This document shows positions 1 through 64,000 of a DNA stretch of 64,000 nucleotides, piece after piece. The notes beneath the pieces are model-generated. The model had not been told where the DNA came from. It saw nothing but the letters and a program-made list of their open reading frames with translations, and searched no databases. The translations under genes were made by a program, and so were the position numbers. This stretch comes from Erysipelotrichaceae bacterium. Lineage in GTDB: Bacteria; Bacillota_I; Bacilli_A; Erysipelotrichales; Erysipelotrichaceae. Position 1 is the stretch's first letter. Each line of letters starts with the position of its first letter. The stretch lies in the NCBI GenBank assembly GCA_034168985.1, contig JAXFJE010000009.1, positions 14,816-78,815 on the forward strand, read 5' to 3'.

Positions 1-189
1 ATTGAAGACTTAGACCTGTCAGTTCGTTCTTATAACTGTTTGAAACGTGCTGGTATCCAAACAGTTGATGAACTAACCCAAAAAACAGAAGAAGAAATGA
101 TGCGAGTACGTAATCTTGGTAAGAAATCAATGAAAGAAGTAAAAGAAAAGATTACTGAACTTGGATTAAGCTTCAAAGCTTTTGAATAA
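1..189 (+). CDS. rpoA: RNA polymerase alpha subunit, C-terminal domain (5' end cut by window edge)
   Basis: Frame 1 from nt 1 reads [25 protein letters not shown]...[14 protein letters not shown], the alpha-CTD helix-hairpin-helix signature. TAA at 187-189. rplQ follows, as is usual. Confidence 0.9.
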
Positions 190-210
190 TAGAGAAAGGA
201 ATTAAGTAAG

Positions 211-573
211 ATGTGGAATCGTAAATTTGGTAGAAATGCCGACCATCGTAAAGCAATGCTTAGAAATATGGCTACATCAGTAATTTTATATGGTAAAATT
301 GAAACTACTGAAGCTAAAGCAAAAGATCTTCGTAGCGTTGTAGATAAAATGATCACTTTAGGTAAGAAAGGTGATTTACATTCAAGAAGACTTGCTGCTA
401 GCTATATTCGTAATGTAGTAGCTGATGAAGAAACATGTCAAACAGTTCTTCAAAAACTATTCAATGAAGTAGCTCCTAAGTATCAAGATCGTAATGGTGG
501 ATATACTAGAGTTGTAAAAACTGGTATCCGTCGTGGCGATAATGCTCCAATGGCATATATTGAATTAGTATAG
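211..573 (+). CDS. rplQ: 50S ribosomal protein L17
   Basis: 120 aa. [17 protein letters not shown]...GGYTRV is classic L17. It sits directly after rpoA. Confidence 0.95.
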
Positions 574-580
574 TTTAAGG

Positions 581-608
581 ACACAGCATGATATGCTGTG
601 TTTTTTTA
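581..608 (+). terminator. Rho-independent terminator after rplQ
   Basis: ACACAGCAT-gat-ATGCTGTGT hairpin followed by a T7 run. Confidence 0.8.
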
Positions 609-647
609 TTTGGTCATTCATGCTATAATATGGCTGTTATAGGTGAA

Positions 648-1835
648 ATGATGCGTAAATTATTGTTAATACTGATATGTTTATTATATGGTTGTACTGA
701 CCAGCGAATTAATCCGCAGCAGATGGTCATCGATTACCAGCCGCAAGACTCTACCTATGAATATCTTGATCAATATCTAGATAGTTTTCTTCATGACGGA
801 GATCAACTTTTAAATAAGTTTAATGATGAAACGATTACCTGGGAAATAACGGATGGTAATGCAACGATAGAAGATAATATAATTCATAAAACTAGCTTGG
901 CAGATGAATATGAGAAAATAGTTTTACAAGCTAATATAAAAGATAAGAGCTATCGTTTCGATAACCTTTGTTTATTAGATAAGATTCATGGTTATTTGAT
1001 TACTTATTTTTCTGACGATGATGAAAGCTTGAAACTTGCCTATACGTATGATGGCTTATTGTGGTATGAACTTAATCATCAAGAAAGTGTATTAGAGGCA
1101 ACCATTGGGACCAAGTCTTTACGTGATCCAAGTGTAGTTCGCAACAAAAATGGGGGTTTTTATTTATTAGCTACCCAAGGTTATGATACCGATAGCATCT
1201 ATGTTTGGGATACTGATGATTTTGTAACATTTAATAATGAACGGTTATTGAAGGTTAATACATCAACTTCAGATCTTAAACTAAAGGAAGAACAAGCTTG
1301 GGCTCCAGAAGGTTTTTATGATCGCCGGATCGATAAATATGTGATCTATTGGAGCTCGCCGAGCGATCAAGGCATGTATCTTAACTATACTAGTGATTTT
1401 AATGATTTAAGTTATCCACAATTATTACTGGATCCTGGTTTTCCTGTAATTGATGGAACAATCTATAAAGATGGTTATGAATATAATATCGTATTGAAGG
1501 ATGAAAGACAGCCAATGGAGCAATATAGTCAACTGTTTGTAGGCTATAGTGATAGTGATTATTTAGGCTTCGATGAATATAATATGGATTATATAACAGG
1601 TCATCAAAGTGAAGGACCATTCATTATTGATCGTGGGTATAGCTGCATCTTATATTATGATGATTATACTCGTATGCAGTTTAAGGCTATTTGGTTTCAA
1701 AATTTTAGAGACCATGACTTTGCGGATATTTCGCATGAAATGGTTACTTCGGTTACCAATGTAAAACATGGCAATGCGATTGCTTTGACATATAAAGAGT
1801 TTGAAAGGTTTAGTGATATATATGAAATTAGTTAA
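648..1835 (+). CDS. Lipoprotein with GH43-like beta-propeller glycoside hydrolase motifs
   Basis: Start moved to M21/M22 (RBS AGGTGA at 641-646) because nt 588 lies inside the rplQ terminator. MRKLLLILICLLYGC is a lipobox. RDPSVVRNKNGGFYLLAT, AWAPEGFY and SEGPFII resemble GH43 blades. Confidence 0.55.
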   Translation: MMRKLLLILICLLYGCTDQRINPQQMVIDYQPQDSTYEYLDQYLDSFLHDGDQLLNKFNDETITWEITDGNATIEDNIIHKTSLADEYEKIVLQANIKDKSYRFDNLCLLDKIHGYLITYFSDDDESLKLAYTYDGLLWYELNHQESVLEATIGTKSLRDPSVVRNKNGGFYLLATQGYDTDSIYVWDTDDFVTFNNERLLKVNTSTSDLKLKEEQAWAPEGFYDRRIDKYVIYWSSPSDQGMYLNYTSDFNDLSYPQLLLDPGFPVIDGTIYKDGYEYNIVLKDERQPMEQYSQLFVGYSDSDYLGFDEYNMDYITGHQSEGPFIIDRGYSCILYYDDYTRMQFKAIWFQNFRDHDFADISHEMVTSVTNVKHGNAIALTYKEFERFSDIYEIS

Positions 1836-2850
1836 AATTGTCTTGAGCTTGGGCTTACTTTTATTAGGAGGTTGTAGCATGGTCGATAAAACGCTTGCTG
1901 AAGACTATGCAACCTTTGTTGCATTATATGAAAAAACAGGACAATTAGAAAACTATCATAATGATGCTTCATCATCATTATCAATTACCAATAAGCTATC
2001 ATATAAGGTAGAAACTCACAGTGATTATGACCATGGTAAGTCGCGTATCGAAAGTACCACATATATCGATGAGCAAAACATGGGAACTTCAACGATCTAT
2101 ATTGATGATGGTAAAATATACTATGATAATCTAGATGGCAGCAAAACGTCCGATGAGTTTACAGATAGCTTAAGTAATATGAATGATCTATTTATAAATG
2201 AAAATGATATTGCAACATTGGAAGTTCAACCAGAACAATTGGTAATGACCTTAAATGATGAAGCATGCGTAGCAATGCTTAAGAAAAATGGTTTAGCAAT
2301 CGATGAAAGTCGTAAATGTGAAAATAAATTGATCGTTGAACACGATGAAGAACATATCCTGTCGCAAACATTAGATATAACCTTTACGGTGGTCAGTGCA
2401 GGCGTGAGTTACGATGGTACATATAACTATATGACAAGCTATCAAGATATTGACAAGGCTACAGTGACTTTACCTAGTGATTACAGCTTATACATCGATA
2501 TTGATGATCTAAAGCCAGATATGACCTTGGAAGAGTTTAAATATGCTTTGATCAATACCCTAGGTTATAGCATTGATGATTATGGGCAATATGTATTGGA
2601 TTTTAATGGTAATGAAAGTTATATCTTTGATTTTAGTAATGATCTATTTACCTATATCAAAGGGCAAAGCGCTTATACTTACAATTGGCAAAGCAATATC
2701 GGAGCATATAATGCATGTACCTATGATTTTGGCAATGCCAAGGCAATAGGTAATTGTAGTGATGTTGAATTAGATAAAATTGAAGAAGCAAAAGTTAGTT
2801 ATTTAACGGAACTATCTTTTATTGGAATATATGAAATGCCAAAAGGCTAA
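1822..2850 (+). CDS. Putative lipoprotein, unknown function
   Basis: MKLVKIVLSLGLLLLGGCS is a signal peptide with lipobox. Overlaps the previous stop by 14 nt. Confidence 0.5.
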   Translation: MKLVKIVLSLGLLLLGGCSMVDKTLAEDYATFVALYEKTGQLENYHNDASSSLSITNKLSYKVETHSDYDHGKSRIESTTYIDEQNMGTSTIYIDDGKIYYDNLDGSKTSDEFTDSLSNMNDLFINENDIATLEVQPEQLVMTLNDEACVAMLKKNGLAIDESRKCENKLIVEHDEEHILSQTLDITFTVVSAGVSYDGTYNYMTSYQDIDKATVTLPSDYSLYIDIDDLKPDMTLEEFKYALINTLGYSIDDYGQYVLDFNGNESYIFDFSNDLFTYIKGQSAYTYNWQSNIGAYNACTYDFGNAKAIGNCSDVELDKIEEAKVSYLTELSFIGIYEMPKG

Positions 2851-2862
2851 GGAGGAAAACAT

Positions 2863-3126
2863 ATGCGAGCAATAATTTCAGTAGTCGGAAAGGATCGACC
2901 AGGTATCTTGGCCTTTGTGGCTCAAGAATGTGCTAATCATGAAGCTAACATCGTGGAAGTTTCACAAACCGTATTAAAAGAAATGTTTACGATGATCATG
3001 GTATGCGAAGTGAAAAATGAGGGCTTTTCTTCATTTATTGACTACATGGAAAGCAAAGGTAAAGAACAAGGTTTGATCATCCATGTCATGCATGAAGATA
3101 TTTTTAATGCCATGCATAAGATATAA
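2863..3126 (+). CDS. ACT-domain protein (UPF0237 type)
   Basis: 87 aa. MRAIISVVGKDRPGILAFV is an ACT N-terminus. RBS GGAGG upstream. Paired with a UPF0210 gene, as is typical. Confidence 0.7.
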   Translation: MRAIISVVGKDRPGILAFVAQECANHEANIVEVSQTVLKEMFTMIMVCEVKNEGFSSFIDYMESKGKEQGLIIHVMHEDIFNAMHKI

Positions 3127-3138
3127 GAGGTAAAGATA

Positions 3139-4497
3139 ATGATCAATACTAATAACATTTTAGAAACGATCCATATGATCGATGAAGAAGATCTAGATAT
3201 TAGAACGATTACAATGGGTATTTCTTTGTTGGATTGTGCGGATAAAGATATCGATGTGGCTTGTGCTAAGATCAAAAATAAGATCATGACATATGCGAAA
3301 GATCTTGTAAAAGTCGGGGATGATATCAGTAAAGAATATGGCATCCCTATCATCAATAAAAGAATAAGCGTAACCCCAATTAGCTTATTACAAAGCGTTA
3401 GCGGTGGTGATTGTGTTAAATACGCTATTACCTTAGATGAGTGTGCAAAAGCTTTAAACGTTAATTTTATTGGTGGCTATAGCGCTTTGGTTCAAAAGGG
3501 AATGACCCAAGGAGAAAAAGAACTGATCGAAAGCATTCCTGAAGCTTTAAAAGTTACAGAACATGTTTGTGCAAGTGTTAATGTTGGATCAACGCGAGCA
3601 GGTATCAATATGGACGCTGTTGAACTTATGGGAAGAATCGTCCATAAGGCAGCTGATATCACCAAAGATCAAAATTGCATGGGAGCGTGTAAATTAGTAG
3701 TTTTCTGCAACGCTGTTGAAGATAATCCGTTCATGGCGGGAGCTTTCCATGGTATTAGTGAACCAGAAGTGGTTATCAATGTTGGCGTTAGCGGACCAGG
3801 TGTTGTCAGAAGCGCTCTAGCTAAAGCTGGTAAAGATAAAACAATGGATGAACTAGCTGAAATCATCAAGAAAACAGCATTTAAGATCACGCGAATGGGA
3901 CAATTAGTAGGTAATTTAGCTAGTGAAAGATTAAATGTACCATTTGGGATCGTTGACCTATCATTAGCGCCAACTCCTGCTATTGGCGATTCGGTTGCAT
4001 ATATCTTAGAAGAAATGGGCCTAGAACAATGTGGTGGTCCTGGGACAACAGCTTGCTTAGCAATGCTAAATGATGCAGTTAAAAAAGGTGGCGTAATGGC
4101 AAGTAGTTCGATCGGTGGCTTAAGTGGCGCCTTTATTCCGGTTAGTGAAGATGCGGGCATGATTGCCGCGTGCAAATCGAAGGCCTTAAAGCTAGAAAAA
4201 TTAGAAGCGATGACGGCAGTTTGTTCCGTAGGATTAGATATGATCGTTGTACCAGGAGATACGACACCAGCTACTATTTCTGGGATTATTGCAGATGAAG
4301 CCGCAATTGGTATGGTCAATAGCAAAACTACTGCGGTGAGGATCATCCCAGCAATAGGTCATGATAATAGCGAAGAACTAGAATTTGGTGGTTTGCTTGG
4401 CAGCGGCCCAATCATGGAAATCAGTAAAGTAAAATGTGATGTCATGATCCAAAGAAAAGGAAGGATACCTGCACCTTTGCAGAGCTTGAAAAACTAA
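3139..4497 (+). CDS. UPF0210 / DUF711 family protein
   Basis: 452 aa. The size and the conserved ACT-UPF0210 gene pair fit. [13 protein letters not shown] and [12 protein letters not shown] motifs are present. Confidence 0.7.
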
Positions 4498-5063
4498 TGG
4501 ATATCAAAAGTTATGCAAAAGAACATCATGTTCCGATCATGTTGGATGATGGCTTAGCTTTTTTGTTAACGTATATCAAACAACATGAAATCAAAACGAT
4601 CTTAGAAATTGGCACGGCTATTGGCTATAGCAGCATTCAAATGGCACAGCTGGCAGATGATATCCAAATCGATACGTTAGAGATCAATCCGGAAATGTAT
4701 GAGCTGGCAGTGGGGAATATTCGTGACCATAATTTAGAAAATAGGATCACTTGTCATTTATTAGATGCTCTAGATTTTACAACCGATAAACATTATGATC
4801 TTGTTTTCGTTGATGGGGCAAAAGGTAAATATCAGCGTTATCTAGAACACTTTCTAAATAATAGCGAGTTATTTATCTTTGATAACTTAGAATTTCATGG
4901 GATCGTTGATCACCCGGAGATGACCCAAAATCGCAATACGCGAAGCTTGGTAAAAAAAATTAGGACCTTTAGGGATGATATCCTTAAAGATCCTAATTAT
5001 CATTGTGAGTATCACAAAGAAATTGGTGATGGTGTCTTAGTTTTAAGACCTATTCGATATTAA
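4497..5063 (+). CDS. Class I SAM-dependent O-methyltransferase (family 3, YrrM/TrmR-like)
   Basis: ILEIGTAIGYSS is a SAM motif I, and DLVFVDGAKGKY is present. ATG overlaps the previous stop. Confidence 0.7.
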   Translation: MDIKSYAKEHHVPIMLDDGLAFLLTYIKQHEIKTILEIGTAIGYSSIQMAQLADDIQIDTLEINPEMYELAVGNIRDHNLENRITCHLLDALDFTTDKHYDLVFVDGAKGKYQRYLEHFLNNSELFIFDNLEFHGIVDHPEMTQNRNTRSLVKKIRTFRDDILKDPNYHCEYHKEIGDGVLVLRPIRY

Positions 5064-5481
5064 TTAAATTGGCGTTTATAACGCCTTTTATTTTGGTTAA
5101 ATTGTGAATGATAGAACTTAGGTCATAAGACATGGTGCTAATATCTAAGGTTACATTTACATTCGCGATATTATTGATCGGCAAGGCTTGAGAGATGGTT
5201 AAGATATTTGCGTGGGCATCACTTAACGCATTTAAAACATTTGAGAGATTTCCTTGCTCATGCTCTAGCGCTAAAGAAATGACGGCTTTTTGATTATTGG
5301 TATTATTTGGTAAAAATACTAGATCTTTATATTTATAATATGTTGAGCGAGAAATGGCAAATTTTTGACAGGCTTCTTTGACATTTTCATTGGGATTTTG
5401 CTGAAGATATTCACGAACCTTGATCACGGTATAAAAACAAGAAGGTAAGATCGAGCTATGTACTATTAAATAACCGCTCAT
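5050..5481 (-). CDS. pheB: UPF0735 ACT-domain protein (PheB-like)
   Basis: 143 aa. ISRSTYYKYKDLVF plus a C-terminal ACT domain (NVTLDIST) closely parallel B. subtilis PheB. It is the last gene of the thrC-thrB transcript. Confidence 0.65.
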   Translation of the reverse strand: MSGYLIVHSSILPSCFYTVIKVREYLQQNPNENVKEACQKFAISRSTYYKYKDLVFLPNNTNNQKAVISLALEHEQGNLSNVLNALSDAHANILTISQALPINNIANVNVTLDISTMSYDLSSIIHNLTKIKGVINANLINIE

Positions 5482-6344
5482 TATAGCTCCTTAATGGTAA
5501 AGCCTTCTTGGGCAATCGATAAATCTAATATGCGATAGGTTGAACTGATTTCGTCTTGAATAGCTTCGGAAAAATTTGAGAAATGTGATATGACCAAACA
5601 AGTTGGGCCAGAACCACTGATCATGAATGCACATGCTTGATTTTCGAAACAAACATCTTGTAAAAATTCATAGTCCTTGATCAACTTTTTACGATAAGGT
5701 TGATGAAGGCTATCATGACAAGCACTTCGTAACAATTCACGATCACCATTTTTTAAAGCATGGCAAAGAGCGATGACATGAGAAATATTATATACGGCAT
5801 CAGTCAATGAAACCGTCTTAGGCAAGGCTTTACGACATTGTTTGGTAGATATCGTATAGTCAGGGATGATAGCTGTAAAATGTAAATCGGGGGAAATCTC
5901 TAACGAAAGAGCTCGGGGATGATTTTCAACAAAGGAAGAAGTAAGCCCGCCATAAATGCATGGTGCCACATTATCAGGATGGCCTTCAATTTCAACGCAG
6001 ATCCTAAAAATCTCATCACGAGATAGAATATTGCCATGCAGATAATTAGCGGCAATGGCACCCGCACTGATCAAATTAGCACTACTACCTAATCCACGAG
6101 AAATAGGAATATTACAATCAAAGATCACATGACATTTATCCTGGACATTTAATGCTTTACATACGGTTTGATAACCGATATAAAATAAGTTGTTTTCATT
6201 TTTAAATTCATCAGGGCAACCTTCAATGATCAATTCATCACTTGCTTCGACCTTGTATATATTATATAAGCTTAAACCTAGACCTAGGGTATCAAAACCA
6301 GGGCCTAAGTTTGCACTACTTGCACATACTTTTATTTCAATCAT
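5481..6344 (-). CDS. thrB: Homoserine kinase
   Basis: 287 aa. SSANLGPGFDTLG and the GHMP motif PISRGLGSSA. Confidence 0.9.
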   Translation of the reverse strand: MIEIKVCASSANLGPGFDTLGLGLSLYNIYKVEASDELIIEGCPDEFKNENNLFYIGYQTVCKALNVQDKCHVIFDCNIPISRGLGSSANLISAGAIAANYLHGNILSRDEIFRICVEIEGHPDNVAPCIYGGLTSSFVENHPRALSLEISPDLHFTAIIPDYTISTKQCRKALPKTVSLTDAVYNISHVIALCHALKNGDRELLRSACHDSLHQPYRKKLIKDYEFLQDVCFENQACAFMISGSGPTCLVISHFSNFSEAIQDEISSTYRILDLSIAQEGFTIKEL

Positions 6345-7813
6345 TTTTTCAACTCCTTAAAATTTTTGATGATCATAGATATACCATCTTCTTTTGCAAT
6401 GATTTGATCATGGCGAAGCGGTAGCTCCATGATATTAACTAACGATGAAGGTATTTTTTCATCAGTTAAAGTAGCTAATTTGGTGATGTAGGTAAATTCA
6501 TCTAACGTTGATGGTAAGTCTAAGATGGCAGTACATACATCTTTAGCAAATTTATATGGACTAGCAGTTGCCACGGCAACAGTTTTATTTTTATCATACT
6601 TTTGCGCTGCCCCATAAGCAATGGCTGAATGGGGATCCAGACAGTGCTTGGTCTTTTGGTATAGATCTTTGATGATGGTTTGGGTTTGGTCATCATCAAA
6701 GCTATAAGCTACAAAATGTTCTTGCAGTTGTTTGAAGATCATCTCATTAACTTCATAGTATCCTTTTTCTTTAAGTTGTAACATGTATTCTTTTACTACA
6801 TGGTCATCATAGCCGCTTAAGATAAATAGTAAGCGTTCGATATTAGAAGAAACTAAGATATCCATAGAGGGAGAGATCGTTTTATAAAAATGACGTTGCC
6901 GATCATAACGCCCTGTTTTGATGAAATCCGCTAAGACATCGTTGGCATTGGTCGCTACGATCAATTTGTCAACAGGAAGACCGCATTTTTTAGCAATGAA
7001 AGCCGCTAAGATATTACCAAAGTTGCCACAAGGAACGCTAAAATTGATCTGCTCATTCATTTTGATCTGATTTTGTTTAACTAGCTGTAGATAAGCCCAT
7101 ACATAATATATTATTTGAGGGACTAGACGGCCGATGTTAATGCTGTTGGCACTGCTTAATTGGAAATAAGGATCATTTGCTAAAGTGGTATTAGCAAAGC
7201 AGTTTTTGACGATCTGCTGACAATCATCAAAATTACCTTTAACTTGGATGACCTTAGTGTTTTGACCAGTGGTTGTTAACATTTGTAAAGCTTGGATCTT
7301 AGAAACACTTTCATAAGGGAAGAAAACCGTTATATGGGTATCTTTGACATTTTTAAAGCCTTCTAAGGCTGCTTTTCCAGTATCCCCACTTGTGGCACAT
7401 AAAATATATATTTGTTTGCTTATTGCATGCTTTTGATAGGCACAGGTCATTAAATAAGGAAGGATCGTTAAAGCCATATCTTTAAAAGCACAAGTTGGTC
7501 CATGATAGGTTTCAAGCACCGGGATTCCATCGAAGGATTTTAGATCGACGATGGATTGAACATCAAATTTTTGATCATATGCTTGATTGACACAGTCTTT
7601 AATCTCATCTTCAGCTAGATCATCAAAAAAATGATGGATGATCTTAACTGCCAATTGTTGATAGTTTAGATCATACCAACTACTTAGATCAAAAGCACAG
7701 CTTTCATCTAGTTTAAAACAATATAGCCCTTGATCATCTGCTAGACCTTTGATGATTGCCAGGGATGGACTGATGCTTTCTTGGATATTACGAGTGTTAT
7801 ATAGATTCGGCAT
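6341..7813 (-). CDS. thrC: Threonine synthase (long form)
   Basis: 490 aa. HGPTCAFKDMAL is the PLP-lysine motif. Overlaps the thrB start (ATGA). Confidence 0.9.
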   Translation of the reverse strand: MPNLYNTRNIQESISPSLAIIKGLADDQGLYCFKLDESCAFDLSSWYDLNYQQLAVKIIHHFFDDLAEDEIKDCVNQAYDQKFDVQSIVDLKSFDGIPVLETYHGPTCAFKDMALTILPYLMTCAYQKHAISKQIYILCATSGDTGKAALEGFKNVKDTHITVFFPYESVSKIQALQMLTTTGQNTKVIQVKGNFDDCQQIVKNCFANTTLANDPYFQLSSANSINIGRLVPQIIYYVWAYLQLVKQNQIKMNEQINFSVPCGNFGNILAAFIAKKCGLPVDKLIVATNANDVLADFIKTGRYDRQRHFYKTISPSMDILVSSNIERLLFILSGYDDHVVKEYMLQLKEKGYYEVNEMIFKQLQEHFVAYSFDDDQTQTIIKDLYQKTKHCLDPHSAIAYGAAQKYDKNKTVAVATASPYKFAKDVCTAILDLPSTLDEFTYITKLATLTDEKIPSSLVNIMELPLRHDQIIAKEDGISMIIKNFKELKK

Positions 7814-7896
7814 AATAAACTCCTTGTTTTATGTGCATAATAATGATACTATGTTTGCAATAAGAATACAAGTGTATTCCAAAAGAGGACATTTTT

Positions 7897-8976
7897 ATGA
7901 GGATAGGTATCATTGGATTTGGCGTCGTAGGAAAAGGCGTATATGAATTATTAAAAGATCAGCATGAAATAGTTAAAGTTTTCGCACGTAGCGCAAAAGC
8001 AGAAGGCATCTTTTGCCAAGATATTAAAGCAGTATTAAAGGCGAAACCGGAGGTTTTGATCGAATGTTTGCCAGCTTGTGAAGAGGCATACCATTATATC
8101 AAGCTAGCTTTGAATCAACAGATTAATGTCATCAGCAGCAATAAAGCTATCTTAGCGAAGCATTATCATGATTTGCTTGCTTTGGCGAAAGAAAAAGGGG
8201 TTAGCTTATCTTTTGAAGCGAGTGTAGGTGGTGGTATTCCGATCTTGCATCGCTTGCAAGATATGAAGACTTATGATCATATCCACTATATCCAAGGAAT
8301 CTTGAATGGCACGACCAATTATATCCTTGATAAGATCTTTGATGAAAAGTTAGCTTTTATGAGCGCTTTGAAAATGGCGCAAGCATTAGGCTATGCGGAA
8401 CAAGATTATAGCAGTGATCTAACAGGCCTAGATGTGAAGTATAAATTAGCGTTGATTTATAATACAGCTTATGACAGTGATATCAATCTAGCGGATATTT
8501 ATTGTCGAGGAATCGAGAACTTGGATGATAGGGCTATTGGGTATGCTAATGATAATAAGATGGTCATTCGCTTGTTAGGTTATGTAGATCGAGAAAATGC
8601 TTTTGTTTTACCATTTTTTATTACCCATGATGCCATTTGGGCCAAGATTCATCTTAATAATAATGCGATAAATATCCATTCGCAAAATATGCAAGATGTT
8701 TATGATATAGGACAAGGAGCAGGCCGTTATCCTACTGCTAGTGCAATATGTTTAGATGTTGAAAGATGTATGCATAACCAAATCAGCTATCAAGCAAATA
8801 TCAAAAATGATAAAAGCTATCGTTTTTATATTCAAAGCAATAACATTGAAGATAAATATATCGAAAAACGTTTGCAAGATGGTTGTATTACCAAGCAAAT
8901 AACCGTAAAAACATTAAAAAATATCATTAAGGACCTAAAGGTCTTTGTTGGAGGTATCTATGATCAAGGTAGCTAA
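7897..8976 (+). CDS. hom: Homoserine dehydrogenase
   Basis: MRIGIIGFGVVGKGV is a Rossmann motif. EASVGGGIPI and ILNGTTNYIL are catalytic-domain motifs. Confidence 0.85.
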   Translation: MRIGIIGFGVVGKGVYELLKDQHEIVKVFARSAKAEGIFCQDIKAVLKAKPEVLIECLPACEEAYHYIKLALNQQINVISSNKAILAKHYHDLLALAKEKGVSLSFEASVGGGIPILHRLQDMKTYDHIHYIQGILNGTTNYILDKIFDEKLAFMSALKMAQALGYAEQDYSSDLTGLDVKYKLALIYNTAYDSDINLADIYCRGIENLDDRAIGYANDNKMVIRLLGYVDRENAFVLPFFITHDAIWAKIHLNNNAINIHSQNMQDVYDIGQGAGRYPTASAICLDVERCMHNQISYQANIKNDKSYRFYIQSNNIEDKYIEKRLQDGCITKQITVKTLKNIIKDLKVFVGGIYDQGS

Positions 8977-10294
8977 ATTTGGAGGTTCAAGCGTAGCAGA
9001 TGCCAAGCAGTTTGCGAAGGTCAAAGCCATCGTCAATAGCGATCAAGATCGTAAGTTCATCGTGGTCAGTGCCTGCGGTAAAAGTCATGATGAAGATCAC
9101 AAAGTTACTGATTTATTGTATCTATGTCATGCGCATCTTAAATATGGTGTATCATTTGAGCCCATCATGCAAATGATCGAAGCCAAATATCAGCAGATTC
9201 ATCAAGAACTTAAATTAAGGGTGGATCTTAAGCAAGAATTTAGTGATATTCGTAAATTGATGGATAAAAATATAGATTTAGATTATTTGGTATCCCGTGG
9301 GGAATATCTATGCGCGAAAATGATGGCAGATTATCTTGATGCCCAATTTATCGATGCGAAAGATCTGTTAGCGTTTGATTATGATGGTAGTTTAAACTAT
9401 GAAAAAGTCAAAGCTAAGCTACAAACATATTTGTATAGTGATAAAAAACTAGTTATTCCAGGCTTTTATGGTAGTTTTCCAAATGGAAAGATTCATTTAT
9501 TATCCAGAGGTGGAAGCGATGTGACAGGAGCGATGATCGCTAATGTCATCGATGCCGATATATATGAAAACTTTACCGATGTTCCAGGTATCATGATTGC
9601 TGATCCGCGGATCGTCAAAGATCCTAAAGTGATCAAACGTATCACCTATAACGAATTAAGAGAAATGAGCTATATGGGAGCCAATGTCTTGCATGAAGAA
9701 GCTATCTTTCCTGCTCGAAGCAAGCATATTCCCATCCATATCTTAAATACCAACGATCCTAATAATGGTGGAACCTTGATCGTGGAAAACTGTGATGAGC
9801 TAGATGAAAAAGATGATCCGTATCCAATCACGGGAATCACAGGTCGCACCAATTTTAGTGTTTTAAATATCGTAAAAAGTCATAGTTCTAATGAAGTAGG
9901 GGTATTAGCTAAAGCTTTAAATATCGTCAGCAAATATCAGGTTAGCGTAGAATCCGTACCTAGTGGCATCGATTCATTTTCCATCGTCATGGATACGCGA
10001 AAAGTCGAACATTGTATATATGAGATGATGGTTGAACTTAAGAAAGAACTTAATTTAGATAGTATCACTCTATCTGAAAATATTGCAATGGTGGCAGTAG
10101 TTGGTAGAAAGATGAAAGATGCGAAGGGCTTTTCTGGTAAGTTGTTTGCGCAGTTAGGGATGCATGATATTAATATTCGCTTGATCAGTCAAACTGCCGA
10201 TGAGATCAATATCATCGTAGGCGTCATGAATAAAGATTTTGCGAAAACGATCAATTGTATTTATGATAAATTTATAGGAGCGAAAGTCAAATGA
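8960..10294 (+). CDS. Aspartate kinase
   Basis: Start chosen at MIKVAKFGGSSV with RBS GGAGGT at 8950-8955. C-terminal ACT repeats are present. Confidence 0.9.
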   Translation: MIKVAKFGGSSVADAKQFAKVKAIVNSDQDRKFIVVSACGKSHDEDHKVTDLLYLCHAHLKYGVSFEPIMQMIEAKYQQIHQELKLRVDLKQEFSDIRKLMDKNIDLDYLVSRGEYLCAKMMADYLDAQFIDAKDLLAFDYDGSLNYEKVKAKLQTYLYSDKKLVIPGFYGSFPNGKIHLLSRGGSDVTGAMIANVIDADIYENFTDVPGIMIADPRIVKDPKVIKRITYNELREMSYMGANVLHEEAIFPARSKHIPIHILNTNDPNNGGTLIVENCDELDEKDDPYPITGITGRTNFSVLNIVKSHSSNEVGVLAKALNIVSKYQVSVESVPSGIDSFSIVMDTRKVEHCIYEMMVELKKELNLDSITLSENIAMVAVVGRKMKDAKGFSGKLFAQLGMHDINIRLISQTADEINIIVGVMNKDFAKTINCIYDKFIGAKVK

Positions 10295-11268
10295 AAATAG
10301 GAATATTAGGTGCTAGTGGAGCGGTAGGACGGCAAATGATCGCTTGCTTAGAACAGCGCGAGATCGAAGTTGATGAACTTAGATTGATGGGCTTTGCAAG
10401 CGTGGGACAAAAAATATTATTTCAAGGCAAAGAACATACGATCGTTAAACCTTCTTTTGAGGGCTTGGATGTGGTGCTAGGGGCTACCTCAGCACAGGTA
10501 GCTAAGGAATATGTAAAAGCTATCAAGCATGCTAAGGCATTGTTTATCGATAATAGTTCAGCTTTTCGGCATGATGAAACAGTTCCTTTGGTCATTCCGC
10601 AGCTCAACGCGCAAGATATTGCTTACCACCAAGGTATAATCGCTAATCCAAATTGTTCAACGATCATCGCTTTGATGGCAATAAATGCGATCAGTAAGCT
10701 TAGTGAAATCGTCGGTGTTAATGCGGTAACCTATCAAGCAGTTAGTGGTGCAGGAGTGCAAGGTATTCAGGAATTAGCCGATGAGACACGGGAATATGTC
10801 AAAACTAAGCAAATATCGCGTCATCATACAATTTTTCCTTTTCCGATCTTATATAACTGTATCCCCCAAATTGGGGATATTAGTGATGATGGATACACAA
10901 GCGAAGAAATTAAGATGGAAAAAGAAGCCCGTAAGATCTTACACTTGCCCAAGCTTAAGGTTAATTGTACCTGCGTAAGGGTACCAGTGATGCGTTCTCA
11001 TTGCATTGCTTTAACGGTATATGCCAACCAAGAATTGGATCTTTTAGCAGTGGAAAAAGCCTTACAAGCTTCACCAGGAGTTGTTTATCTTAAAGATGAG
11101 CTACCAATGCCTTTAGTTGCCAGTGACAACGATGAAGTATATGTTGGCCGTTTACGGAAGGATCGTTTATTTCCGAATGGTATAACTTTATTTGTTTGTG
11201 GTGATCAAATTCGTAAAGGTGCTGCAACAAATGCTATTGAAATATTGGAGTGTTATACAAAGTTATGA
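10291..11268 (+). CDS. asd: Aspartate-semialdehyde dehydrogenase
   Basis: GASGAVGRQM, active-site NPNCSTI, and GDQIRKGAATNA. Confidence 0.9.
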   Translation: MKIGILGASGAVGRQMIACLEQREIEVDELRLMGFASVGQKILFQGKEHTIVKPSFEGLDVVLGATSAQVAKEYVKAIKHAKALFIDNSSAFRHDETVPLVIPQLNAQDIAYHQGIIANPNCSTIIALMAINAISKLSEIVGVNAVTYQAVSGAGVQGIQELADETREYVKTKQISRHHTIFPFPILYNCIPQIGDISDDGYTSEEIKMEKEARKILHLPKLKVNCTCVRVPVMRSHCIALTVYANQELDLLAVEKALQASPGVVYLKDELPMPLVASDNDEVYVGRLRKDRLFPNGITLFVCGDQIRKGAATNAIEILECYTKL

Positions 11269-11300
11269 TACAATAATTAAAATGGGAGAAGAGGTAGATT

Positions 11301-11792
11301 ATGAGAAAAAAAGGAATCATTTTATCCGTATTGGCCCTAGGTGGTGCAGTAGCATATATGTTAGTTAAAAACAAACAAAAACAAAATGAATATGAAGAAG
11401 TAACTTACGTTAGTATCCAAGATGATGAAGATGATGAAGAAGAGATATTCGATCAAAAAATTGAAGAACTTCATGAAATTTATCCGTATTTAAGCAAAAA
11501 ATTTATTAATGGTATCTATAAAGAACAAGAAAACTTTAATCAAAAATATCAAGGTAATATCAAATTAGAACATATCATCGTTTTTGATAGCGAAAATGAT
11601 GCTAATATCTTCTTGGATGTATGTGGTGATAATGCTTACGAAGTTGAAAAAGATGGTTTGAAAGTTCAGGTCAATAGTTATTTTGAAAATACTAACGGAC
11701 GTATCATGAGTGATATCCTAAGCATTGCTAATCAGGCTAATAGCTTGACAGGTAGCTATTTAGGTTATCGTATCGAGGTTGAAAAGATATAG
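11301..11792 (+). CDS. Membrane-anchored hypothetical protein
   Basis: One N-terminal TM helix, an acidic stretch DDEDDEEE, and RBS GGGAGAAGAGG. A terminator hairpin GGTTGAAA/TTTCAACC + T7 overlaps the stop. Confidence 0.45.
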   Translation: MRKKGIILSVLALGGAVAYMLVKNKQKQNEYEEVTYVSIQDDEDDEEEIFDQKIEELHEIYPYLSKKFINGIYKEQENFNQKYQGNIKLEHIIVFDSENDANIFLDVCGDNAYEVEKDGLKVQVNSYFENTNGRIMSDILSIANQANSLTGSYLGYRIEVEKI

Positions 11793-11852
11793 TTTCAACC
11801 TTTTTTTAATGAATGATTTATTATATAATTATTAGGCTATGGAGTGATGGAT

Positions 11853-12680
11853 ATGGAATGTATAAAGGTTAAAGAACTAGCTTATTCATATGATGGTGAG
11901 CATAATGCGGTAGATAAGGTTTCTTTCACGATTCAAAAAGGTAGTTATACCACGATCATTGGACATAATGGTAGTGGCAAAAGTACGATTGCAAAGCTTT
12001 TGATCGGCTTATTAGAAAAAAATCATGGTAGCGTTGAAATCGAGGGCATGGAACTAAATTTGGCGAATATCTATAAGATCAGAAATAAGGTCGGTATCGT
12101 CTTTCAAAATCCTGATAATCAGTTTATTGGTTCTACGGTAAGGGATGATATTGCTTTTGGGCTAGAAAACCATTGCGTAGCTCAACAAGATATGGATGAC
12201 ATCATTGAAAACTTTGCTCAAAAAGTTAATATGCAAGAGTTTTTAGATAGTGAACCAGGACATTTATCGGGCGGTCAAAAACAACGTGTGGCAATTGCTG
12301 GTGTCTTAGCCATGCATCCTGAAATCATCATTTTTGATGAATCTACGAGCATGTTAGATCCTCAAGGTAAAGATGAAATCAAAAAATTTATTTATCAATT
12401 ACATCAAGATAAACAATTAACCATCATTTCAATCACTCACGATATCGAAGAAGTGGCTAGTAGCGATGATGTTATCGTTATGAATGATGGCAAGATCGTA
12501 ATGCATGGGAAACCGGAAGACATCTTGCTGAACGATCAAAAATTGATCGATATCAAATTAGATGTGCCTTTTGGGGTAAAATTAAGCCTTGCTTTGGCTA
12601 AACAAGGTGTCAAGATCGATAAACAATTAAGCTTAGAAAAGGTGGTAGATGAAATATGCCAATTAAATTTGAAAAAGTAA
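11853..12680 (+). CDS. ecfA1: ECF transporter ATPase component 1
   Basis: Walker A GHNGSGKST, signature LSGGQKQR, Walker B IIIFDEST. The start could also be 11844 or 11847. Confidence 0.85.
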   Translation: MECIKVKELAYSYDGEHNAVDKVSFTIQKGSYTTIIGHNGSGKSTIAKLLIGLLEKNHGSVEIEGMELNLANIYKIRNKVGIVFQNPDNQFIGSTVRDDIAFGLENHCVAQQDMDDIIENFAQKVNMQEFLDSEPGHLSGGQKQRVAIAGVLAMHPEIIIFDESTSMLDPQGKDEIKKFIYQLHQDKQLTIISITHDIEEVASSDDVIVMNDGKIVMHGKPEDILLNDQKLIDIKLDVPFGVKLSLALAKQGVKIDKQLSLEKVVDEICQLNLKK

Positions 12681-13510
12681 GTCATATTTATAGCGATGGT
12701 TCGCCTTTTACCTACACAGCTTTAAAAAATATCGATCTAGAAATAAGTGAAGGGAAATTGACCGCGATCATTGGCGCTACGGGTAGTGGAAAGTCCACTT
12801 TGGTCCAACATTTAAATGCTTTATTGTTACCTAGTGATGGTAAGGTATATATCTTAGATCGTACGATTGCTAGTGATGAAAAACCAACTAAATTAAAGAG
12901 CTTGCGTAAAGATGTAGGTTTGGTCTTTCAGTTTCCAGAATACCAATTATTTGAAGAAACGATCATCAAAGATGTGGCTTTTGGTCCTAAAAACTTTGAT
13001 TGTAGCGAAGAAGAAGCGCTTATCAAAGCTAAAAAGGCATTGGCCATGGTTAATATCGATGCAAGTTTTTATGATAAAAGCCCCCTTGATCTAAGTGGCG
13101 GTCAAAAAAGAAGAGTGGCTATTGCCGGTATCTTGGCCATGGATCCTAAGATCATCGTTTTAGATGAGCCTACTGCTGGCTTAGATCCTCAAGGTGCCAA
13201 AGCTATGATGGAACTATTTCAGCGCTTGAATAAGCAATATCAAAAAACGATCATCATCGTTTCGCATGATATGGAACATGTCTTTAATTATTGTGATGAG
13301 GTAGTGGTCTTAGATCATGGCAATGTCCGCTGTCATTTGACAGTTGATGAGTTTTTTAAAGATACCAAATGGTGTGATGAGCTACACATCATTCCACCTT
13401 TTGTGATCCAAGCAAAAGAAATGCTAAAGGCCAAAGGTATCGATATAGCACATGATGTAAAAAATGTAGATGAATTAGCACAAGCGATTGCTAAGAAAGT
13501 GAGGAAATGA
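12656..13510 (+). CDS. ecfA2: ECF transporter ATPase component 2
   Basis: Walker A GATGSGKST, signature LSGGQKRR, Walker B IVLDEPTAGLD. Confidence 0.85.
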   Translation: MPIKFEKVSHIYSDGSPFTYTALKNIDLEISEGKLTAIIGATGSGKSTLVQHLNALLLPSDGKVYILDRTIASDEKPTKLKSLRKDVGLVFQFPEYQLFEETIIKDVAFGPKNFDCSEEEALIKAKKALAMVNIDASFYDKSPLDLSGGQKRRVAIAGILAMDPKIIVLDEPTAGLDPQGAKAMMELFQRLNKQYQKTIIIVSHDMEHVFNYCDEVVVLDHGNVRCHLTVDEFFKDTKWCDELHIIPPFVIQAKEMLKAKGIDIAHDVKNVDELAQAIAKKVRK

Positions 13511-14307
13511 TGGGGAGTTTTACATTAGGGAAATATTTACCACTTAATTCTATTATTCATAAATTAGATCCTCGCGCTAAGATCATCGCTATGTTGATGC
13601 TTTTGATCGCTATCTTCTTACCTGCTGGTTGGATAGGATATGCTTTGATAACGGTCTGCGTGGTTACTGTGATCTTTATGGCTAAATTGTCTTTAAAATT
13701 TGTTTTTAAAGCCATGAAGCCCATGATGTTCATGATGGTTTTCTTGCTAGTGATCAATATCTTGGTCGTAAAGACGGGAAATATCATCATTAGTTTGGGT
13801 AGTTTTGCAATTTATAGTGACGCTATTTTTCAAACTTTATACATCGTTGTACGTTTGATGTTGATGATCATGATCACAACAGCTTTAACTGCTACCACAA
13901 AACCTTTAGATCTAACGTTAGGAATCGAAGATCTGCTTAAGCCCTTAGTGCGCTTCAAAGTTCCAGCGCATGAAATTGCGATGTTGATAAGTATCGCTTT
14001 GCGATTTATTCCTGACTTGATCGAAGAAACGCAAAGGATCATGAAAGCTCAAACATCGCGTGGGGTTGATCTTAAGGAAGGTAAGTTAAAAGAAAAAATC
14101 ATGGCGATCTTATCTTTGATCGTACCATTATTTGTATCAGCTTTTCAGCGGGCGGAAGATCTGGCCAATGCAATGGAAGCAAGAGGCTATGCGCCAGGTG
14201 CCACAAGAACCAGATATAAAGTGCTAAAGATGAGCAAGAATGACTATGTACTTTTGGCAGCTAGTGCCTTGTTGTGTGTGGCTTTGATCATCATAACGAT
14301 CTTATGA
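13507..14307 (+). CDS. ecfT: ECF transporter transmembrane T component
   Basis: Polytopic membrane protein with ARGY and ALRFIP motifs. Sits in the conserved position after ecfA1A2. Confidence 0.85.
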   Translation: MMGSFTLGKYLPLNSIIHKLDPRAKIIAMLMLLIAIFLPAGWIGYALITVCVVTVIFMAKLSLKFVFKAMKPMMFMMVFLLVINILVVKTGNIIISLGSFAIYSDAIFQTLYIVVRLMLMIMITTALTATTKPLDLTLGIEDLLKPLVRFKVPAHEIAMLISIALRFIPDLIEETQRIMKAQTSRGVDLKEGKLKEKIMAILSLIVPLFVSAFQRAEDLANAMEARGYAPGATRTRYKVLKMSKNDYVLLAASALLCVALIIITIL

Positions 14308-15239
14308 TCAGATATAAATGTACTTTGATGTATGATGGTACCAATTACAATGGGTTTCAAACCCAAGTAAATGGCTCATCCATCCAGGAAGAAGTGGAAA
14401 AAGTTTTGACCAAGATCTGTGATCAACCAATCAAGATCGTAGCTTCAGGAAGAACAGATGCGAAAGTGCATGCTTATGGTCATGTGTTCCATTTTGATAC
14501 GGATAAAGAACTTAGCATCTATAAATTTAAATACGCTATAAATGGTTTATTACCTAAAGATATTCAAGTGTGTGATATGGAAGTAGTGGATGAATTATTT
14601 CATGCACGTTATTGTGTAGCTTCTAAACAATATGATTATCTAATCAATAATGGCCATTATGATGTATTTAAACGTAATTACAGCTGTTATGAAAAGTATC
14701 CTTTAGATATCGAATTGATGCAAGAAGCAAGCAAGATCTTTATTGGGGAACATGATTTTACTAGTTTTAACGCTAGCCCTTTAACTGAATTTCCTAACCA
14801 AGTTAGATATATTGAAAAGATCCTTTTAGAAAAACAAGATGATATGATCAAGATCAGCTTTATTGGGGAAGGTTTTTTGCGTTATATGGTAAGGATGCTA
14901 AGTGCTTGCTTGATTGAGGTAGGTAAGAAAAGATTAACAGTAGCTGATCTAAAGGGCATGATGGAAGCGAAAGATAAAAAGGCTGTGCGTTATAACGCTC
15001 CAGCACAAGGCTTGTATCTTCAAAATATTACTTATTTTAAGATGTATCATGATGGAAACAATTTCATTATCCGCGACAGTGTTGCAAAAGATGGGGCCAA
15101 TCTTCAAGGCTTGAAGATCATTGCTTCACGTCAAGATAATAAAGCGATCGGCTATATCGATAAAGATATTCATTGGCTAGTACAAGACGATGATTGCCTA
15201 GCTGAATGGCGAGAAATAACGGCAGCTAAAACACTTTGA
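14304..15239 (+). CDS. truA: tRNA pseudouridine(38-40) synthase with about 65-aa C-terminal extension
   Basis: Starts MIRYKCTLMYDGTNYNGFQ (ATGA overlap with the ecfT stop). The catalytic GRTDAKVHA motif is present. The extension follows APAQGLYLQNITYF. Confidence 0.85.
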   Translation: MIRYKCTLMYDGTNYNGFQTQVNGSSIQEEVEKVLTKICDQPIKIVASGRTDAKVHAYGHVFHFDTDKELSIYKFKYAINGLLPKDIQVCDMEVVDELFHARYCVASKQYDYLINNGHYDVFKRNYSCYEKYPLDIELMQEASKIFIGEHDFTSFNASPLTEFPNQVRYIEKILLEKQDDMIKISFIGEGFLRYMVRMLSACLIEVGKKRLTVADLKGMMEAKDKKAVRYNAPAQGLYLQNITYFKMYHDGNNFIIRDSVAKDGANLQGLKIIASRQDNKAIGYIDKDIHWLVQDDDCLAEWREITAAKTL

Positions 15240-15262
15240 TTGAAATTAAAGTGTTTTTTTAT
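15227..15262 (+). terminator. Terminator after truA
   Basis: AAACACTTT...AAAGTGTTT hairpin plus a T run. Confidence 0.7.
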
Positions 15263-15345
15263 TGGTGTAGCATAATTACTTCGATATATTGATGTTTATT
15301 ACAATTTCATTTAAGTGCAAAAGATCATGGATAGATGCCATGATT

Positions 15346-16240
15346 TTAAATATCGTGAACGCTATGATCTTGGGTGATCATAGTTTTTAATTGTTTTTGG
15401 TATTGTTTTGGCGTCAAATGTAATTTTTGCTTAAAATGGTTGATATAGTTACTGGATGATGGAAAGCCACAGCTTAAAGCAATGGCGGTGATATTTGTTT
15501 GTTTAGGTAATAGTTCTAAGCTTTTCTTAAGACGATAATCAATGAGATATTCGTAGGGAGAAGTTTGTAATAGTTGTTTAAATAGATAACCACAATGACC
15601 AATGCTGATATTAGCGTAGCTAGCGATCTCCCTTAAACCAATATTTTCATTATAGTGTTGATGAATATAGGCGATACATGCTTCTAAAGCTTTGTAACTT
15701 GAGTGTTTTGGTTGGTTGGCACAAAAAGAGAAATTTTGCAAAATCATAAGCATCATTTGTACCAAGATAACATTGATATGGTATTCTTTGCATGTAACGT
15801 TAGGTTTGAAGCAGATAGCGTTTAATTCATTTACTAGTTGAAGTTGCTCGTTATGAAAAAGATGATAAACAAAAGCTGAGTGTTCTAGCAGATCTTTGAT
15901 ATTGCGTGCCATTGGACTATTTGTGCCAAAGGTAACGAAGTTATCCGGAAAAAGGAAGCTTCGGTAATGAGCATTTTCTTGTACGATGATGGTGTGAAGC
16001 GTGGCTTTATTGATCAATACTGCTTCATTACAATGTAAGATGAGATTTTTTGAAGCATTTTGACTTCTACCACGCCATATAAAACATAAATTATTTGAAG
16101 ATCATTATGCCAATGTAGCTGCTGAAAATGCAGTCTAGGTGGTTGGCAATGTTGATAATTGACATCGATGGTCAAAAATGGAAAAGGACTATTGATAAGG
16201 GGGGGGCTTCATAAAGTTCATAGACATTTGTTTTTTGCAT
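15346..16240 (-). pseudogene. AraC-family regulator, disrupted by at least two frameshifts
   Basis: The C-terminal 223-aa ORF carries the AraC HTH (IGLREIASYANISIGHCGYLFKQ). The cupin-type N-terminus (MQKTNVYELYEAPP..HWHNDLQIIYVLYG) lies upstream in other frames. The frame breaks at a C8 run (16199-16206) and near an A6 run (about 16045). Confidence 0.6.
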
Positions 16241-16360
16241 ATTTACCTCATATATATAATCATTAGATGGATATTTCGTGATTTTTGCGATAAATATTGT
16301 GTAAAATTAGATATTATTATGATTATTTACTGATTAAAATATCAATTAGAGGAAATAGAT

Positions 16361-17301
16361 ATGAATAGTTTGGTCATAGCAATTAATGCGGTAGCTCCCT
16401 TTTTGATTTATTTGAGTTTTGGTTATCTTTTGATAAAAAGCAAATGCTGTGATGAGAGTTTCTTGCATCAGCTAAATAAATTTGTGCTTGCAGCATTGTT
16501 TCCCTTTACGATGTTTTATAATACCCACGATATTTCAATTAGTATTGGTTCTTGTGCAAAAGTTGTGAGGGCTTGTGTTTTGACACTGGCTTTCATAATA
16601 ATCGTAAGTTTTTTGGTAGTAACAAAAGTAGTTGGAGAAAATGCAAAAAAAGGGGTCATCATTCAAGCGCTATATCGCAGTTACATCGTATTATATGCGT
16701 TGCCTTTGGCGCAAAATTTATTTGGGGATATTGGCGCAGAACTAGCTTCGATAATCGTGGCGATATTTGTACCAATTTATAATGTTGTAGCAATCGTTGT
16801 ACTAGAATACTTTAATAAGAAAGATAAAGTAACGTTTAAGCTATTGATAATTAAAGTTTTGTGCAATCCTTTATTTCAAGGGGCTATGCTTGGAATCGTC
16901 TTTTCCCTGCTGAAAATAAAGTTACCATACAGCATAGAAGATACAATAAAAACGATTGCAGGCTTGACGACACCTTTAGTGTTGATAGTTTTAGGTGGTA
17001 CCACCAAATTAGCATCAATAAAAGAACATCTAGGATATTTATTGGTAACCTTGGGAGTTAAAATGATCTTGTTACCTATGATCATCGTGATGATTGGAAG
17101 ATATATCGGCTTAGCAAAAATAGAGTTGTTCATTTATTTTATCGTTTTTGCAACCCCAATAGCAGTTGCTCATATTCCATGGCTGAGAATATGGGTGGTG
17201 ATGGTAAGTTAGCAGGGGAGTTTGTGAGCCTTAGTACTGTTCTTTCGATATTAACATTATTTGGATGGATATTTTCGTTAACAAATTTAGGGTGGATATA
17301 A
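16361..17301 (+). pseudogene. Auxin-efflux-carrier (AEC) family permease with frameshift near the 3' end
   Basis: The 283-aa ORF stops at 17212. The conserved C-terminus (..MAENMGGDGKLAGEFVSLSTVLSILTLFGWI) continues in another frame to TAA at 17299-17301. This could be a true frameshift or a sequencing error. Confidence 0.55.
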
Positions 17302-17438
17302 CATTTAAAAGGAAGGTTATTTTTTGAAAAAAGCGAATTATAAACGTGAAAAAAGTATCATAAAAAATAGCTGCTGCTCAAGCAATAAAAATCAGCTAAA
17401 ATAAGTACTTTTTAGCTTAAAAATATAATGAAATATGC

Positions 17439-17530
17439 TTGACTAAAATAAACAATTATGAGAAAATTGTACACGGCAACTTATGCCAAATGTAGCCCCG
17501 GAAACTACATTGGTTAAGGAGGAAAAATAA
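17439..17530 (+). promoter_or_regulatory. rplM promoter and 5' leader hairpin (possible L13 leader)
   Basis: TTGACT at 17439-17444, a 17-nt spacer, then GAAAAT. The leader holds an ATGTAG...CTACAT hairpin just before RBS AAGGAGG. Confidence 0.35.
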
Positions 17531-17968
17531 ATGCGTCAAACAACGATGGCAAAACCAAGTGAAGTTGTTCGTCAATGGTATGTTGTTGATGGAACAGGAT
17601 GTACATTAGGACGTCTTGCTACAGAAGTAGCTACAGTATTAAGAGGTAAACATAAACCAACTTATACACCTAATGTTGATTGCGGTGATTATGTAATTAT
17701 TATCAATGCTGATAAGATTCAAGTTACAGGTGATCAAGTTAACAAAAAGAATTACTACAGTCACTCAATGTATCCAGGTGGATTACGTACAAGATCTACA
17801 GGTGTTATGAGAACTCAATACACAGTTGAATGGGTTGAAAAAGCTGTTCACGGTATGCTTCCTCATACTCGTTTAGGTAACGTAATGCGTACACATTTAT
17901 TTGTTTACACTGGTAGTGAACATCCACATGCAGCTCAAAAACCAGTTGAGTTGAAAATTAAAGGTTAG
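17531..17968 (+). CDS. rplM: 50S ribosomal protein L13
   Basis: WYVVDGTGCTLGRLATEVATVLRGKHKPTYTP is classic L13. Confidence 0.95.
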   Translation: MRQTTMAKPSEVVRQWYVVDGTGCTLGRLATEVATVLRGKHKPTYTPNVDCGDYVIIINADKIQVTGDQVNKKNYYSHSMYPGGLRTRSTGVMRTQYTVEWVEKAVHGMLPHTRLGNVMRTHLFVYTGSEHPHAAQKPVELKIKG

Positions 17969-17982
17969 AAAGGTAGAGCAAT

Positions 17983-18390
17983 ATGGCAGGTAAAAAGAAA
18001 ACAAATGTAACTTACGTCGGAACAGGTCGTCGTAAATCTTCAGTTGCTCGTGTCTTTATGACTACAGGAACTGGTGTAATTACTGTAAACGGTAAGAGCT
18101 TAGAAGAATATCTTCCATTAGCAACATTGCGTATGGAAGTTATGGCACCACTTGAATTAACTGAAACTGCAAGCCAATTTGATATCAAGATCAATGTTTG
18201 CGGTGGTGGTACAACTGGTCAAGCAGGTGCAATGAGACATGGTATTTCTCGTGCTTTATTAGAAGCAAGTGCTGACTATCGTCCAGCATTAAAAGCAGCA
18301 GGATTCTTAACAAGAGATTCTCGTGCTAAAGAACGTAAGAAATACGGTTTAAAAGGTGCAAGAAGAGCTCCTCAATTCTCAAAACGTTAA
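17983..18390 (+). CDS. rpsI: 30S ribosomal protein S9
   Basis: [12 protein letters not shown]...[25 protein letters not shown] is classic S9. Confidence 0.95.
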
Positions 18391-18425
18391 TCGAAAGATT
18401 CAACTATTATCGAGAAGTATCAAGG
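18365..18425 (+). repeat. rpsI 3'-end repeat, copy A (the functional gene end; att-like)
   Basis: GAGCTC..TCAAAACGTTAATCGAAAGATTCAACtATTATCGAGAAGTATCAaGG. It recurs at 23449-23500 and, shortened, at 25634-25664. Confidence 0.8.
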
Positions 18426-18656
18426 CATTCCTTTATGGGATGTCTTTTTATTTTTGATATAAGAAAAGATGATTCGTATGAATCATCTTAATTAATTATA
18501 TTTAACATTTTATAAAACTCACAATCTCCAACGATTATGTAGGAAAATTGGATTCTCAATAGTAAACCCAATATTTTCATAACAATGTATTACATAGTTG
18601 TTCCATATTTTTACTTTTAAATGAACTGAGTTGTATACGGCGGATAAAATATTTCA

Positions 18657-19844
18657 TTACTTGTTAAGTAACCATCGTGCAATATCAATTATTTTAACTC
18701 CTTCAGTGTGTGTTTGGTCATGTTTTGTTCTTGCAATAATTATTTTTGGATAAGCATCTTTTATCGAAAGTAAAGGTGTAATTTCTCTATCGAATGTTTC
18801 TTTTTTTGAAATATCATCTGAAACCTGAATATATGTCTTTTCTCCGTTTTTAATTGCAACAAAATCTATTTCCTTTTTATACAGTTGCCCTACATATATT
18901 TCATATCCTCTTCGCAATAATTCTATTGCTACAATGTTTTCGTATAAATGTCCGTAATCTGTATCTTTTGAACCAATAAGTGCATATCTAAACGATGTAT
19001 CGGCAAGATAATACTTCATTTCTGATTCTAAGTATTTCTTACCTTTAATATCATATCTTCTTATAGGATAAAAAAGATAGCATCTACACAAGTAATCTAA
19101 ATAAGTACCTACCGTTTTATCATTTGTTTTGTAAGTGCTGTTAGTTAACTTGTTTGCAATATTTCTAATTGAAGCTCTTTCTCCAACTGTATAAGATAAA
19201 TAGTCTACAATTTTATTAAGCAACACCTCGTCTTTAATGTTGTATTTTTCAATGATATCTTTAACTACTGTGCTTCTTACAATCTCTAATTGATATTTTC
19301 TTTTATCTTCAATGGATCTATAAAGATAAGAACCTGCCATACCGCCTTCGTTTACGAAACGATCAAAGCTATCATCTATATTTTTATCTGGATAATATAA
19401 AAGATACTCATTAAAAGAAAACGGATAAAGACTAATTTCAAATACTCTTCCTCTAAATAAAGTCGCTAAATCACTTGATAATAGAAAAGCATTAGAACCA
19501 GTTAAGTAAATATCAAAGCGTTCTTCTTCGTGCAAGCTGTTAATCGTTTCTTCAAAACCGTTGCACATTTGAATTTCATCTATAAGTAAATAATTATTTT
19601 TATTACATTGATATTGAGAATCTATATACTCATATAATGCGTTTTCATTACGTAGTTTTTCAAATTTTTTTAAATGTAGTGGAATGCGGATGATATTATT
19701 GCTATCTTCAACTAATTTTTCAGAAAATGCATCTAATAGTTTTGATTTGCCACATCTTCTTATTCCGGTGATTACCTTAATATCAGGTATATCTTTAACA
19801 TTTATTAATTTATTTAGATAAAATTCGCGTTCTATTAATTTCAT
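18657..19844 (-). CDS. AAA ATPase with DUF4143-type C-terminal domain
   Basis: Start at MKLIEREFYL with RBS AGGAGGTG. Walker A GIRRCGKSKL, Walker B LLIDEIQ. The overall pattern matches the AAA_14/DUF4143 family and is paralogous to 24249-25517. Confidence 0.7.
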   Translation of the reverse strand: MKLIEREFYLNKLINVKDIPDIKVITGIRRCGKSKLLDAFSEKLVEDSNNIIRIPLHLKKFEKLRNENALYEYIDSQYQCNKNNYLLIDEIQMCNGFEETINSLHEEERFDIYLTGSNAFLLSSDLATLFRGRVFEISLYPFSFNEYLLYYPDKNIDDSFDRFVNEGGMAGSYLYRSIEDKRKYQLEIVRSTVVKDIIEKYNIKDEVLLNKIVDYLSYTVGERASIRNIANKLTNSTYKTNDKTVGTYLDYLCRCYLFYPIRRYDIKGKKYLESEMKYYLADTSFRYALIGSKDTDYGHLYENIVAIELLRRGYEIYVGQLYKKEIDFVAIKNGEKTYIQVSDDISKKETFDREITPLLSIKDAYPKIIIARTKHDQTHTEGVKIIDIARWLLNK

Positions 19845-20066
19845 GATATCACCTCCTAAAACAATGATATCATTTCGCAAAAATGAATTCAATTCAAAAA
19901 TGCGAAACAAAATATTGGCGTTAAATACAAGTTAATTCAATTAGCTTCGTAAAGTAACAAAAAAATTATGTTCAAAATATGCGATAAATAAAGTATACTT
20001 TATAGCACATATTCTCATTTAATTAACAAAACGTTAATTTATTCGTTTATTCAGAGAAATGCAAAG

Positions 20067-20124
20067 AAACTCAAATCAACAAAAGTCGCTATTTATCGGC
20101 TTTTACTCGATTTGAGTTTTTTTT
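20067..20124 (+). terminator. Orphan compound hairpin plus T-run in an ORF-poor stretch
   Basis: Outer arms AAACTCAAATC/GATTTGAGTTT, inner arms AAAGTCG/CGGCTTT, then T8. No convincing gene lies upstream. Confidence 0.4.
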
Positions 20125-20480
20125 GTATATTTGTAAATTAAAAACGGTATGCAACAATATTCTCACCTCAAATTCTCATATATGCAGCAAACTATCATAT
20201 ATCAATCCAATTCTTGTCCTGCTCTTGGGACTTCGAGGCTCAACCGAAATGGTTTGTATTTATCCATCTGTATATCGCCTTATTTATTCAACAGAAAGCA
20301 AGACAATTTCAAGGAAAAACATGCTCACTTCGTTCTTGATATTGTCTTTTGAGCTTTCTGTTTTATTTTTCTTGGCGATATACGAAATGGATAAAAAATA
20401 GAACCATTAAGTATAATTTTATGTAAAAATAGCTATAATAAGAGTATATATAAATATATATAAATAAATCGATAAATTTA

Positions 20481-20509
20481 TTGACATTTCTAACGATAAA
20501 GCATATATT
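20481..20509 (+). promoter_or_regulatory. Sigma-A-type promoter of the TA operon
   Basis: TTGACA, 17 nt, TATATT. Confidence 0.5.
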
Positions 20510-20530
20510 ATAAGTGAAGAGGTGAATGTT

Positions 20531-20854
20531 ATGAACGTAGTTAGAACTATTTTAGAAAGTACTGTTCCAATTTCACAATTTAATCGTGGTTTAGCTGGTA
20601 AGATTTTTGATGAAGTCAAAAAATATGGAGCTAAAATTGTCATGAAAAATAATGAACCTGAGTGTGTTCTTCTATCACCAGAAGATTATATTGCTTTAAT
20701 CGATCTGGTTAATGATGCAAAACTTCTACTTTTAGCTAATGAAAGAATGGAAAAATATGATGCAAACGAACTTGTATCACATGAAGATGTTATGAAAAGA
20801 TATGGAGTTACAGCTTCTGATTTAGAAGATTGTGATGAAATTGAGTTTGAATAA
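20531..20854 (+). CDS. Type II antitoxin, Phd/YefM family
   Basis: ISQFNRGLAGKIFDEV..IVMKNNEPECVLLSPEDY is a Phd/YefM N-terminal pattern. The stop overlaps the toxin start (TAATG). Confidence 0.65.
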   Translation: MNVVRTILESTVPISQFNRGLAGKIFDEVKKYGAKIVMKNNEPECVLLSPEDYIALIDLVNDAKLLLLANERMEKYDANELVSHEDVMKRYGVTASDLEDCDEIEFE

Positions 20855-21180
20855 TGTGGGATGTTAAATATTTACCAGAGGCACTTGATGATTTAGATGA
20901 ACTTGATGGAAGTCAAAGAAAATTAGTATTAAAGTCAATTGAGAAAGTAAGAAAGAATCCATTATCACAACAAGAGGGTGCTTATGGGAAGTTACTTGGA
21001 AAAAGAGGAAATACTGATTTAACTGGATTCTTGAAAATCAAATTAAGAGTATCGGGATTAAGATTGGTATATAAAGTTATTAAGCAAGAAGATAGAATGT
21101 TGATTGTTGTGATTGGAGCTAGAGAAGACGAAGAAGTCTATTCTATAGCAGAAAAGCGCATCAAGAAGAATGATTTATAA
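20854..21180 (+). CDS. Type II toxin, RelE/ParE superfamily
   Basis: 108 aa. LRLVYKVIKQEDRMLIVVIGAREDEEVY is a RelE/StbE-type C-terminus. Confidence 0.65.
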   Translation: MWDVKYLPEALDDLDELDGSQRKLVLKSIEKVRKNPLSQQEGAYGKLLGKRGNTDLTGFLKIKLRVSGLRLVYKVIKQEDRMLIVVIGAREDEEVYSIAEKRIKKNDL

Positions 21181-21290
21181 TCTAAGTGTATTAGACTGGA
21201 ATTAAGAGGAAATTTATTTGAGTTTCCTCTTTTATTATACTTTTTAGGATAATCTTAACCTAATCAAAAAGAACCACATCATAGACAGCT

Positions 21291-21853
21291 TGGGTGCGGA
21301 CAAAAAGTTGGACCAGATATGATGTAATGGAGGAGAATATATGTCATATCCAAAAACAAGAAAAACAACAAGCATTTTCCCTTTACGATCAAACTGGTTC
21401 AATAGCTAAGGTCATCAATAAACTTGGTTATCCAACCTGACAAAATATGTATACATGGATCAAAAACAGAAATATTGAAAAAAAGAATCTGTTGATCATT
21501 CAGATACACCTGATCATAGAAGGCATCCTTCTTTAGATTTAAAATTATCAATCATTCATCGTTGCTTTGAAGAAGGAGAAGATATAAAATCAGTATCAGA
21601 AGAAACAGGTTATTCAAGAACTAGTATCTATCTCTGGAGAAGAAAATATGTTGTTGGAGGTGTGGCTGCATTGACAAGTGAATAAAAATTAGATGATTTA
21701 AAGAAAGCGATGGTAGAATATATTGATTAGTATAATAACCAAAGAATTATAGTAAAATTAAAAGGACTAACTCCTGTCCAATACAGGAATCAATCCTTAA
21801 TAACTGCTTAAATATTAATTTAATTAAGTGTCCAACAAATTGGGTTCACTTCA
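21291..21853 (+). mobile_element. Decayed, internally deleted IS3-family element
   Basis: Imperfect TG..CA ends (TGGGTGCGGACAAAAAGTTGGAC / GTCCAACAAATTGGGTTCACTTCA). OrfA-like HTH fragments (GYSRTSIYLWRRKY) carry stops and frameshifts. They are fused to the transposase C-terminal tag YNNQRIIVKLKGLTPVQYR. The element is about 0.56 kb, versus more than 1.2 kb for intact IS3 elements. Confidence 0.7.
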
Positions 21854-21890
21854 AAGTTTGGATCCTTCTTTTTTATATAGAACTGTATAA

Positions 21891-21963
21891 AGCATAAAAC
21901 TTTTTACTAGCGTATATTAGTTAGAAGTTTTATGCTTAACTTCTTGCTAGCGTGTGCTATAAT
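21891..21963 (+). promoter_or_regulatory. Promoter/operator region of the HTH-DUF3990-like operon
   Basis: Inverted repeat AGCATAAAACTT (21891-21902) / AAGTTTTATGCT (21925-21936). CTAGCGT occurs twice. Extended -10 TGcTATAAT ends at 21963. Confidence 0.4.
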
Positions 21964-21988
21964 AAAGTTGTGAGGTGATATTGAATCT

Positions 21989-22846
21989 ATGGTGAATTAT
22001 AGAATAGATGAGGATGTTAAATTAATTAGAGAGATACTTAATTTATCTCAAAAACAATTTGCTGAAAAAATAGATGTTGATGTGATTACGGTAGCAAGAT
22101 GGGAAACTGGCAAAATGGATACAAATGAAAATAATATCGAAAAAATCTATACTTTTGCATTAAATAATAATATCTTTATAAATGAGATTAAAGCACAACT
22201 TTATTATGAAGATTTAGCAAATGAGAATAAATTAGTATTATACCATGGTGCCAAGAACATTATAGAGGGTAATATTGATATTGAGCATTCAAAAAACAAT
22301 AATGATTTTGGTAAAGGATTTTACTGTGGTGAAAGTTTTGAGCAGTCATCATTATTTGTAAATGGATTTGATACATCTAGCGTTTATATATTAAGTTTTA
22401 ATCCACAAAACCTTTCTAGCATTGAATATAAAGTCAATCAAGAATGGATGTTGACAATTGCATATTTTAGAGGAAGGCTAAGTGGCTATGAAGATCATCC
22501 GATTATCAAAAAGTTAATTAACAAATTAAAAGACATAGATTATTTAGTAGCACCAATTACTGATAACAGGATGTTTAGAATTATAGATAGTTTTATTGAA
22601 GGTGAAATTACTGATGAACAATGTATACATTGTTTGGCAGCTACTAATTTAGGATTTCAATATGTTTTTAAAACAGAGAGAGCGTTGAGTCAGGTAAAAA
22701 TTGTTGAAAGATGCTATTTATGTAGTAAAGAAAAAGAAAAGTATCAAAGCAAAAGATTAGAGGATAGTAAAGTTGGAGATACTAAAATTAAAATGGCTCG
22801 AAGACAGTATAGGGGGCGAGGTCAATATATTGACGATATATTATGA
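21989..22846 (+). CDS. XRE-type HTH fused to a DUF3990-like domain
   Basis: N-terminus LSQKQFAEKIDVDVITVARWETGK is an XRE HTH. The C-terminal part has LVLYHGAKNI, DFGKGFYCGESFEQS and VAPITDNRMF, which match my recollection of DUF3990. No search was run. Confidence 0.5.
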   Translation: MVNYRIDEDVKLIREILNLSQKQFAEKIDVDVITVARWETGKMDTNENNIEKIYTFALNNNIFINEIKAQLYYEDLANENKLVLYHGAKNIIEGNIDIEHSKNNNDFGKGFYCGESFEQSSLFVNGFDTSSVYILSFNPQNLSSIEYKVNQEWMLTIAYFRGRLSGYEDHPIIKKLINKLKDIDYLVAPITDNRMFRIIDSFIEGEITDEQCIHCLAATNLGFQYVFKTERALSQVKIVERCYLCSKEKEKYQSKRLEDSKVGDTKIKMARRQYRGRGQYIDDIL

Positions 22847-23340
22847 AAAGAGAAATGGATCAATTAGGATTGTTACTATGTGATATACAAGGCAAAATTT
22901 TTGAACAATCTGTTACTAGAGAAGAATGTAGTTCAAATATATTTATCCGCCGATTTATGAATTCTAAATTTGTTTCTAGAATGGATAATTTAACATTTAT
23001 AAACGAAAGCATGACAATTGAAGAAATTTTTGAAGAACTTGATATAGAATATGGTAAAACCAGTTATGGAAAAATAAAGTTTTCAATTAATGAGATGTAT
23101 TGGATAGGGTATATTTATAGATATCTATCATATGTTTATCAAATTGATAGTAAAAATGCTTATAAGATTATAAAAGGTACAGAGCTTAGGCATTTATTCT
23201 TTGCATATCATTCCCTAGACCCAATGAATGCAATAGATAGGATCTTAGAAGCAAAATCATTAGTATTAGATAAAGATAGTGACCAATTGACTAAAGAGGG
23301 GGTAAAAATACTCAGAAGAATAAAAAGATTGAAGAATTAA
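22843..23340 (+). CDS. Hypothetical protein translationally coupled to the HTH/DUF3990-like gene (possible DUF3791-type partner)
   Basis: ATGA start/stop overlap. 165 aa with no TM helix. The family assignment is only a guess from the known DUF3990/DUF3791 pairing. Confidence 0.4.
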   Translation: MKREMDQLGLLLCDIQGKIFEQSVTREECSSNIFIRRFMNSKFVSRMDNLTFINESMTIEEIFEELDIEYGKTSYGKIKFSINEMYWIGYIYRYLSYVYQIDSKNAYKIIKGTELRHLFFAYHSLDPMNAIDRILEAKSLVLDKDSDQLTKEGVKILRRIKRLKN

Positions 23341-23448
23341 GTGTTGTATAAATTATTTTGATAACCGTTTAAGTTGTTCTGAAAAGTTTTGGGAATGTAA
23401 CAAGTAAGTGACAAAAAGACTTTAAAAGTCTTATTATATAAGGTTTTG

Positions 23449-23500
23449 GAGCTCTCAAAACGTTAATCGAAAGATTCAACAATTATCGAGAAGTATCAGG
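23449..23500 (+). repeat. rpsI 3'-end repeat, copy B (displaced, non-coding)
   Basis: GAGCTC-TCAAAACGTTAATCGAAAGATTCAACaATTATCGAGAAGTATCAGG. Relative to copy A it lacks CTCAATT and has 2 further differences. Confidence 0.8.
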
Positions 23501-23510
23501 TAACCAAATT

Positions 23511-23611
23511 CTTTAGGGGGGTTATCCGAACTCTTAGGGGTCAACTTTAGGGGTCAAAAACGGGGGACAACAAATTCTCCGAAAACAACAGGGGTTGATT
23601 TCAGGGGACAA
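23511..23611 (+). repeat. G-rich iteron-like array
   Basis: Six units built on AGGGG(T/A)CAA: CTTTAGGGGG, CTCTTAGGGGTCAA, CTTTAGGGGTCAA, ACGGGGGACAA, ACAGGGGTTGA, TCAGGGGACAA. Confidence 0.6.
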
Positions 23612-23620
23612 ACAAAATAG

Positions 23621-23671
23621 AAAAAAGCTTCTGACGCAGTTGAAATTCAACTAATAACAGAAGCTTTTTTT
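23621..23671. terminator. Bidirectional hairpin terminator
   Basis: AAAAAAGCTTCTG ... CAGAAGCTTTTTT with an inner GTTGAA/TTCAAC stem. Confidence 0.6.
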
Positions 23672-23719
23672 AATGTTGAAAGATAATACCATCTATCAAT
23701 CATTGTTCTTCTTGGATGG

Positions 23720-24025
23720 TCAGCGTTTTTTTCCAACCTTATGAATTTTACTATTAGATAATGGTACAACATTTATAGGTGCATCATTACGAATAGCCCA
23801 TAATATCCTATTCCTAGCAAATTCAAAATTGCTTATTCCGGGTGATTGTCTACGCAAAGCAGTTGGAATATTGTTGAACGATTCATAAAGATCCATTAGA
23901 TAACGTATCGCCATGAAGTTGTCATCAAGTTTTAGAAATTCGTTTTCCCATTCATAAGTATCCATGAACTTTCCAAGTTTATGGTTATAACGATGTTCAT
24001 GGTATGTCCGGTTGACTGGGTTCAC
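23720..24025 (-). CDS. Hypothetical ORF, possibly a gene fragment
   Basis: 101 aa with a GTG start and no clear RBS. Its 5' end abuts a solo copy of the IS end motif TGGGTTCACTTCAA (24016-24030). Confidence 0.25.
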   Translation of the reverse strand: MNPVNRTYHEHRYNHKLGKFMDTYEWENEFLKLDDNFMAIRYLMDLYESFNNIPTALRRQSPGISNFEFARNRILWAIRNDAPINVVPLSNSKIHKVGKKR

Positions 24026-24248
24026 TTCAAGATTATCTTGGATCTTTTTTTGTTAATGATATTTTATACCGTCTAAATAAAAAAATAAAATATAAAGCAT
24101 TTATGAATATTTTTTGAAAACCGTACATAATTTATCTATAAGTTAAAACATATTTGTTTATACTTATAGATAATAATTGATTTTATAAGGCAAAAAGTTT
24201 ATTATATCTATAAGTACAAACGTTATTGATCGTAGATGGAGATAGAAT

Positions 24249-25517
24249 ATGATTAGTCGAGATTTTTATTTAGAAGAAATTAAATCTAGTATGTGGGATG
24301 GACAAGTAAAAGTGATAACAGGTCTTAGAAGATGTGGAAAATCAGTTCTTTTATTTGAATTATTTAAAGATTATCTTATATCAACAGGAGTATCAGACGA
24401 AAATATTATTACTATTTCATTGGATCAAAGAAAATATTATAAATATCGTAATCCTATTCTTTTGTGCGATTATGTTGAATCAATCATAACAGATGATGCC
24501 AGTAAGTATTATGTGTTTATTGATGAAATTCAAATGAGCATGAAAACTGTTGACAAAGAAAATGGCGATATTGAAGTAACTGTTTATGATATGCTAAATG
24601 AATTGAAATCATATAAAAATCTAGATGTGTATGTAACAGGTTCAAATTCTAGAATGTTAGCAACTGATATCTTAACTGAATTTAGAGGGCGATCAACTCA
24701 AATTCATGTTTATCCTCTATCTTTTGAAGAATATTACTCATATAGAGGTGGAGATGAAAGAAAATGTTTAGAAGAATATATGCTTTATGGAGGAATGCCA
24801 AGGTTAACGCAATTAAAAGATGATAACGCTAAGAAAAAATATTTGTTATCACTTTATGAAGAAGTTTATATTAAAGATATTAAGGAAAGAAATGGTATAG
24901 AAAGAGAAGATATATTAGAAGAAATCCTTGATTACTTATCTTCACAAATCTCATCTTTAACAAATCCTACAAAAGTTGCAAATGCAATTTCTAATGAGAA
25001 GAAAGAAAAAATAGATAATATTCTTGTTAGTCATTATATCAAGCATTCTGTTAATGCTTTTTTGATTTTAATAGCAAAAAGATATGATATAAAAGGAAAA
25101 TCATATTTTAAATATCCGAATAAATATTATTTTACAGATGTTGGACTTAGAAATGCTAGACTTAATTTTAGACAATTTGATCCTGGCCATTTAATGGAAA
25201 ATATCATATATATTGAGTTGATCAGAAGAGGTTACGCAGTTGATGTAGGAGTTGTATATGATCGGGCAAATGGGACTACAGCTGTAAAAGAAGTAGACTT
25301 TGTGGTAAATGATGGTGATAAAAGAATATATATTCAATCAGCATTAAGAATGGATGAAGAAAAAATAAATTCTGAATTGAATTCATTGAAACTAACGAAT
25401 GACTTCTTTAAAAAAATTATCATTAGAAATGATATATCTCATAATTATTATGATAATCATGGAATTTATCATTGCAGTTTAATTGACTTCTTGCTAAACA
25501 GAGTTGAGATCTTTTAA
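24249..25517 (+). CDS. AAA ATPase with DUF4143-type C-terminal domain (second paralog)
   Basis: Walker A GLRRCGKSVL, Walker B VFIDEIQM, YVTGSNSRML. Collinear with the 18657-19844 product. Confidence 0.7.
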   Translation: MISRDFYLEEIKSSMWDGQVKVITGLRRCGKSVLLFELFKDYLISTGVSDENIITISLDQRKYYKYRNPILLCDYVESIITDDASKYYVFIDEIQMSMKTVDKENGDIEVTVYDMLNELKSYKNLDVYVTGSNSRMLATDILTEFRGRSTQIHVYPLSFEEYYSYRGGDERKCLEEYMLYGGMPRLTQLKDDNAKKKYLLSLYEEVYIKDIKERNGIEREDILEEILDYLSSQISSLTNPTKVANAISNEKKEKIDNILVSHYIKHSVNAFLILIAKRYDIKGKSYFKYPNKYYFTDVGLRNARLNFRQFDPGHLMENIIYIELIRRGYAVDVGVVYDRANGTTAVKEVDFVVNDGDKRIYIQSALRMDEEKINSELNSLKLTNDFFKKIIIRNDISHNYYDNHGIYHCSLIDFLLNRVEIF

Positions 25518-25633
25518 AACTCCTACAAAAAGCTATTCTTATTAAAGAATAGTAATATGTTGTAATAAAATGTTTTGGCAATGCAACACATATGAAACAG
25601 AACCACTCTAAAATCCTTATTTTATTGTATTTA

Positions 25634-25664
25634 GGAGTTCTCAAAACGTTAATCAATTTTATCG
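25634..25664 (+). repeat. rpsI 3'-end repeat, copy C (most degenerate)
   Basis: GGAGtTCTCAAAACGTTAATC then AATTttATCG. It matches copy B with a 12-nt internal deletion. Confidence 0.6.
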
Positions 25665-25762
25665 TCAAGAGATTACGAAGATCACTCATTTATTTGGGTG
25701 GTCTTTTTTCTTATGTTTTAATATATTTTTATAAGGGTAAAATATGGGATGCTTATAAAGCA

Positions 25763-25808
25763 TTGACAACTATCTTTGTCACGGAATATAATCTTTATGA
25801 CAAAGATA
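25763..25808 (+). promoter_or_regulatory. Promoter with flanking palindrome (probable Xre operator)
   Basis: TTGACA at 25763-25768 and TATAAT at 25787-25792. Perfect arms TATCTTTGTCA (25771-25781) / TGACAAAGATA (25798-25808) bracket the -10. Confidence 0.5.
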
Positions 25809-25850
25809 ATTGTTATAAAGTTAACTTTATTTGTCAATATCGGAGGTACT

Positions 25851-26069
25851 ATGGAACTATGTAATCGTGTGAAAGAATTTAGAGCTCGCCTTGATATCAA
25901 TCAACAAGAGCTAGGAAAAATGGTCAATGTTTCACGACAAACGATCAGTTTGATCGAAAGGGGCGACTATAACCCATCGATTTCGCTAGCTTTAAAGATT
26001 GCTAAAGTATTTAATGTATCATGTGACGAGCTATTTTATCTTAAGGAGGAAAATGAAGATGAAAAATAA
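25851..26069 (+). CDS. XRE-family transcriptional regulator
   Basis: Start MELCNRVKEFR with RBS GGAGGT. The HTH reads QQELGKMVNVSRQTISLIERGDYNPS. Confidence 0.8.
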   Translation: MELCNRVKEFRARLDINQQELGKMVNVSRQTISLIERGDYNPSISLALKIAKVFNVSCDELFYLKEENEDEK

Positions 26070-26787
26070 AACTAAATATGTATTGTTCTATGTTACATGT
26101 ATGATGATAGGGGTTGCTTTATACTTTTTAGCTTCTTTTATATCAATGCTAAACATCCAAATCGATCTATCATTTGTTGATGGTATAATGGCTATTTTTT
26201 CAATAATTTTTTCATCTGTTGCGTCATTTGTTGGAGTAGTAATGTACCATAAAGCAAGTAAAATCATAACTAATGGTATTGATGATGAAGATGATTTTAA
26301 TAAAGCTAATCAATTAACCTCAATTGCGAATGCTATGTTGCAATTATCAATGCCGATGATCATTATGGGCATTGCTTTGGTCACAAAATTTGAGGGTGAT
26401 ATTCCGCTGTCGTCTATCATTTTAAGTGGATGGTTATTGTTAGTATTGATCGCCTCGATCGTCTATCTTAAAAAAGTATTTGCTATCATTTCAAAAATAT
26501 ATCCTGAAAAAGGCTTATCATCTGATGATATTTATTTCGAGAATAAATGGTTTGGTTCATGTGATGAATCCGAACGGTTAATGATATATAAAGCTAGTAA
26601 TCAAAGCTTTAAATTCATGAATATAGCTTATTGCGTTACCATATTGGTTTGTATGCTACTTGTTAAAATACATATCATGCCTAGTATTTTAGTGATATTG
26701 ATTTCTATACTTTGGGCATTGCAAATAGCTAGCTACTTTTATAACGCTTATATGCTAGAGCATCATCCACGCAAGATAAAGGTGTAA
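26053..26787 (+). CDS. Polytopic membrane protein partnered with the Xre regulator (DUF3169-like)
   Basis: Overlaps the Xre stop. Has 5-6 predicted TM helices. The start is ATG at 26053 or 26059, after RBS AGGAGG. Confidence 0.55.
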   Translation: MKMKNKTKYVLFYVTCMMIGVALYFLASFISMLNIQIDLSFVDGIMAIFSIIFSSVASFVGVVMYHKASKIITNGIDDEDDFNKANQLTSIANAMLQLSMPMIIMGIALVTKFEGDIPLSSIILSGWLLLVLIASIVYLKKVFAIISKIYPEKGLSSDDIYFENKWFGSCDESERLMIYKASNQSFKFMNIAYCVTILVCMLLVKIHIMPSILVILISILWALQIASYFYNAYMLEHHPRKIKV

Positions 26788-27251
26788 AATGTCAATTTTC
26801 TTTACTTAGCTGTAGATACTATGGTGAGGAATATAGCTTTTATGTGCGATTCGAGCTTAATGATATAACGAAAAAAAGGATCTTAGATCCTTTTTTTGTG
26901 CATTTAAGGTGTTTAAAGAAAGTGCAGCTTTGATAGGTTGTTTTAAATTAAAAAGTTATGTTTCGTGGTTAGAAAAAATATCATTATTAGCAATTAGCTT
27001 GGCATATCTAAGTGCTTCTTTTAGGTATGCAATAAAAATTTAATGATGCAAGAATAAAGCGTTAAATTTAAGTTATCATCTAGTGATAGAAAAGACTAAT
27101 CGACATATATGATTTTGATCGATAGTATAAGGTGATAAAAATTGGACAAATTGAACTAAATGTCCTAAATAAGAACAAATCTGTCATTATGTCGAATGCA
27201 AATAATTTAAACAATTGCTATGATGTTATCACTGCAAAGGAGAAAGACCAT

Positions 27252-27917
27252 ATGGATGCTAATAACTCGCAAGAATTACAAAAATATCTCTTAGAACACC
27301 AAGATAATCTAGTGACGCACATTATTCAATTTAATCAGCTGATGAGAAAATATGAGGCTGCAATCAAAGAAATAACAACGAAGTTAGAGATATTGAAAAG
27401 TGATTTTTTAACTAATAATAATCGTAAAAGTATTGAAACCATCCAATCGCGGATCAAAAAGCCTTATAGCATTTTGCATAAATTAAATAAAAAACATGTC
27501 GATATCAATTTGGAAACGATACAAACCCAGTTAAATGATGTGGCAGGGATTAGGGTAATATGTCCATTTATTGATGATATATATTTAGTTGCGGAAAAAT
27601 TAGCCAAACAAGATGATATTACGGTTATTCAAGTGAAAGATTATATCAATGCTCCCAAAGAAAATGGTTATCGTAGTTATCATATGATCGTTGAAGTTCC
27701 TGTATTCTTTTTGAATAAAAAAGAACCGATGCGTGTAGAAATACAGCTTAGAACAGTAGCAATGGACTTTTGGGCCAGCTTAGAGCATGAAATCAAATAT
27801 AAGAAAAAGATCAAGGATGAAGAATATTTGCAAAACGAACTTAAACAATGTGCAGATAGCATCGCTCAAGCTGATCAAAAAATGTTAGAGTTGCGAAAAT
27901 ATGTGCACGGTTCTTAG
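27252..27917 (+). CDS. Small alarmone synthetase (RelA/SpoT-domain GTP pyrophosphokinase, RelQ/RelP type)
   Basis: Start at MDANN after RBS AAGGAG. DVAGIRVICPF, NGYRSYHMIV and EIQLRTVAMDFWASLEH are synthetase motifs. Confidence 0.8.
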   Translation: MDANNSQELQKYLLEHQDNLVTHIIQFNQLMRKYEAAIKEITTKLEILKSDFLTNNNRKSIETIQSRIKKPYSILHKLNKKHVDINLETIQTQLNDVAGIRVICPFIDDIYLVAEKLAKQDDITVIQVKDYINAPKENGYRSYHMIVEVPVFFLNKKEPMRVEIQLRTVAMDFWASLEHEIKYKKKIKDEEYLQNELKQCADSIAQADQKMLELRKYVHGS

Positions 27918-27924
27918 CAATTGA

Positions 27925-28485
27925 TTATTTGTTAGTAGCAATGATGGTGTTGAAAATATCACCAGAGAGCAAATCTTCTAGTATTTGGATCGCTGCTTGA
28001 GGGTCAGTTTGCATGCCGTTTTTAGCCCAATTGGCTATCACACCGGTTAAACCAAAAGCATAGAAGTTGGCAATTATTTGTATTTGGTTTGAATCTAAGA
28101 TCTTGTCGGCATGCGCATTGATTAATAAGTCTTTGACCAGATTTACATAAAAATCCATTAGGCATTCTGTAAAGCTATTTTGTCCTTGAAGATTTAAGAC
28201 CTTAATATAAAAAGCTTTATTATCTTGAAGATAATGACATAAAGATAATAAGGATGCGCTCCAGTTATCGATTGCGTGATTTTCACCTATGATCGGGGTA
28301 ATTTCAGAATAAAAGATCCAGTTTATGACATCGTACTTATCTTTAAAGTGATAATAAAAGGTATTGCGTGCAATCTCACAATAATTAATGATATCTTTGA
28401 CGGTTATTTTTTCGATGTCCATGGTTTGTACTAGGTGTTTGGTTCCTTGAGCGATCATTTGTTTGGTAAAACTAGAACTAGACAT
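27925..28485 (-). CDS. TetR-family transcriptional regulator
   Basis: ITVKDIINYCEIARNTFYYHFKDKYD is a TetR HTH. Confidence 0.8.
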   Translation of the reverse strand: MSSSSFTKQMIAQGTKHLVQTMDIEKITVKDIINYCEIARNTFYYHFKDKYDVINWIFYSEITPIIGENHAIDNWSASLLSLCHYLQDNKAFYIKVLNLQGQNSFTECLMDFYVNLVKDLLINAHADKILDSNQIQIIANFYAFGLTGVIANWAKNGMQTDPQAAIQILEDLLSGDIFNTIIATNK

Positions 28486-28578
28486 TATTTAAGTCTCCTT
28501 TTGTTTCCTATTATAGCATCTAGAATGAAGGTTGCAAGTAAGGAAAAAGATATTTATTTTTAGAAAGAAGTTGATTAA

Positions 28579-29712
28579 ATGACAAAATTTGGTGAATTTG
28601 TGGTTAGTCCTAAATTTGTGCCCCTATTTTTTCTACTATTATTTTTGATGATATATTTAAATTACTATTGCTTTGCTTTAATTTGTGCCATGTTTGGTTG
28701 GAAGCTATCGTGGTTGATGATAGCGATAATGGCAATTATTCCTATGCTATATGTTATGTTGGCAAAGCAAAAAAGCTATGGAAAAGTTAGGAAAGTGTTT
28801 GGCAAGATATTTGGTTACTATTTTTCTTTGTTTATTTGTTTTAGTATTTGCTTTGCGGCATGGTTTTTGATCAGAATGATAGTAAATATCTTATTTTTAG
28901 ATACCATGTATGATGAAGGGCTGATTGTGGCAGGGATAGCTGCACTTATTTTATATGGCTTTGGTTTTATGAAAACCAAACAAATTAAGAAAGTACTGTA
29001 CGAGGTAGCTATACCGGGCAGTGTTAATAATTATCGTATAGCCTTGCTTAGTGATCTGCATCTTGGTCAATTTGTGAAAGTAGAACATCTTTATAAGTTA
29101 GTTGATATGATCAATGCTAATCACGTAGATCTTGTGGTGATTGCTGGCGATATCTTTAATGATGGCTTCGTGGAAGAATGTGATGATTTAGCTGATGTCT
29201 GTGCTGCTTTTCGAAAGATCAAAGCAAATGATGGCATAGTTGCTGTTGGTGGCAATCATGATCCTAACAGTGATGAGATCAGCTTTAGAAATTTTCTTTC
29301 ACAAGCAGGAATAACTTTATTAAGTGATGATAGTGTAATGATCAAACAAATGAGGTTTATTGGGCGTAAAGCATATACAACTAGACGAGTTGATCAGCGT
29401 AAATGCTTGCATGATCTCATGATGCCAAGTGGAGCCAAAGTCAATATCATCATCGATCATGATCCGATTGGGATCGATGAAGCTATTCAGGCGCAAGCTG
29501 AGCTCATTTTGTGTGGGCATACGCATAGAGGACAATTTTTCCCTATGAACATAATCGTTGGTCATGCATATAAAAAGGGACATTTTTGGGGCAAGCATAA
29601 GTTATCTAATACATGGGCCATCGTATCAGCAGGAGCAGGGTTTTTTCAATTACCAATGAGGATTGGTAGTGAAAACGAATGTATCTTCATTGATTTAAAA
29701 GATCAGGCCTGA
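28579..29712 (+). CDS. Membrane-anchored metallophosphoesterase
   Basis: N-terminal TM helices, then the calcineurin-like motifs SDLHLG, AGDIFN, GGNHD and CGHTHRGQ. Confidence 0.8.
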   Translation: MTKFGEFVVSPKFVPLFFLLLFLMIYLNYYCFALICAMFGWKLSWLMIAIMAIIPMLYVMLAKQKSYGKVRKVFGKIFGYYFSLFICFSICFAAWFLIRMIVNILFLDTMYDEGLIVAGIAALILYGFGFMKTKQIKKVLYEVAIPGSVNNYRIALLSDLHLGQFVKVEHLYKLVDMINANHVDLVVIAGDIFNDGFVEECDDLADVCAAFRKIKANDGIVAVGGNHDPNSDEISFRNFLSQAGITLLSDDSVMIKQMRFIGRKAYTTRRVDQRKCLHDLMMPSGAKVNIIIDHDPIGIDEAIQAQAELILCGHTHRGQFFPMNIIVGHAYKKGHFWGKHKLSNTWAIVSAGAGFFQLPMRIGSENECIFIDLKDQA

Positions 29713-29736
29713 TAAAAATAGGAAAGAAATAGATTA

Positions 29737-30344
29737 TGAAAAATGAATTATTAACGATTGGACCGATTACGATTTATATGTGTGCTCTAATGATTGCTTT
29801 GCGGTTGGAACAGCTTGTTATATGGTCATCTTTTTAGCTAAGAAATGAGGTTTAGATCAGGAAATCATCGATAAATTATTTTGGATTTGCGTGTTGGCAG
29901 GTTATATTGGAGCCAAAGGATGATATTGGTTAACGATCATTGATGAAATATGGTTAGAGCCTAAACTATTGTGGGAAACGATCACAAGTGGCTGAGTAGT
30001 TTATGGGGCGTGATTGCGGGAATACTGGCAGATATCTTGTATGTGCGCCCAATGGCGAAGCTTTATTTCCTACTTAGATCATCTCTAGTTTGTTTGATTT
30101 AGCATTATTTATCATCTTACTTATCGTATATAAGTTACAAAAGGATGATGGTATTGCTACTTCGATATATTTGCTAGTTTATAGTGTGGAGCGCTTTATT
30201 ATTGAGTTTTATCGCGGTGATAGCGTTAGAGGATTTATTGGTGTATTATCAACCTCTCAGTTTATTGCGATCTTTATGTTTGTGATAGGTGGCTATCTGC
30301 TTTATAAAAAGCTTATACATAACGCTAAGATCAAAAATTGTTAA
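29737..30344 (+). pseudogene. lgt: Prolipoprotein diacylglyceryl transferase, decayed
   Basis: Lgt-like pieces lie in three frames: MKNELLTIGPITIY.., ..DKLFWICVLAGYIGAK.., and C-terminal YLLVYSVERFIIEFYRGDS..LSTSQ. Several in-frame stops are present. The total span of about 0.6 kb is shorter than an intact lgt. Confidence 0.7.
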
Positions 30345-30361
30345 AACAAAAAGGAGAAAAT

Positions 30362-31246
30362 ATGGATAAAATCATAGTTATAACTGATAGTAATAGTGGA
30401 ATCAGCCCAGCAGTTGCCAGTAATATGGGAATTGGGGTAATCGCGATGCCTTTTGTCATCGACGGCGAAACATATTATGAAAAAGAAGATATTAGTGATG
30501 AAAAGTTTTATGAAGCATTAGAGAAAAAGTTAAAGATTTCCACATCTCAACCTGCAGTTGGCAGTTTATATGCTTGTTGGCAAAAGTATTTAGAGCATTA
30601 TGATCAGCTCATTTATATCCCTATGTCCAGTGCGTTAAGCAATTCGTATGAAACTGCTGTGATGTTGGCATCTCAGCCAGAATTTATGGATAAAGTATAT
30701 GTTGTAGATAATCGCAGGATTTCCTTGACCCAAACAGAAAGTGTAAAGGATGCTTTATATCTGATAAAAAAAGGTTATCATGCCAAAACGATCAAAGAAA
30801 TATTAGATAGCGATGCAAAACAAAGTGTTATTTATTTGATGGTCAATGATCTAGACTATCTAAAAAGAGGGGGAAGGATCTCAAAGACGGCTTCAATAGT
30901 GGGAACAACCCTAAATATCAAACCTATCTTGAGCATTAAAGGTGAAAAGCTAGAATTCTATGGCAGGGCCCATGGTATGAAGCAAGCGATAAAAAAGATG
31001 GAAGATGCTTTGGAAAATGATATGCGGACAACCTTTGCAGTCTTAAAGAAGACAGGAAATTTAAAAGTAGGTTTAGCCTATACCAAAGCTGATGAAAAGC
31101 TAATTGCAACGGTCAAAGAAAGTCTACAAAAAAGATTTCCCGATTTACCATTTATCGAAGGACCAATAACGATGAGTATTGCTTGTCATACCGGTCCTAA
31201 TGCCATAGGTGTTGGGTTAGTTAAAAGTTATGATATCTTACGTTAG
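30362..31246 (+). CDS. DegV-family fatty-acid-binding protein
   Basis: MDKIIVITDSNSGISP, TSQPAVGS and DLDYLKRGGRIS. Confidence 0.85.
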   Translation: MDKIIVITDSNSGISPAVASNMGIGVIAMPFVIDGETYYEKEDISDEKFYEALEKKLKISTSQPAVGSLYACWQKYLEHYDQLIYIPMSSALSNSYETAVMLASQPEFMDKVYVVDNRRISLTQTESVKDALYLIKKGYHAKTIKEILDSDAKQSVIYLMVNDLDYLKRGGRISKTASIVGTTLNIKPILSIKGEKLEFYGRAHGMKQAIKKMEDALENDMRTTFAVLKKTGNLKVGLAYTKADEKLIATVKESLQKRFPDLPFIEGPITMSIACHTGPNAIGVGLVKSYDILR

Positions 31247-31374
31247 TTAGTCTTTAAACTAAGAAAGATCACTGTTTTGTAATTTCATAATAAAAATACC
31301 CCTCCCCCTAGTTGTCTAGGATTTGGGGTACATGTCAATAACAGGGTTCATTTCATTGTCCGCGTTTTATGAAT

Positions 31375-31740
31375 TTAAAATAAAATGAAACTAAAGATGA
31401 TCCCAATGAAACTAGCAATTAAAGCAAAGGCACATAAACTCGCTCCAAAATAACTTAAGCGCACCTTTCTTTTGACACCTTCGGGATTGTTATCATAGTT
31501 TTGACAGTAGTAAAGGATATTTTCACTGAATAGCTTGTAATATACATATCCGATGATCGCAACAAAAGTGGTGATGATCAAACTGAAATTGAGATAAGTT
31601 AGAATCATGGTTCTTTTATTATTAAGCAAGTTGAAACTAATGATTACCGCAATGATCGCAATGATTAAACATGGTAGCAGCCACTTTTTTAATTTAAGAA
31701 TTTTGTGGGCCTTACTTAGATATTTTTCTTGTTCGCTCAT
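31375..31740 (-). CDS. Small membrane protein, unknown function
   Basis: 121 aa with 3 hydrophobic helices. Confidence 0.4.
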   Translation of the reverse strand: MSEQEKYLSKAHKILKLKKWLLPCLIIAIIAVIISFNLLNNKRTMILTYLNFSLIITTFVAIIGYVYYKLFSENILYYCQNYDNNPEGVKRKVRLSYFGASLCAFALIASFIGIIFSFILF

Positions 31741-31832
31741 GATATGATCTCCTTTACTACATTATAAGTTATTCTTTTTGAGTTGACAATATATTAATTA
31801 TATATTTCTTATTTTTCTTATTTAAAATGAAT

Positions 31833-31863
31833 AAAAAAAAGCCCGAAACATAGAGTTTCGAGC
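31833..31863 (-). terminator. Terminator after pfp
   Basis: The minus strand reads AGCTCGAAAC-tctat-GTTTCGGGCT followed by T8. Confidence 0.7.
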
Positions 31864-31870
31864 TAATTGT

Positions 31871-33529
31871 TTATTCTTGTTCTAAAGCTAATGTTTTAGT
31901 AGTAATGTCACATACTTCTGCAGGTCCGTAGTATTGGATTGCGCCTGGATATACATAGCATGTTTCAGTTGCCCATTGTTCACGGTTAGCTTCGAAGAAT
32001 TTGAATGGTTTACCTTCTAATTCTACTAAAGCTTTTTTGATAACTGGTTTATCTTCACCGTGTCTTCTTTCAATGTTCATCATCTTAGTGATTGGCATAC
32101 CACCAGCTACCCATTCATTTGCTGGTTTAGATAGGTTAGAGATCTTTGATAAGTATCCATTATAACCGTATTGGATCAACATGAAAGCATTGTATCCTAA
32201 TGAATAGCAGTAATCAGAATCAAAGTTAGATGGGAATGCACATCTTCCTTCATATCCTAAGAAATGGTGTAATGGATTGAATTTACCAGTATATGTACCA
32301 GCTGCTTTTCTTTCATCTAATTTAGCTTTAACTAAAGCAGAGAATAATTTTTCAGATTCGATCAATGAAACTTGAACGTTTCCATGTGGATCTCTTTCTA
32401 AGAATAATTGTTGTTGGATCGTTTCAGGAAGGATGGCAAATACTTCCATAGATTCTTTGGTCAAACCATTTTCGATGAAAGCATATTTATCTTTCCAAGT
32501 AGGAAGTTCATTGAATGCATCAGCTTTGCTTCCTGCTAATAATTCATTGATTTCGTGGATCAATACAGAGAATTCAGGAACGAATTCAACGACACCTTCA
32601 GGGATGATCGCAACCCCAAAGTTCATACCTTTTGCTGCACGATTTGCAACGGAATCAGCGATATAATCAGCGATTTGTGATAAAGACATTTTCTTAGCTG
32701 AAACTTCTTCAGAAATCAAGCAAATGTTTGGTTGTGTTTCTAATGCACATTCCAAAGCAACGTGAGAAGCAGAACGTCCCATAACTTTGATGAAGTGCCA
32801 GTATTTTTTAGCTGAGTTAGCATCTCTTTCGATGTTACCGATGATTTCGCTATAAGTTTTAGTAGCGGTATCAAAACCGAATGAACATTCGATATCTTCG
32901 TTTTTAAGGTCACCGTCGATAGTTTTTGGACATCCGATGACTTGTACGCCTGTATCATGAGCTGCAAAATATTCAGCTAAGACAGCAGCATTAGTATTTG
33001 AATCATCACCACCGATGATAACGATAGCTGTGATACCATGTTTTTTACAAACGTCTGCAACGATTGCGAATTGTTCTTGGGTTTCTAATTTAGTACGTCC
33101 AGAACCGATGATATCAAAACCACCAGTATTGCGGTATTCATTGATGTATGCATCATCGAATACTAAGTAGTCATCATTGATCAAACCAATAGGACCATTT
33201 TTGAAGCCATATAGTTCGTTTTCTTTATTAGTTGCTTTTAAAGCATCATATAAACCACAGATGACATTGTGTCCACCTGGAGCTTGTCCACCAGATAAGA
33301 TTACACCCACAACTTGTTTCTTAGCTGCTGATGTATTTTCCCCTTTAGCAAATGTAATTTCTTTTTTTCCATAAGTGTTTGGGAATAAAGCTTTGATCTT
33401 TTCTTGATCAGCTACGCTTTGAGTTTCTTCGCCTTCTTTGACACAGATATCAGCGATACCATTTCTTAACATGCCAGGAAGCTTAGGTGAATACTCATAT
33501 CTAGCTTTTTGTAATGCTGAAATTTTCAT
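31871..33529 (-). CDS. pfp: Pyrophosphate-dependent phosphofructokinase (long form)
   Basis: 552 aa. [22 protein letters not shown] and KTIDGDL are PFK motifs in the PPi-type long architecture. Confidence 0.8.
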
Positions 33530-33806
33530 GTTTTGTCTCCTTTTTATACGTTTAAATTTTATGATATTTCCTTTAAAAAGTAAATATGAATTATTGTGAT
33601 ATCTTAAATGTAAGGGATTAATTTATCCTAGTTTTAAATTGCTTCATATATTGTTGTGATCTTTGTTTGAAAGATTTGCATTTTAAATAGCACGTAGCCT
33701 GAAATATTCATAAAAAACGAGCCTATGTTATTTTTTTGTGCTTATCTTCTAATTAAAACATAGATTTATGGTATCATATATAGATAAAGAAAAGAGGTTT
33801 GATGAT

Positions 33807-34628
33807 ATGATCATTGCGTTTGATTTAGATGGTAGCTTACTTAATAGTAAAAAAGCAATAAGCCCTTTGACCTTAAAGGTCCTATCTCTGTTAAAAAATC
33901 AAGGTCATATCTTGATCCCATGTACGGGAAGATCATTGCAAGGTTTGCCTGCGGAATTGTTGACGCCAGGTTTTTGTGATTATGCGATCTTAAGCAATGG
34001 AGCGATTATTTATGATATGCAAAAGCAAGCTACCCTTTTTACCTCTTGTTTTACTAGTGAGGAATTTGCTAAGATCATCGATCTTTTGACGCCTTATAAA
34101 GTTGATATCGATTATAACGCGGATGGTCAGGTGTTTTCAGATCGTTATAGTATCGAGCATCTTGATCGCTATCATATCCAACCTGAATTGCTTCCAATGA
34201 TCAAACGAAGCCGCACGATCGTTGAAGATATCAAGGAAGATGTCGTGGATAATAAGCGCCAAGTTAATCGAGCAAATATCTTTTTTGAAGATCTAGCTTT
34301 GAGAAGTCAGCTTTTTGCGCAAAAAGAAACATTGCCTTTTGATCTAACAACTTCTGTGCCACATAATGGTGAAATTACGAAAAAAGGTATCAATAAAGGC
34401 TTTGGTATCAAATATATGTGTCAACACTTGCAGCTTCCATTAGATCAAGTCATGTTTTTTGGTGATGCGGATAATGATAAAGAAGCTTTGGCCTTAGATA
34501 TCAATAGTGTTTTGATGTGCAATGGCAATGATGAATTAAAGCAGGTAGCCAAACAAATTACAGCTTGGGATAATGATCACGATGGCTTAGCTAAATATCT
34601 GATCAATTACTTTAAGCTATCAATATAG
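33807..34628 (+). CDS. HAD-superfamily Cof-type hydrolase
   Basis: Starts MIIAFDLDGSLL (motif I) after RBS AAAGAGG. GDADNDKEA is motif IV. Confidence 0.8.
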   Translation: MIIAFDLDGSLLNSKKAISPLTLKVLSLLKNQGHILIPCTGRSLQGLPAELLTPGFCDYAILSNGAIIYDMQKQATLFTSCFTSEEFAKIIDLLTPYKVDIDYNADGQVFSDRYSIEHLDRYHIQPELLPMIKRSRTIVEDIKEDVVDNKRQVNRANIFFEDLALRSQLFAQKETLPFDLTTSVPHNGEITKKGINKGFGIKYMCQHLQLPLDQVMFFGDADNDKEALALDINSVLMCNGNDELKQVAKQITAWDNDHDGLAKYLINYFKLSI

Positions 34629-34638
34629 GAGAAAATGC

Positions 34639-35136
34639 ATGAATTTTAATGATAAAGATATTTTACAATTTAAAGAATTGTTACAAACGACAACGTTACA
34701 ACAAGGCTATCAAAAACTACAAACCTTATTGAATCAGTTAAAAATAGATGTTGCGAAAAAATATCCCACATTTAAGGTGCAAAACACGGTCATGGAAAAT
34801 AAGATGGATTATGCTTATTTTCAATTGCAAGATCAAGCTTTGAAAGATCATGGTTTAAAATTAGCCATTATTTTTGATTATCAGCGTTTCAGCATGAAAG
34901 TTTGGATCTCAGGAGCTAATCGTCAAGTCCAAACACATTACCATCAATTCCTACTAGCGCAAAAAGATCAGTCTTTAGTTTTATCTAACGATCCTAAGCG
35001 TCAAGATTTTATTGTTAGCTATGATCTAAATATCAGTGGTACCTATGAAGATATCTTGTTAGATATAACTAGGGTCATAGATCTTGCTTATCAGCAAGCG
35101 ATCCTATGGCCTTGCATCCAAGTTGGCAAAATATAA
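34639..35136 (+). CDS. Hypothetical cytoplasmic protein
   Basis: 165 aa. RBS GGAG upstream. No motif recognised. Confidence 0.4.
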   Translation: MNFNDKDILQFKELLQTTTLQQGYQKLQTLLNQLKIDVAKKYPTFKVQNTVMENKMDYAYFQLQDQALKDHGLKLAIIFDYQRFSMKVWISGANRQVQTHYHQFLLAQKDQSLVLSNDPKRQDFIVSYDLNISGTYEDILLDITRVIDLAYQQAILWPCIQVGKI

Positions 35137-35138
35137 TT

Positions 35139-35618
35139 ATGCGCAGTGAAGCTGCTTTAAAACAAGCCATTGACAAATACGGGGATATGGTCAAACGTAT
35201 TTGCATGGTTCATTTAAAAAATCATGCTGACATGGAAGATATCTTTCAAAATGTATTTTTGCGTTACTATCAAGATGATACGGATTTTGTTAGTGAGGAG
35301 CATGAAAAAGCATGGATGATCAAAGTGACGATCAATGCATGTAAAGATCTGTTGAAAAGCTTTTTTCATCGTCAGATGGTACCGCTTGATGATTATATCA
35401 ATAGTTATGGTACGACTAATGATGAGCATAAACATGTATTGAGCTGCTTATTGCAGTTGCCACCTAAATATAAGTTGACATTATACTTATATTATTATGA
35501 AGGATATAAGGTAGAAGAAATCGCCAAGATCTTAAAGAAAAAACCGGCATCTATCTATTCACTTTTGCAAAGAGGGCGAATGATGATGAAGGACGTTTTA
35601 AGTGATGAAGAGGTATAA
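35139..35618 (+). CDS. Sigma-70 family (ECF-like) RNA polymerase sigma factor
   Basis: Region 2 reads EDIFQNVFLRYYQ. Region 4 HTH reads YEGYKVEEIAKILKKKPASIYSLLQRGR. The start is uncertain (35106 or 35139). Confidence 0.75.
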   Translation: MRSEAALKQAIDKYGDMVKRICMVHLKNHADMEDIFQNVFLRYYQDDTDFVSEEHEKAWMIKVTINACKDLLKSFFHRQMVPLDDYINSYGTTNDEHKHVLSCLLQLPPKYKLTLYLYYYEGYKVEEIAKILKKKPASIYSLLQRGRMMMKDVLSDEEV

Positions 35619-35639
35619 ATAGAAAAGAAGGTAAAAATA

Positions 35640-36503
35640 TTGAATATTAATTTTTTTGATCGTAAAAAAATATGTTTGTTGGTTAGCATCGTCGTTATGG
35701 GCATGAGCTTAGGGGCTTTTTTTGATTATGGTTTATCGCAAAATTTATATCAACAACAAAGCCGCTTTGCCTTATTTTTTGCTGCATATGGCCAGTTACC
35801 ATTTAATATCGGATTTGCGATGTGCGGTACGATGATGTTGATGATTGCCAACAATTATGCGCTGCCTAAACGCAGGATCATTCAAGCTTTAGGTTTGATC
35901 TTAAATTTGACCTGTTTTTTGATTGGGACGATATCACCTACGAAGTTTTTAGCTGAATATAATATCGTGATCTTGATGATCCAAAATGTGGCCTTATTGT
36001 TGATCGTGGATTGTTTGGTCTATCAATATTTGAAAGATGTGGAAGTTAAGAAGCTAGAAAGTTATATCAAATTTGTATTCATCGTCTTGGTTGGTCAGTT
36101 GATCTTGGTCAATGTCCTTAAATTATGGTGGGGTCGCCCTAGGATGCGGATGATCGTGGCTAATGATGATGCTTATTTTTTACCATGGTTTCGCTTTGAT
36201 CATAGCTTGCGGACATTATTGCTTGTCAAAGGTATCCCGTTGGAAGAATTTAAATCATTTCCAAGTGGCCATACGGCGTGTGCTAGCTGCATCTTGATCT
36301 ATGCGCTATTGCCATTGTTGAAAAGCGATGATAATAAGCACTTGGCGAATGGCTTATTTGCGCTAGGAATGGTATATATCGTGATTGTTGCGTTATCGCG
36401 AATTGTTGCAGGTGCACATTTTTTAAGTGATGTGACGGGTGGTTTTGCATGTTGTATCTTGATCATCTATGTTGCATATCGTTATAGTTTTGAAACAAAG
36501 TAA
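35640..36503 (+). CDS. PAP2-family membrane phosphatase
   Basis: TTG start. KSFPSGHTACAS and SRIVAGAHFLSDV are PAP2 motifs C2/C3. Confidence 0.75.
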   Translation: MNINFFDRKKICLLVSIVVMGMSLGAFFDYGLSQNLYQQQSRFALFFAAYGQLPFNIGFAMCGTMMLMIANNYALPKRRIIQALGLILNLTCFLIGTISPTKFLAEYNIVILMIQNVALLLIVDCLVYQYLKDVEVKKLESYIKFVFIVLVGQLILVNVLKLWWGRPRMRMIVANDDAYFLPWFRFDHSLRTLLLVKGIPLEEFKSFPSGHTACASCILIYALLPLLKSDDNKHLANGLFALGMVYIVIVALSRIVAGAHFLSDVTGGFACCILIIYVAYRYSFETK

Positions 36504-36549
36504 TTGATCAAAGCTTGGGGGAATATCTTTGATCTAGAAGGGGAATACC

Positions 36550-37239
36550 ATGAATAGATTTAATCATCATAAGGTAATGTATAGCATTATCATCTTTTTT
36601 AGCTGTCAGGTCTTATCGCTTATGATCATTTTCTATCCTGATCGCTATCCATCGTTACAATGGGTCTTCATAGGGGCTTTGATCGTTTTGGCTTGTTCGA
36701 TCATCAGTGATTTTTGTGCCTTTGCGATCATTAGAAAATTGGAGCGCCAATTAGATGAAGAAGTACAGATCAAAAAGATGATCAAACTAAATACCTATAA
36801 TGATGATTTTTTTGATTTTGCAGCAATGCAACAACGTAATATTCGCTTTTTTTATCATGATCTCAGTAATCATATCATTACCTTGGATATCTTGAAAAAG
36901 CAAGGTAAGACCGCGGAGATCGCGGCATATAATCAAAAACTGAAAGAACGTTATGAAAATGTTTTGCCAATGATCAAGACCGGTAATTACTTTTTAGATA
37001 TCATTGGTCAATATTGTTATGAAGAACATAAGTGCTTGTTACGCTTTGAAGGTGCGGTGAAAAATGAACAATATAAGCAGCTTCTGTGGTTTATCCAAAA
37101 GATCATGCCGTATTGTGAAAATAATGAAGTACAAGTGATCATTAAAGATGATGGTGAGGTTACATTTATAATGCCAATCGTCAATGAGACGATCAAACAA
37201 GATGCCTTGATGTGTGGCTATGAGGTTCATCAGGCATGA
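36550..37239 (+). CDS. Truncated AgrC/HPK10-like sensor: 2 TM + H-box, no ATP-binding G-boxes
   Basis: 229 aa. FFYHDLSNHI is an H-box (His103, nt 36856-36858). KTGNYFLDIIGQY follows. The protein ends before any DxGxG/GxGxG motif. Confidence 0.55.
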   Translation: MNRFNHHKVMYSIIIFFSCQVLSLMIIFYPDRYPSLQWVFIGALIVLACSIISDFCAFAIIRKLERQLDEEVQIKKMIKLNTYNDDFFDFAAMQQRNIRFFYHDLSNHIITLDILKKQGKTAEIAAYNQKLKERYENVLPMIKTGNYFLDIIGQYCYEEHKCLLRFEGAVKNEQYKQLLWFIQKIMPYCENNEVQVIIKDDGEVTFIMPIVNETIKQDALMCGYEVHQA

Positions 37240-38480
37240 ACGTATTTTATATCAACAGTATCTTATTAGCTTTTATGATAGCTTATTATTTCAATGAGAT
37301 GATGCCTAGCACGCGAAAATGGCGGGATTATTGCATGCTAGTGGGCTTTTATATTGTTCATATGATCATCGTTACGATGATATTAGATCGACCAGGTGGC
37401 CAGCATGATCAGCCTTTTGTAAGATTGATTCTTGCGTCAGCGTTAATGATCGCATTCTTAAAGTGGTTAAAGAAGGTTAGCTGGTTAGAAGCGATCTTTT
37501 GGCATTGTGGTTATTTGTTGATGGCTATAGCTTGCGAGATCAGTGCCATGGTCATTACGATGTTTTTGGTGAATTTTGATATGGCTGTTTTTTTTGCACA
37601 GATTAATCAGAATTTCTATACTTTTTTGATTAGTGATATGCTATCATTCTTGGCAATATATTTTGCCGTATATTTTCGTAATCGCTGGCGTCGTAAATAT
37701 GAAAAACTAACTTTATTGATCATTTTTCTTTCTTATCAATTCATGATGTTATATCTATCATCTTTTAAGATGAACGTAGGTTGGCAAGCTAGTGGCATCG
37801 TTTTTATTAGTTTTATCTTTTTGCTGGTAATTGTGGATAGTGTGGCTTTTTATTTGATCAAAGAGATTTATTATCATATGAAAGATGATAAATATTCGCA
37901 GATGGAAGCAATGCTTAGCCAGCAAATGCAAGCTCAATTTGATCGCTTGTTTGAAAAACAACAAGTGTTGGAAGAAATATATGATGAAATACTGGGAAAT
38001 TCTACGGATATCCTTAAATTAGAAGCTTATCGTAACGAACTTAAAGAAATCCATAATCATTTTTATTGTGAACACGCCCCGGTAAATGCAATGTTAGATT
38101 ATTATGATGCTTTATGTGATGAACATGGTATTGCCTTTGAGGTCAATTTTAAAGGTGCTTTGCCTAAAGCTATCGATGTTTTTGATCTTAATACGTTGTT
38201 GATCAATTGTTTACAAAACGCTATGGATGAAGTTGTGGGGAGCGATAAGGGCTGGATCAAGCTTGAGGTTGCCTGCAAAGATATGATGTTATTTTTACAA
38301 TGCACAAACAGTTTGAACCATGATCAAAAACCTAAGAAGGTTAAAAAGATTGCGGGAAATGGCAAGTATATCGTGAAAAATATCGTAGCGAAATATGGAG
38401 GATATTATGCATTTGATATCTTAGCGGATCAAGCAAAGGTCACGATCAATCTTACGTTAAAAGGAGCAAATAGCCAATGA
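37236..38480 (+). CDS. AgrC/HPK10-like membrane GHKL protein lacking the phospho-acceptor His
   Basis: 414 aa with about 6 TM helices. N-box LINCLQNAMDE and G-box AGNGKYIVKNIVAKYGG. The position aligned to the paralog's RH reads QA (Ala233, nt 37932-37934). Confidence 0.6.
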   Translation: MNVFYINSILLAFMIAYYFNEMMPSTRKWRDYCMLVGFYIVHMIIVTMILDRPGGQHDQPFVRLILASALMIAFLKWLKKVSWLEAIFWHCGYLLMAIACEISAMVITMFLVNFDMAVFFAQINQNFYTFLISDMLSFLAIYFAVYFRNRWRRKYEKLTLLIIFLSYQFMMLYLSSFKMNVGWQASGIVFISFIFLLVIVDSVAFYLIKEIYYHMKDDKYSQMEAMLSQQMQAQFDRLFEKQQVLEEIYDEILGNSTDILKLEAYRNELKEIHNHFYCEHAPVNAMLDYYDALCDEHGIAFEVNFKGALPKAIDVFDLNTLLINCLQNAMDEVVGSDKGWIKLEVACKDMMLFLQCTNSLNHDQKPKKVKKIAGNGKYIVKNIVAKYGGYYAFDILADQAKVTINLTLKGANSQ

Positions 38481-39721
38481 GAGTATATATTTTAAATCAA
38501 TTTATCCTTATGGCATTATGGGCCTATTATTTTAATGAAGCTTTGCCTATTAGAAAGAGCTGGCCAAAGGATCTTGTTTACTTATACATTGGGTTTTTGA
38601 TCCATTCCATGACTTCGATTTGGTTATTTGGTCATCCTGGTGGGCCAAGAGATCTTCCATATCTGCGTATGCTTGTTAGTTTAAGTACTGAGATATTATT
38701 GTTGCTTATCATCAAAAGGTCGCCAATGAAAAAAGTATTTATTAGCTGTTGGTGGCAGCTAGTGTTTGCTTCCTTATCTGAGCTTTTGGCGATGTGTATC
38801 GTACTGGTGCTTAATGGATTTGATACTACAAATTTTGCGACAACCATCAATGTTGAGCTATCCACTAGTTTGTTCAATGATCTTTTCTTTATTATCCAGG
38901 TATATATTTATTTAAAATTCATTCGTAAAAAAGCTCCTAATCGGGAAAAAGATAGCTTTGTCATCTTTTTGGTTTTATTAACATATCAGTTTATGCAGAT
39001 ATATATGATCTTATATCGGATCGTAGATATTCCAATTCCCCACTTTAACCTATTGATGATCAATATGATCATCGTAGTAGCCGTTGTAGATGTTGTGACG
39101 ATGGTGGTGGTGATCAAGATATATCGCAGCATGAAAAAAGAAAAATATTTAATGATGGAACAAAACGTTGAACAACAAATGCGTCATCAATTTGAACAAT
39201 TATTAGATAAGCAACAAACGATGGAAGAAATTTATCAAGAAATCGTTAAAAGTGAGGATTTGCTCGTTCATGATCTGGAATATTATAGTCAAGAATTACA
39301 TGATATTCGTAATAAATTATATTGTGATAATCCAGCTATCAATGCCATGATCAATTACTTTGCAGATTTATTCGCTAACGAATGGATCGCCTTTAAGGTT
39401 GATATCAATGGGAGTTTTCAAGATATCGAAGCTTTTTTTGATATTAATGCTTTATTGACCAACTGTTTGCAAAATGCTTATGATGAATGTCGAGGCAATG
39501 ATAAGATGTGGGTAGAACTAGCAATGGTTCTTAAAGAACGGGTCTTGATCGTTCAATGTCGAAATAGTTTAAATGATCATAAGCTAGCAAACAATAAAAA
39601 AATCTCAGGTCAAGGCAGCAAGATCATCAAAGAGATTACGGATAAATACCGTGGCTATGCTGATTTTATGATCGATGGTGATATCGCGTGTTGGCTGATC
39701 AATATTACCTTGCCTATATAA
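38477..39721 (+). CDS. AgrC/HPK10-like sensor histidine kinase
   Basis: 414 aa and collinear with the previous gene. Candidate H-box QQMRHQFEQLL (His237, nt 39185-39187). N-box NCLQNAYDE and G-box SGQGSKIIKEITDKYRG. Confidence 0.65.
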   Translation: MRVYILNQFILMALWAYYFNEALPIRKSWPKDLVYLYIGFLIHSMTSIWLFGHPGGPRDLPYLRMLVSLSTEILLLLIIKRSPMKKVFISCWWQLVFASLSELLAMCIVLVLNGFDTTNFATTINVELSTSLFNDLFFIIQVYIYLKFIRKKAPNREKDSFVIFLVLLTYQFMQIYMILYRIVDIPIPHFNLLMINMIIVVAVVDVVTMVVVIKIYRSMKKEKYLMMEQNVEQQMRHQFEQLLDKQQTMEEIYQEIVKSEDLLVHDLEYYSQELHDIRNKLYCDNPAINAMINYFADLFANEWIAFKVDINGSFQDIEAFFDINALLTNCLQNAYDECRGNDKMWVELAMVLKERVLIVQCRNSLNDHKLANNKKISGQGSKIIKEITDKYRGYADFMIDGDIACWLINITLPI

Positions 39722-39747
39722 AAAATGACCTTTGAAGGTCATTTTTA
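39722..39747. terminator. Bidirectional terminator between kinase and response regulator
   Basis: AAAAATGACCTT-tga-AGGTCATTTTT. Confidence 0.8.
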
Positions 39748-39750
39748 GCA

Positions 39751-40524
39751 TTATTTTTTCAAGAAATGGTTGGTTAGATAGGCATTGACATCATTGCGAT
39801 ATTTCCGTGAAACTGGAATTAACTTTTTATTTATCAATAGGATGTCGTTATTATGGATCTCTTTGATGTAATCGATGTTGACGATATAAGCGCGATGAGT
39901 TTGGATGAAGTTTTCTGGCAAGATAGGTAAATAATCATCAAATGAAGCATAAGTATCTAAAAATAGCTCATTAGGATCATTGATGGTCACTGCCTCTAAA
40001 TTAGGCAGATATTTGGTGATATCTTTACAATAAAACTTGATCTTTCGCAGCGATTTTTCCATATAGACGATATCTGAAATAGCGACGATGGTGTGTTTAC
40101 GATTGAATGATATGGATAACGTATGACTGTTATTGTTAAGATCGTTCAATTTTTTCAGCGCTTTGTTGATCGCATTTTTTAGATGAATTTCCATGTCATC
40201 TTTTAAGACATAGTAAATATGGTCATATAAATATGCTTCTTGGAAAAATTGCACGTATGAGGTCAAAAAGATAATTTGGGTTTCTGGTGAAATTGTAGTA
40301 CATTGGCGAGCAAAATATAGACCATTACGATGTTCATTTTCATATTTGATATCTAAGATCAAAATGTTGAAATTGTTTTTGATAACTTGATCTTCTAGTT
40401 TTGATAAGCTATCAAAGGTTGTAATTTGATAATCTATTGTCTTAGCTGCCATTAACGAATTTACAAACGCGGTTGCGGCTTGTAATTGATAAGTGTTATC
40501 ATCACAAATGGCAATGTTGATCAT
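39751..40524 (-). CDS. LytTR-family response regulator
   Basis: Receiver domain (MINIAICDD, ILILDI). C-terminal LytTR domain (ISDIVYMEKSLRKIKFY ... QTHRAYIVNIDYI). Confidence 0.8.
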   Translation of the reverse strand: MINIAICDDNTYQLQAATAFVNSLMAAKTIDYQITTFDSLSKLEDQVIKNNFNILILDIKYENEHRNGLYFARQCTTISPETQIIFLTSYVQFFQEAYLYDHIYYVLKDDMEIHLKNAINKALKKLNDLNNNSHTLSISFNRKHTIVAISDIVYMEKSLRKIKFYCKDITKYLPNLEAVTINDPNELFLDTYASFDDYLPILPENFIQTHRAYIVNIDYIKEIHNNDILLINKKLIPVSRKYRNDVNAYLTNHFLKK

Positions 40525-40742
40525 AAAAGCTTCCCCCTTAAGCTATATTTTAAGAATATTTTAATATAATTTAGGGGCTTATGGCTAACAGATGTAATAA
40601 AATACAGAATATACGTAATAAAAAACAATGTGATTATCATACAATAATATGACTGCTACAAAAAACTTACTTACATGTAGCCAAGATAAGTATTATAATG
40701 GTTACAACAAGAAAAAAAGATAGATAATACGGAGGAAAGAGA

Positions 40743-41951
40743 ATGCAATATGATTTTGAATCGATCATTGAACGCGCGGGTAAAGATGCGATAGCTGTTG
40801 ATCGTCCCCTTAGAGAAGGGTATATGAATACGCAAGTCAAAGAAGGTTTTAGTATTATTCCAATGTGGGTTGCAGATATGAATTTTGCAACTTTGCCTGA
40901 TATTACAACGGCTATCATCGAAAGAGCCAAGCATCCAACATATGGTTATTTTGATCCTAGCGATGAATACTATGCTTCGATAATAGAATGGCATCGTAAA
41001 CGCTATGGCGTAAATGATCTAAAACCTGAATACATAGGGTATGAAAATGGTGTTTTAGGGGGGATCGCTAGTGCATTAAGGGTTTTATGTGCGCCAGGAG
41101 ATAATATCTTGATCCAAGCTCCTACTTATATAGGATTTAGCAAGACATGTGCGGATAATGGATATAACTTGATCTTAAATCAATTGATCCAAGATGATGA
41201 AGGTATTTGGCGAATTGACTATGATGATGTTGAATCTAAATTAAAAGAGCATGATATCCATACAGCTATCTTTTGCTCACCACATAATCCTTTAGGAAGG
41301 GTATGGGAAGCTGAGGAAATCGCTCGTTTGATGGAAATATATCGTGAACATGATGTGTATGTCATTGCGGATGAAATTTGGGCTGATCTTATCATGCCAA
41401 ATAAGAAACATATTCCGGTCCATACCATAAGTGAAGATGCTAAAAAACGAACTATCACTTTATATGCACCAAGCAAGACCTTTAATTTGGCGGGACTAGT
41501 AGGATCTTATCATGTAATTTATGATGATTATTTAAGAGCTAGGGTCAATAAGGAAGCAAGGCGTACGCACTATAATGCGATGAATGTCTTAAGCATGCAT
41601 GCCTTGATCGCCGCATATAGCGTAAATGGGGCCATATGGCTAGAACAATTAAAAGAAGTATTACAAAATAACATTGATTATGCTTGTAATTTTATCAGCG
41701 AAAATTTCCCTGATGTGAAGCTTAGCAAACCGCAAGGAACTTATATGTTATTTTTAGATTGTCAACAATATTGTCAAAAACATGATATTTCTATCGAGCA
41801 GTTACAAAAATTAGGAGTTGAGCATGGGGTAATCTGGCAAGATGGACGTGCTTTCCATGGGATGACGCATATTCGGATGAATGTCGCCTTACCTTTGGAA
41901 TTGTTAGAAGAAGCAATGCATCGTTTGAAAAGATATGTATTCATAAAATAA
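40743..41951 (+). CDS. PLP-dependent aminotransferase class I/II, MalY/PatB cystathionine beta-lyase type
   Basis: APSKTFNLAGL is the PLP-lysine motif. Length is 402 aa. A terminator hairpin lies at 41956-41990. Confidence 0.75.
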   Translation: MQYDFESIIERAGKDAIAVDRPLREGYMNTQVKEGFSIIPMWVADMNFATLPDITTAIIERAKHPTYGYFDPSDEYYASIIEWHRKRYGVNDLKPEYIGYENGVLGGIASALRVLCAPGDNILIQAPTYIGFSKTCADNGYNLILNQLIQDDEGIWRIDYDDVESKLKEHDIHTAIFCSPHNPLGRVWEAEEIARLMEIYREHDVYVIADEIWADLIMPNKKHIPVHTISEDAKKRTITLYAPSKTFNLAGLVGSYHVIYDDYLRARVNKEARRTHYNAMNVLSMHALIAAYSVNGAIWLEQLKEVLQNNIDYACNFISENFPDVKLSKPQGTYMLFLDCQQYCQKHDISIEQLQKLGVEHGVIWQDGRAFHGMTHIRMNVALPLELLEEAMHRLKRYVFIK

Positions 41952-42398
41952 CCTACGATATGATCACTAAAAGTGGTCATATTTTTATTATGATTAGATA
42001 GCTTAGACAATATATTTACAAAATTATAATATTTGTATCTTTTTTCTGATTGGTAAAAAGTAAATAAAATTTAATGTTAATAGATATGAAAGCACCGAGG
42101 TTGATGAACGAGAGTGGGGAAACCCTATAAATGAAATATTGGATGAGTGTATTCATAAATATGACATAGAAAGAGCTAGTTTCATGGTAGCTTAAAAAGT
42201 GCTTGCTTATATAATGAATATAGAAAATGAAATTAATGAAGGTTATTGGTGTTTTATGAATGTTCTAATATGCATAATGATATCGTAAATAATTAGCGAA
42301 TTAGTTTATTTTTTTTATGATACCGCTTTAGTAAAAATTATAGATAGACAAGCTATATACATAGTAATAAAATAGTCTAGGTGAAAAGGGGTATTAAT

Positions 42399-43946
42399 AT
42401 GTTAGACAATATCTTTGTGATGTTTATGCTTGCTCTATTGCCGATCATTTGGTTGGTGGTAGCTTTGTGTATATTTAAGATGCAGGCTCATGTAGCTAGT
42501 GTTGGAGCATTTATCGTAGCAGCCATTGAAGCATTGATTATATGGCAGATGCCAATGTTAGCTGTTGCAACTGCTGCTTTAGAAGGTTTTGCAATGGCTA
42601 TATGGCCTATTGTCATTGTTATCATTGCAGCGGTATTTACTTACAATTTAACCGTGTATACGGGAGCTATGGAAGTTATCAAAAAGATGATCACTTCGGT
42701 AAGCGTAGATTCCCGCATCTTAGTATTATTGATTGGTTGGTGTTTCGGGGGCTTTTTGGAAGGGATGGCTGGCTTTGGAGTTGCAATTGCCATTCCTGCT
42801 AGTATGTTATATGCTTTAGGCTTTAATCCTGTCATTGCCATTTTAGCCTGTTTGATTGCCAATGGCTGCCCTACGATGTTTGGATCGATCGGTATTCCCA
42901 CCACGACCTTAGCTTCTGTTACTGGTTTGGATGCAGCACGTTTAGCATTCACTCAAACCATACAAACAGCACCATTATTATTTATTTCTCCATTTTTGAT
43001 GGTCATGTTAGTGGGAAAAGGATTTAAGAGCTTAAAAGGCATAATTCCTTTTGTTTGTGTGGCTAGTTTGAGCTTTGTGCTTCCTGAGATCATTGCCGCA
43101 AGATTTATTGGTGCAGAGTTACCAGTTATCATCGCCAGCGTATGTTCTTTGATCTGCTCTTTTGCGTATGCAACCAAAATCAAGCACAAAGCAGTTCCCG
43201 CAGAATATAAGATGGATATCGCTCAAGATGATACAAAGATCAGCATGCACGATGCTTTGGTTGCGTGGTCTCCATTTATCTTGATCTTTGTGTTATTATT
43301 GTTGACTAGTAAATTAGTGCCATTTATCAATCAACCGCTTAGCGCGATCAAATCTAGCGTGGTTATCTATCAAGGAGCTGATGCTGCCCCTTATACCTTT
43401 ACTTGGATCAATACCCCAGCGGTTTGGATCTTATTATCAGGAATCATTGGGGGCTTAATTCAAAAGTGTCAATTTAAAGATCTTGTATTGGTCATGAAAA
43501 ATACGATCATCCAAATGTCTAAAACAATTTGTACAATGTTAGGTGTCTTAGCTTGTGCCAAGATCATGGGATATTCGGGGATGATCAGTGCTATCAGTAC
43601 GTTCTTTGTAACAGTGCTAGGTTCTTTCTTCCCTTTAGCATCACCATTAATTGGAGCTTTAGGTACGTTTGTTACGGGTAGTGGAACAAGTTCTCAAGTG
43701 TTGTTTGGCAATGTGCAATTACAAGCAGCGCATGCCATCGGGGTCAATGAATATTGGTTGGTTGCTGCCAACTCTTTGGGTACTAGTGCGGGAAAAATGT
43801 TATCTCCACAAAGCATTGCCATTGGTTGTGCCGCTTGTGGCTTACAAGGCAAAGATGGTGAGATCTTAGGAAAGATCACTAAGTATGCTGTGGGTTATGT
43901 CATCGTTATGGCATTGATCGTTTATTTTGGACAAAGTTTGATATAA
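42399..43946 (+). CDS. lctP: L-lactate permease family transporter
   Basis: Polytopic, about 515 aa. LctP-type motifs are GFLEGMAGFGVAIAIP and GSGTSSQVLFG. Adjacent to ldh. Confidence 0.8.
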   Translation: MLDNIFVMFMLALLPIIWLVVALCIFKMQAHVASVGAFIVAAIEALIIWQMPMLAVATAALEGFAMAIWPIVIVIIAAVFTYNLTVYTGAMEVIKKMITSVSVDSRILVLLIGWCFGGFLEGMAGFGVAIAIPASMLYALGFNPVIAILACLIANGCPTMFGSIGIPTTTLASVTGLDAARLAFTQTIQTAPLLFISPFLMVMLVGKGFKSLKGIIPFVCVASLSFVLPEIIAARFIGAELPVIIASVCSLICSFAYATKIKHKAVPAEYKMDIAQDDTKISMHDALVAWSPFILIFVLLLLTSKLVPFINQPLSAIKSSVVIYQGADAAPYTFTWINTPAVWILLSGIIGGLIQKCQFKDLVLVMKNTIIQMSKTICTMLGVLACAKIMGYSGMISAISTFFVTVLGSFFPLASPLIGALGTFVTGSGTSSQVLFGNVQLQAAHAIGVNEYWLVAANSLGTSAGKMLSPQSIAIGCAACGLQGKDGEILGKITKYAVGYVIVMALIVYFGQSLI

Positions 43947-43985
43947 AAAAATATCCCATCACTAAGTGATGGGAATATTTTTTTA
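43945..43985. terminator. Bidirectional terminator between lctP and ldh
   Basis: ATATCCCATCAC-taa-GTGATGGGAATAT flanked by A and T runs. Confidence 0.75.
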
Positions 43986-44945
43986 TTCAGCTAAGATTGG
44001 ATCTACAACTTCTTTGATCGTGTTTTTCAAGTTTTCACAAGATGCATTAAATTTGCCTTGGTCTACTTGATTTAATTGTAAGTGAACAATTTCTCTTAAT
44101 CCGTGTTTGTTGATAACTGCTGGGACACCGATATATAAACCGGTTTGACCATATTCACCATTTTGTGGTGCTGAAATGGTCATGATAGCATTTTCGTTAT
44201 TCAAGATTGCATGAACTAGACGATTTAATGAAAGACCGATACCATAGTAAGTTGCTTTTTTCTTTTCGATGATTTCGTAAGCAGCATCTCTTACACTTTC
44301 ATAGATCGTTAGCAGTTCAGATAGATCTTTATCTTGTTCATCAAGCATTTCTAATAGGCTCTTGCATCCTACATAAGCATGGATCCAAGGAACGAAACTT
44401 GAATCGCCATGTTCACCCATGATATAAGCGTGCACGTTTGTAGAGTTAACGTTGAAGTATTCGCTGATCTTGGTACGTAGACGAGCAGTGTCTAGTAATG
44501 TTCCTGAACCGATTACTTGATTTTCTGGAAGCCCAGTAACTTTTTGCGCAACGTAGGTCATGATATCTACAGGGTTGCTGGCAACGACGATAACGCCATT
44601 GAATCCTGAAGCTTTGATTTGTTCACAAATGCTCTTCATGATCTTTGTGTTGATACCAGTTAGCTCAAGACGAGTTTGACCAGGTTTTTGGGCAGCACCA
44701 GCGGTGATTACGATAATAGCTGCATCTTTGCAATCATTATAATCACCAGCTTTGATTCTGATCTTGCTGGTTGAATATGGTAAACCATGAGATAAGTCTA
44801 AAGCTTCCCCTTCAGCTTTATCTTTGTTGACATCGACCAAAACTAATTCATCGATACCAGGTTGAGATAGGAAAGTATAAGCCATGCTCATTCCGACAAA
44901 TCCGGTACCAACTAAAACGATTTTTCTGTTTTCTACTGTATTCAT
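43983..44945 (-). CDS. ldh: L-lactate dehydrogenase
   Basis: KIVLVGTGFVGMS, VITAGAAQKPGQTRLEL and GEHGDS. Confidence 0.9.
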   Translation of the reverse strand: MNTVENRKIVLVGTGFVGMSMAYTFLSQPGIDELVLVDVNKDKAEGEALDLSHGLPYSTSKIRIKAGDYNDCKDAAIIVITAGAAQKPGQTRLELTGINTKIMKSICEQIKASGFNGVIVVASNPVDIMTYVAQKVTGLPENQVIGSGTLLDTARLRTKISEYFNVNSTNVHAYIMGEHGDSSFVPWIHAYVGCKSLLEMLDEQDKDLSELLTIYESVRDAAYEIIEKKKATYYGIGLSLNRLVHAILNNENAIMTISAPQNGEYGQTGLYIGVPAVINKHGLREIVHLQLNQVDQGKFNASCENLKNTIKEVVDPILAE

Positions 44946-45062
44946 TGTTGTAGTTCTCCTTACATATAAATTATAATACTTTTAAATTTTTTTTGCAGTT
45001 TTAATTATTCGATTTGGTGATTTTTTCATGATAAAATAATTATATAAGTTGAGGTTAGTGAT

Positions 45063-45848
45063 ATGGAAAATTTAAAAGTAGGATTTATTGGTTATGGAAA
45101 CATGGCTCAAGCTATGGTTCAAGGCTTGAAAGCGGCAAATGCGATCGAAGCCAATGCAATATATGTTAGCTCGGCACATTATGATCAATTAACGATCAAG
45201 ACGATCGGCATGGATGTTAATCCTTGTAAAACTAATCAAGAAGTTGCGGAAAAAAGTGATTTGATCGTTTTGGCCGTAAAACCTAACTTGATCGAGCAAG
45301 TAGTGGAAGAGATCAAAGGATTGGTTAATAATAAGATCGTGGTGAGCGTAGCAGCAGGTTATACTTATGATAAGATGAAGACGATTGCCAAAAATATGCA
45401 TTGTATCTGCACGATACCTAATTTGGCGGTCATGGCTAAAGAAGGCATAATCATTTGTGAAGATAAACATTCTTTAGATGTCATCCAATTAGCAACCTTT
45501 AAAAAATTATTTTCCAAAATTGGCTCATTGGAATTTGTTAGTGCGAAAAATTTAAGCATTGCCGGTACGATCAGCGGATGTGCGCCGGCTTTTACGATGA
45601 TGTATGTTGAAGCATTAGCGGATGCTGGGGTAGCTTATGGGTTAACTAGAGAACAAGCATATCGTCTGGCTTCACAAATGATCGTAGGAGCAGGCAAGAT
45701 GCAACTAGCAACCAAATTACATCCAGCTCAATTGAAGGATATGGTATGTTCACCAGGCGGAACGACGATCAAAGGGGTAAATGCTTTAAATAAAGAAGGT
45801 TTTAAAGGGGCCATCGTTAAAAGCATCGAAGCGATCGAAGGGAAATAG
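45063..45848 (+). CDS. proC: Pyrroline-5-carboxylate reductase
   Basis: VGFIGYGNMAQAM, and SPGGTTIKG near the C-terminus. Confidence 0.85.
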   Translation: MENLKVGFIGYGNMAQAMVQGLKAANAIEANAIYVSSAHYDQLTIKTIGMDVNPCKTNQEVAEKSDLIVLAVKPNLIEQVVEEIKGLVNNKIVVSVAAGYTYDKMKTIAKNMHCICTIPNLAVMAKEGIIICEDKHSLDVIQLATFKKLFSKIGSLEFVSAKNLSIAGTISGCAPAFTMMYVEALADAGVAYGLTREQAYRLASQMIVGAGKMQLATKLHPAQLKDMVCSPGGTTIKGVNALNKEGFKGAIVKSIEAIEGK

Positions 45849-45863
45849 TAAGGGATCGTATAT

Positions 45864-46697
45864 ATGCTTTTTGCCATGGATCTAGATGGTACCTTGATAT
45901 CCGCCCAAAACGGCTTGGATGATGAAACTTTACAGGTATTGAAAAAAGTCCTAGCGCAGGGGCATGAAATAGCCTTTGTGACAGGGCGTAATTATGAAGA
46001 ACTGATCGCTGAAGAAAAATTGTGGGAACTTGATGCTTATATCATTGGAATGAATGGAACCGTAATTCTAGCCAAGGATCGTACGGTTTTGTTGGAAGAT
46101 CGTATAGCTGATGAAGTTATAGCTTATTTATATCAAGAATATCCTGATGTACCTTTAGAATATCTCGCGTTTGATCAAAAAATGTTAACAGTTGATAAAA
46201 CAACCTTTGTCGATCATTTTACAAGTTTATTTCCTGCTGGATTTTTGGATGATCCGCAGATGAAAAAGATCATGGAGCACTTTGTTAAAACTAATACATA
46301 TGACTGTGATCTAGAAATGCTGAAGCGAAAAGCGATATTAAAAGTCGAAGCTATGATCAACAATAAGCGTTTTGGAGAAATGTTGGTACAAGATTTGCAA
46401 AGGAAGTTTGCTGATAATCTAACATGTCTGTATGAAGGTAATAGTTTGCTGATTTGCCCATACATCACCAACAAAGGAATTGCTTTGCACTGGTTATGTC
46501 AATATTTAGCGCTTGATAAAAAAGAGGTTTTTGTGTTTGGCGATGGTGAAAATGATATTCCCATGCTTCAAGCTTTTGACAATAGCTATGTGGTCATGGA
46601 TGCGGGCATAGCGATCAAAGCATATGCTAAAGAGGTCATCGACAATAGCTATGATCATGGAGTTATCAAAAAAATCATGCATATCATTAATGGGTAA
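45864..46697 (+). CDS. HAD-superfamily Cof-type hydrolase
   Basis: FAMDLDGTLI and GDGENDIPML. Confidence 0.8.
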   Translation: MLFAMDLDGTLISAQNGLDDETLQVLKKVLAQGHEIAFVTGRNYEELIAEEKLWELDAYIIGMNGTVILAKDRTVLLEDRIADEVIAYLYQEYPDVPLEYLAFDQKMLTVDKTTFVDHFTSLFPAGFLDDPQMKKIMEHFVKTNTYDCDLEMLKRKAILKVEAMINNKRFGEMLVQDLQRKFADNLTCLYEGNSLLICPYITNKGIALHWLCQYLALDKKEVFVFGDGENDIPMLQAFDNSYVVMDAGIAIKAYAKEVIDNSYDHGVIKKIMHIING

Positions 46698-46701
46698 GGA
46701 A

Positions 46702-49700
46702 TTAATCCTCACCCATTTTTCTTATTCTTGTTATTTTTTTCTTTTTGTTAATGACAATTTTTTGATTGGTTTTTTGGTTTTTAACGATCTTATCATTATC
46801 ATTGACGATATCGATGGTTTCACAAGCGTTACCGATGATATAACCTAAAGGAGAATGAATTTCACATACTTTTAATTTACTACCATAGGTTAGATCTTTG
46901 ATAGTGAATGCGCCATGCTTGATAGTAAAGTTTTCAGCTTTATCAAGATAGTGTAATTGATAATCAGCTTCAGGCAAGCCATAGACGATGATTTCTCCTT
47001 TATCATTAGTGTTGGCTCGTAAAACAACTTTACCAGTTTTGTCCATTACTTCATAAGGTTCGCTGATCATTGGAACATCGATATAAGTATATGTTTGACC
47101 TGCAAATACATAATAGCGCTTATGATTGCTTAAGTTGGTTATTTCCATGTTCAAGATCTTTTCGTTAAAATCTTGATTAGCTATGTAGGTTTCTATAGGG
47201 CCTTCAAAGATGATCTTGCCGTCGATCGTGTCGCTAGCGTTTTGTAAACTGATCTTATCGTTAGCTATGTCATTATTAACAACTTTATAGCTGATGCCTT
47301 TGATGGTGATGATATCGTTTGGTTTTAGGTTTTGAATATTAGGGATATCTTCATATCGTAGGCCTTGATAATCAGTGGTTATAGAAGTAATGACGTATTT
47401 TTCATCAACAAGAGCTTGGATCATCGGCGCTTTGGCAGCTGTTTTATGAAGGTGTAAAATCTTAGGTTGTTGGTTAAAACTTTGATATTTTAAGCTGATC
47501 TTTTGTTCGTCCCGATATATCAAGGTAAAATCTACATGGTTAAATTTAAAGATATCATCTATTTTTAGATCGTTAGGAATATCTTGGAAGCTAGGAGCTT
47601 GGATACAACTTAAAGTTGGAAAGGTGAATTGATAATTTATTTTTGGCTTTTGGACCATAGTAAGGATATCCTGCATGATAAAAGGCTCGGCTGGCAAAGA
47701 AGTGGTTAACTGGCGATAGATACCGCCTGATACAAAGGTTCCAATTGCTTTAGCGGGTTTTATTTGAGGCATAGTGATGATATCGTTTTTTACTTCGATG
47801 ACCATATGGTTATTATCATTGATATTGATCAGTTTATAACCCATGATGGTATTAGCGCTAGTATCATCGCTGGTGGTTGGTTGCCAAATAGCTGGATCTT
47901 GGGCGTAAATGATATCGATGATCTGATAGGTTTGGATATTGCCATCTTGTTTATCAAAAGCTTTAAAGCGAGCTTTTGGCGCAATTTTAGGGCAATTTTT
48001 CAAGATATCTTGATAGGTCAATGGAACATTATGGTTGATGTTATTTTTGTCTACATGATATTCCATTTGATCATCTAGACATTTGACTAAAATATGATCA
48101 TTTTCGATAGCTAAGATTTCGTAAGTGAATTGGACGGAATGATCATCAGGCCATACGCTAAATTGTTGATTTATCTTTAGGTCAGCAGGGATATCTTGGA
48201 ATGTTATCTTATAAGGAAAAGTAGATAAATGATCTTTGGATACATCGTGACCTTCATCGCTAACATCCATGACCGTAAAAATTGCGCCATTTAAAAGCTT
48301 GGTTTGATCATCTTGATCGACCTTGACCACTTCTAGATCAAGCTTACGTTTGGTATTTAGGACATTTTCATATGTAACGTTGATTTTTTCGGCGTATTTG
48401 CTATCAAAGCTGAAGCAGATGTCCTTAGCATCTAGCTGATTTGCATCACGAAAATCATATCCTAATGGTAGTTGAGTTTCACATGCGAGATACTTACGCC
48501 CCCATTTTAGATCTTGGATATTTACTTGACCATCAATTTGAGGGTGGTCATATACCGTGAATTCTTTTAGGATCAAACTGTTAGGTTGGTTATAAAAATA
48601 TGTGCCCGGTGATAGATCGTCGACATCAAACATGCCCCAATGATCGCTGTAGCCTTTTTTGATGACGTTAGTGCCGGCAGGGTCGCTGTAGATGGTCACA
48701 GGATAAAAAGGTTGCGAATGCTGGTGATTGCTTGGGTCAGTAATACGCAGTTGATTTTTTCCGGTCTTACCTTTGAATAAAGGTAAAGTGGTTAGCTTTT
48801 TGATCGAAGCTAGTTGTTGATTACTGGTGGTGAAGTTAATGATTTGATAGATGCTATGCTCTTTAGGATCTGTTTTTAGTTGCTTATTAGTTATTAGATA
48901 GTATTGTTTGTTACCATCTTGATCTTTGCAGCTTACCTTAAAATCTTTGGTACCATCGCTATTGATGATTATCTTCTCGATAGTATATTTGATGCCATTG
49001 ACCTTGAAGCTGTCATGAAGATCGCTATGGATCGGAGGGATATCGTTTTTAGAAATAGGTGATGGAATTGGAAGATAGTAGCGATTGATCTTGGTGGTAT
49101 CTAGAGCGTTAGGACAGGTGATGATCAAGGCTTCGTCCACATCGTCATTTTGTAGGATATCCGCAACGGTATAGGTGCGTTTTTTATTGGTGAAAGTATC
49201 GTTGATCTTCGGTTTGCTTCCTAATTGTTTGATGATCTGTTCATAAGTTATGCCATTTGCACCATGGCCATAGTGAATGTTGATATCAAATGTTTTCATG
49301 CTGTCAACCTTGATGATATGATTATCGATCAAAACACTTGGATCATCACAAGTTAAATAATAATGCTCGCTATTTGGTAAAAAAGCAGATAGATCATAAG
49401 TTTTTTGGGTGTTTATGAAATATTTATCGTAGGTTACATAATCATCGATAGGATTACTAGGGTAGTTTATTTCCAATGTTTCTTTGGAGCTTAGGTTTTG
49501 AATGGTCATGCTATGTTGATTAAGCTTGTTTATAACATATGGATCATCTTCAAAGATAAAACGCGTATTTTCTTGTGGTAGCTTGAAAGCAAATAGTTTG
49601 ATGATATCTTGGTATCTGATGCTTGTTGGTTTGCTTACTTTGATCAGCTCGCTGTCGGTAGTTGTTGGTTTTGATGGCTTGTTTGTTAAGTGATAGCGAT

Positions 49701-52700
49701 AATAGTGATAAGTATTTCCTTTGCTATCTTGGATGATGGTAGCTTTTTCTTGGTTGATATCATCTTTTTTGATGATGTAAGTTTCATCATCAACCTGTAT
49801 TTTGGAGTGGGTCTTAAATAAGTCGAGAATTTCTTGGTAGCTAAAAGGAGCATTGTCTTCTAAAGCAAAGCCTACGATAATATCGTTGTCGTTGCTTTTG
49901 CTTAATATCGTGTATTTTTTATTGTTGATGGTAATATCATCGCCTTTGACTAAAGGTCGTTGGTAGTCAAGGGTTAGCTGATCGTTGATGCACCATGGCT
50001 TTTGTTGGGTCTTTTCTAGTTGGGATACTTGATCATATGATATGACATCATATTTGCTGGTAGCTTGCGGGTCTAAAAAGAAAATCTGCCCATTTTCGTT
50101 TTTGATGACGATGTTTTGTAAATCGGGATAATTGCTGATAACGGTAAAGCTTTGCTCATCGATCGTAAAGGTATCATTAGGTTTTAGCTTGTGGATATTT
50201 GGAATCTGATCATATGTTATGTTTAAAGCGTACTGTAGATCTTGACCCTGTTTAAGCTGGAAAGTTATTTCGGGTAAGACAATATGATCGTTAAATTTAG
50301 ATGCTTGCCATTTTACGATATATTCTTTAGGGGTTATTGCTTGGATCGTAAAGCTTTTGCTTAAGACCTTTTTTTCTTGATAAGTAGTTATCGTTTGGTC
50401 TTTATAGAGCGTGATCTCGATAATTTGCTCATCGATGGATGTTGCAACTTTGAGATGATCGGCTTCTTGTGAGGCAAGGGGTTCAATGATTTGATAGCTT
50501 TGTTCATCGAGGTTGATCGTTTCGCCCTTTGCGTATTGTGCTAATGGCTTGCCGCTTGCTAAGGCGGCTTGAGCTAGATCGTTGAACTGGGCTAGTTCAT
50601 AGGGCTTGTCGATGATCTTGGTATAGCGATGTTCACGTGTCGTATGTAGCGGGCAAGCGAAGATATCATCGGGTTGTTGACAATAGATATTAGGATCTTG
50701 GGTTAGATTGTTGGTTAATTGCCAATAATTGATGATGCTGTTGTCGCTTGTTGGTTCTAATTTTTGATCGTTGAAGATGTAATTGCCATCTACGGTGATT
50801 TGATATTGGTTGCCACTTTCATCACTAACTAGATATTTAGGCGCAATGATATCCACAATGCTAAAGCTTTCTTTAGATGTGATCGTTTGCGGGAAATCTT
50901 CTAATTTGATAGGTTCCAATACCTTGATGATAAAGTTATCGTTTACAGCTGTTTGTAAGCTAATTTCATCGATCTGGTTTGCACTATCACGATGTTTAGC
51001 TAAGATGGTATAAGTTTGATCGTTGATCGTAATCGCGGTATTTAAAGGAATGCTTTCAAGATCTTGATCTTTCAAGTTATCTTTGATCCAAGCTTTTACC
51101 ATTGCTAAGTTAAGATCAAGTGAATCATTGGTGACGATGACCTTTTGCAAATAGCTACCTTCTACCATCAATTGGTGGGGATTACGCTTTACAATGACAT
51201 ATTTATCATCATTGATTTCAAAATTTTTACTTGCTTCGTCTTTGATATCATTAGGTAATTGTTCCCAGCTTAATTGTTGGTAAGGGTTAGCAAGCGTATA
51301 GGTGGTAGCAGGATATACTTCTAGATACTTAAATTTCCCCTTATCATAAACAGCTTGTTTGACAGTATAGCTTTTTTGGGCAAATTCAAGGTGGCTATTT
51401 GGTGATAATTGAGGATAAGGGATATTTGTTAACTGTAATGTTTGGGTTGTATCGGTATGCTTGAAAGTAACGGTGTTAGGAGTAACTTTGATGATTTCGT
51501 ATTCTTTGATCCCATTGTTATCGATGGTGAACTTATCGTGAGGTTTAGGGTCGGTTGGTAATTGGTCGAAGGTTATAGGAGCAACAGTGTTGTAATCGTC
51601 ATATCTTTGGGGCAATAACCAAATTGCATCATGTTCGATCTTTTTGATCGTATAGCGATAGCCCTCTAGAAAAAAGCTTTTATCAACAGCTGGTTCAGGA
51701 ATAGCTGCTAATAATTGGTTGTATGTCAGCTTAGGTTTGGTTTCTAAATGGTCTAGCGATAAAGGGCCCAATAAGGTGGGGCTAGGATCAAGCTCTAGAT
51801 CAGCAATTTCGTAAACTTCAAAAGTTGCATCGTTGAGTTTTAAATATGGATCATCACTAGCTGTTTTAACGATGGATAGATCGATATCGCGCAGCTGATT
51901 AACAAATTGTTGGCTTGCAGTGCTATTTTGGTTTTTGGTACTAACTAGAAATGGTCTAGCATCGATTTTATAAGGGTTAGATACTTTCCATTCCATGATC
52001 CACCAATTCTTATTTGGTGGTAATAAGTTATCGATATGAGCTTTGCCATCATTACCAACCTCAAAGACGCGAATGTTTGTGTTATCTGGTTCCATGATAG
52101 GGTAGAAACTCTTTTTACCATCTACATAGTTAAAACCACCGTATAGATCGGGTTTGATACCGACATTGAAATTATAGATGTCTTCCCAGTTACGATCTTT
52201 GTTGCCATCAAAACGATATTGATGGGTAGGATCTTCTTGCCAACCAATGACAAATTGCGTGCCGGCACTGAAGTTTTGGCTGTGATAATATTCATCTAAC
52301 TTATCAATTTCAATGTTGGCGGTTTTTAATTTAAAAGCGAGACTATAGGAAGGGGTTGGATTTTCAAAAGCGATGCCCATGATCTTTTGACTATCTTCGC
52401 TAGTGTATAAAAGGACATTGTTTAACCAGGATTGGTATTGAGCGTCTTTGCGCTTAAAGGTTAAGGTCTTGCCTTTAGGGCTATCATAGCCTTCATAGTA
52501 AAGGTCATCGATGTCGATCTTTAACTGATTGCCTTCTTGCTTGATGTTGATTCCTTTATGACTTTCGTTGGGGAAAGGCTCAAACCAATCGATAACAGGA
52601 CTTCCAGGATGAAATAAGTTGGTTGAGCCATCATCTGTTAAGATCAAGGTTTCGTTCCAATCTAGTTCGTAGCTAAGCGTATCATGCCATTGGCTAGCAA

Positions 52701-53592
52701 AACTGGGAGTCGTATCATAATTGTGCACAAGATTCATGATGTGATCCATCGTTGCGCTAACATCGACCATGCCACTAACGCTGGCGCATACTTGATCTTT
52801 GTTGGTGCACCATTGCAAAGAAGCCATGATTTCTTGATATTCTTGCGGACAGATGTGTTGCCAGATCAAAAGTTGGGTCGCTAAATAAGTTTCATCGGTG
52901 CTGCCTGTTAAAGGGTGGCCATAACCATAATGAATGATACGTCCCACTTTATTTAAGGTTTCAGGGTCAAGGTCGCTAGGCTTGATGGTGTATTGTGGAC
53001 CGTTGCCATTGCCATCCAAGATAACAAGGACATAAGGTTCGATACAATAACCGATCTTACCATCTAATAAAAATTTTGAAACATATTCATATCCTTGTTT
53101 AGGGTTGTTATAACGAGCGATCCTTTTTTCTCTTTTTAAAGGTATGGTATCAGCAAAGGTTGTGGCTGGAAGCAAATTGATGGTTCCAAAATCAAAGATG
53201 GTATATTTAAGTTGGCGGTATTGGTAGTTGCCAACCACATCATCAATAAAAAACTTGTGATCGATCTTTAAGCTCTCCTTGGGAGGGCTAGTTTGTATGG
53301 GCGAAGAGGTTGGCGGCAAAGGTGAAGATGTGTTATCTGGAGTAGGGGTGGGTTCATTTGTAGGAGCGATGCTAGGATCGTTAGTTGGTAAGGCTGTTGG
53401 GGTGTTTGTGGGGATGGTAGTAGCAGTAGGTAAAGGTGTTGAAGTGGGTTCAATAGGAATGGTTGATGGTTCGCTGGTATTGGTGGGCTCAGGGGTTTCT
53501 GTAGATATAGGGGTTGTGGGTAGTGGCTGATTTGCGAAAACTAGTTGGATGTTGCATAAGATGGTCAAAAATAGGATGAAGATATTTTTCAT
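46702..53592 (-). CDS. Giant secreted surface protein (2,296 aa): signal peptide, Pro/Thr-rich stalk, thioester (TQXA-type) domain, SpaA/CnaB-like folds, about 19 diverged repeats; no LPXTG-type sorting signal
   Basis: MKNIFILFLTILCNIQLVFA|NQ is the signal peptide. The P/T tract spans aa 22-105. GYCIEP (Cys183, nt 53044-53046) and LATQLLIW (Gln240, nt 52873-52875) fit thioester-domain Cys and TQxA(I/V)W motifs. GAIFTV, LPEADYQL and EIHSPLGY are SpaA-like marks. The C-terminus ..KNQKTNQKIVINKKKKITRIRKMGED has no hydrophobic segment. Confidence 0.8.
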   Translation of the reverse strand: MKNIFILFLTILCNIQLVFANQPLPTTPISTETPEPTNTSEPSTIPIEPTSTPLPTATTIPTNTPTALPTNDPSIAPTNEPTPTPDNTSSPLPPTSSPIQTSPPKESLKIDHKFFIDDVVGNYQYRQLKYTIFDFGTINLLPATTFADTIPLKREKRIARYNNPKQGYEYVSKFLLDGKIGYCIEPYVLVILDGNGNGPQYTIKPSDLDPETLNKVGRIIHYGYGHPLTGSTDETYLATQLLIWQHICPQEYQEIMASLQWCTNKDQVCASVSGMVDVSATMDHIMNLVHNYDTTPSFASQWHDTLSYELDWNETLILTDDGSTNLFHPGSPVIDWFEPFPNESHKGINIKQEGNQLKIDIDDLYYEGYDSPKGKTLTFKRKDAQYQSWLNNVLLYTSEDSQKIMGIAFENPTPSYSLAFKLKTANIEIDKLDEYYHSQNFSAGTQFVIGWQEDPTHQYRFDGNKDRNWEDIYNFNVGIKPDLYGGFNYVDGKKSFYPIMEPDNTNIRVFEVGNDGKAHIDNLLPPNKNWWIMEWKVSNPYKIDARPFLVSTKNQNSTASQQFVNQLRDIDLSIVKTASDDPYLKLNDATFEVYEIADLELDPSPTLLGPLSLDHLETKPKLTYNQLLAAIPEPAVDKSFFLEGYRYTIKKIEHDAIWLLPQRYDDYNTVAPITFDQLPTDPKPHDKFTIDNNGIKEYEIIKVTPNTVTFKHTDTTQTLQLTNIPYPQLSPNSHLEFAQKSYTVKQAVYDKGKFKYLEVYPATTYTLANPYQQLSWEQLPNDIKDEASKNFEINDDKYVIVKRNPHQLMVEGSYLQKVIVTNDSLDLNLAMVKAWIKDNLKDQDLESIPLNTAITINDQTYTILAKHRDSANQIDEISLQTAVNDNFIIKVLEPIKLEDFPQTITSKESFSIVDIIAPKYLVSDESGNQYQITVDGNYIFNDQKLEPTSDNSIINYWQLTNNLTQDPNIYCQQPDDIFACPLHTTREHRYTKIIDKPYELAQFNDLAQAALASGKPLAQYAKGETINLDEQSYQIIEPLASQEADHLKVATSIDEQIIEITLYKDQTITTYQEKKVLSKSFTIQAITPKEYIVKWQASKFNDHIVLPEITFQLKQGQDLQYALNITYDQIPNIHKLKPNDTFTIDEQSFTVISNYPDLQNIVIKNENGQIFFLDPQATSKYDVISYDQVSQLEKTQQKPWCINDQLTLDYQRPLVKGDDITINNKKYTILSKSNDNDIIVGFALEDNAPFSYQEILDLFKTHSKIQVDDETYIIKKDDINQEKATIIQDSKGNTYHYYRYHLTNKPSKPTTTDSELIKVSKPTSIRYQDIIKLFAFKLPQENTRFIFEDDPYVINKLNQHSMTIQNLSSKETLEINYPSNPIDDYVTYDKYFINTQKTYDLSAFLPNSEHYYLTCDDPSVLIDNHIIKVDSMKTFDINIHYGHGANGITYEQIIKQLGSKPKINDTFTNKKRTYTVADILQNDDVDEALIITCPNALDTTKINRYYLPIPSPISKNDIPPIHSDLHDSFKVNGIKYTIEKIIINSDGTKDFKVSCKDQDGNKQYYLITNKQLKTDPKEHSIYQIINFTTSNQQLASIKKLTTLPLFKGKTGKNQLRITDPSNHQHSQPFYPVTIYSDPAGTNVIKKGYSDHWGMFDVDDLSPGTYFYNQPNSLILKEFTVYDHPQIDGQVNIQDLKWGRKYLACETQLPLGYDFRDANQLDAKDICFSFDSKYAEKINVTYENVLNTKRKLDLEVVKVDQDDQTKLLNGAIFTVMDVSDEGHDVSKDHLSTFPYKITFQDIPADLKINQQFSVWPDDHSVQFTYEILAIENDHILVKCLDDQMEYHVDKNNINHNVPLTYQDILKNCPKIAPKARFKAFDKQDGNIQTYQIIDIIYAQDPAIWQPTTSDDTSANTIMGYKLININDNNHMVIEVKNDIITMPQIKPAKAIGTFVSGGIYRQLTTSLPAEPFIMQDILTMVQKPKINYQFTFPTLSCIQAPSFQDIPNDLKIDDIFKFNHVDFTLIYRDEQKISLKYQSFNQQPKILHLHKTAAKAPMIQALVDEKYVITSITTDYQGLRYEDIPNIQNLKPNDIITIKGISYKVVNNDIANDKISLQNASDTIDGKIIFEGPIETYIANQDFNEKILNMEITNLSNHKRYYVFAGQTYTYIDVPMISEPYEVMDKTGKVVLRANTNDKGEIIVYGLPEADYQLHYLDKAENFTIKHGAFTIKDLTYGSKLKVCEIHSPLGYIIGNACETIDIVNDNDKIVKNQKTNQKIVINKKKKITRIRKMGED

Positions 53593-53594
53593 GG

Positions 53595-54308
53595 TTATTT
53601 CCTCTCTGTTTTTTCTACTGCTTGTAAGACATAGCGGGCGTTATGTTTTTGCATGTTGCAGGTTACTAGGGTGATCATTTGTTGCTGGTGGTAGTAAAAA
53701 CCATCAACACGGTTGATAGTATAGGCTAAGGTGTTGTCAAACATATTTTTAGCTTCAGCGTATGAAGCGAAATAATTATTGTGCCAACCTAGATAGGTAT
53801 CTTGATCATCTAGGTCATATTCGCTAAAACTAATGATCTGATACTGATGCGTTCCTTGCTTATCGATGAAGGTAAATTCGGGGTGTTTGGTGAAATAATC
53901 TAGATCGTTATATTTTTTTAGGAAGGTAAAATTCCAATTTTTGGTTTTAGATGAATGACCGTTGATGATGTAATTGTTCGATGAGCTTAAGGGACTGATT
54001 TGTTTTTCCATGAAAACGGCGCCCATCGTATCATAGTGACCATAAATATCGTGTAACATATAGTGGTCGCCATTAGCTGTATAGATGATCGGTATCTGGG
54101 TCGTTACATCATCGCTCGTAAACTCAAGCAAGGCGAATATCTCGGGATTGATCTTTTGCCAAGTTGCTAGATCGCTTGTAGGGGGCAACTTATTGATAAA
54201 CGGGCCATGCTGGTGATCATGGTTATGAGGTAAAAAGAAATAAACGAAACTAAGTATACACATGATCAACAAAAAGAATTTAACAGGTTTACGTAATTTT
54301 CTATTCAT
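53595..54308 (-). CDS. srtB: Class B sortase
   Basis: N-terminal TM anchor, His motif YIINGHS, Cys motif ITLVTCN, conserved Arg (ARYVL), and a class-B-type N-terminal region (INPEIFALLEF..IPIIY..DHYMLHD). 8-nt overlap with the upstream gene and a 2-nt gap to the giant gene. Confidence 0.75.
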   Translation of the reverse strand: MNRKLRKPVKFFLLIMCILSFVYFFLPHNHDHQHGPFINKLPPTSDLATWQKINPEIFALLEFTSDDVTTQIPIIYTANGDHYMLHDIYGHYDTMGAVFMEKQISPLSSSNNYIINGHSSKTKNWNFTFLKKYNDLDYFTKHPEFTFIDKQGTHQYQIISFSEYDLDDQDTYLGWHNNYFASYAEAKNMFDNTLAYTINRVDGFYYHQQQMITLVTCNMQKHNARYVLQAVEKTERK

Positions 54309-55251
54309 AACTTACTAATACTCCCTCATCGTAGGTAATGGTTTCGCTGTAGCTTTCTTCGCTAATTTCTTCGAAGATGATCTCTTGATTGATATGGTTA
54401 TCCATGATCTGTTGATCGTGGTTAGAAGGTCTAGGGGGATCGATGCTAGCCACAGGCTTTAATGTTTGAGGCTTTTTTATAACTGGAAGCGAAGCTTGAG
54501 CGATGTTTCCCGCCTTGTCACTAATGGTATAGATAAAAGCAGCTTGATCATCGGCAAAATCAAGTTCATTGCTACAAGCAACCTGGGTTTTAGGTAGTTT
54601 ATCGACATTATCATCAACGCTTTGAATATAGTAATGACAATCCTGAAGGCCATCTTCATACACGAGTTTTTCATGGGTAAGCGTGATCGTGGGTGCTTGA
54701 TCATCGATGATATTTACCATCAAGGTAAGCTGTTTTTGCTTGAAATTATTCTTAGCTAAATAATTTAATTTATAGGTACCAGGGCTTCGATCATTTAAGA
54801 CAGGTAGGATGACCTTGGCATTTTTTAGTTCTTGTATAAGTGCTTGCGCATCAAAATGCTGACCATAGCTAAGCGTGATATTGTTAGCTTTTAAGCTAAA
54901 TTGAATATGCGTAAGGTGGTGAAAAAGTTTGTAAGCTCCAATGAATAAAAGTTGAAGCATCAACAGCGTGCTAAGCCACAGTATCAACTTTTTCTTACGC
55001 TGGTGGATGGTTTGGATATGTTCGATAGCGTTGATGCCAAAAATATCATAAGCTTCACTAAAACTAAGAGAAAGCTGCTGTTGTTCATTATTTAAAAAGA
55101 TGATGTTATCGTTAATGCTAAGGATCCTGATTTTTTCATGGATATCGACATGGAATTCTTTTAATAGTTGTTTAAATTTATCGCTGCCATAAATATGGGT
55201 AATTTCGATCATTTCGCCTGCTAAACAGTTGGCTAAAGCTTTAGATTTCAT
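54301..55251 (-). CDS. Bitopic protein: FeoA/SH3-like cytoplasmic domain, one TM helix, two Ig-like (DUF5011-type) extracellular domains
   Basis: Start set at MKSKALANCLAGE (RBS AAGGAGG, 4-nt spacer). LAGEMIEITHIYGSDKFKQLLKEFHVDIHEKIRIL...SEAYDIFG follows the FeoA pattern. The TM helix is LILWLSTLLMLQLLFIGAY. GTYKLNYLAKN...IIDDQAPTITL is typical of Ig-like DUF5011 repeats. Confidence 0.55.
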   Translation of the reverse strand: MKSKALANCLAGEMIEITHIYGSDKFKQLLKEFHVDIHEKIRILSINDNIIFLNNEQQQLSLSFSEAYDIFGINAIEHIQTIHQRKKKLILWLSTLLMLQLLFIGAYKLFHHLTHIQFSLKANNITLSYGQHFDAQALIQELKNAKVILPVLNDRSPGTYKLNYLAKNNFKQKQLTLMVNIIDDQAPTITLTHEKLVYEDGLQDCHYYIQSVDDNVDKLPKTQVACSNELDFADDQAAFIYTISDKAGNIAQASLPVIKKPQTLKPVASIDPPRPSNHDQQIMDNHINQEIIFEEISEESYSETITYDEGVLVSYE

Positions 55252-55351
55252 GCTTACCTCCTTGGTTGTGCTTATAAATAAACCGTAAAAAGTAATTTCC
55301 CTGAAAAAAATAAAATAATAAGGTAAAATAAATACAAAGGAAGATGATATC

Positions 55352-56341
55352 ATGCTTAAGATCAGCGAAGTTACAAAGATATATGATAGAAAGAATAAAG
55401 CAATCGATGATTTGTCCTGTACGATCGAAGATGGCACTTTTTGTGTGATCATTGGTCCTAGTGGGTGCGGTAAGACGACCTTGCTTAGGGTGATCGCTGG
55501 TTTGGAAAAATGTGATCAAGGTCAGATTTGGATCGATGATACATGTATCAATGAGCTAAGGCCCTATGAACGAAATGTTGCGATGGTTTTTCAAGATGCT
55601 GCGCTTTTTGCTCATATGACTTGCTATCACAACATTGCATATGGCAATCATAGTTGGCAAGAAAGCAAGCAATTGCGAAAAAAGATCGAAGATATTGCTA
55701 AGATGTTAGGAATCGCTGATTTGTTAGATCGCTATCCTAATTCATTGTCAGGGGGCCAAAAACAAAGAGTAGCGATTGCACGTGCTTTGTGCAAACCAAG
55801 TAAGTTGATCTTGATGGATGAACCATTTAGTAATTTAGATGCACAACTAAAATATGAACTGGCAGATGAGGTTAAAACGTTGCAGCAAAAATTACAAAAG
55901 ACGATCATTTATGTAACGCACGAACAAAAAGAAGCTTTTGCATTGGCGGATAAATTGATCGTCATGGATCAAGGGAAGATCATGCAGATTGGCAAACCAT
56001 ACGAAGTTTACCATCACCCTTATAATGCGTTTGTAGCTCGATTTTTTGGTGATATCAATATTTTGGATGCCAAGATCACAAATGAAAGCTTATTTGTTGA
56101 TGAAGTTGAGATTTGCCTTGTGCCAGGAATGGAAGATCAAAGCTGCACTATCGGCATACGTCCTGAAGATATCCAAATAACTGGAAGGATAAAGGTAGAA
56201 AGATTGAATGTCAGCGATCGTGGAAGCTATTATTTAACCAAGGTTAAAATGGGCAAACGCATCATCATTGTTAAGACTAGTACGGATGGTAAATTTGATG
56301 AAATTACGTTTATCAAAGAAAAAATAATTTTTTTGAAATAA
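55352..56341 (+). CDS. Stand-alone MalK/UgpC-type ABC ATPase
   Basis: GPSGCGKTT, LSGGQKQRVAIARA and ILMDEPFSNLD, plus a C-terminal OB/TOBE-like tail. No permease or binding protein lies nearby. Confidence 0.8.
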   Translation: MLKISEVTKIYDRKNKAIDDLSCTIEDGTFCVIIGPSGCGKTTLLRVIAGLEKCDQGQIWIDDTCINELRPYERNVAMVFQDAALFAHMTCYHNIAYGNHSWQESKQLRKKIEDIAKMLGIADLLDRYPNSLSGGQKQRVAIARALCKPSKLILMDEPFSNLDAQLKYELADEVKTLQQKLQKTIIYVTHEQKEAFALADKLIVMDQGKIMQIGKPYEVYHHPYNAFVARFFGDINILDAKITNESLFVDEVEICLVPGMEDQSCTIGIRPEDIQITGRIKVERLNVSDRGSYYLTKVKMGKRIIIVKTSTDGKFDEITFIKEKIIFLK

Positions 56342-56345
56342 GGTG

Positions 56346-56374
56346 TTGACATAGTGTATTAAGAATGATAATAT
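56346..56374 (+). promoter_or_regulatory. Promoter of tRNA unit 1
   Basis: TTGACA, 17 nt, TAATAT with upstream TG. The conserved AGGCATTCGATGGAA follows, as in unit 2. Confidence 0.55.
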
Positions 56375-56404
56375 ATATAGGCATTCGATGGAAAACATAT
56401 AAAT

Positions 56405-56481
<77 letters not shown>

Positions 56482-56498
56482 TCGAATTAAAAATACAT

Positions 56499-56574
56499 GG
56501 GGTTTTAGCTCAGCTGGGAGAGCGCCTGCTTTGCACGCAGGAGGTCAGGAGTTCGATCCTCCTAAGCTCCACCA
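56499..56574 (+). tRNA. tRNA-Ala: tRNA-Ala (anticodon TGC)
   Basis: GGGGTTT acceptor with the G3:U70 identity pair. Anticodon loop TTTGCAC. CCA is encoded. A terminator hairpin CCTTAG..CTAAGG + T7 follows. Confidence 0.9.
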
Positions 56575-56653
56575 TGAAAAAAGCATACCTTAGGCTACTG
56601 TCTAAGGTTTTTTTAAACAAATATCATGATGGTCTGCTTGGCTGTCATTATCT

Positions 56654-56729
56654 GGACGCTTAGCTCAGTTGGGAGAGCACTTCCTTGACGTGGAAGGGGT
56701 CAGGGGTTCGAGTCCCTTAGCGTCCACCA
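56654..56729 (+). tRNA. tRNA-Val: tRNA-Val (anticodon GAC)
   Basis: GGACGCT/AGCGTCC acceptor. Anticodon stem CTTCC/GGAAG with loop TTGACGT. CCA is encoded. Confidence 0.85.
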
Positions 56730-56756
56730 TTTTTTAAGAAAAAAGATAAAAAATGT

Positions 56757-56785
56757 TTGACTTAAATATTCGATAGTGGTATTAT
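56757..56785 (+). promoter_or_regulatory. Promoter of tRNA unit 2
   Basis: TTGACT, 17 nt, TATTAT with upstream TG. Confidence 0.55.
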
Positions 56786-56816
56786 AAATAGGCATTCGAT
56801 GGAAGCTAAAACAAAC

Positions 56817-56893
<77 letters not shown>

Positions 56894-56910
56894 TCGAATT
56901 GAAAATACAT

Positions 56911-56986
56911 GGGGTTTTAGCTCAGCTGGGAGAGCGCCTGCTTTGCACGCAGGAGGTCAGGAGTTCGATCCTCCTAAGCTCCACCA
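56911..56986 (+). tRNA. tRNA-Ala: tRNA-Ala (anticodon TGC), second copy
   Basis: Identical to 56499-56574. Followed by a paralogous terminator. Confidence 0.9.
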
Positions 56987-57073
56987 TGATAAAAAATATA
57001 CCTTAGACAAGTGTCTAAGGTTTTTTTACATTTAAAAAACCCTTGATCAAATAGTGTATCAAGGGCCTTATCA

Positions 57074-57868
57074 TCATGCTAATAACATGCGATCGTTTAC
57101 GACTTCGCCACCAGTGGCTTTTTCAAACATTTGTAATAGATCGTTGACGGTAAGCTTAGCTTTTTCTTCGCCAGCAATATCTAAGATGATTTTGCCATCC
57201 ATCATCATGATCAAGCGATTGCCATATTTTAAGGCATCTTTCATATTGTGGGTAATCATTAGAGTAGTAAGTTTATCTTTTTCCACGATCTTAGTCGTTA
57301 ATTCTAAGACTTTTGCAGCGGTTTTAGGATCAAGGGCTGCGGTGTGTTCATCTAGTAATAATAACTTTGGCCGTACCAAAGTAGACATCAGTAGGGTCAA
57401 GGCTTGGCGCTGTCCTCCGGAAAGCAAGCCAACCTTGCTGGATAAACGTTTTTCTAAGCCTAGGTTCAAAGATTCTAATAATGTCTTGTATTCTTTTTTC
57501 TCGTGGGCGGTCAAGCCTAGGCGCAAGGTACGCTTTTTACCTCGTCTTTTTGCTAAGCTTAAGTTTTCTTCGATCGATAGATCGGCACAGGTACCGGTCA
57601 TAGGATCTTGGAAGACCCTGCCGATAAAGGCGGCTCTTTTGTATTCCTTTTGTTTGGTGATATCGATATCGTCGATCGTTATCTTGCCTTCATCGCTAGT
57701 TAAGGTGCCTGATATCAAGTTTAATAAAGTTGATTTACCTGCACCATTACCACCGATCACCGTGATAAAATCGCCGTCGTTGATCGTAATGCTTAAATTT
57801 TGAATGGCTTTTTTCTCATTAACGGTATTGGCGTTAAAGGTTTTAGATAAATTTTCGATTTTTAACAT
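57074..57868 (-). CDS. ABC transporter ATP-binding protein (putative Trp/Tyr-type uptake system)
   Basis: GGNGAGKST, LSGGQRQA and LLLLDEHTAALD. Last gene of the SBP-permease-ATPase operon. Confidence 0.85.
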   Translation of the reverse strand: MLKIENLSKTFNANTVNEKKAIQNLSITINDGDFITVIGGNGAGKSTLLNLISGTLTSDEGKITIDDIDITKQKEYKRAAFIGRVFQDPMTGTCADLSIEENLSLAKRRGKKRTLRLGLTAHEKKEYKTLLESLNLGLEKRLSSKVGLLSGGQRQALTLLMSTLVRPKLLLLDEHTAALDPKTAAKVLELTTKIVEKDKLTTLMITHNMKDALKYGNRLIMMMDGKIILDIAGEEKAKLTVNDLLQMFEKATGGEVVNDRMLLA

Positions 57869-58752
57869 TTTTTGGCCCTCCTTTTGCTTTTTAGATCGAC
57901 ATTAGCTAGGTATAAAGCTACTGCAACGATGATGGCGGTGAATAATTTCATATCGTTGGCACTGACATAGTTGCTGTTGATAACGATGGCTACGATCAAA
58001 CGGTAGATGATCGAACCGATGACGATACCGGTTAAGCTCATGATGAAGTTACGATTTCTAAAGATTACTTCACCGATGATGACAGATGCTAAGCCGATGA
58101 CGATAGCGCCGATCCCTTGTTGGACATCAGCGTAACCATTATATTGGCATACCAAGGCGCCACTTAAAGCTATCAAACCATTGGCTAACATCAAACCAGC
58201 GATCTTTGTAATATCGGAATTGATACCGTTAGCTCTGATCATCTTGTCGTTATTACCTGTGGCAACGATAGCGTAACCAAATTCAGTGTTAAAAAACCAA
58301 ACTAAGAAGATGATAACGATGACGCACACGATGATACCTAAGAAAATAGCGGCATCACGATCTTTACTTAGATTTAACAGATCTTTGATGTTGGTCAATA
58401 AAGTGTCGTGCATGTTCAAAGGAATGTTAGCTTTGCCCATGATCCGCAAATTGATCGAATATAGACCGGTCATGGATAAGATCCCTGCTAACAATGAAGG
58501 GATCTGCAATTTGGTATGCAATAAACCAGTTATCATACCAGCAAGCCCACCACTGATCAAAGCTAAGAAAATTGCCATGATCGGTGGAATGTTGTTGACG
58601 ATGGCGGTTGCACATACGGCCGCCCCTAAGGTAAATGATCCTTCACTGGTAAGGTCAGAAATATCTAAGATACGGTAAGTTATATGGATGCCAATTGCTA
58701 GGATTGCCCACAGCAATCCTTGCGATATGGCTGAAGTTGCGATTGAGGCCAT
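57862..58752 (-). CDS. ABC transporter permease
   Basis: 296 aa, polytopic. Overlaps the ATPase start. Confidence 0.8.
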   Translation of the reverse strand: MASIATSAISQGLLWAILAIGIHITYRILDISDLTSEGSFTLGAAVCATAIVNNIPPIMAIFLALISGGLAGMITGLLHTKLQIPSLLAGILSMTGLYSINLRIMGKANIPLNMHDTLLTNIKDLLNLSKDRDAAIFLGIIVCVIVIIFLVWFFNTEFGYAIVATGNNDKMIRANGINSDITKIAGLMLANGLIALSGALVCQYNGYADVQQGIGAIVIGLASVIIGEVIFRNRNFIMSLTGIVIGSIIYRLIVAIVINSNYVSANDMKLFTAIIVAVALYLANVDLKSKRRAKKC

Positions 58753-58768
58753 GATTCATTCTCCTTTA

Positions 58769-59743
58769 TTATTTTGAAACATCGATACCTTTATCGATGA
58801 TTGATTGTGGTAATTCTAAACCGATTTTTGCGGCAGTTTTAGCGTTGTAATATACATCAACATCTTTTTGGAATTGGATAGCGAAGTCAGTGATCTTTTT
58901 GTCACCATTTAAGATTTCTACCGCCATTTCACCAGTTTGGTATCCAATTTTGTAGTAATCGGCACCTAGTGATAATAAAGCGCCATTTTTAACGACATTG
59001 CTTTCACCGGCTAAAACAGGGATTTTGTTTTCGCTAGCAACGATATCGACGCTCGCAAATGCTGCTGCGATATTGTTGTCGGTTGGTACATATAAAGCGT
59101 CGATCTGACCGATGAAAGATTGCATCGTATCGTCGATCATCGTTTTATCTGAAACGGTCTTGACCATGGTCTTGATACCGCGGCTTTCACATTCAGCTAC
59201 CATTTGCTCGGCTTGGATCTGTGAATTTGGTTCGCTTGAGGTGTATAAGATACCTAAAGTTTTAACATCAACGGCTTCTAACAATAGATCTAATTGGGTG
59301 TCCATAGGGAAGCCATCGCTGACACCGCTGATCAAACCACCAGGGTTTTCGTTAGAATCAACTAGGCCTGCTGCTACAAAATCTGTTACGGCTGTTGCTA
59401 GGATCGGGGTATGATCGTTGATATTTTGTAATTGTTGAACAGGGGAAGTAGCGATTGCTAAGATCAAATCGGGATCAGCTGCGATCAAAGAATCTGCCAT
59501 CGTTGATAAATTAGCTTGGTCAGCTTCAGGGTTTTGGTAATTGATCTTTAAATTTTCGCCTTCCACATAACCACCATCTTTTAAAGCATCGATAAAGCCT
59601 TCGCGCGCTTTATCTAAAGCATCGTGGGTCAATAGCTGCAAGATGCCAACTTCTTTGACATTGCTGGTGCTTTGATCGTTAGGTTGGCTTGAACAACCAA
59701 CTAATAAACATAATGATAATGCTAGAGATAATAATTTTTTCAT
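58769..59743 (-). CDS. ABC substrate-binding lipoprotein (ABC_sub_bind type), copy 1
   Basis: Start MKKLLSLALSLCLLVGCS (lipobox). Paralogous to 60077-61057. Confidence 0.8.
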   Translation of the reverse strand: MKKLLSLALSLCLLVGCSSQPNDQSTSNVKEVGILQLLTHDALDKAREGFIDALKDGGYVEGENLKINYQNPEADQANLSTMADSLIAADPDLILAIATSPVQQLQNINDHTPILATAVTDFVAAGLVDSNENPGGLISGVSDGFPMDTQLDLLLEAVDVKTLGILYTSSEPNSQIQAEQMVAECESRGIKTMVKTVSDKTMIDDTMQSFIGQIDALYVPTDNNIAAAFASVDIVASENKIPVLAGESNVVKNGALLSLGADYYKIGYQTGEMAVEILNGDKKITDFAIQFQKDVDVYYNAKTAAKIGLELPQSIIDKGIDVSK

Positions 59744-59764
59744 GATATGTCGTCCTTTCTTTTG

Positions 59765-60037
59765 TTGTGTAAGAAATAAAAAACTCGTCCTGCAAAAGGA
59801 CGAGTTGTATCGCGTTACCACCTTTAATTTATTGGTATATTACTATACCAACCTTAGTAGCCACCATCATGGCCCAACACGTTAACGGGTGTTATTCGTG
59901 ACTCTCTACTCAAACTTTTTCAAAAGTCCCGCATCCCTGATGTATTCATTATGGCTTACTAGCTGTTTTCATCAACCACAGCCTTTCTGCAAGTTAAGTG
60001 ACATAATTACTATTTCAGATCTAAGCGTTTTATTTCT
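59765..60037 (-). promoter_or_regulatory. T-box leader, specifier read as UAC (Tyr)
   Basis: The minus strand holds an AGTA box, specifier loop TGAATACA (codon = complement of 59942-59944) and F-box CCGTTA. The T-box is AAAGGTGGTAACGCGATAC and the terminator is ACTCGTCC-ttttgca-GGACGAGT + T6. Its own promoter is TTGACA (60068-60073), 17 nt, TAAGAT (60045-60050). Confidence 0.7.
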
Positions 60038-60076
60038 TGCTATTATCTTAGACAAAGAATTTTTCTTTGTCAATGG

Positions 60077-61057
60077 TTATTTTGCAACATCGATTCCTTT
60101 TTCTAAAATTTCAGCTGGTAATTCAAGTCCCATCTTTTCAGCAATCTTGGAATTGTAATATATCGTAGCGTTATCGCTATCCATGAAATATACTGGCATT
60201 TTAGCGATTTCGACTTCTTGTTCGATGACCTTGACGGCATTTAAACCGGTTTGATAGCCTAGCTTGTAATAATTGACGCCAATGCTTGCTAAGCCGCCAT
60301 CAGCTACCATCGTATCACAACCGACGATGACGGGTAGCTTGTTGTCGCTAGCGACGATTTCCACAGAGGCCATTGAAGAAGCTAATGGATTATCAGTAGG
60401 AATGTATAAAGCGTCGATGTGACCGATGAAAGATTGCATCGTATCATCGACCATCGTTAAATCAGAAATAGTTTTTTCAACGACTTCCCAACCGCGTTTT
60501 TCACATTCAGCCTTCATTTGTTGCGCTTGGATGATTGAATTTTCTTCGCTGGATGTATATAGCAGACCGATGGTTTTTGCTTGAGGAACGATCATTTCCA
60601 CTAGATCCATCTGGGTAGCCATATCACAATAATCTGAGCTGCCAGAGATGTTTTTGCCAGGCATATCATTTGATTCGACCAAACCTACATCTAGATAATC
60701 GGTGATCGCGCTTCCTAAGATCGGAATCGTTTCGGTTTCCTGCTGTAAAGATTGGGCTGCGGCAGTACCGATAGCTAAGATCAGATCGTTTTCTTCGTTT
60801 ACTAGTTTTTGGGCCATGGTCGCTAACGCTGATTTATCGTTGTTAGGATTTTCAAAGCTTAGGACCAAATTCTTGCCTTCTTCATAGCCTTTTTCTTTCA
60901 AAGCGGCTACGAAACCATCGTAAGTATTATTCAAAGCTTCGTGTTCCATTAATTGTAAAACACCGATATGGACCGCGTCTTCATCAGCGGTTGAAGTTGT
61001 TGGGTTAGAACATGCGCTCAATAGCACGACTAACAATGCTGCTAAGATCTTTTTCAT
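60077..61057 (-). CDS. ABC substrate-binding lipoprotein (ABC_sub_bind type), copy 2
   Basis: Start MKKILAALLVVLLSACS (lipobox) with RBS GGAGG. Confidence 0.8.
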   Translation of the reverse strand: MKKILAALLVVLLSACSNPTTSTADEDAVHIGVLQLMEHEALNNTYDGFVAALKEKGYEEGKNLVLSFENPNNDKSALATMAQKLVNEENDLILAIGTAAAQSLQQETETIPILGSAITDYLDVGLVESNDMPGKNISGSSDYCDMATQMDLVEMIVPQAKTIGLLYTSSEENSIIQAQQMKAECEKRGWEVVEKTISDLTMVDDTMQSFIGHIDALYIPTDNPLASSMASVEIVASDNKLPVIVGCDTMVADGGLASIGVNYYKLGYQTGLNAVKVIEQEVEIAKMPVYFMDSDNATIYYNSKIAEKMGLELPAEILEKGIDVAK

Positions 61058-61077
61058 TTTTTTACCTCCCCTAAAAG

Positions 61078-61342
61078 CAAAAAAACAGCTCATCCTAAGG
61101 ACGAACTGTATCGCGATTACCACCTTATTTTATCAATATATTGCTATATTGAACTCTGTAGCCACCATCATGGCCTAACAAGATAACGTTTGTTAAACGA
61201 AGCTCTCTACTATATATGGTTTCAAGAGCCCTACTCAATGAGGAATTCGATATATCTTGCACGATCATTTACACCACCCATGATCTCTCTATGCTGCTTT
61301 CGATATATGTACTAGTTCATATCGCTGTATTTTGCTTAATAT
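61078..61342 (-). promoter_or_regulatory. T-box leader, specifier read as UUC (Phe)
   Basis: The minus strand holds an AGTA box, AG bulge AGAGAG, distal loop GGGTGGTGTAA and specifier loop CGAATTCC (codon = complement of 61243-61245). The T-box is TAAGGTGGTAATCGCGATAC and a terminator plus T6 follows. The promoter is TTGACA (61372-61377), 17 nt, TATCAT (61349-61354). Confidence 0.65.
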
Positions 61343-61469
61343 GCTATTATGATATGCGCAAAAGAAAAAAATGTCAATTATAAATGTAAAAAAATTACAA
61401 AAAATAGATAGCGTTTTCTTTTTGACGCTTTATTTGTTATAATGGAAGCTATTGATAGGGGGAAAAGTA

Positions 61470-62834
61470 ATGGTATTAAAGAAGTTTTATTTTGACAAAG
61501 CGTTTGCTAAGGTCGTTTTAGCAATTGCGATACCTTTGATGTTGCAACAGTTGATTACCTGTTCGGTCAATTTGATCGATAATTTGATGGTGGGACAATT
61601 GGGTGATATAGCGGTTGGAGGCGTAGCGGCAGTGAATCGTTTTTATATCATTGCTACCTATGGGACCAATGGCTTGATCAATGCTGCAGCTATTTTTATT
61701 GCTCAATATTATGGCGCTAAAGATCATGTTAAGATGCAACAGACCTTTCGTTTCATGGTAGTAGCAGCCTTAAGCATCGTTTTGTTGTTTTTTGCTATTG
61801 GGTGGATCGCTCCTGGGGTCGTCGTGAGCTTTTTTACCAAGGATCCTCAGATCATTGAACTTGGGGCAAGCTATATGCGAGTTGCGGCTTTTTCATTTAT
61901 TCCGATGGCTTTGACAATGTGTATTGCCTCTAGCATGCGTAGCGTTGGTCAAACTAAATTGCCCCTTATGGCTAGTGCGGTGGCGGTCGTTACTAATACT
62001 AGCTTGAATTATTGCTTGATCTTTGGAAACTTTGGTTTTCCGCGTTTAGGGGTTAGTGGGGCGGCGGTAGCAACATTGATTGCTCGTTGCTTAGAACTAG
62101 CTTTGATCACGTATTTTTTAAGACATAATGATTTTGCTTTTAAGACTTCGTTAACATCGATGTTGGCGATTCCTCGTGATGTCGCGAAAAAAGTAGTGGC
62201 AAAAGGTTTGCCTTTGGCGACCAATGAGATCTTGTGGTCATTGGGGATGGCGACATTATTTAAATTCTATGCAACCAGAGGAACAGATGTCATGAGCGGT
62301 TATGCGATCTGTACGACCATCGGCGATATCTTTTTCGTCTTATATGCGGGCATGGCGGCTGCTAGCACGGTGCTGATAAGTCAGCCTTTTGGTGCTAATA
62401 AGCTAGAGGAAGGTAAAAGCAATGCTTATAAGTTATTAGGTTTTTGTTTTTGCTTGTCGTTTGTTTTTGCTATCATGATGTTTGCATCGACATTTGTAAT
62501 TCCGCAATTATATGCCAATGTATCACTAAATGCGAGAGCGGTGGCAACTAATTTTTTGCGAGTGCAAAGCTTGTTGTTTTGGGTGTATATGTTTACGACA
62601 GAGTGTTATTTCATCTTGCGCTGTGGTGGGGATACTAAAAATACCCTTATCATGGATAGTTGTTTCATGTGGATGGTTAACATTCCGTTGGTTGGGGCAT
62701 TTACTTATTTTTCTACGTTTAATTATTTAGGTCTATATCTAGTGGGCCAAGCGACAGATTTGATCAAGCTAGTGTTTGCTTACCATTTGATATCTAAAGA
62801 AAGATGGGTGAAGAATCTTACGCACCATGAATAA
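61470..62834 (+). CDS. MATE-family efflux transporter
   Basis: Start MVLKKFYFDKAF after RBS GGGGGAAAAG. 12-TM pattern with PLMLQQLI and GLPLATNE motifs. Confidence 0.8.
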   Translation: MVLKKFYFDKAFAKVVLAIAIPLMLQQLITCSVNLIDNLMVGQLGDIAVGGVAAVNRFYIIATYGTNGLINAAAIFIAQYYGAKDHVKMQQTFRFMVVAALSIVLLFFAIGWIAPGVVVSFFTKDPQIIELGASYMRVAAFSFIPMALTMCIASSMRSVGQTKLPLMASAVAVVTNTSLNYCLIFGNFGFPRLGVSGAAVATLIARCLELALITYFLRHNDFAFKTSLTSMLAIPRDVAKKVVAKGLPLATNEILWSLGMATLFKFYATRGTDVMSGYAICTTIGDIFFVLYAGMAAASTVLISQPFGANKLEEGKSNAYKLLGFCFCLSFVFAIMMFASTFVIPQLYANVSLNARAVATNFLRVQSLLFWVYMFTTECYFILRCGGDTKNTLIMDSCFMWMVNIPLVGAFTYFSTFNYLGLYLVGQATDLIKLVFAYHLISKERWVKNLTHHE

Positions 62835-63261
62835 GATACTATTGCGGTTAGCTAAACGTGCCAAGGGCGATAATTATTTGTTCTTGGATTTTGATGGGGT
62901 GATCATCACGGCTAAGCAAGAAATAAAAGAGCATGTTGCGCTTGTTGATCGCTTATGTAAAACGCATGATCTAAAGGTAGTGATTAGTTCGTCGTGGCGT
63001 GAATATTTGCCAGAATGCACGAAAGTTTTGCGTGAAGCAGGTTTTGAGGGCGAAATAGCAGGAGCAACTGATTTGTTGGGTGATGATCGTAATAAACAGA
63101 TCCTAAGGTATCTGCGTAAACATCAGTATCACAAATTTGTGATACTAGATGATCTACTATTGAGGGAACTTGTTGATTTTCAGGTTAAAACGGACTATCG
63201 TGTAGGATTTGATGAACAAGCTTATATGCAAGCTTGTGCGATCTTGTTAAAACAAAAATAG
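62827..63261 (+). CDS. Small HAD-like domain protein
   Basis: YLFLDFDGVI, VISSSWR and FVILDD match the HAD-domain pattern seen in RNA-repair associated proteins. Confidence 0.5.
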   Translation: MNKILLRLAKRAKGDNYLFLDFDGVIITAKQEIKEHVALVDRLCKTHDLKVVISSSWREYLPECTKVLREAGFEGEIAGATDLLGDDRNKQILRYLRKHQYHKFVILDDLLLRELVDFQVKTDYRVGFDEQAYMQACAILLKQK

Positions 63262-63299
63262 CCTTTGTCTAAGGACAAAGGCTATAACTTTATAAAAAA

Positions 63300-63375
63300 T
63301 GGTGACCCCCGAGGGATTCGAACCCTCGACCCACTGATTAAGAGTCAGTTGCTCTGCCAGCTGAGCTAGGGGGTC
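63300..63375 (-). tRNA. tRNA-Lys: tRNA-Lys (anticodon CTT)
   Basis: The reverse complement reads GACCCCCTAGCTCAGCTGG...ACTGACTCTTAATCAGT...GGTTCGAATCC...GGGGGTCACCA. Confidence 0.85.
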
Positions 63376-63485
63376 ATATTTAAGCTTACCGTAACATTAT
63401 ACACTTTATTTTATTAGCATGCAAGAAATAATTGCGGAATATTTGATAAATAAAAAAATCGCTAATTGCGATTTAATTTTTAAAA

Positions 63486-63562
63486 TGGTGACTCGTACGG
63501 GATTCGAACCCGTGAATGACGCCGTGAAAGGGCGCTGTGTTAAGCCGCTTCACCAACGAGCC
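63486..63562 (-). tRNA. tRNA-Glu: tRNA-Glu (anticodon TTC)
   Basis: The reverse complement reads GGCTCGTTGGTGAAGCGG...GCGCCCTTTCACGGCGT...GGTTCGAATCCCG...CCA. Confidence 0.8.
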
Positions 63563-63570
63563 ATAAAAAA

Positions 63571-63646
63571 TGGCGCCTAAAACAGGGCTCGAACCTGTGA
63601 CCTAACGGTTAACAGCCGTTTGCTCTGCCGACTGAGCTATTTAGGC
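63571..63646 (-). tRNA. tRNA-Asn: tRNA-Asn (anticodon GTT)
   Basis: The reverse complement reads GCCTAAATAGCTCAGTCGG...AACGGCTGTTAACCGTT...GGTTCGAGCCC...GGCGCCA. Confidence 0.85.
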
Positions 63647-63762
63647 GTTGCTCAATTATATTACCATAGGCTGGGGTATAATGCAATAGGTTTTTTAAAA
63701 AAATTTAAAAATTTTTATTTTTTTTGCAACTAAAAAAACGATAAGAATTAACTTCCTATCGT

Positions 63763-64000
63763 TTAAGCTTTTTGATCATCTTCAAAAGTTATATGAGCAT
63801 CTTTTCTAGCAGCAACCAACAATTTAACGATTGCTAGGGTATGATCTAAACGAGCGCGACAACCAGCTAGATCATCATTTTTAATTAGCTCTAATAAATA
63901 GGCAATATAGTAATGATGGGTCATGCCTGGTTCTTGGGCGTTGATGGTGATTGGTTCTTGGTTAGGTAAATGCAAGGTGAAAGCTGAAAGCAAGCTAGCA
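63763..64000 (-). CDS. Hypothetical protein, 3' part only (runs off the window)
   Basis: The open frame continues to the window edge. No motif recognised. Confidence 0.3.
   Translation of the reverse strand, partial: ASLLSAFTLHLPNQEPITINAQEPGMTHHYYIAYLLELIKNDDLAGCRARLDHTLAIVKLLVAARKDAHITFEDDQKA

Follow-up and report, generated by a model that had tools for sequence, protein, structure and literature searches.

The most probable reading of the locus described here, in our view, is that it encodes a split (multi-subunit) histidine kinase of the AgrC type that signals to one LytTR regulator. The small protein p1 would carry the only conserved histidine of the operon and would have lost ATP binding, and the two larger paralogs, p2 and p3, would be sensor-ATPases without an acceptor His. 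Virulence, competence and bacteriocin production are under the control of AgrC/ComD-class histidine kinases, which, to our knowledge, have been treated as single-polypeptide homodimers. The arrangement is conserved, and we found no description of it for AgrC-type kinases: our literature search for split or His-less AgrC-type kinases returned only CheA-type split kinases and DivL-like pseudokinases.

Organization and genomic setting of the locus

The window, that is, the whole stretch of 64,000 nucleotides that we analyzed, comes from the MAG of an uncultured pig-gut bacterium. The four genes (Table 1) lie where a preliminary description of this DNA had placed them. The open reading frames and junction sequences confirm that p1 and p2, and p2 and p3, overlap by ATGA, with each junction preceded, at a distance of about 10 nt, by a GAGG or AAGGAG box. 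The shared terminator proposed for p3 and the convergent regulator gene is indeed present as a hairpin of 11 pairs with A and T runs on its flanks, giving a hairpin and then a T run on whichever strand is transcribed.

In a Pfam scan, the neighboring genes encode a HAD hydrolase, a DUF7000 protein, an ECF sigma factor, a PAP2 protein and an aminotransferase. None of the scanned neighbors matched an AgrB-type family, in agreement with the preliminary description, and the locus does not have the AgrB plus AgrD composition of an Agr-type peptide locus. Small open reading frames (at least 20 aa) are present in the gap between the regulator and aminotransferase genes. The sequencing runs that hold the locus are from pig gut and are labeled 'DNA?', with no RNA run among them. 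A scan of the GTDB representative genomes found one related MAG only; the matches did not include the genome from which the window comes.

Table 1. Coordinates of genes, motifs and sites at the locus
Feature	Position in window	Strand	Basis or comment
p1 gene	36550-37239	+	ORF, 229 aa
p2 gene	37236-38480	+	ORF, 414 aa
p3 gene	38477-39721	+	ORF, 414 aa
LytTR response regulator gene	39751-40524	-	ORF, 257 aa
Terminator-like hairpin AAAAATGACCTTTGAAGGTCATTTTT	39721-39746	either strand	between the stop codons of p3 and the regulator (convergent genes)
p1 H-box Q94-H108 QQRNIRFFYHDLSNH	36829..36873	+	alignment to canonical H-box
p1 His103, proposed phospho-acceptor	36856-36858	+	aligns with canonical His (hhalign, HMMER)
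p3 His237, acceptor proposed earlier	39185-39187	+	lineage-specific, not H-box
p3 Gln254, at canonical His position	39236-39238	+	hhalign
p3 ATP-binding motifs	39461..39616	+	N box N329-E337 (NCLQNAYDE), N363, K374, G box G378-x-G380
Two direct repeats, GTAAT(A/N)AAA core, 21 nt start to start	40587..40627	.	candidate LytTR boxes
-35/-10-like pair before regulator gene	40587..40558	-	promoter-like site; repeats directly upstream

Kinase motifs of p1, p2 and p3

p1 has two TM helices and a full-length DHp hairpin with the H-box FFYHDLSNHI. As the preliminary description said, there is no G box, and there is no N box either; p1 has no Pfam match, including none to HATPase, and so does not have the ATP-binding catalytic domain of an HPK10 (AgrC-type) kinase. 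Its relationship to 37 canonical AgrC-type kinases is clear both with hhalign (probability 99%, E 8e-18) and with HMMER (E 8.6e-18). The hhalign alignment is ungapped over a region that begins with the last two TM helices, includes the DHp and ends where the N-box helix starts, and it places the His-Asp of the p1 H-box in the DHp hairpin, as in HPK10 kinases. The acidic residue next to His103 is Asp104. The H-box pattern QQxNIRxFYHD[L/I]xxH is invariant in 19 of 19 distinct p1 homologs from 10 lineages (QQ, NIR, Y102, H103, D104 and H108 are the fixed positions). The idea that p1 is a recent truncation absent from relatives does not hold: p1 is present in every related locus, its H-box does not vary and its dN/dS of ~0.07 indicates purifying selection.

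Beyond Q154, p1 has no conserved residue, and its profile homology stops at the start of the N-box helix. The C-terminus may be the degenerate remnant of an ATPase (CA) domain, as suggested by hhalign and the order of secondary-structure elements; the suggestion is limited to these because the AF2 model of p1, for which the input alignment had two sequences, was poor (pLDDT 64), and Foldseek found no fold match for it (nothing below E 0.28). The SPOB_a model, proposed earlier as a check, had no match in p1 at E <= 1. NCBIfam has no family for p1, p2 or p3, and PDB sequence searches with p1, p3 and their profiles gave chance-level matches only.

p2 and p3 are collinear, 36% identical and of the same architecture. 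Both proteins match HATPase_c_5, the other model proposed as a check, in Pfam above the curated cut-off (p2, E 7.8e-7; p3, E 9.4e-6), and they have the N-box Asn and G-box of HPK10 kinases (N324/N328 and G374/G376 in p2). p2 and p3 are both homologous to canonical AgrC-type kinases over their full length (hhalign with p3, probability 100%, E 7e-54), and the TM regions of p2 and p3 align with those of the canonical kinases, as polytopic sensors with 6-7 TM helices. The AF2 model of p3 (pLDDT 79) has seven long TM helices before residue 215, followed by the DHp and the CA domain. Its best fold matches in the PDB are S. aureus AgrC structures (6E95, 6E52 and 4BXI), with a TM score of 0.71 to the CA domain in 4BXI.

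The H-box of HPK10 kinases, in which DHp helix 1 has a phospho-acceptor His with an acidic residue directly after it, is absent from both p2 and p3. In profile alignments to the 37 canonical kinases, its position corresponds to Tyr253-Gln254(-Glu255) in p3 and to Tyr249-Asp250 in p2, with Asp250 at the place of the His. In p3, the canonical His is aligned to Q254 by hhalign or falls inside a 3-9-residue deletion beside Y253 with HMMER; the two programs differ by 1-3 residues in where they put the gaps near the H-box. The DHp has deletions of 9 and 4 aa, making the hairpin 12-13 residues shorter at its tip, with the loss beside the H-box position. In the p3 model, a long alpha1 ends at residue 258, four residues past Q254, and a short alpha2 of 15 residues spans 264-278.

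The preliminary description had assigned the H-box ~17 residues away from this position. Its account of p2 as a full multi-TM sensor with N and G boxes and no acceptor His survives that shift. Its claim that p3 keeps both the His and the ATPase does not. The supposed p3 H-box, QQMRHQFEQLL, is absent from p3 orthologs, which have QQIQEQF or QQMQEQF; its His237 occurs in the window's genome only (the column is A in 10, E in 8, and others), and the profile puts the H-box ~17 residues downstream, at Y253-Q254-E255, with no His. We also considered a shifted acceptor. None of His237, His265 and His275 of p3 is conserved in p3 orthologs, be they 48% identical or more distant, and the His of an 'NHLYC' motif, conserved in p2 orthologs, is not conserved across the subfamily.

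Among 30 distinct p2/p3-like proteins, the His column contains 11 different residues (Q in 10, H in 7, K in 4, S in 2, and P, T, M, D, N, Y and R). In seven of the 30, His is followed by Glu at the canonical position. These are the p3 ortholog in L009/L010 and paralog 1 of the L024-L028 lineage. Thus, some relatives could autophosphorylate, and loss of the His is not universal. In contrast to the His column, N329, N333, N363, K374, G378, G380 and G393 (p3 numbering) are invariant in all 30, indicating that the ATP site is constrained and the His is not.

The regulator and related loci

The regulator is a LytTR-family response regulator with Response_reg (PF00072) and LytTR (PF04397) domains in Pfam, and its dN/dS is ~0.05. 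Its receiver (REC) residues are D8, D9, the acceptor D58, T and K. Ten of 11 distinct regulator homologs keep the acceptor Asp along with the rest of these residues (L015 has Asn at the acceptor position), and a phosphodonor is therefore expected for the regulator. The two direct repeats upstream of its gene are candidate LytTR boxes through which the regulator may control its own expression. Both GTAAT cores are invariant in L001, L003 and L009 even though synonymous sites are saturated relative to the window. The exact 21-nt-spaced pattern occurs once in the window; further copies with up to 3 mismatches were chance-level matches from which no regulon could be defined, and at the more distant loci no similar repeats were detected before the regulator genes. 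One other locus (L029) has an unrelated 21-nt-spaced pair upstream of its regulator.

Relatives of p1, p2 and p3 were collected by exhaustive HMMER search; a word-indexed protein search gave few. The order of a small His protein followed by one or two large sensor-ATPases recurs in 10 lineages. The p1 and p2/p3 genes are adjacent, and usually overlapping, in all 10, and a receiver-containing LytTR regulator adjoins them in 8 of the 10. The trio expected earlier is not obligatory, since two of the 10 (L021 and L023) have p1 and a single large protein; what is conserved is p1 together with one or two large sensor-ATPases. The L024-L028 lineage has a REC-less LytTR protein instead of an adjoining REC-LytTR regulator. 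Only the p1, p2/p3 and regulator genes are common to the module in other lineages. All four genes are under purifying selection (dN/dS 0.05-0.13 for lineages L001/L003 versus L009/L010).

Similar pairs occur outside the subfamily. Two His-less HATPase_c_5 proteins each have a small two-TM partner with an H-box, one of 146 aa that ends right after the DHp and the other of 219 aa and encoded downstream of the large gene. Distant p1 analogs gave weak SPOB_a matches. In the sample examined, the His is absent in 13 of the 56 nearest full-length relatives outside the subfamily. We rate the chances as even that p1/p2/p3 loci belong to a so far undescribed class of multi-subunit AgrC-type kinases that is fairly widespread in Firmicutes and in which a minimal His carrier, a DHp anchored in the membrane, would serve one or several interchangeable His-less sensor-ATPases.

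Models of signaling and relationship to known systems

At the level of sequence, the acceptor His and the ATPase are on separate polypeptides, as in split kinases of the CheA3/CheA4 type. There is precedent for function in this form: CheA3 and CheA4 of R. sphaeroides give phosphorylation only when mixed, and the DHp and CA domains of EnvZ are functional when split in vitro (PMC3591291). We postulate that p1 forms a membrane complex with p2 and/or p3, in which the homologous TM helices and those of the DHp make the contacts, and that the GHKL domains of p2 and p3 would still bind ATP. When the sensor of p2 or p3 perceives a signal, its ATPase domain would be placed on His103 of p1 for phosphorylation in trans, and p1~P would in turn phosphorylate the regulator at Asp58. 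The HDxxN motif of p1 may also make it the phosphatase. The regulator would bind the repeats upstream of its own gene, plus other targets, and the two paralogous sensors could bring two inputs together on one His carrier. The locus likely arose by duplication of an ancestral AgrC-type kinase gene, with the copies then losing complementary functions. Comparative data support the core of the earlier proposal, complementary defects in a hetero-oligomer acting on one LytTR regulator; the partners appear to be not a full kinase and two defective paralogs, but rather one His carrier and two His-less sensor-ATPases.

A less likely alternative is that p2 and p3, as ATP-binding pseudokinases or sensors, do not phosphorylate p1 and instead steer it allosterically (e.g., its phosphatase or phosphotransfer activity), with phosphate reaching the regulator from an unlinked kinase or acetyl phosphate. 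DivL is one example of the bacterial histidine pseudokinases known to signal without autophosphorylating (10.1101/812529, PMC4211667). In p2 and p3, the shortening of the DHp amounts to remodeling, and p1 has an HDxxN motif, a type of motif that has been proposed as a sign of phosphatase activity in HisKA kinases (PMC3591291). However, the catalytic residues of the ATP site are invariant in 30 of 30 proteins, which suits catalysis better than mere nucleotide binding without proving it. The His protein and the ATPase proteins are also tightly coupled in translation and inherited together, and no other kinase is conserved in the neighborhoods of p1/p2/p3 loci.

We consider it improbable that p1 is a negative regulator, its DHp being a decoy that sequesters the regulator, removes its phosphate or poisons kinase dimers, with p2 and p3 signaling to the LytTR protein independently of phosphorylation (e.g., by membrane sequestration). 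REC-less LytTR regulators held by membrane inhibitors exist (HdrRM/BrsRM type), and both the REC-less protein of the L024-L028 lineage and the Asn of the L015 regulator would fit such a scheme. Against it, 10 of 11 regulators have the full set of REC phosphorylation residues, and a decoy gives no reason why the His-Asp of p1 and the ATP site of p2 and p3 should be invariant. The remaining alternative, that p3, with His237 and its ATPase, is a complete AgrC-like kinase and that p1 and p2 are defective paralogs modulating it or trans-phosphorylated by it, is highly improbable: the helical region of p3 in the window does hold His237, His265 and His275, and its N and G boxes are intact, but these histidines are not conserved in orthologs and the profile H-box lies 16-17 residues downstream of His237, where p3 has Gln.

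If the split-kinase reading is correct, the locus would be a ready-made natural system in which, for the AgrC/ComD class, phosphotransfer and phosphatase activity can be separated from sensing and ATP hydrolysis, and it would show how several sensors can feed one phosphodonor. Ultrasensitive or bistable responses are predicted by modeling of split kinases (PMC3591291). A widespread multi-subunit class would allow combinatorial or multi-input sensing and separation of kinase from phosphatase upstream of LytTR regulators. Annotation would also need correction. Many genes of gut Firmicutes called 'sensor histidine kinase' or 'GHKL domain-containing' would encode proteins without an acceptor His, whose real partner is an unannotated 'hypothetical protein' of 150-240 aa.

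AgrC, ComD and PlnB-type (HPK10) kinases share with p2 and p3 the multi-TM sensor, the DHp-CA layout and HATPase_c_5, and AgrC-type kinases share with p1 the RHDxxNH-type H-box and the last two TM helices. Their partners AgrA and ComE are REC-LytTR proteins, as is the regulator here, and direct repeats upstream with a spacing of 21 nt are a further common feature. In contrast to the locus described here, HPK10 kinases have the His and the ATPase on one polypeptide, the AgrC-type DHp is of full length (12-13 residues longer than in p2 and p3), and Agr-type loci have the AgrB, AgrD or peptide-export genes that are missing nearby.

In Spo0B of Bacillus subtilis, a His-bearing helical hairpin precedes an alpha/beta domain that is similar to the ATPase domain of a kinase but does not bind ATP. 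p1 resembles it in architecture only. Spo0B is soluble and receives phosphate from the receiver protein Spo0F in a relay, whereas no stand-alone receiver is encoded at this locus, and p1 does not classify as a Spo0B-type phosphotransferase. DivL acts by protein-protein signaling with an unlinked kinase, whereas a dedicated His carrier is encoded here in the same operon. Like p2 and p3, DivL-type histidine pseudokinases have a kinase fold that has lost the acceptor His and is still under selection (10.1101/812529).

CheA3/CheA4 of Rhodobacter sphaeroides and Hik36/Hik43 of Synechocystis have the phosphorylatable domain and the kinase domain on separate, co-acting proteins, and the His partner is both the phosphodonor and the phosphatase of the regulator (PMC3591291; PMC7656254). 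The His and ATP-binding domains are likewise on separate proteins here, as judged from sequence. Those systems, of the CheA class, use an HPt (P1) domain and occur as soluble or cluster-associated proteins. At this locus, in contrast, the His belongs to a class-I DHp hairpin, the two partners are both integral to the membrane, and each His carrier comes with one or two sensor-ATPase paralogs encoded by translationally coupled genes.

Organization of the locus

The gene arrangement agrees with the preliminary description: there are three plus-strand ORFs and one convergent ORF, with ATGA overlaps at the p1/p2 and p2/p3 junctions, each preceded by a Shine-Dalgarno-like box, and a hairpin where a shared terminator had been proposed. 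The two large proteins, p2 and p3, are collinear paralogues (36% identity) that both pass the Pfam threshold for HATPase_c_5, consistent with the GHKL domain assigned to them earlier. The small protein p1 has no match in Pfam or NCBIfam. The domains of the convergent gene product are those of the LytTR response regulator that had been recognized there.

Features of the locus (window coordinates)
Feature	Position	Strand	Description
p1 gene	36550-37239	+	ORF, 229 aa
p2 gene	37236-38480	+	ORF, 414 aa
p3 gene	38477-39721	+	ORF, 414 aa
Hairpin	39721-39746		11 pairs, A and T runs on flanks; between p3 and regulator stop codons
Regulator gene	39751-40524	-	convergent ORF, 257 aa; Response_reg and LytTR domains
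Direct repeats	40587-40627		GTAAT(A/N)AAA core, 21 nt apart; just upstream of promoter-like site of regulator gene

The flanking genes encode a HAD hydrolase, DUF7000, an ECF sigma factor, a PAP2 phosphatase and an aminotransferase. As had been noted, no AgrB-like gene is among them (Pfam scan). Matches to the window came from pig-gut metagenome contigs and the MAG GCA_022768265.1. The ECF sigma factor and PAP2 genes (window 35106-36503) lie upstream of p1, with a gap of only 46 bp. Their synteny with p1 (e.g., L001:4415-6033, a homologous locus) is limited to close relatives, in which an 83-aa FakA-like_M gene, missing from the window, separates the two. This pair is outside the conserved p1-p2/p3-regulator module.

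The repeats are conserved as a pair in three orthologous loci. They sit in the gap that separates the regulator gene from the next plus-strand gene, which encodes the aminotransferase in the window and a MatE transporter in relatives. Sites for AgrA and ComE have the same spacing, and the repeats are candidate LytTR boxes. Elsewhere in the window, the stretch at 18000-28000 has a G+C content of 27-31%, compared with 34-41% in the remainder, and may be an acquired island. The minus strand at 46702-53592 contains a 2,296-aa ORF with two shorter ORFs (237 and 383 aa) after it on the same strand.

Position of the acceptor histidine

An exhaustive HMMER search for relatives gave 6,650 matches, 14 of them at <=1e-30 and the next, after a gap, at 1e-23. 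These matches also supplied a reference set of 37 canonical kinases in which an (R/I/Q)HDxxNH box precedes the N box by 84-90 residues. In a profile-profile alignment of the p2/p3 subfamily with this set (probability 100%, E 7e-54), the canonical His falls on Gln254 of p3 and the next Asp on Glu255, and deletions of 9 and 4 residues follow directly. With the canonical profile in HMMER, the His falls in a 3-9-residue deletion beside Tyr253 of p3 or Tyr249 of p2. The two placements disagree by 1-3 residues, and by both methods there is no His at the canonical H-box position in p2 (Asp250) or p3 (Gln254) of the window. The AF2 model of p3 (pLDDT 79) agrees with this position: the seventh TM helix runs on as alpha1 to residue 258, four past Gln254, and a 15-residue alpha2 (264-278) leads into a standard CA (ATP-binding) domain. 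Its top PDB fold matches are the cytoplasmic module of Staphylococcus aureus AgrC, 6E95 and 6E52 (E about 5e-9), and the AgrC CA domain 4BXI is also among the best (TM 0.71).

Thus p2 lacks an acceptor His, as the preliminary description held, and so does p3, which had been said to keep both His and ATP site. The H-box proposed for p3, QQMRHQFEQLL, lies about 17 residues upstream of the position found by both methods, and p3 orthologues of 48% identity have QQIQEQF or QQMQEQF in its place. Among 30 distinct family members, the His237 column is a His in the window only; elsewhere it is A, E, I, Q, S or another residue. Across 30 distinct p2/p3-like proteins the canonical-His column itself is variable (Q10, H7, K4, S2, P, T, M, D, N, Y, R), and N329, N333, N363, K374, G378, G380 and G393 are invariant.

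The p1 family profile also aligns with the canonical kinases (probability 99%, E 8e-18, 178 columns; HMMER E 8.6e-18), with no gaps from the last two TM helices across the entire DHp (the His-bearing hairpin). His103 falls on the canonical His and a TGN motif on the conserved "C-D/E-N" at the start of the CA domain, and the alignment ends where the N-box helix begins. Beyond Gln154, the alignment of p1 homologues contains no conserved residue, no N-box Asn and no G box. Because the alignment stops and the ATP motifs are missing, we view p1 as a kinase homologue cut to two TM helices, the DHp and a CA remnant. The motif QQ-x-NIR-x-F/Y-Y-H-D-L/I-x-x-H is invariant in all 19 distinct p1 proteins. 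The canonical H-box and missing G box reported earlier for p1 are borne out, and the N box is missing as well. The part kept in p1 exactly complements the loss in p2 and p3.

Conservation and exceptions among relatives

The genomic contexts of orthologues and of distant subfamily members were looked up by protein identity, metagenomes were scanned with the profile of p1, and an HMM census covered every locus fetched. p1 was found in 10 lineages (<80% identical to each other, median 31%). Where the contig permits, p1 is followed by a p2/p3-like gene and often by a second, usually with overlaps. The full trio is not obligatory: two lineages (L021, L023) have a single large gene. A REC-LytTR regulator adjoins in 8 of the 10 lineages; seven have it in convergent orientation, and in L015 it is on the same strand. 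None was found beside the genes in L022 or the L024-L028 lineage. D8, D9, D58, T and K of the receiver are kept in 10 of 11 distinct regulators. Between the L001/L003 and L009/L010 lineages, dN/dS is 0.07 for p1, 0.12 for p2, 0.08 for p3 and 0.05-0.07 for the regulator. Given this value and its conservation in lineages, p1 is not a pseudogene, nor is it a recent truncation absent from relatives, a possibility raised earlier.

The split arrangement recurs outside the subfamily, where 13 of the 56 nearest full-length relatives lack the H-box His. The loci of two of these, the HATPase_c_5 proteins P0025 and P0035, were inspected, and both encode a REC-LytTR regulator. P0025 neighbors a 146-aa protein (L031:2328-2768; two TM helices, RKFYHDLANHI) that stops directly after DHp helix 2, so that nothing but the DHp is left of the cytoplasmic part. 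The partner of P0035 has 219 aa (L034:2295-2954; two TM helices, RRLYHDLSNHL), and its gene is downstream of the large one, not upstream. Both small proteins match SPOB_a weakly. Gene order and loss of the CA remnant therefore vary.

Models in which p2 and p3 are pseudokinases or modulators are kept alive by three exceptions. His-Glu stands at the canonical position in 7 of the 30 p2/p3-like relatives, including the first large paralogue of the L024-L028 lineage ("FHEM"). In that same lineage, a 470-aa membrane protein that matches no Pfam family and a 174-aa receiver-less LytTR protein (L027:8437-10370; also L024 and L026) stand in for the convergent regulator. Lastly, the regulator at L015:3319-4080 has Asn in place of the acceptor Asp (LLLNLK), also lacks the conserved Thr and looks like a pseudo-receiver.

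A probable split kinase of the AgrC type

An invariant acceptor His in p1, intact ATP sites in p2/p3 and a regulator with a phosphorylatable Asp are under strong constraint in the operon. A split kinase is the most economical explanation of these constraints, and we consider this mechanism somewhat more probable than its alternatives taken together. p2 and p3 would sense a signal and phosphorylate His103 of p1 in trans, and p1 would pass the phosphoryl group to Asp58 of the regulator. Since the DHp tip is truncated in p2 and p3, the docking partner of the regulator would seem to be p1 and neither of the large proteins. The complementary defects described earlier hold insofar as His carrier and ATPase are separate; they do not divide the two large paralogues, since neither of these has the acceptor His, which p1 alone carries.

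The motif PGxxxDxPxxR (p2/p3 residues 54-64; window 38636-38668 in p3) does not vary among the eight closest p2/p3 sequences. It lies in the TM2-TM3 loop, which would be extracytoplasmic if the N-terminus is outside, the topology to be expected with seven TM helices and a cytoplasmic C-terminus, and could be a ligand-contact site.

A literature search with incomplete journal coverage found no description of split or His-less AgrC-type kinases. Precedents for split kinases are CheA3/CheA4, Hik36/Hik43 and an EnvZ divided in vitro (PMC3591291, PMC7656254). Judged from sequence, the split histidine kinase proposed here would belong to the AgrC/HPK10 class, and its partners would be anchored in the membrane.

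Follow-up and report, generated by a model that had tools for sequence, protein, structure and literature searches.

A candidate sortase cassette for the surface display of anchorless thioester adhesins in Erysipelotrichaceae

The locus studied here is part of a window of 64,000 nucleotides (the whole stretch of Erysipelotrichaceae DNA that was analysed) and consists of three minus-strand genes, whose extents were taken from the ORF list and the sequence (Table 1). The original prediction had described these genes as tightly packed and translationally coupled, and the coordinates and junctions confirm this: The TAG stop codon of gene 1 (54303-54301) overlaps the ATG of the sortase gene (54308-54306) within ATGAATAG; between the TAA of the sortase gene and the ATG of the giant gene lie only the 2 nt CC; and GAGAGGAAA is located ahead of the giant gene within the 3' end of the sortase gene, where its ribosome binding site had been placed. 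The operon's own ribosome binding site and the divergent ABC ATPase gene (55352-56341, plus strand) were likewise found as described. An alternative ORF of 383 aa for gene 1, extending to 55452, was rejected, as it overlaps the ABC ATPase gene; the start was set to 55251 because all homologues begin with MKSK. Overlapping or abutting junctions recur in relatives whose sortases share only 33-64% identity, for example as 8-nt and 4-nt overlaps in L001 and as 4-nt and 1-nt overlaps in L010, L017, L018 and L022. Given this recurrence in divergent relatives, the sequences indicate that the coupled junctions exceed chance. Consensus scans for promoters and terminators of the operon gave none above the shuffled background; the operon boundaries are therefore deduced from the gene arrangement only.

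Table 1. Features of the three-gene cassette (positions in the window)
Feature	Position	Strand	Basis or remark
Gene 1, type-A Ig-like partner, bitopic membrane protein of 316 aa	54301..55251	-	ORF list, homologue alignment, AF2 model
Gene 1 Shine-Dalgarno sequence AAGGAGG	55257..55263	-	sequence; precedes the ATG at 55251 by 5 nt
Gene 1 residues 1-75, cytoplasmic FeoA-like (SH3-like) fold	55027..55251	-	AF2 and Foldseek
Gene 1 TM helix LILWLSTLLMLQLLFIGAY, RKKK just before	54931..54987	-	AF2 model, sequence
Gene 1 residues 124-259, two extracellular Ig-like beta-sandwich domains (Rib / SraP / Bact_surface_Ig-like type)	54475..54882	-	AF2 and Foldseek
Gene 1 acidic/aromatic C-terminal tail QEIIFEEISEESYSETITYDEGVLVSYE	54304..54387	-	alignment; disordered in AF2 model
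Divergent class-B-type sortase, 237 aa	53595..54308	-	Pfam, NCBIfam, alignments, PDB profile matches
Sortase His118	53955-53957	-	catalytic residue, alignments
Sortase Cys217 in TLVTC	53658-53660	-	catalytic residue, alignments
Sortase Arg225	53634-53636	-	catalytic residue, alignments
Giant secreted thioester adhesin, 2,296 aa	46702..53592	-	ORF list, Pfam
Adhesin Sec signal peptide MKNIFILFLTILCNIQLVFA	53533..53592	-	read from sequence; equivalent N-termini in homologues
Adhesin thioester domain core (Pfam TED PF08341, residues 181-247)	52852..53052	-	Pfam
Adhesin Cys183 in YCIEP	53044-53046	-	motif conservation
Adhesin Gln240 in ATQLLIW	52873-52875	-	motif conservation
Adhesin C-terminal SpaA/CnaB-type prealbumin-like domain, residues 2207-2273	46774..46974	-	Pfam, 51.4 bits (above threshold); last strand ...IVKNQ
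Adhesin basic C-terminal tail KTNQKIVINKKKKITRIRKMGED, no hydrophobic segment	46705..46773	-	sequence, tail comparison
Candidate sorting pentapeptide I-R-K-M-G, then only E-D	46711..46725	-	homologue tails; family consensus [I/V]-[R/P]-[K/R]-[M/T]-G

The full protein encoded by gene 1 has no match in Pfam or NCBIfam HMM searches. For residues 1-78, an AF2 model was generated (pLDDT 80, pTM 0.70; the underlying alignment of 6 sequences is shallow), whose five top Foldseek matches are the FeoA structures 2k4y, 3e19, 7r7b, 2k5l and 2k5f, with TM values of 0.68-0.76 and RMSD values of 2.2-2.6 Å. When three N-terminal domains were searched with a limit as loose as E ≤ 10, no Pfam model matched, the FeoA HMM (PF04023) included, and a profile search against PDB sequences gave 0 hits. 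Thus, the FeoA domain proposed originally stands as a fold (TM about 0.7) but fails the HMM thresholds. A FeoB gene was not found in the neighbourhood of the window locus, where the FeoA-like domain is instead fused to the TM/Ig protein. The domain is confined to the window's clade; because other clades carry a different N-terminal domain, it is, judged by these homologues, not a defining part of the system. The Ig-like region was matched by Foldseek to 6s5y, 4m03 and 4l3a, and homologues of gene 1 match PF16403. In the homologue alignment, the acidic C-terminal tail is nearly invariant within the clade; across the partner alignment, only D183, P187, D214, D245 and N249 are invariant. The partner is always tethered to the membrane, either by a TM helix or by a lipobox, and exposes its Ig-like domains on the outside.

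The sortase passed the HMM check suggested with the original prediction, as it reaches 35.9 bits with the Pfam model Sortase (PF04203, peptidase C60), whose gathering threshold is 26.6. The three catalytic residues are invariant in alignments of 16 and 18 sequences, with relatives down to 22% identity. A TM anchor (residues 11-26) is formed where MNRKLRKPVK is followed by FFLLIMCILSFVYFFL; according to the positive-inside rule, the catalytic domain would be extracellular. With its threshold score, invariant triad and TM anchor, the enzyme looks active. Its assignment to class B, as made originally, holds with respect to the nearest solved relatives: all 15 PDB matches are of SrtB type, among them 5b23, 1rz2, 5jcv, 5gyj, 3psq and 1ng5. 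However, the NCBIfam SrtB equivalog TIGR03064 gave only 53.7 bits, compared to a cutoff of 153.75; this model is the best one for all 16 sortase relatives, and none of them reaches the cutoff. No specific NCBIfam model detects this sortase. Because the score is far below the equivalog cutoff, the specificity of known enzymes is not transferable to this one.

The predicted identity of the giant protein as a thioester adhesin is supported: The Pfam TED match scores 31.3 bits (cutoff 22), and SaTIE-TED (6fx6) is the only solved relative of this domain (E = 2.3e-7). The Cys motif ([YF]CxEP) was kept in 25 of 25 homologues and the Gln motif (TQxx[IV]W) in 24 of them; the domain is class-II-like, with a putative Cys183-Gln240 thioester. 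The stalk includes SH3-like modules. A canonical sorting signal had been reported missing, and indeed the protein possesses neither LPXTG nor a C-terminal hydrophobic segment; what had been overlooked is that its extreme C-terminus bears the pentapeptide IRKMG, which is conserved and resembles LPXTG in degenerate form. Homologues anchored via LPXTG and served by housekeeping sortases, which had been considered as a counterargument, did not turn up: LPXTG plus a TM segment occurs in none of the 24 complete full-length homologues. Of these, 21 terminate with x-[R/P/K/W]-x-[M/T]-G, the Gly being followed by 0-22 residues (median 2), and the remaining three carry the near-variants WRMD (two) and PKMS; the longest uncharged run in the tails is at most 8 residues. 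Met and Thr are interchanged at one position (RKMG, RKTG, RRTG), Met occupying P1 in about 90% of the tails; at the position of the LPXTG proline, some tails contain P in place of R (IPKMGE, VPKMGLD), and E or D frequently comes directly after the motif, in the manner of LPxTG-E/D. An arginine instead of the canonical proline is unusual for a sortase signal, and no characterised sortase is known to tolerate Met at P1.

The motif is specific for these proteins. The fetched loci contain 373 ORFs with a length of 100 aa or more; the motif was found in 12 of them, all of which encode giant proteins, plus one further chance match. A scan of the window detected neither a second sortase nor any ORF whose product bears a canonical sorting signal, and no other candidate substrate was found in the window or in the fetched loci. 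The C-terminus of the adhesin contains no NPQTN, NPKTG or (S/P)PxTG motif with a hydrophobic segment and charged tail behind it. The tail reads KKKKITRIRKMGED; the upstream N-Q-K-T-N already starts within the final strand of the SpaA domain, for which the Pfam match extends to residue 2273.

Tail, sortase and Ig-like membrane partner recur jointly in about 20 distinct loci and in two gene orders, and the trio is thus co-conserved across relatives, a point left for checking by the original prediction. In every locus with enough flank, the giant protein with the motif tail adjoins a sortase of the same family. This also applies to distant cases: the gene of an 888-aa TED protein with the terminus VPKMGLD overlaps that of a 26%-identical sortase, an IPKMGE-tailed protein adjoins a 35%-identical sortase, and an RRTG-tailed protein a 40%-identical one. 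Homologues of the type-A Ig/TM partner were found in all loci with flank, in both gene orders; L024, the most distant adhesin-sortase pair, has no Ig partner, and the partner in L023 is a lipoprotein without acidic tail. In syntenic relatives, the three genes are intact between the ABC ATPase and the HAD, proC and ldh flanks, although all three encoded proteins share no more than about 49-64% identity with their counterparts in the window. Some loci are chromosomal, others are ICE-like (ICE, integrative conjugative element) and contain type IV secretion genes. In L027, the module is surrounded by ParA/ParB, SSB, ArdC, TrbL_4 (VirB6-like) and a VirB4/TraG-type ATPase, and L004, L006, L008 and L026 offer similar contexts; near the window locus, no conjugation genes were found, and its present role may be adhesion to host or mucus or adhesion between cells. 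A comparison of tail charges gave opposite signs in nine of nine loci, with +6 to +10 for the adhesin and -5 to -11 for the partner (background 0.1 ± 3.7). Co-conservation and charge complementarity suggest that retention or presentation of the adhesin's basic tail is probably the role of the Ig partner.

We regard it as fairly probable that the three genes constitute a dedicated surface-display cassette, in which the sortase processes the anchorless tail and the Ig partner holds it. The chemistry would resemble that of AbpA-SrtB, a pair of oral streptococci in which a signal consisting of LPKTS plus AVK, without hydrophobic domain, is cleaved at the T-S bond (PMC4974636). The giant protein would be exported by Sec via its N-terminal signal peptide, and the class-II-type thioester domain (Cys183-Gln240) at the far end of the stalk could mediate covalent adhesion to a target surface. 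At the C-terminus, the short signal without TM segment, [I/V]-[R/P]-[K/R]-[M/T]-G with about 2 residues behind it (here IRKMG-ED), would be recognised by the co-translated, membrane-anchored sortase with its putative triad His118/Cys217/Arg225. Processing of this anchorless IRKMG-type signal is the most likely task of the enzyme; we infer that it cuts behind Met/Thr and joins the adhesin to an amine, for which the peptidoglycan precursor is the most likely candidate. The membrane-tethered Ig-like protein may substitute for the missing hydrophobic anchor, its acidic C-tail holding or presenting the basic tail at the membrane beside the sortase. The cassette would then be an ICE module of gut Erysipelotrichaceae, probably for donor-recipient adhesion, of which the window copy may have become chromosomally fixed and its partner may have gained the FeoA-like cytoplasmic domain. 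A more ambitious version, to which we lend limited credence, sees an undescribed three-component pathway for covalent display: a divergent class-B-type sortase reading a signal with Met at P1 and without TM segment ([I/V]-[R/P]-K-M-G), the Ig protein as anchor substitute that captures the basic tail with its acidic one or acts as covalent acceptor, giant ICE-borne thioester adhesins for mating-pair formation, and, in the window's clade, a FeoA-like domain coupling display to an intracellular cue.

Alternatively, the sortase might use a different acceptor and ligate the adhesin C-terminus to a lysine of the Ig protein, or adhesin to adhesin in a pilin-polymerase-like manner; this would yield a covalent heterodimer anchored in the membrane and not a wall-anchored protein. 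Class B enzymes can be lysine-directed polymerases, and one of them, Spy0129 of S. pyogenes (3psq), is among the solved relatives; moreover, the partner is co-translated with the sortase and always membrane-tethered, and AbpA-SrtB also produces ladders (PMC4974636). We nevertheless consider this acceptor improbable: the partner alignment contains no invariant lysine, a YPKN-type pilin motif is absent from both adhesin and partner, and adhesin-sortase pairs of the L024 type have no partner. We judge it similarly improbable that the tail is no sortase signal at all, the adhesin being retained non-covalently through binding of its polybasic tail to teichoic acids, to the membrane or to the acidic tail of the partner, and the sortase serving other substrates or being a relic. 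Conjugation of pLS20 requires the TED adhesin TIEpLS20 (p34), which has no sorting signal and works without any sortase (PMC8092201); because of this precedent, such adhesins can be retained by other means. The strongly basic and acidic tails and the unprecedented Met at P1 would fit as well. However, the catalytic triad is invariant, the coupling of sortase and adhesin is kept in two gene orders, no alternative substrate was found in the window or the fetched loci, and the VPxMG-type tails, which follow acidic and not basic residues, keep both the x-P-x-M-G core and the overlapping sortase gene. That the window copy is a decaying ICE remnant without present function, as the ICE-like regions around its relatives and the missing conjugation genes beside it might suggest, is most improbable in view of a 6.9-kb ORF intact in a genome of 35-40% GC, three genes intact and syntenic in relatives about 49-64% identical, and conserved catalytic residues and tail motifs.

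Should the IRKMG-type tail prove to be a true sortase signal, the substrate range of sortases would widen to Met at P1 and Arg at P3. The proposed display by the cassette, if true, would join AbpA-SrtB as a second, independent example of sorting that needs no hydrophobic anchor; all of these adhesins would escape current predictors of cell-wall-anchored proteins, and the Ig-like partner, whose tail is invariant, would represent a novel accessory factor for the substrates of sortases. The work on pLS20 raised the question how thioester adhesins of Gram-positive conjugative elements stay on the donor if they have no classical sorting signal (PMC8092201); to this question, the cassette would offer a concrete, testable answer. 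It is also a candidate module, found on ICEs of gut Erysipelotrichaceae, for adhesion during mating or colonisation. Experiments are feasible, because at least one cultured carrier exists, namely Stecheria intestinalis (NZ_VUMN01000003).

Compared with canonical class B systems, the cassette shares the sortase fold family, the His-Cys-Arg triad, the N-terminal membrane anchor and the best PDB profile matches. Canonical SrtB substrates carry NPQTN or NPKTG (S. aureus, B. anthracis, Listeria) or (S/P)PxTG (C. difficile). The cassette differs in its low TIGR03064 score, in substrates without hydrophobic segment and charged tail, and in the absence of Isd or haem-uptake genes nearby. With sortase-assembled pili (class C, or class B of the Spy0129 type), it has in common an operon of a sortase and SpaA/CnaB-domain proteins as well as the logic of a thioester tip adhesin, as in Cpa. 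In contrast to pili, the cassette comprises no pilin motif with a YPKN lysine, no major or minor pilin genes, no LPXTG-plus-TM pilins and no class C sortase, and its partner is anchored at the N-terminus and lacks a sorting signal. TIE adhesins are similar with respect to the N-terminal signal peptide, the class-II-like TED with Cys/Gln motifs, the CnaB/SpaA-type stalk and, for relatives of the cassette, the location on conjugative elements. BaTIE, SaTIE and EfmTIE86 possess LPXTG plus a TM segment and depend on housekeeping sortases, whereas the cassette adhesin, like TIEpLS20, is devoid of a canonical signal. For TIEpLS20, there is no sortase, and its C-terminal region is different; the cassette adhesin comes with a dedicated sortase, an Ig-like partner and a short KMG-type tail, is 3 times longer, and has SH3-like modules in its stalk.

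The closest precedent is AbpA-SrtB. In both cases, a dedicated class-B-type sortase is encoded beside a single substrate, which ends with an extreme C-terminal pentapeptide and few further residues and has no hydrophobic domain and no long charged tail. The motifs differ, LPKT[S]AVK in AbpA versus [I/V]-[R/P]-[K/R]-[M/T]-G with its predominant Met at P1, and so do the substrates, AbpA being a 20-kDa amylase-binding protein and the cassette substrates TED/SpaA adhesins of 0.4-2.3 thousand residues. Furthermore, the cassette usually adds the membrane-bound Ig-like partner, its sortase matches no specific NCBIfam model, and it occurs in Erysipelotrichaceae and on ICE-like elements instead of in oral streptococci. 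The original prediction of an undescribed system holds only in part in the light of AbpA-SrtB (PMC4974636) and of the thioester adhesins of conjugative elements (PMC8092201): the cassette is not a categorically new system but extends a known kind of sortase display.

The three genes of the cassette, which encode an Ig-like membrane partner (gene 1), a class-B-type sortase and a giant thioester adhesin, are joined exactly as the original prediction had described. The octamer ATGAATAG is common to the TAG stop of gene 1 and the ATG of the sortase gene; the TAA of the latter is followed by CC and then by the ATG of the giant gene, and GAGAGGAAA sits within the 3' end of the sortase gene. A longer reading of gene 1 with 383 residues was rejected because it overlaps the divergent ABC ATPase gene and is contradicted by the MKSK start common to all homologues. 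Note that the mechanical ORF of gene 1 begins 67 codons before the real start and covers the first 100 nt of the ATPase gene; an automatic caller could mis-start here. The trio is surrounded by genes usual for a chromosome (ldh, proC, a Cof-type HAD gene, ABC transporters), with genes for threonine synthase, aspartate kinase and PFK farther away. The window was found to contain neither conjugation genes nor another sortase nor any ORF ending in a canonical sorting signal, and scans for promoter and terminator consensus sequences gave counts equal to the shuffled expectation. Elsewhere in the window, a low-GC stretch (0.275-0.31 versus about 0.35-0.40 in the remainder) with three listed genes may be an island. 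A further region combines tandem paralogous multi-pass membrane proteins, whose C-terminal regions were judged kinase-like by eye, with a convergent response-regulator-like gene, and may be an Agr/LytTR-type sensing module.

Features of the window and of the loci of relatives (L numbers) fetched for comparison. The three genes of the trio were delimited by means of the ORF table, translation and sequence.
Feature	Position	Strand	Remarks
Gene 1	54301-55251	minus	316 aa
Sortase-like gene	53595-54308	minus	237 aa
Giant gene	46702-53592	minus	2,296 aa
Shine-Dalgarno AAGGAGG	55257-55263		5 nt upstream of gene 1 ATG
Stalk of giant protein	46975-52850
Mechanical gene 1 ORF	54301-55452		extended upstream
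ABC ATPase gene	55352-56341		divergent
Low-GC stretch	18000-28000
AAA_14/DUF4143 ATPase gene	18657-19910	minus	in low-GC stretch
HTH_3/DUF3990 gene	21989-22846		in low-GC stretch
AAA_14/DUF4143 ATPase gene	24249-25517	plus	in low-GC stretch
Possible sensing module	36550-40524
Multi-pass membrane protein	37236-38480		414 aa
Multi-pass membrane protein	38477-39721		414 aa; 4-nt overlap with preceding
Response-regulator-like gene	39751-40524	minus	257 aa; convergent
Type B partner	L004:6734-7795
Type B partner	L006:13564-14481
Type B partner	L008:8533-9459
Type B partner	L027:8729-9883
Type A partner	L006:11159-12613		helical N-terminus
Type A partner	L010:8598-9593		helical N-terminus
Giant gene in two ORFs	L011:10717-17568		330 aa + 1,902 aa
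Adhesin-sortase single ORF	L019:1593-7952		2,119 aa

The assignment of the giant protein as a thioester adhesin is supported. A Sec signal peptide and a Pro/Thr-rich segment precede a TED domain that scores 31.3 bits in Pfam (threshold 22) and whose only solved sequence relative is the class II domain SaTIE-TED (6fx6). Cys183 (in YCIEP) is kept in all 25 homologues and Gln240 (in ATQLLIW) in 24 of them; NCBI names the protein 'Cys-Gln thioester bond-forming surface protein'. The NCBI version (P0024, 2,178 aa) starts 118 codons downstream, which would cost the protein its signal peptide and Pro/Thr-rich segment. Since homologues conserve the N-terminal signal peptide, the start at 53592, which gives the longer protein, is preferable. 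The stalk contains at least 8 loosely repeated modules of ~30-60 aa each, following the pattern [IL]-T-[YF]-x-[QD]-[IL]-P...D-x-F...Y-x-[IV], as detected by a loose regular expression. Taken together, the modules match Pfam Phage_attach (gpFII head-tail joining, SH3-like) with 29 bits, though none of the stretches is significant by itself; a BLAST self-comparison found no internal repeats, and the SH3-like modules (about 8) were picked up by the regular expression alone. This composition is unlike that of the usual tandem CnaB/ester-domain stalks. A final SpaA/CnaB domain (51 bits in Pfam) spans residues 2207-2273.

Beyond this domain, the adhesin has a conserved terminal motif. Homologues with normal LPXTG anchors, which would have spoken against a distinct system, were looked for, and an LPXTG motif with a hydrophobic segment was absent from all 24 complete full-length homologues (30-57% identity). 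Instead, nearly all of them have a short tail with a common core; examples of such ends are RIRKMGED, RIRKMGQD, LRKMGVN, KKMG (at the very end), KYMGDE, WKMGVEE, RWRMGAIEE, IPKMGE(E), ITRKTGESDE and ISRRTGERYE. When the C-terminal 239 residues of the giant protein were used in an exhaustive HMMER search, smaller TED/SpaA proteins (250-900 aa) were added, which end in YEEVPSMGVD, YDEVPKMGLD, IIPKMGI, IVPEMGIDH and similar sequences; matches sharing the SpaA domain only carry an ordinary LPxTG, a TM segment and a basic tail. Among about 49 distinct tails, P4 is I or V, P3 is R (31) or P (15), P2 is K or R and P1 is M (44) or T; the G at P1' was imposed by the search pattern that collected the tails. 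A median of 2 residues, often D or E, follow the G. Judged by sequence, the tail is an LPXTG-like pentapeptide (compare LPKTGE) with Met for Thr and often Arg for Pro, located at the very C-terminal end and lacking an anchor. Apart from one chance match, this motif was confined, among the 373 ORFs of the loci fetched, to 12 ORFs, all of them giant proteins. The adhesin had been noted to have no canonical sorting signal; this conserved pentapeptide was overlooked, and the tail peptide KKITRIRKMGED is a candidate sortase substrate. The sequence NQKTN (N-x-K-T-N) upstream of the tail, considered as a class B signal resembling NPQTN, was discarded because it begins in the last SpaA strand: as the Pfam match reaches residue 2273, V-K-N-Q belongs to the folded domain and only K-T-N lies beyond. 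It is the truly terminal KMG motif, not N-x-K-T-N, that varies towards LPXTG-like forms.

Two of the relatives' loci contain irregular reading frames. In L019 (MAG Solobacterium sp. RGIG5614), adhesin and sortase form a single in-frame ORF (...VKVRKMGE/MPKKTTAAVMIAMGLALLSAVSILRRK...), in which the TM helix and basic residues of the sortase directly follow the KMG motif and mimic a classical sorting signal. As a fusion would invert the topology of the sortase, it is probable that a stop codon was lost or that the assembly contains an indel. In L011, from a close relative (Erysipelotrichaceae MAG), the giant gene is split, through either an assembly error or a frameshift that made it a pseudogene.

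The sortase passes the Pfam threshold for PF04203 (35.9 bits, threshold 26.6), and a profile of its family retrieved class B sortases only among solved structures, the best being C. perfringens SrtB (5b23, 3.7e-17). The predicted class B membership agrees with these structures but falls short in NCBIfam, where SrtB is the sole matching model with 53.7 bits, below its cutoff of 153.75; 16 relatives likewise match only this model, below cutoff. His118, Cys217 (in TLVTC) and Arg225 are invariant among relatives down to 22% identity, and the N-terminus is a typical signal-anchor. The protein is probably an active, class-B-like, membrane-anchored sortase of an outlying subfamily.

Gene 1 has no match in Pfam or NCBIfam. 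From the N-terminus onwards, its AlphaFold model (pLDDT 64; shallow alignment) comprises a small domain, a long TM helix, a pair of beta-sandwich domains and a C-terminal end that is disordered. The predicted Ig domains were corroborated: Foldseek matched the sandwiches to Ig-like domains of Rib, SraP and InlK, and more distant homologues match Pfam Bact_surface_Ig-like. Compared with the PDB, the full-length model gave Ig-like matches only, which hid the small N-terminal domain; therefore, residues 1-78 were modelled alone (pLDDT 80, pTM 0.70; AlphaFold, shallow alignment). The top structural matches were five FeoA proteins (TM 0.68-0.76, rmsd 2.2-2.6 A), followed by FeoA-like domains of DtxR-family regulators. 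Thus, modelling supports the FeoA fold proposed for this domain, but membership in the FeoA family is not supported, as no match was obtained from Pfam (E <= 10), from NCBIfam or when PDB sequences were searched with a profile. The FeoA-like domain belongs to the window's partner; in other clades, an unrelated helical N-terminal domain takes its place. In the partners of L006, L010, L016 and L019-L022, this cytoplasmic part has the motif LQxxEIExGxxxGLSxEQIxxYxxxxxNYxQMxxIRxAL and no Pfam match. The last 12 residues of the partner (ITYDEGVLVSYE) are essentially invariant, though the proteins are overall only about 50% identical.

To assess co-conservation, loci were gathered via neighbourhood look-ups, a scan with one genome per species and a metagenome scan, and analysed by BLAST. 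The trio stays together: among about 20 distinct loci, each one with enough flank contains a giant protein with a KMG-type tail, a sortase of the family and a type A homologue of gene 1 (TM anchor, Ig-like domains, acidic tail). Loci of the window's clade have the order partner-sortase-giant between the same flanking genes; Stecheria, Solobacterium and other Erysipelotrichaceae have the order giant-sortase-partner, the genes overlapping by 4 nt and 1 nt. Among marginal members of the family, L035 has an RRTG-tailed protein with the same neighbours, L023 an IPKMGE protein accompanied by an Ig-like lipoprotein and a sortase of 35% identity, and L024 an 888-aa VPKMGLD protein overlapped by a 26%-identical sortase, the partner being absent. 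These variants reduce the conserved core to adhesin and sortase, which are frequently joined by the Ig-like membrane protein. It is a narrow family: clusters number 6 for gene 1 and 17 for the sortase, and the tail has 74 representative matches in 1.8 billion proteins. The scan of metagenome contigs, made with a wider sortase alignment, found only 11 loci, mostly short and all consistent with the trio. Almost all members come from gut Erysipelotrichaceae.

Several loci are situated in regions that resemble ICEs or plasmids. The clearest is L027, which adjoins chromosomal bipA and a MatE gene and encodes an HTH protein, ParA, ParB, SSB, sortase, Ig-like protein, giant protein, ArdC, MPTase-PolyVal, TrbL_4 (VirB6-like), a VirB4/TraG-type ATPase and MuF_C; L004, L006, L008 and L026 have similar regions. 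ICE-like loci often carry a second, Cys-rich Ig-like protein (type B), which the window does not have; an N-terminal TM helix is followed by an Ig-like domain, a Cys-rich EGF-like segment (CxVNAxWxGxxCVCxxGYxGDGWTxCT) and a Ser/Thr-rich region. On PLSDB plasmids, tblastn with the sortase and with the adhesin tail gave no match. The window copy is a chromosomally fixed version of the module.

As the most likely mechanism, which we favour with moderate confidence, the sortase would recognise the terminal pentapeptide, cleave after Met/Thr and attach the adhesin to the wall. To our knowledge, Met at P1 of a sortase substrate has no precedent. The closest parallel is the oral streptococcal pair AbpA-SrtB, in which the signal LPKTS is followed by AVK, a hydrophobic domain is absent, cleavage occurs between T and S and a dedicated SrtB gene is adjacent; there, the short tail retains the substrate poorly (PMC4974636). 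The partner may compensate for such poor retention. Its tail, modelled as disordered, is acidic (net charge from -5 to -11), versus +6 to +10 for the adhesin tail, in 9 of 9 loci (background 0.1 +/- 3.7); an invariant, disordered and oppositely charged tail would fit a tail-to-tail docking that holds the adhesin C-terminus beside the sortase. Against covalent ligation of the adhesin to the partner, there is neither an invariant lysine nor a pilin motif. Purely non-covalent retention has a parallel in the sortase-independent TED adhesin of pLS20 (PMC8092201), but is opposed by the invariant catalytic triad and the conserved gene coupling. That the trio is a decaying ICE remnant is countered by an intact and syntenic 6.9-kb ORF, and a pilus was dismissed for want of a pilin motif and a class C sortase.

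Wall attachment via the terminal pentapeptide is directly testable, and there is a cultured carrier, Stecheria intestinalis (locus L018). In open-access full texts, the motif strings (VPKMG, IPKMG, IRKMG, LPXMG and others) and sortase together with DUF5011 led to no description of the motif or of the trio. The class B sortase module of the 'Hodor' megaplasmid is different, as it has canonical sorting signals, and srtB of C. sordellii pCS1 is unrelated to conjugation efficiency. The original prediction of an undescribed surface-display system is partly supported, but the system is not categorically new: class B sortases, TED/TIE adhesins, TM-less sorting signals and adhesins of conjugative elements are known, and so is the logic. 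What appears new is the putative signal with Met at P1 and Arg or Pro at P3, the conserved Ig-like membrane partner beside the adhesin-sortase pair, and the association of the module with ICEs of Erysipelotrichaceae.

Follow-up and report, generated by a model that had tools for sequence, protein, structure and literature searches.

The locus analysed here raises the question of how a very large surface adhesin that ends without a hydrophobic helix may be held on the cell that makes it. The gene lies on the reverse strand of a 64,000-nucleotide stretch of an Erysipelotrichaceae genome, which is called the window below. It encodes a fibrillar adhesin that is secreted through Sec, belongs to the TIE (thioester/isopeptide/ester) kind and has normal polarity, and it is the last of three genes in an operon, after those for an Ig-like single-pass membrane protein and a class B-like sortase. 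The coordinates of the features are collected in Table 1.

Table 1. Features of the adhesin operon and of its products, in window coordinates.
Feature	Position	Strand	Remarks
Giant adhesin gene	46702..53592	-	2296 aa plus stop codon; ORF listing
Signal peptide	53533..53592	-	aa 1-20; predicted cleavage between VFA and NQ
Pro/Thr/Ser-rich low-complexity linker	53278..53532	-	aa 21-105; composition
Class II thioester domain (TED)	52318..53145	-	~aa 150-425; Pfam TED, SaTIE-TED 6fx6 sequence matches, Foldseek
Cys183	53044-53046	-	TED bond-forming Cys in GYCIEP
Gln240	52873-52875	-	TQXXΦW Gln in ATQLLIW
Gln402	52387-52389	-	Predicted bond-forming Gln
Conserved β-rich domain(s) after TED, CnaB/pilin-like	51793..52317	-	aa 426-600
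Stalk	47212..51729	-	aa 622-2127; repeats and interspersed conserved β domains
Terminal SpaA/CnaB-type domain	46768..47085	-	~aa 2170-2275
NQKTN	46765-46779	-	aa 2272-2276; overlaps last strand of terminal SpaA domain
Basic linker QKIVINKKKKITR	46726..46764	-	aa 2277-2289; predicted disordered
Pentapeptide IRKMG	46711..46725	-	aa 2290-2294; candidate sortase recognition motif
Class B-like sortase	53595..54308	-	237 aa; N-terminal TM anchor, His118, Cys217 (TLVTC), Arg225
Single-pass membrane protein, Ig-like ectodomain, acidic C-terminal tail	54301..55251	-	Probably 316 aa

Domain order and polarity of the adhesin

The ORF is real, and an NCBI protein that is 100% identical to it is named 'Cys-Gln thioester bond-forming surface protein [Erysipelotrichaceae bacterium]', with a later start called there. 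The sequence-only reading of this DNA had taken the product for a giant thioester-domain adhesin, and this identity was upheld. The Pfam TED profile scored 31.3 bits (cutoff 22), and the TED of SaTIE was matched with an E of 8e-7 by the single sequence and of 1.5e-12 by the family profile. The structure model of the domain (pLDDT 78) returned BaTIE (6fwv) as the top Foldseek match with an E of 1.6e-11, and the best matches by sequence and by structure were the class II proteins BaTIE and SaTIE. The Pfam SpaA profile matched aa 2207-2273 with 51.4 bits. The TIGR03934/TQXA model, which the sequence-only reading had proposed as a check, gave no match, and the NCBIfam scan of the adhesin yielded only a weak match to tail_join_FII, with an E of up to 0.1.

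Five residues of the TED (Cys183, Thr239, Gln240, Trp244 and Gln402) were invariant in the alignments of 16 and 22 homologues. Cys183, named as the thioester cysteine from the start, fits the motif [YFL]CΦζ (G-Y-C183-I-E-P, Glu185 and Pro186 being invariant in both alignments as well) and aligns with Cys296 of SaTIE. Gln240, which had been proposed as its partner, turned out to belong to another motif, TQXXΦW (A-T239-Q240-L-L-I-W244, aligned with ATQMLIW of SaTIE), which sits in a predicted helix (model residues 129-143); the glutamine of this motif is located on a helix beside the thioester and forms no bond (PMC6194298). The predicted partner is the invariant Gln402 in the motif ΦQζΦΦ (S-Q402-K-I-M). 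It corresponds to residue 218 of the 6fx6 chain, that is Gln467 of SaTIE, the numbering offset being verified by Cys296 as chain residue 47, and Gln467 is the bond-forming glutamine of the crystal structure (PMC6194298). The family profile reads SGdsQKLM where SaTIE has SGNAQKVG, a local stretch that is not significant alone. Cys183 and Gln402, which are 219 residues apart, are a predicted thioester pair, their proximity being deduced from the alignment. Between Gln240 and Gln402, where class II TEDs have a β-sandwich insertion (slipknot), the model contains seven β-strands and two helices, with a pLDDT of 52-67 near Gln402.

The region that follows the TED (aa 426-600) is β-rich in the model and its columns are highly conserved among homologues; the Foldseek matches ranked under BaTIE were pilin and CnaB-domain structures. 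Further along, an iterated HMM on the adhesin itself detected a repeat of ~50-60 aa (hxYxQIPxxxxhxxxDxFxhxxxxYxh) with 16 matches at i-E <0.01 compared with 0-1 in 20 shuffles, and 13 of these 16 fell within the stalk. A multi-seed HMM was necessary for this detection, a single-sequence seed being insufficient. Pfam gave a summed Phage_attach signal on the stalk with no single stretch passing, and the modelled part of the stalk was β-rich with a pLDDT of ~90. Low-probability KOW/Spt5/EF-P-like Foldseek matches were also seen for the repeats. In the terminal domain, the SpaA match covers profile positions 17-86 of 91, and the CnaB2 structure 8bdw_H was matched with a probability of 1.0 and an rmsd of 2.4 Å over 68 columns. 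Only this CnaB2 domain was confident when Foldseek was run with the C-terminal model, for which no significant whole-model match was obtained. Inspection of the terminal domain by eye revealed no conserved isopeptide lysine partner for Asn2272 or Asn2276.

The sequence-only reading had described the architecture as inverted and had suggested tethering by the N-terminal Pro/Thr-rich region. The cleavable signal peptide that it reported was confirmed: MKNIFILFLTILCNIQLVFA, cut before NQ, is the sole 19-residue window in the protein with a mean Kyte-Doolittle hydropathy >1.5, and the orthologues have equivalent A-x-A-type sites (for example VCA/NE, ISA/NE and VYA/EE). The Pro/Thr-rich region is likewise real by composition, with 24 Pro, 22 Thr and 11 Ser in the 89 residues of aa 22-110. 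Orthologues carry low-complexity stretches of variable length and sequence at this position, and the part of the linker within the structure model (aa 105-117) has a pLDDT <50. The order of signal peptide, linker, class II TED, stalk and terminal SpaA domain matches BaTIE, EfmTIE86 and TIEpLS20, where the TED is also N-proximal, and SaTIE has ~250 residues ahead of its TED (PMC6194298, PMC8092201). An adhesin tethered at its N-terminal end, whether by a signal anchor that is not cleaved, by lipidation or by a wall-spanning Pro/Thr region, and with its C-terminus distal, would agree with the place of the Pro/Thr-rich segment just after the signal peptide and with the absence of a C-terminal TM helix. 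Such an arrangement is nevertheless very improbable in view of the conserved signal-peptidase I site, the Pro/Thr region being the least conserved portion of the protein, the domain order of the known proteins, and the conserved C-terminal motif and adjacent sortase described below, which favour C-terminal anchoring. A lipobox at Cys13 was also considered and rejected, the preceding residue being Leu and the cysteine varying among orthologues.

The adhesin C-terminus and the neighbouring sortase

The absence of a C-terminal hydrophobic helix, reported in the sequence-only reading, was borne out by a hydropathy scan of the last 80 aa, where no hydrophobic segment was found (maximum 19-residue mean 0.84). 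The helix, and with it the canonical tripartite sorting signal, is missing from every full-length homologue examined, and therefore its absence is a family trait and not the product of a frameshift. The tail does stop abruptly, 4 nt from a convergent HAD gene as had been stated (HAD stop codon at 46695-46697, adhesin stop codon at 46702-46704), as a truncated or frameshifted copy that had lost an LPXTG-TM tail, or a gene end created by the assembly, might do. We give this explanation almost no credence, since like endings occur in >50 protein clusters of independent assemblies, including the cultured Holdemanella biformis DSM 3989, the gene arrangement is identical at the syntenic loci L007 and L008, and the conservation among orthologues already contradicts it.

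Disorder is predicted for aa 2276-2296, the pLDDT being <50 from aa 2276 to the end of the adhesin. What had been described as a basic tail does contain the basic residues, but they form a linker ahead of the conserved pentapeptide IRKMG rather than a terminal charged tail, and only Glu-Asp follows the pentapeptide. IRKMG itself had been overlooked. The linkers of the homologues are basic too and vary in length and sequence. All full-length homologues keep the pentapeptide as x[RKPW]x[MT][G>D,S], with MD in two homologues and MS in one instead of MG. Among relatives it takes the form [IV]PxMG, xR[KR][MT]G or VPNTG, followed by 0-22 non-hydrophobic residues. A TM-less tail of the type x[P/R/K/W]x[M/T]G plus 0-22 residues ends 50 of the 53 proteins with a homologous terminal domain, 15 of these 50 having Pro at position 2 ([IV]PxMG). 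No membrane-spanning segment follows the motif in the adhesin or in these 50 family members, nor is there a positively charged tail behind a hydrophobic segment, the basic residues preceding the pentapeptide. The adhesin is the only window ORF of at least 80 aa with such a tail.

The codons of the motif vary synonymously (AGA/CGT/CGG/CGA, AAA/AAG and GGT/GGC/GGG/GGA), and therefore selection acts at the protein level. The possibility that RKMG reflects a signal in the nucleotide sequence, for example an RBS or start codon of a downstream gene, was rejected because of this variation and because the window copy has no downstream gene. Judged by sequence, the conserved IRKMG appears connected to the known LPXTG-type pentapeptides through IPKMG, VPKMG, VPNTG and VPTG. 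To our knowledge, neither Met at P1 nor Arg at position 2 is established in any characterised sortase motif. Classical work on sorting signals indicates that retention of a substrate for sortase depends on the hydrophobic segment and the charged tail. No description of a signal of the present kind came up in literature searches for the motifs and for sortase signals without a TM helix.

The sortase gene directly upstream of the adhesin was not mentioned in the sequence-only reading. That reading had, however, implicated a class B-type sortase, and one is encoded in the same operon, its stop codon lying 2 nt before the adhesin ATG. The protein scored 35.9 bits with Pfam Sortase, and all 15 significant PDB matches of its profile (40-70 bits) were class B sortases, including Spy0129; NCBI names one of its homologues 'class B sortase'. 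The Pfam match indicates the sortase fold, a hydrophobic N-terminal segment provides the membrane anchor, and the triad of His118, Cys217 and Arg225 is invariant in 15 homologues. The TIGR03064 srtB score of 53.7 bits is far under the cutoff of 153.75, and the sortase clade is therefore divergent. The Ig-like gene overlaps the sortase start by 8 nt. Its probable start, inferred from orthologues that begin MKSKALAKC, is Met68 of a 383-aa ORF (54301..55452), and its homologues have Pfam Bact_surface_Ig-like/Big_3 matches and occur within the module, beside an adhesin or sortase gene.

A sortase of the same family adjoins the adhesin gene in the window and at L003-L010, L013, L015-L017, L037-L039, L041 and L042, and at L001 it lies 3.3 kb downstream of the adhesin gene. 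At L002 and L011 (the KWKMG clade) the motif is kept and no sortase was found in the available flanks of 3.8-10 kb. Five loci of other species, including Holdemanella biformis, Floccifex porci and Waltera intestinalis, encode TED proteins of ~1010 aa that end in RI[IV]VPNTGV without a TM helix, and there the same-family sortase gene begins within a few nucleotides downstream. Read-through of the Holdemanella adhesin into the N-terminal TM helix of the sortase was considered and discarded, the frames being different at L019 and L021 and the topology wrong. At L032 the same sortase family is paired with a canonical signal of KTVPTG, TM helix and RRRH. In the sortase locus search the 15-sequence alignment was too diverse, and a 4-sequence alignment gave only nine metagenome loci.

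Candidate anchoring mechanisms

We consider it probable, with considerable reserve, that the IRKMG tail is a TM-less sorting signal for the dedicated, co-encoded sortase. The adhesin would be secreted via Sec and its signal peptide cleaved, so that the flexible Pro/Thr-rich linker leads, followed by the TED, in which the Cys183-Gln402 thioester would capture an amine on the target surface, by a stalk of ~1700 residues made of small β-domains, and by the terminal SpaA/CnaB domain. IRKMG would be a diverged sortase recognition motif, homologous to [IV]PxMG, VPNTG and VPTG of the relatives. The domain identities, the conservation of the motif, its linkage to the sortase and the missing TM helix were observed directly. 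We infer cleavage at this site, where the sortase would cut between Met2293 and Gly2294, and likewise the acceptor molecule and the biological target; the adhesin would then be attached by its C-terminus, either to the wall or to another protein, with the TED distal. Points against this reading are the unfamiliar Met at P1 and Arg at position 2, the classical role of the hydrophobic segment and charged tail in retention, the absence of a sortase from the flanks of L002 and L011, the MD and MS variants, and the low TIGR03064 score of the sortase.

As one possibility, the sequence-only reading had put the signal a little upstream, in the string NQKTN, which resembles the NPQTN/NAKTN signals of class B sortases; cleavage would then follow Thr2275. 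In favour of this, the neighbouring gene does encode a class B-like sortase, N-x-[KR]-T-N occurs in 16 of the 24 full-length homologues, and Listeria SrtB has been reported to be tolerant at position 2 (NXZTN). The string lies, however, partly within a folded domain: the final β-strand predicted for the terminal SpaA domain is made up of aa 2270-2274 (VKNQK), the Pfam SpaA match reaches Gln2273, and the string resembles the usual CnaB-domain ending h-x-h-x-N-x-K. No TM helix is present downstream. The string is missing from five of the 24 full-length homologues (P0008, P0010, P0019, P0020 and P0022), all of which retain the downstream x[KP]KM[G/S]. What is conserved is the disordered basic linker with the pentapeptide after it. 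Relatives ending in VPNTGV and [IV]PxMG have no NxKTN-type string near the C-terminus, and their sole sortase-like motif is at the extreme C-terminus. We regard NQKTN as an improbable sorting signal.

A non-covalent hold is a more serious competitor, although we think it unlikely. Here the alternately hydrophobic and basic linker KIVINKKKKITRIRK would bind anionic wall polymers, the membrane's outer leaflet or the acidic tail of the Ig-like protein, xKMG would be part of the binding element, and the sortase would serve another substrate or trim the tail. The linker is strongly basic in the window clade and basic in most relatives of the xR[KR][MT]G type, the C-terminal tail of the Ig-like protein in the window clade is acidic and rich in Tyr and Glu, L002 and L011 carry the Ig-like and adhesin genes with no nearby sortase, and TIEpLS20 works without any sortase (PMC8092201). 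Against this, relatives with [IV]PxMG and VPNTGV have no basic linker and still retain the pentapeptide and, where the flanks are known, the sortase. At L001, L003 and L004 the adhesin tails remain basic, yet the Ig-like proteins have no acidic tail. Furthermore, the motif series grades into canonical VPTG/VPNTS signals with a TM helix, and neither the module nor the 64-kb window holds another candidate substrate.

Related systems and implications for the family

Among known systems, TIEpLS20 (p34) of the Bacillus subtilis plasmid pLS20 is a class II TED adhesin without which conjugation in liquid is not efficient (PMC8092201). Both it and the window adhesin have an N-terminal signal peptide, an N-proximal class II TED and CnaB-type domains, both are without LPXTG and a C-terminal TM helix, and orthologues of the window protein sit in conjugation gene clusters. 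They differ in that pLS20 has no sortase and TIEpLS20 works without host sortases, whereas the window module co-encodes a sortase and an Ig-like protein; the C-terminal region of TIEpLS20 is proposed to be 'toast-rack'-like, in contrast to the conserved pentapeptide; and the window copy lies on the chromosome, is about four times as long and has another stalk. BaTIE, SaTIE and EfmTIE86 (PDB 6FWV, 6FX6; PMC6194298) share the TED fold with its motifs and have CnaB-type isopeptide domains after the TED. Their Cys-Gln spacing is 171-204 residues, shorter than that of the window adhesin, whose stalk repeats are not CnaB domains. All three are described as sortase-anchored, BaTIE with an LPATG sorting motif and a TM domain (PMC6194298, PMC8092201).

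In Streptococcus pyogenes the pilus sortase Spy0129, an enzyme of class B, attaches Cpa (Spy0125), a TED adhesin, through VPPTG (PMC3019223). The likeness lies in the combination of a TED adhesin with a class B sortase and a motif of the (E/Q/V)(V/P)PTG type, the window relatives having VPNTG, VPTG and [IV]PxMG. The sorting signal of Cpa is complete, TM helix included. The protein is linked to a lysine in the pilin shaft, whereas the window module has no pilin shaft gene and its motif has Met at P1, with Arg replacing Pro in the window clade. The SrtB/NPQTN systems (S. aureus IsdC and Listeria SvpA with NAKTN) also have a class B sortase near the substrate, and NQKTN resembles NAKTN. In those systems a TM helix and a charged tail come after the signal, and the substrates bind haem and contain NEAT domains; the window NQKTN differs in being part of a folded domain and not universally conserved.

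Orthologous modules lie among genes for ParA, ParB, SSB, ArdC, TrbL, VirB4-like proteins or primase, depending on the locus (L001, L003, L004 and L019). In this genome the module is at a fixed chromosomal site: its neighbours in the window are housekeeping genes, and the adhesin locus is syntenic in five related assemblies. Because the window has no conjugation genes, a role in conjugation is suggested by analogy only. When the TED region was compared with plasmids by tblastn, the only match was a weak one, on a 335-kb plasmid of Subdoligranulum (29.5% identity, E 1e-5), and catalogued plasmids therefore do not carry the family. Modules of this type are characteristic of the conjugative elements of Erysipelotrichaceae and related Firmicutes, in which they probably promote mating-pair or cell adhesion.

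We tentatively suggest, as a doubtful extension, that one clade of class B sortases, present in Erysipelotrichaceae and in other Firmicutes of the gut, acts on a new type of signal, a C-terminal pentapeptide of the form [IV]PxMG, xR[KR]MG or VPNTG, often with Met at P1, without helix or charged tail. The Ig-like protein would supply retention, the acceptor or both in trans, and the adhesin would be covalently or tightly coupled to a component of the membrane or the conjugation machinery and not by the classical lipid II route. The IRKMG-type signal itself, if real, would extend the range of sortase motifs to Met at P1, with possible use in sortase-mediated ligation. By the textbook rule a sortase substrate combines a motif with a hydrophobic helix and a charged tail. 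Genome-wide prediction of surface proteins relies on all three, and a conserved helix-less family with a dedicated sortase would escape it. The system is tractable, as the cultured Holdemanella biformis DSM 3989 has a TED adhesin ending in VPNTGV, followed by a sortase gene. The work on pLS20 asked how class II thioester adhesins that have no LPXTG stay on the donor cell, and this adhesin family offers a way to address that question; if the signal is confirmed, membrane retention of the substrate would be dispensable or supplied in another way.

Domain order and predicted thioester pair of the adhesin

The adhesin begins with a signal peptide, which was the sole strongly hydrophobic segment in a hydropathy scan, with predicted cleavage after Ala20 (between VFA and NQ). 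Of the 89 residues from 22 to 110, 24 are Pro, 22 are Thr and 11 are Ser. Pfam searches placed a thioester domain (TED; PF08341) at aa 181–247 with 31.3 bits (cutoff 22) and a terminal SpaA/prealbumin-fold domain (PF17802) at aa 2207–2273 with 51.4 bits; TIGR03934, which the sequence-only reading had named along with SpaA/CnaB profiles for a check, gave no match in an NCBIfam search of the adhesin. The domain order was found to be signal peptide, low-complexity linker, TED, CnaB-like domain, long stalk and terminal SpaA domain. The same order occurs in BaTIE, EfmTIE86 and TIEpLS20, and SaTIE has ~250 residues ahead of its TED (PMC6194298; PMC8092201). What had been taken for an inverted architecture is the normal order of these proteins, and the adhesin is a secreted TED adhesin, predicted to be of class II, with normal polarity.

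Coordinates of the module features in the window
Feature	Window coordinates	Strand	Size and basis
Adhesin gene	46702..53592	-	2296 aa; ORF listing
Repeat-bearing stalk of the adhesin	47212-51729	-	aa 622-2127; repeat matches
Sortase gene	53595..54308	-	237 aa; directly upstream of adhesin, stop codon 2 nt before adhesin ATG
Ig-like single-pass membrane protein gene (probable extent)	54301..55251	-	316 aa, from ORF 54301-55452 (383 aa); start Met68 from orthologues

The TED adhesin itself is of a known kind and already annotated as such, a 100% identical NCBI protein (P0001, 2178 aa) carrying the name [quoted passage not shown]. This database annotation is 5'-truncated: P0001 lacks the signal peptide because it was called from an internal GTG (Val119), and the missing signal peptide and Pro/Thr region (window 53236–53592) are kept in all orthologues. 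No part of the adhesin is less conserved than the Pro/Thr region, where homologues have low-complexity stretches of very different length and sequence. An antisense ORF (53279–53530, + strand, 83 aa, Gly/Val-rich) mirrors the Pro/Thr codons of this linker and is almost certainly not a gene. In one syntenic assembly (L006, 10001–16852), the adhesin gene is broken into two ORFs of 330 and 1902 aa, and this copy is a pseudogene or else reflects faulty assembly.

The sequence-only reading had paired Cys183 with Gln240 of LATQLLIW. The Gln of the TQXXΦW motif neighbours the thioester and does not form it, and the bond-forming Gln of class II TEDs lies in a weak ΦQζΦΦ motif 171–204 residues past the Cys, as in BaTIE (Cys71/Gln266), SaTIE (Cys296/Gln467) and EfmTIE86 (Cys88/Gln292) (Miller et al, PMC6194298); the TIEpLS20 pair is Cys68/Gln256 (PMC8092201). 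Cys183, Glu185, Pro186, Thr239, Gln240, Trp244 and Gln402 were among the residues invariant in two alignments, one of 16 and one of 22 homologues (identity 26–72%). The adhesin family profile matched SaTIE-TED (6fx6; E 1.5e-12), and a second profile stretch, not significant individually, paired LLWiSGdsQKLM with SaTIE LVYTSGNAQKVG. The Gln aligned with Gln402 is chain residue 218 of 6fx6, which is SaTIE Gln467 (4-residue tag offset, checked by Cys296 being chain residue 47). The AlphaFold model of aa 105–600 (pLDDT 78, pTM 0.71) had BaTIE 6fwv as its best Foldseek match (E 1.6e-11). Because the invariant Gln402 aligns with SaTIE Gln467, the model best matches BaTIE and the TQXXΦW Gln is not bond-forming, the predicted thioester pair is Cys183–Gln402 and not Cys183–Gln240. 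Its spacing of 219 residues is compatible with a class II TED whose insertion is somewhat larger. The identification as a thioester adhesin held, with PF08341 above its cutoff and matches to both TED structures.

The stalk contains an unnamed repeat of ~50–60 aa with the consensus hxYxQIPxxxxhxxxDxFxhxxxxYxh, for which 16 matches were detected, 13 of them in the stalk, as compared with 0–1 in each of 20 shuffled sequences. The modelled stalk domains are β-rich (pLDDT ~90), and Foldseek gave no confident match among solved structures, only low-probability KOW/Spt5/EF-P-like ones. The repeat is absent from Pfam, where its sole echo was a summed sub-threshold match to Phage_attach (PF05354), and it could be a stalk domain of fibrillar adhesins that has yet to be described.

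The C-terminal tail

The absence of a canonical anchor, noted by the sequence-only reading, was confirmed: no TM helix is present and the mean 19-residue hydropathy of the last 80 residues peaks at 0.84. The stop codon of the adhesin (46702–46704) lies 4 nt from that of a convergent HAD-family gene, which ends at 46697, and no ORF with a canonical sorting signal was found in the 64-kb window. The proposal of NQKTN as the sorting motif did not hold. Half of this string lies within the last SpaA strand, because VKNQK (aa 2270–2274) forms the last β-strand in the model of aa 1960–2296 (pLDDT 83.5) and the Pfam match ends at Gln2273 (profile position 86 of 91); from Asn2276 to the C-terminus, the pLDDT of this model is <50 throughout. 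NQKTN resembles the way in which CnaB-type domains commonly end (h-x-h-x-N-x-K), and the isopeptide Asn555 of BaTIE is located two residues before the construct end (PMC6194298). Of the 24 full-length homologues that the first search gave, 16 have N-x-[KR]-T-N, three have an altered form (NIKPN, NIRKN, NYRMN) and five lack it (P0008, P0010, P0019, P0020 and P0022).

The pentapeptide further downstream, IRKMG (aa 2290–2294) in the window, is kept in all 24, after a linker of variable length and sequence. Its variants include LRKMG, VKKMG, IKYMG, IPKMG, IPKMS, KWKMG, RWRMG/D, TRKTG and SRRTG, and it is followed by 0–22 non-hydrophobic residues, with two proteins stopping exactly at VKKMG. When 1.84 billion representative proteins were scanned by HMMER with the last 167 adhesin residues, TM-less pentapeptide tails were found in 50 of the 53 proteins having a homologous terminal “CE..P.GY” domain; position 2 was Pro in 15 proteins (VPKMG, IPKMG, VPNMG, VPTMG, VPSMG, VPAMG and others), position 4 was Met in 43 and Thr in 8, and position 5 was Gly in 47. 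The motif codons differ synonymously among loci (Arg AGA/CGT/CGG/CGA, Lys AAA/AAG and all four Gly codons), and therefore the conservation acts on the protein level. No other ORF of ≥80 aa in the window ends in a tail of this kind.

The tail of one homologue (P0006, locus L004) holds two sortase-like strings, IRKMG and, 10 residues on, IDPTG (...RIRKMGSDAEVSMIDPTGFSDIFK). The HMMER scan also returned apparently unrelated surface proteins of ~1000–3700 aa (P0075, P0085, P0094, P0110, P0115, P0133, P0142, P0145 and P0162) that end in LP[KRT]TG plus 1–3 residues (F, Y, I or FGG) without a TM helix, and thus TM-less LPXTG at the extreme C-terminus may be more widespread than the adhesin's family.

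The linked sortase and Ig-like membrane protein

The relevance of a class B sortase was borne out by the class B-like sortase gene in the same operon, 2 nt upstream. The PDB matches of its profile were class B sortases only (40–70 bits), including C. perfringens 5b23, Listeria Lmo2181, S. pyogenes Spy0129, S. aureus SrtB and those of B. anthracis and C. difficile. His118, Cys217 (TLVTC) and Arg225 are invariant in 15 homologues, and the score against TIGR03064 was 53.7 bits, far under the cutoff of 153.75. The family is small, with 17 clusters in a 5.8-billion-protein set, and NCBI names one member “class B sortase”. From these sequence features, the enzyme is class B-like and apparently active.

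The Ig-like ORF overlaps the sortase start by 8 nt, and in its 383-aa form also overlaps an ABC ATPase gene (55352..56341, + strand). Since orthologues begin at the equivalent site (MKSKALAKC), Met68 is probably the true start. In the product, a single TM helix joins a conserved ~80-aa cytoplasmic domain to an Ig-like ectodomain, after which comes an acidic C-terminal tail rich in Tyr and Glu. Bact_surface_Ig-like/Big_3 domains are present in homologues, and Pfam gave no match in the window copy. In the window clade, the tail (…EEISEESYSETITYDEGVLVSYE) is acidic, alternately hydrophobic and charge-complementary to KIVINKKKKITRIRK. This complementarity is not general, because the acidic tail is missing from the Ig-like proteins of loci L001, L003 and L004 and the basic linker from the VPNTGV clade.

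On comparing 44 related loci, the adjacent order Ig-like, sortase, adhesin was found in the window and L003–L010, and the order adhesin, sortase, Ig-like in L013, L015, L016, L017 and L037/L038. In the shorter contigs L039, L041 and L042, the sortase gene comes right after the adhesin 3' end, with Ig-like next in L039 and L042. The sortase of L001 is 3.3 kb downstream of the adhesin, and L002 and L011 have only Ig-like and adhesin genes within the available flanks. TED proteins of ~1010 aa in five loci of other species, including Holdemanella biformis DSM 3989 (TED plus six SpaA domains), Floccifex porci and Waltera intestinalis, end in RI[IV]VPNTGV without a TM helix, and a same-family sortase gene (104–115 bits) begins a few nt downstream. 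In L032, a family sortase (60 bits) adjoins a TED protein with canonical KTVPTG, TM helix and RRRH, and the tail of L024 is EVPNTS, TM helix and KKK. As all these forms are found in relatives, the tails make up, as read from sequence, a graded series from VPTG with a TM helix through terminal VPNTGV and [IV]PxMG to IRKMG or RRTG. The class B sortase Spy0129 recognises (E/Q/V)(V/P)PTG, including VPPTG of the TED adhesin Cpa (PMC3019223). Mainly because of the graded series and the tight gene linkage, we lean towards reading IRKMG as a diverged sortase motif, a TM-less sorting signal for the dedicated sortase.

The Holdemanella/Floccifex modules have another gene in place of the Ig-like one upstream of the adhesin (L019, 9035–9805; L021, 8997–9677). 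Its secreted or anchored product of 226–256 aa, which has no Pfam match, combines a low-complexity Ser/Lys/Glu region with a conserved C-terminal domain that contains Cys (…NYSVQPVYRNDxSxAYYGLNLW…).

Genomic setting and possible attachment

In L003, L004/L005, L001 and L019, the module lies amid ParA, ParB, SSB, ArdC, TrbL-like and VirB4/TraG-like genes or primase, which are conjugative-element contexts. In the window, its surroundings are housekeeping genes, and it lies between a group comprising lactate permease, ldh, proC and HAD and a second group comprising the ABC ATPase, a tRNA cluster and an ABC transporter. Because it occupies the same slot in five other Erysipelotrichaceae/Firmicutes assemblies, it is a resident chromosomal locus in this lineage. 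As compared with one of these related loci, L008, the identity was 95% for ldh, 85% for lactate permease, 64% for sortase, 56% for adhesin and 49% for the Ig-like protein, the three module proteins being among the more diverged at the locus. The tRNA cluster (56405–56986; tandem Ile(GAT)-Ala(TGC)-Val(GAC)-Ile(GAT)-Ala(TGC)) and the module are ~950 nt apart, and the ABC ATPase gene between them is separated from the cluster by roughly 60 nt. The Ile-Ala tRNA pair is usually found in rRNA spacers; no rRNA was recognised flanking this cluster. The stretch 18000–28000 has a GC content of 27–31% against ~36% elsewhere and holds two AAA_14/DUF4143 ATPase genes and HTH+DUF3990, DUF3169 and small RelA/SpoT-domain genes; possibly it is an island with no relation to the adhesin locus.

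If IRKMG is a sorting signal, with the peptide KKITRIRKMGED as candidate substrate, the sortase would cut between Met2293 and Gly2294 and then pass the adhesin on to peptidoglycan or an acceptor protein, and the TED would be ~2000 residues distant. The adhesin might be kept at the membrane by slow escape of a 250-kDa fibre through the wall, by electrostatic holding through the basic linker or by capture by the Ig-like membrane protein. The basic cluster cannot serve as a stop-transfer signal, since it is N-terminal to the motif.

The closest functional precedent is TIEpLS20, a class II TED adhesin without LPXTG, which is sortase-independent and for which the way of attachment is acknowledged as open (PMC8092201). 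Class B sortases accompanied by giant surface proteins also feature in a 2026 preprint on “Hodor” megaplasmids; the signals of those proteins are canonical. Full-text literature searches gave nothing relevant on the motif strings or on TM-less or non-canonical class B sorting signals. The sequence-only reading was confirmed in part as observation and supported in part as interpretation. The adhesin lacks a TM helix, has a conserved C-terminal pentapeptide and shares an operon with a class B-like sortase, and what makes the locus interesting is mainly the coupling of this conserved TM-less tail to a sortase of its own and to an Ig-like membrane protein.
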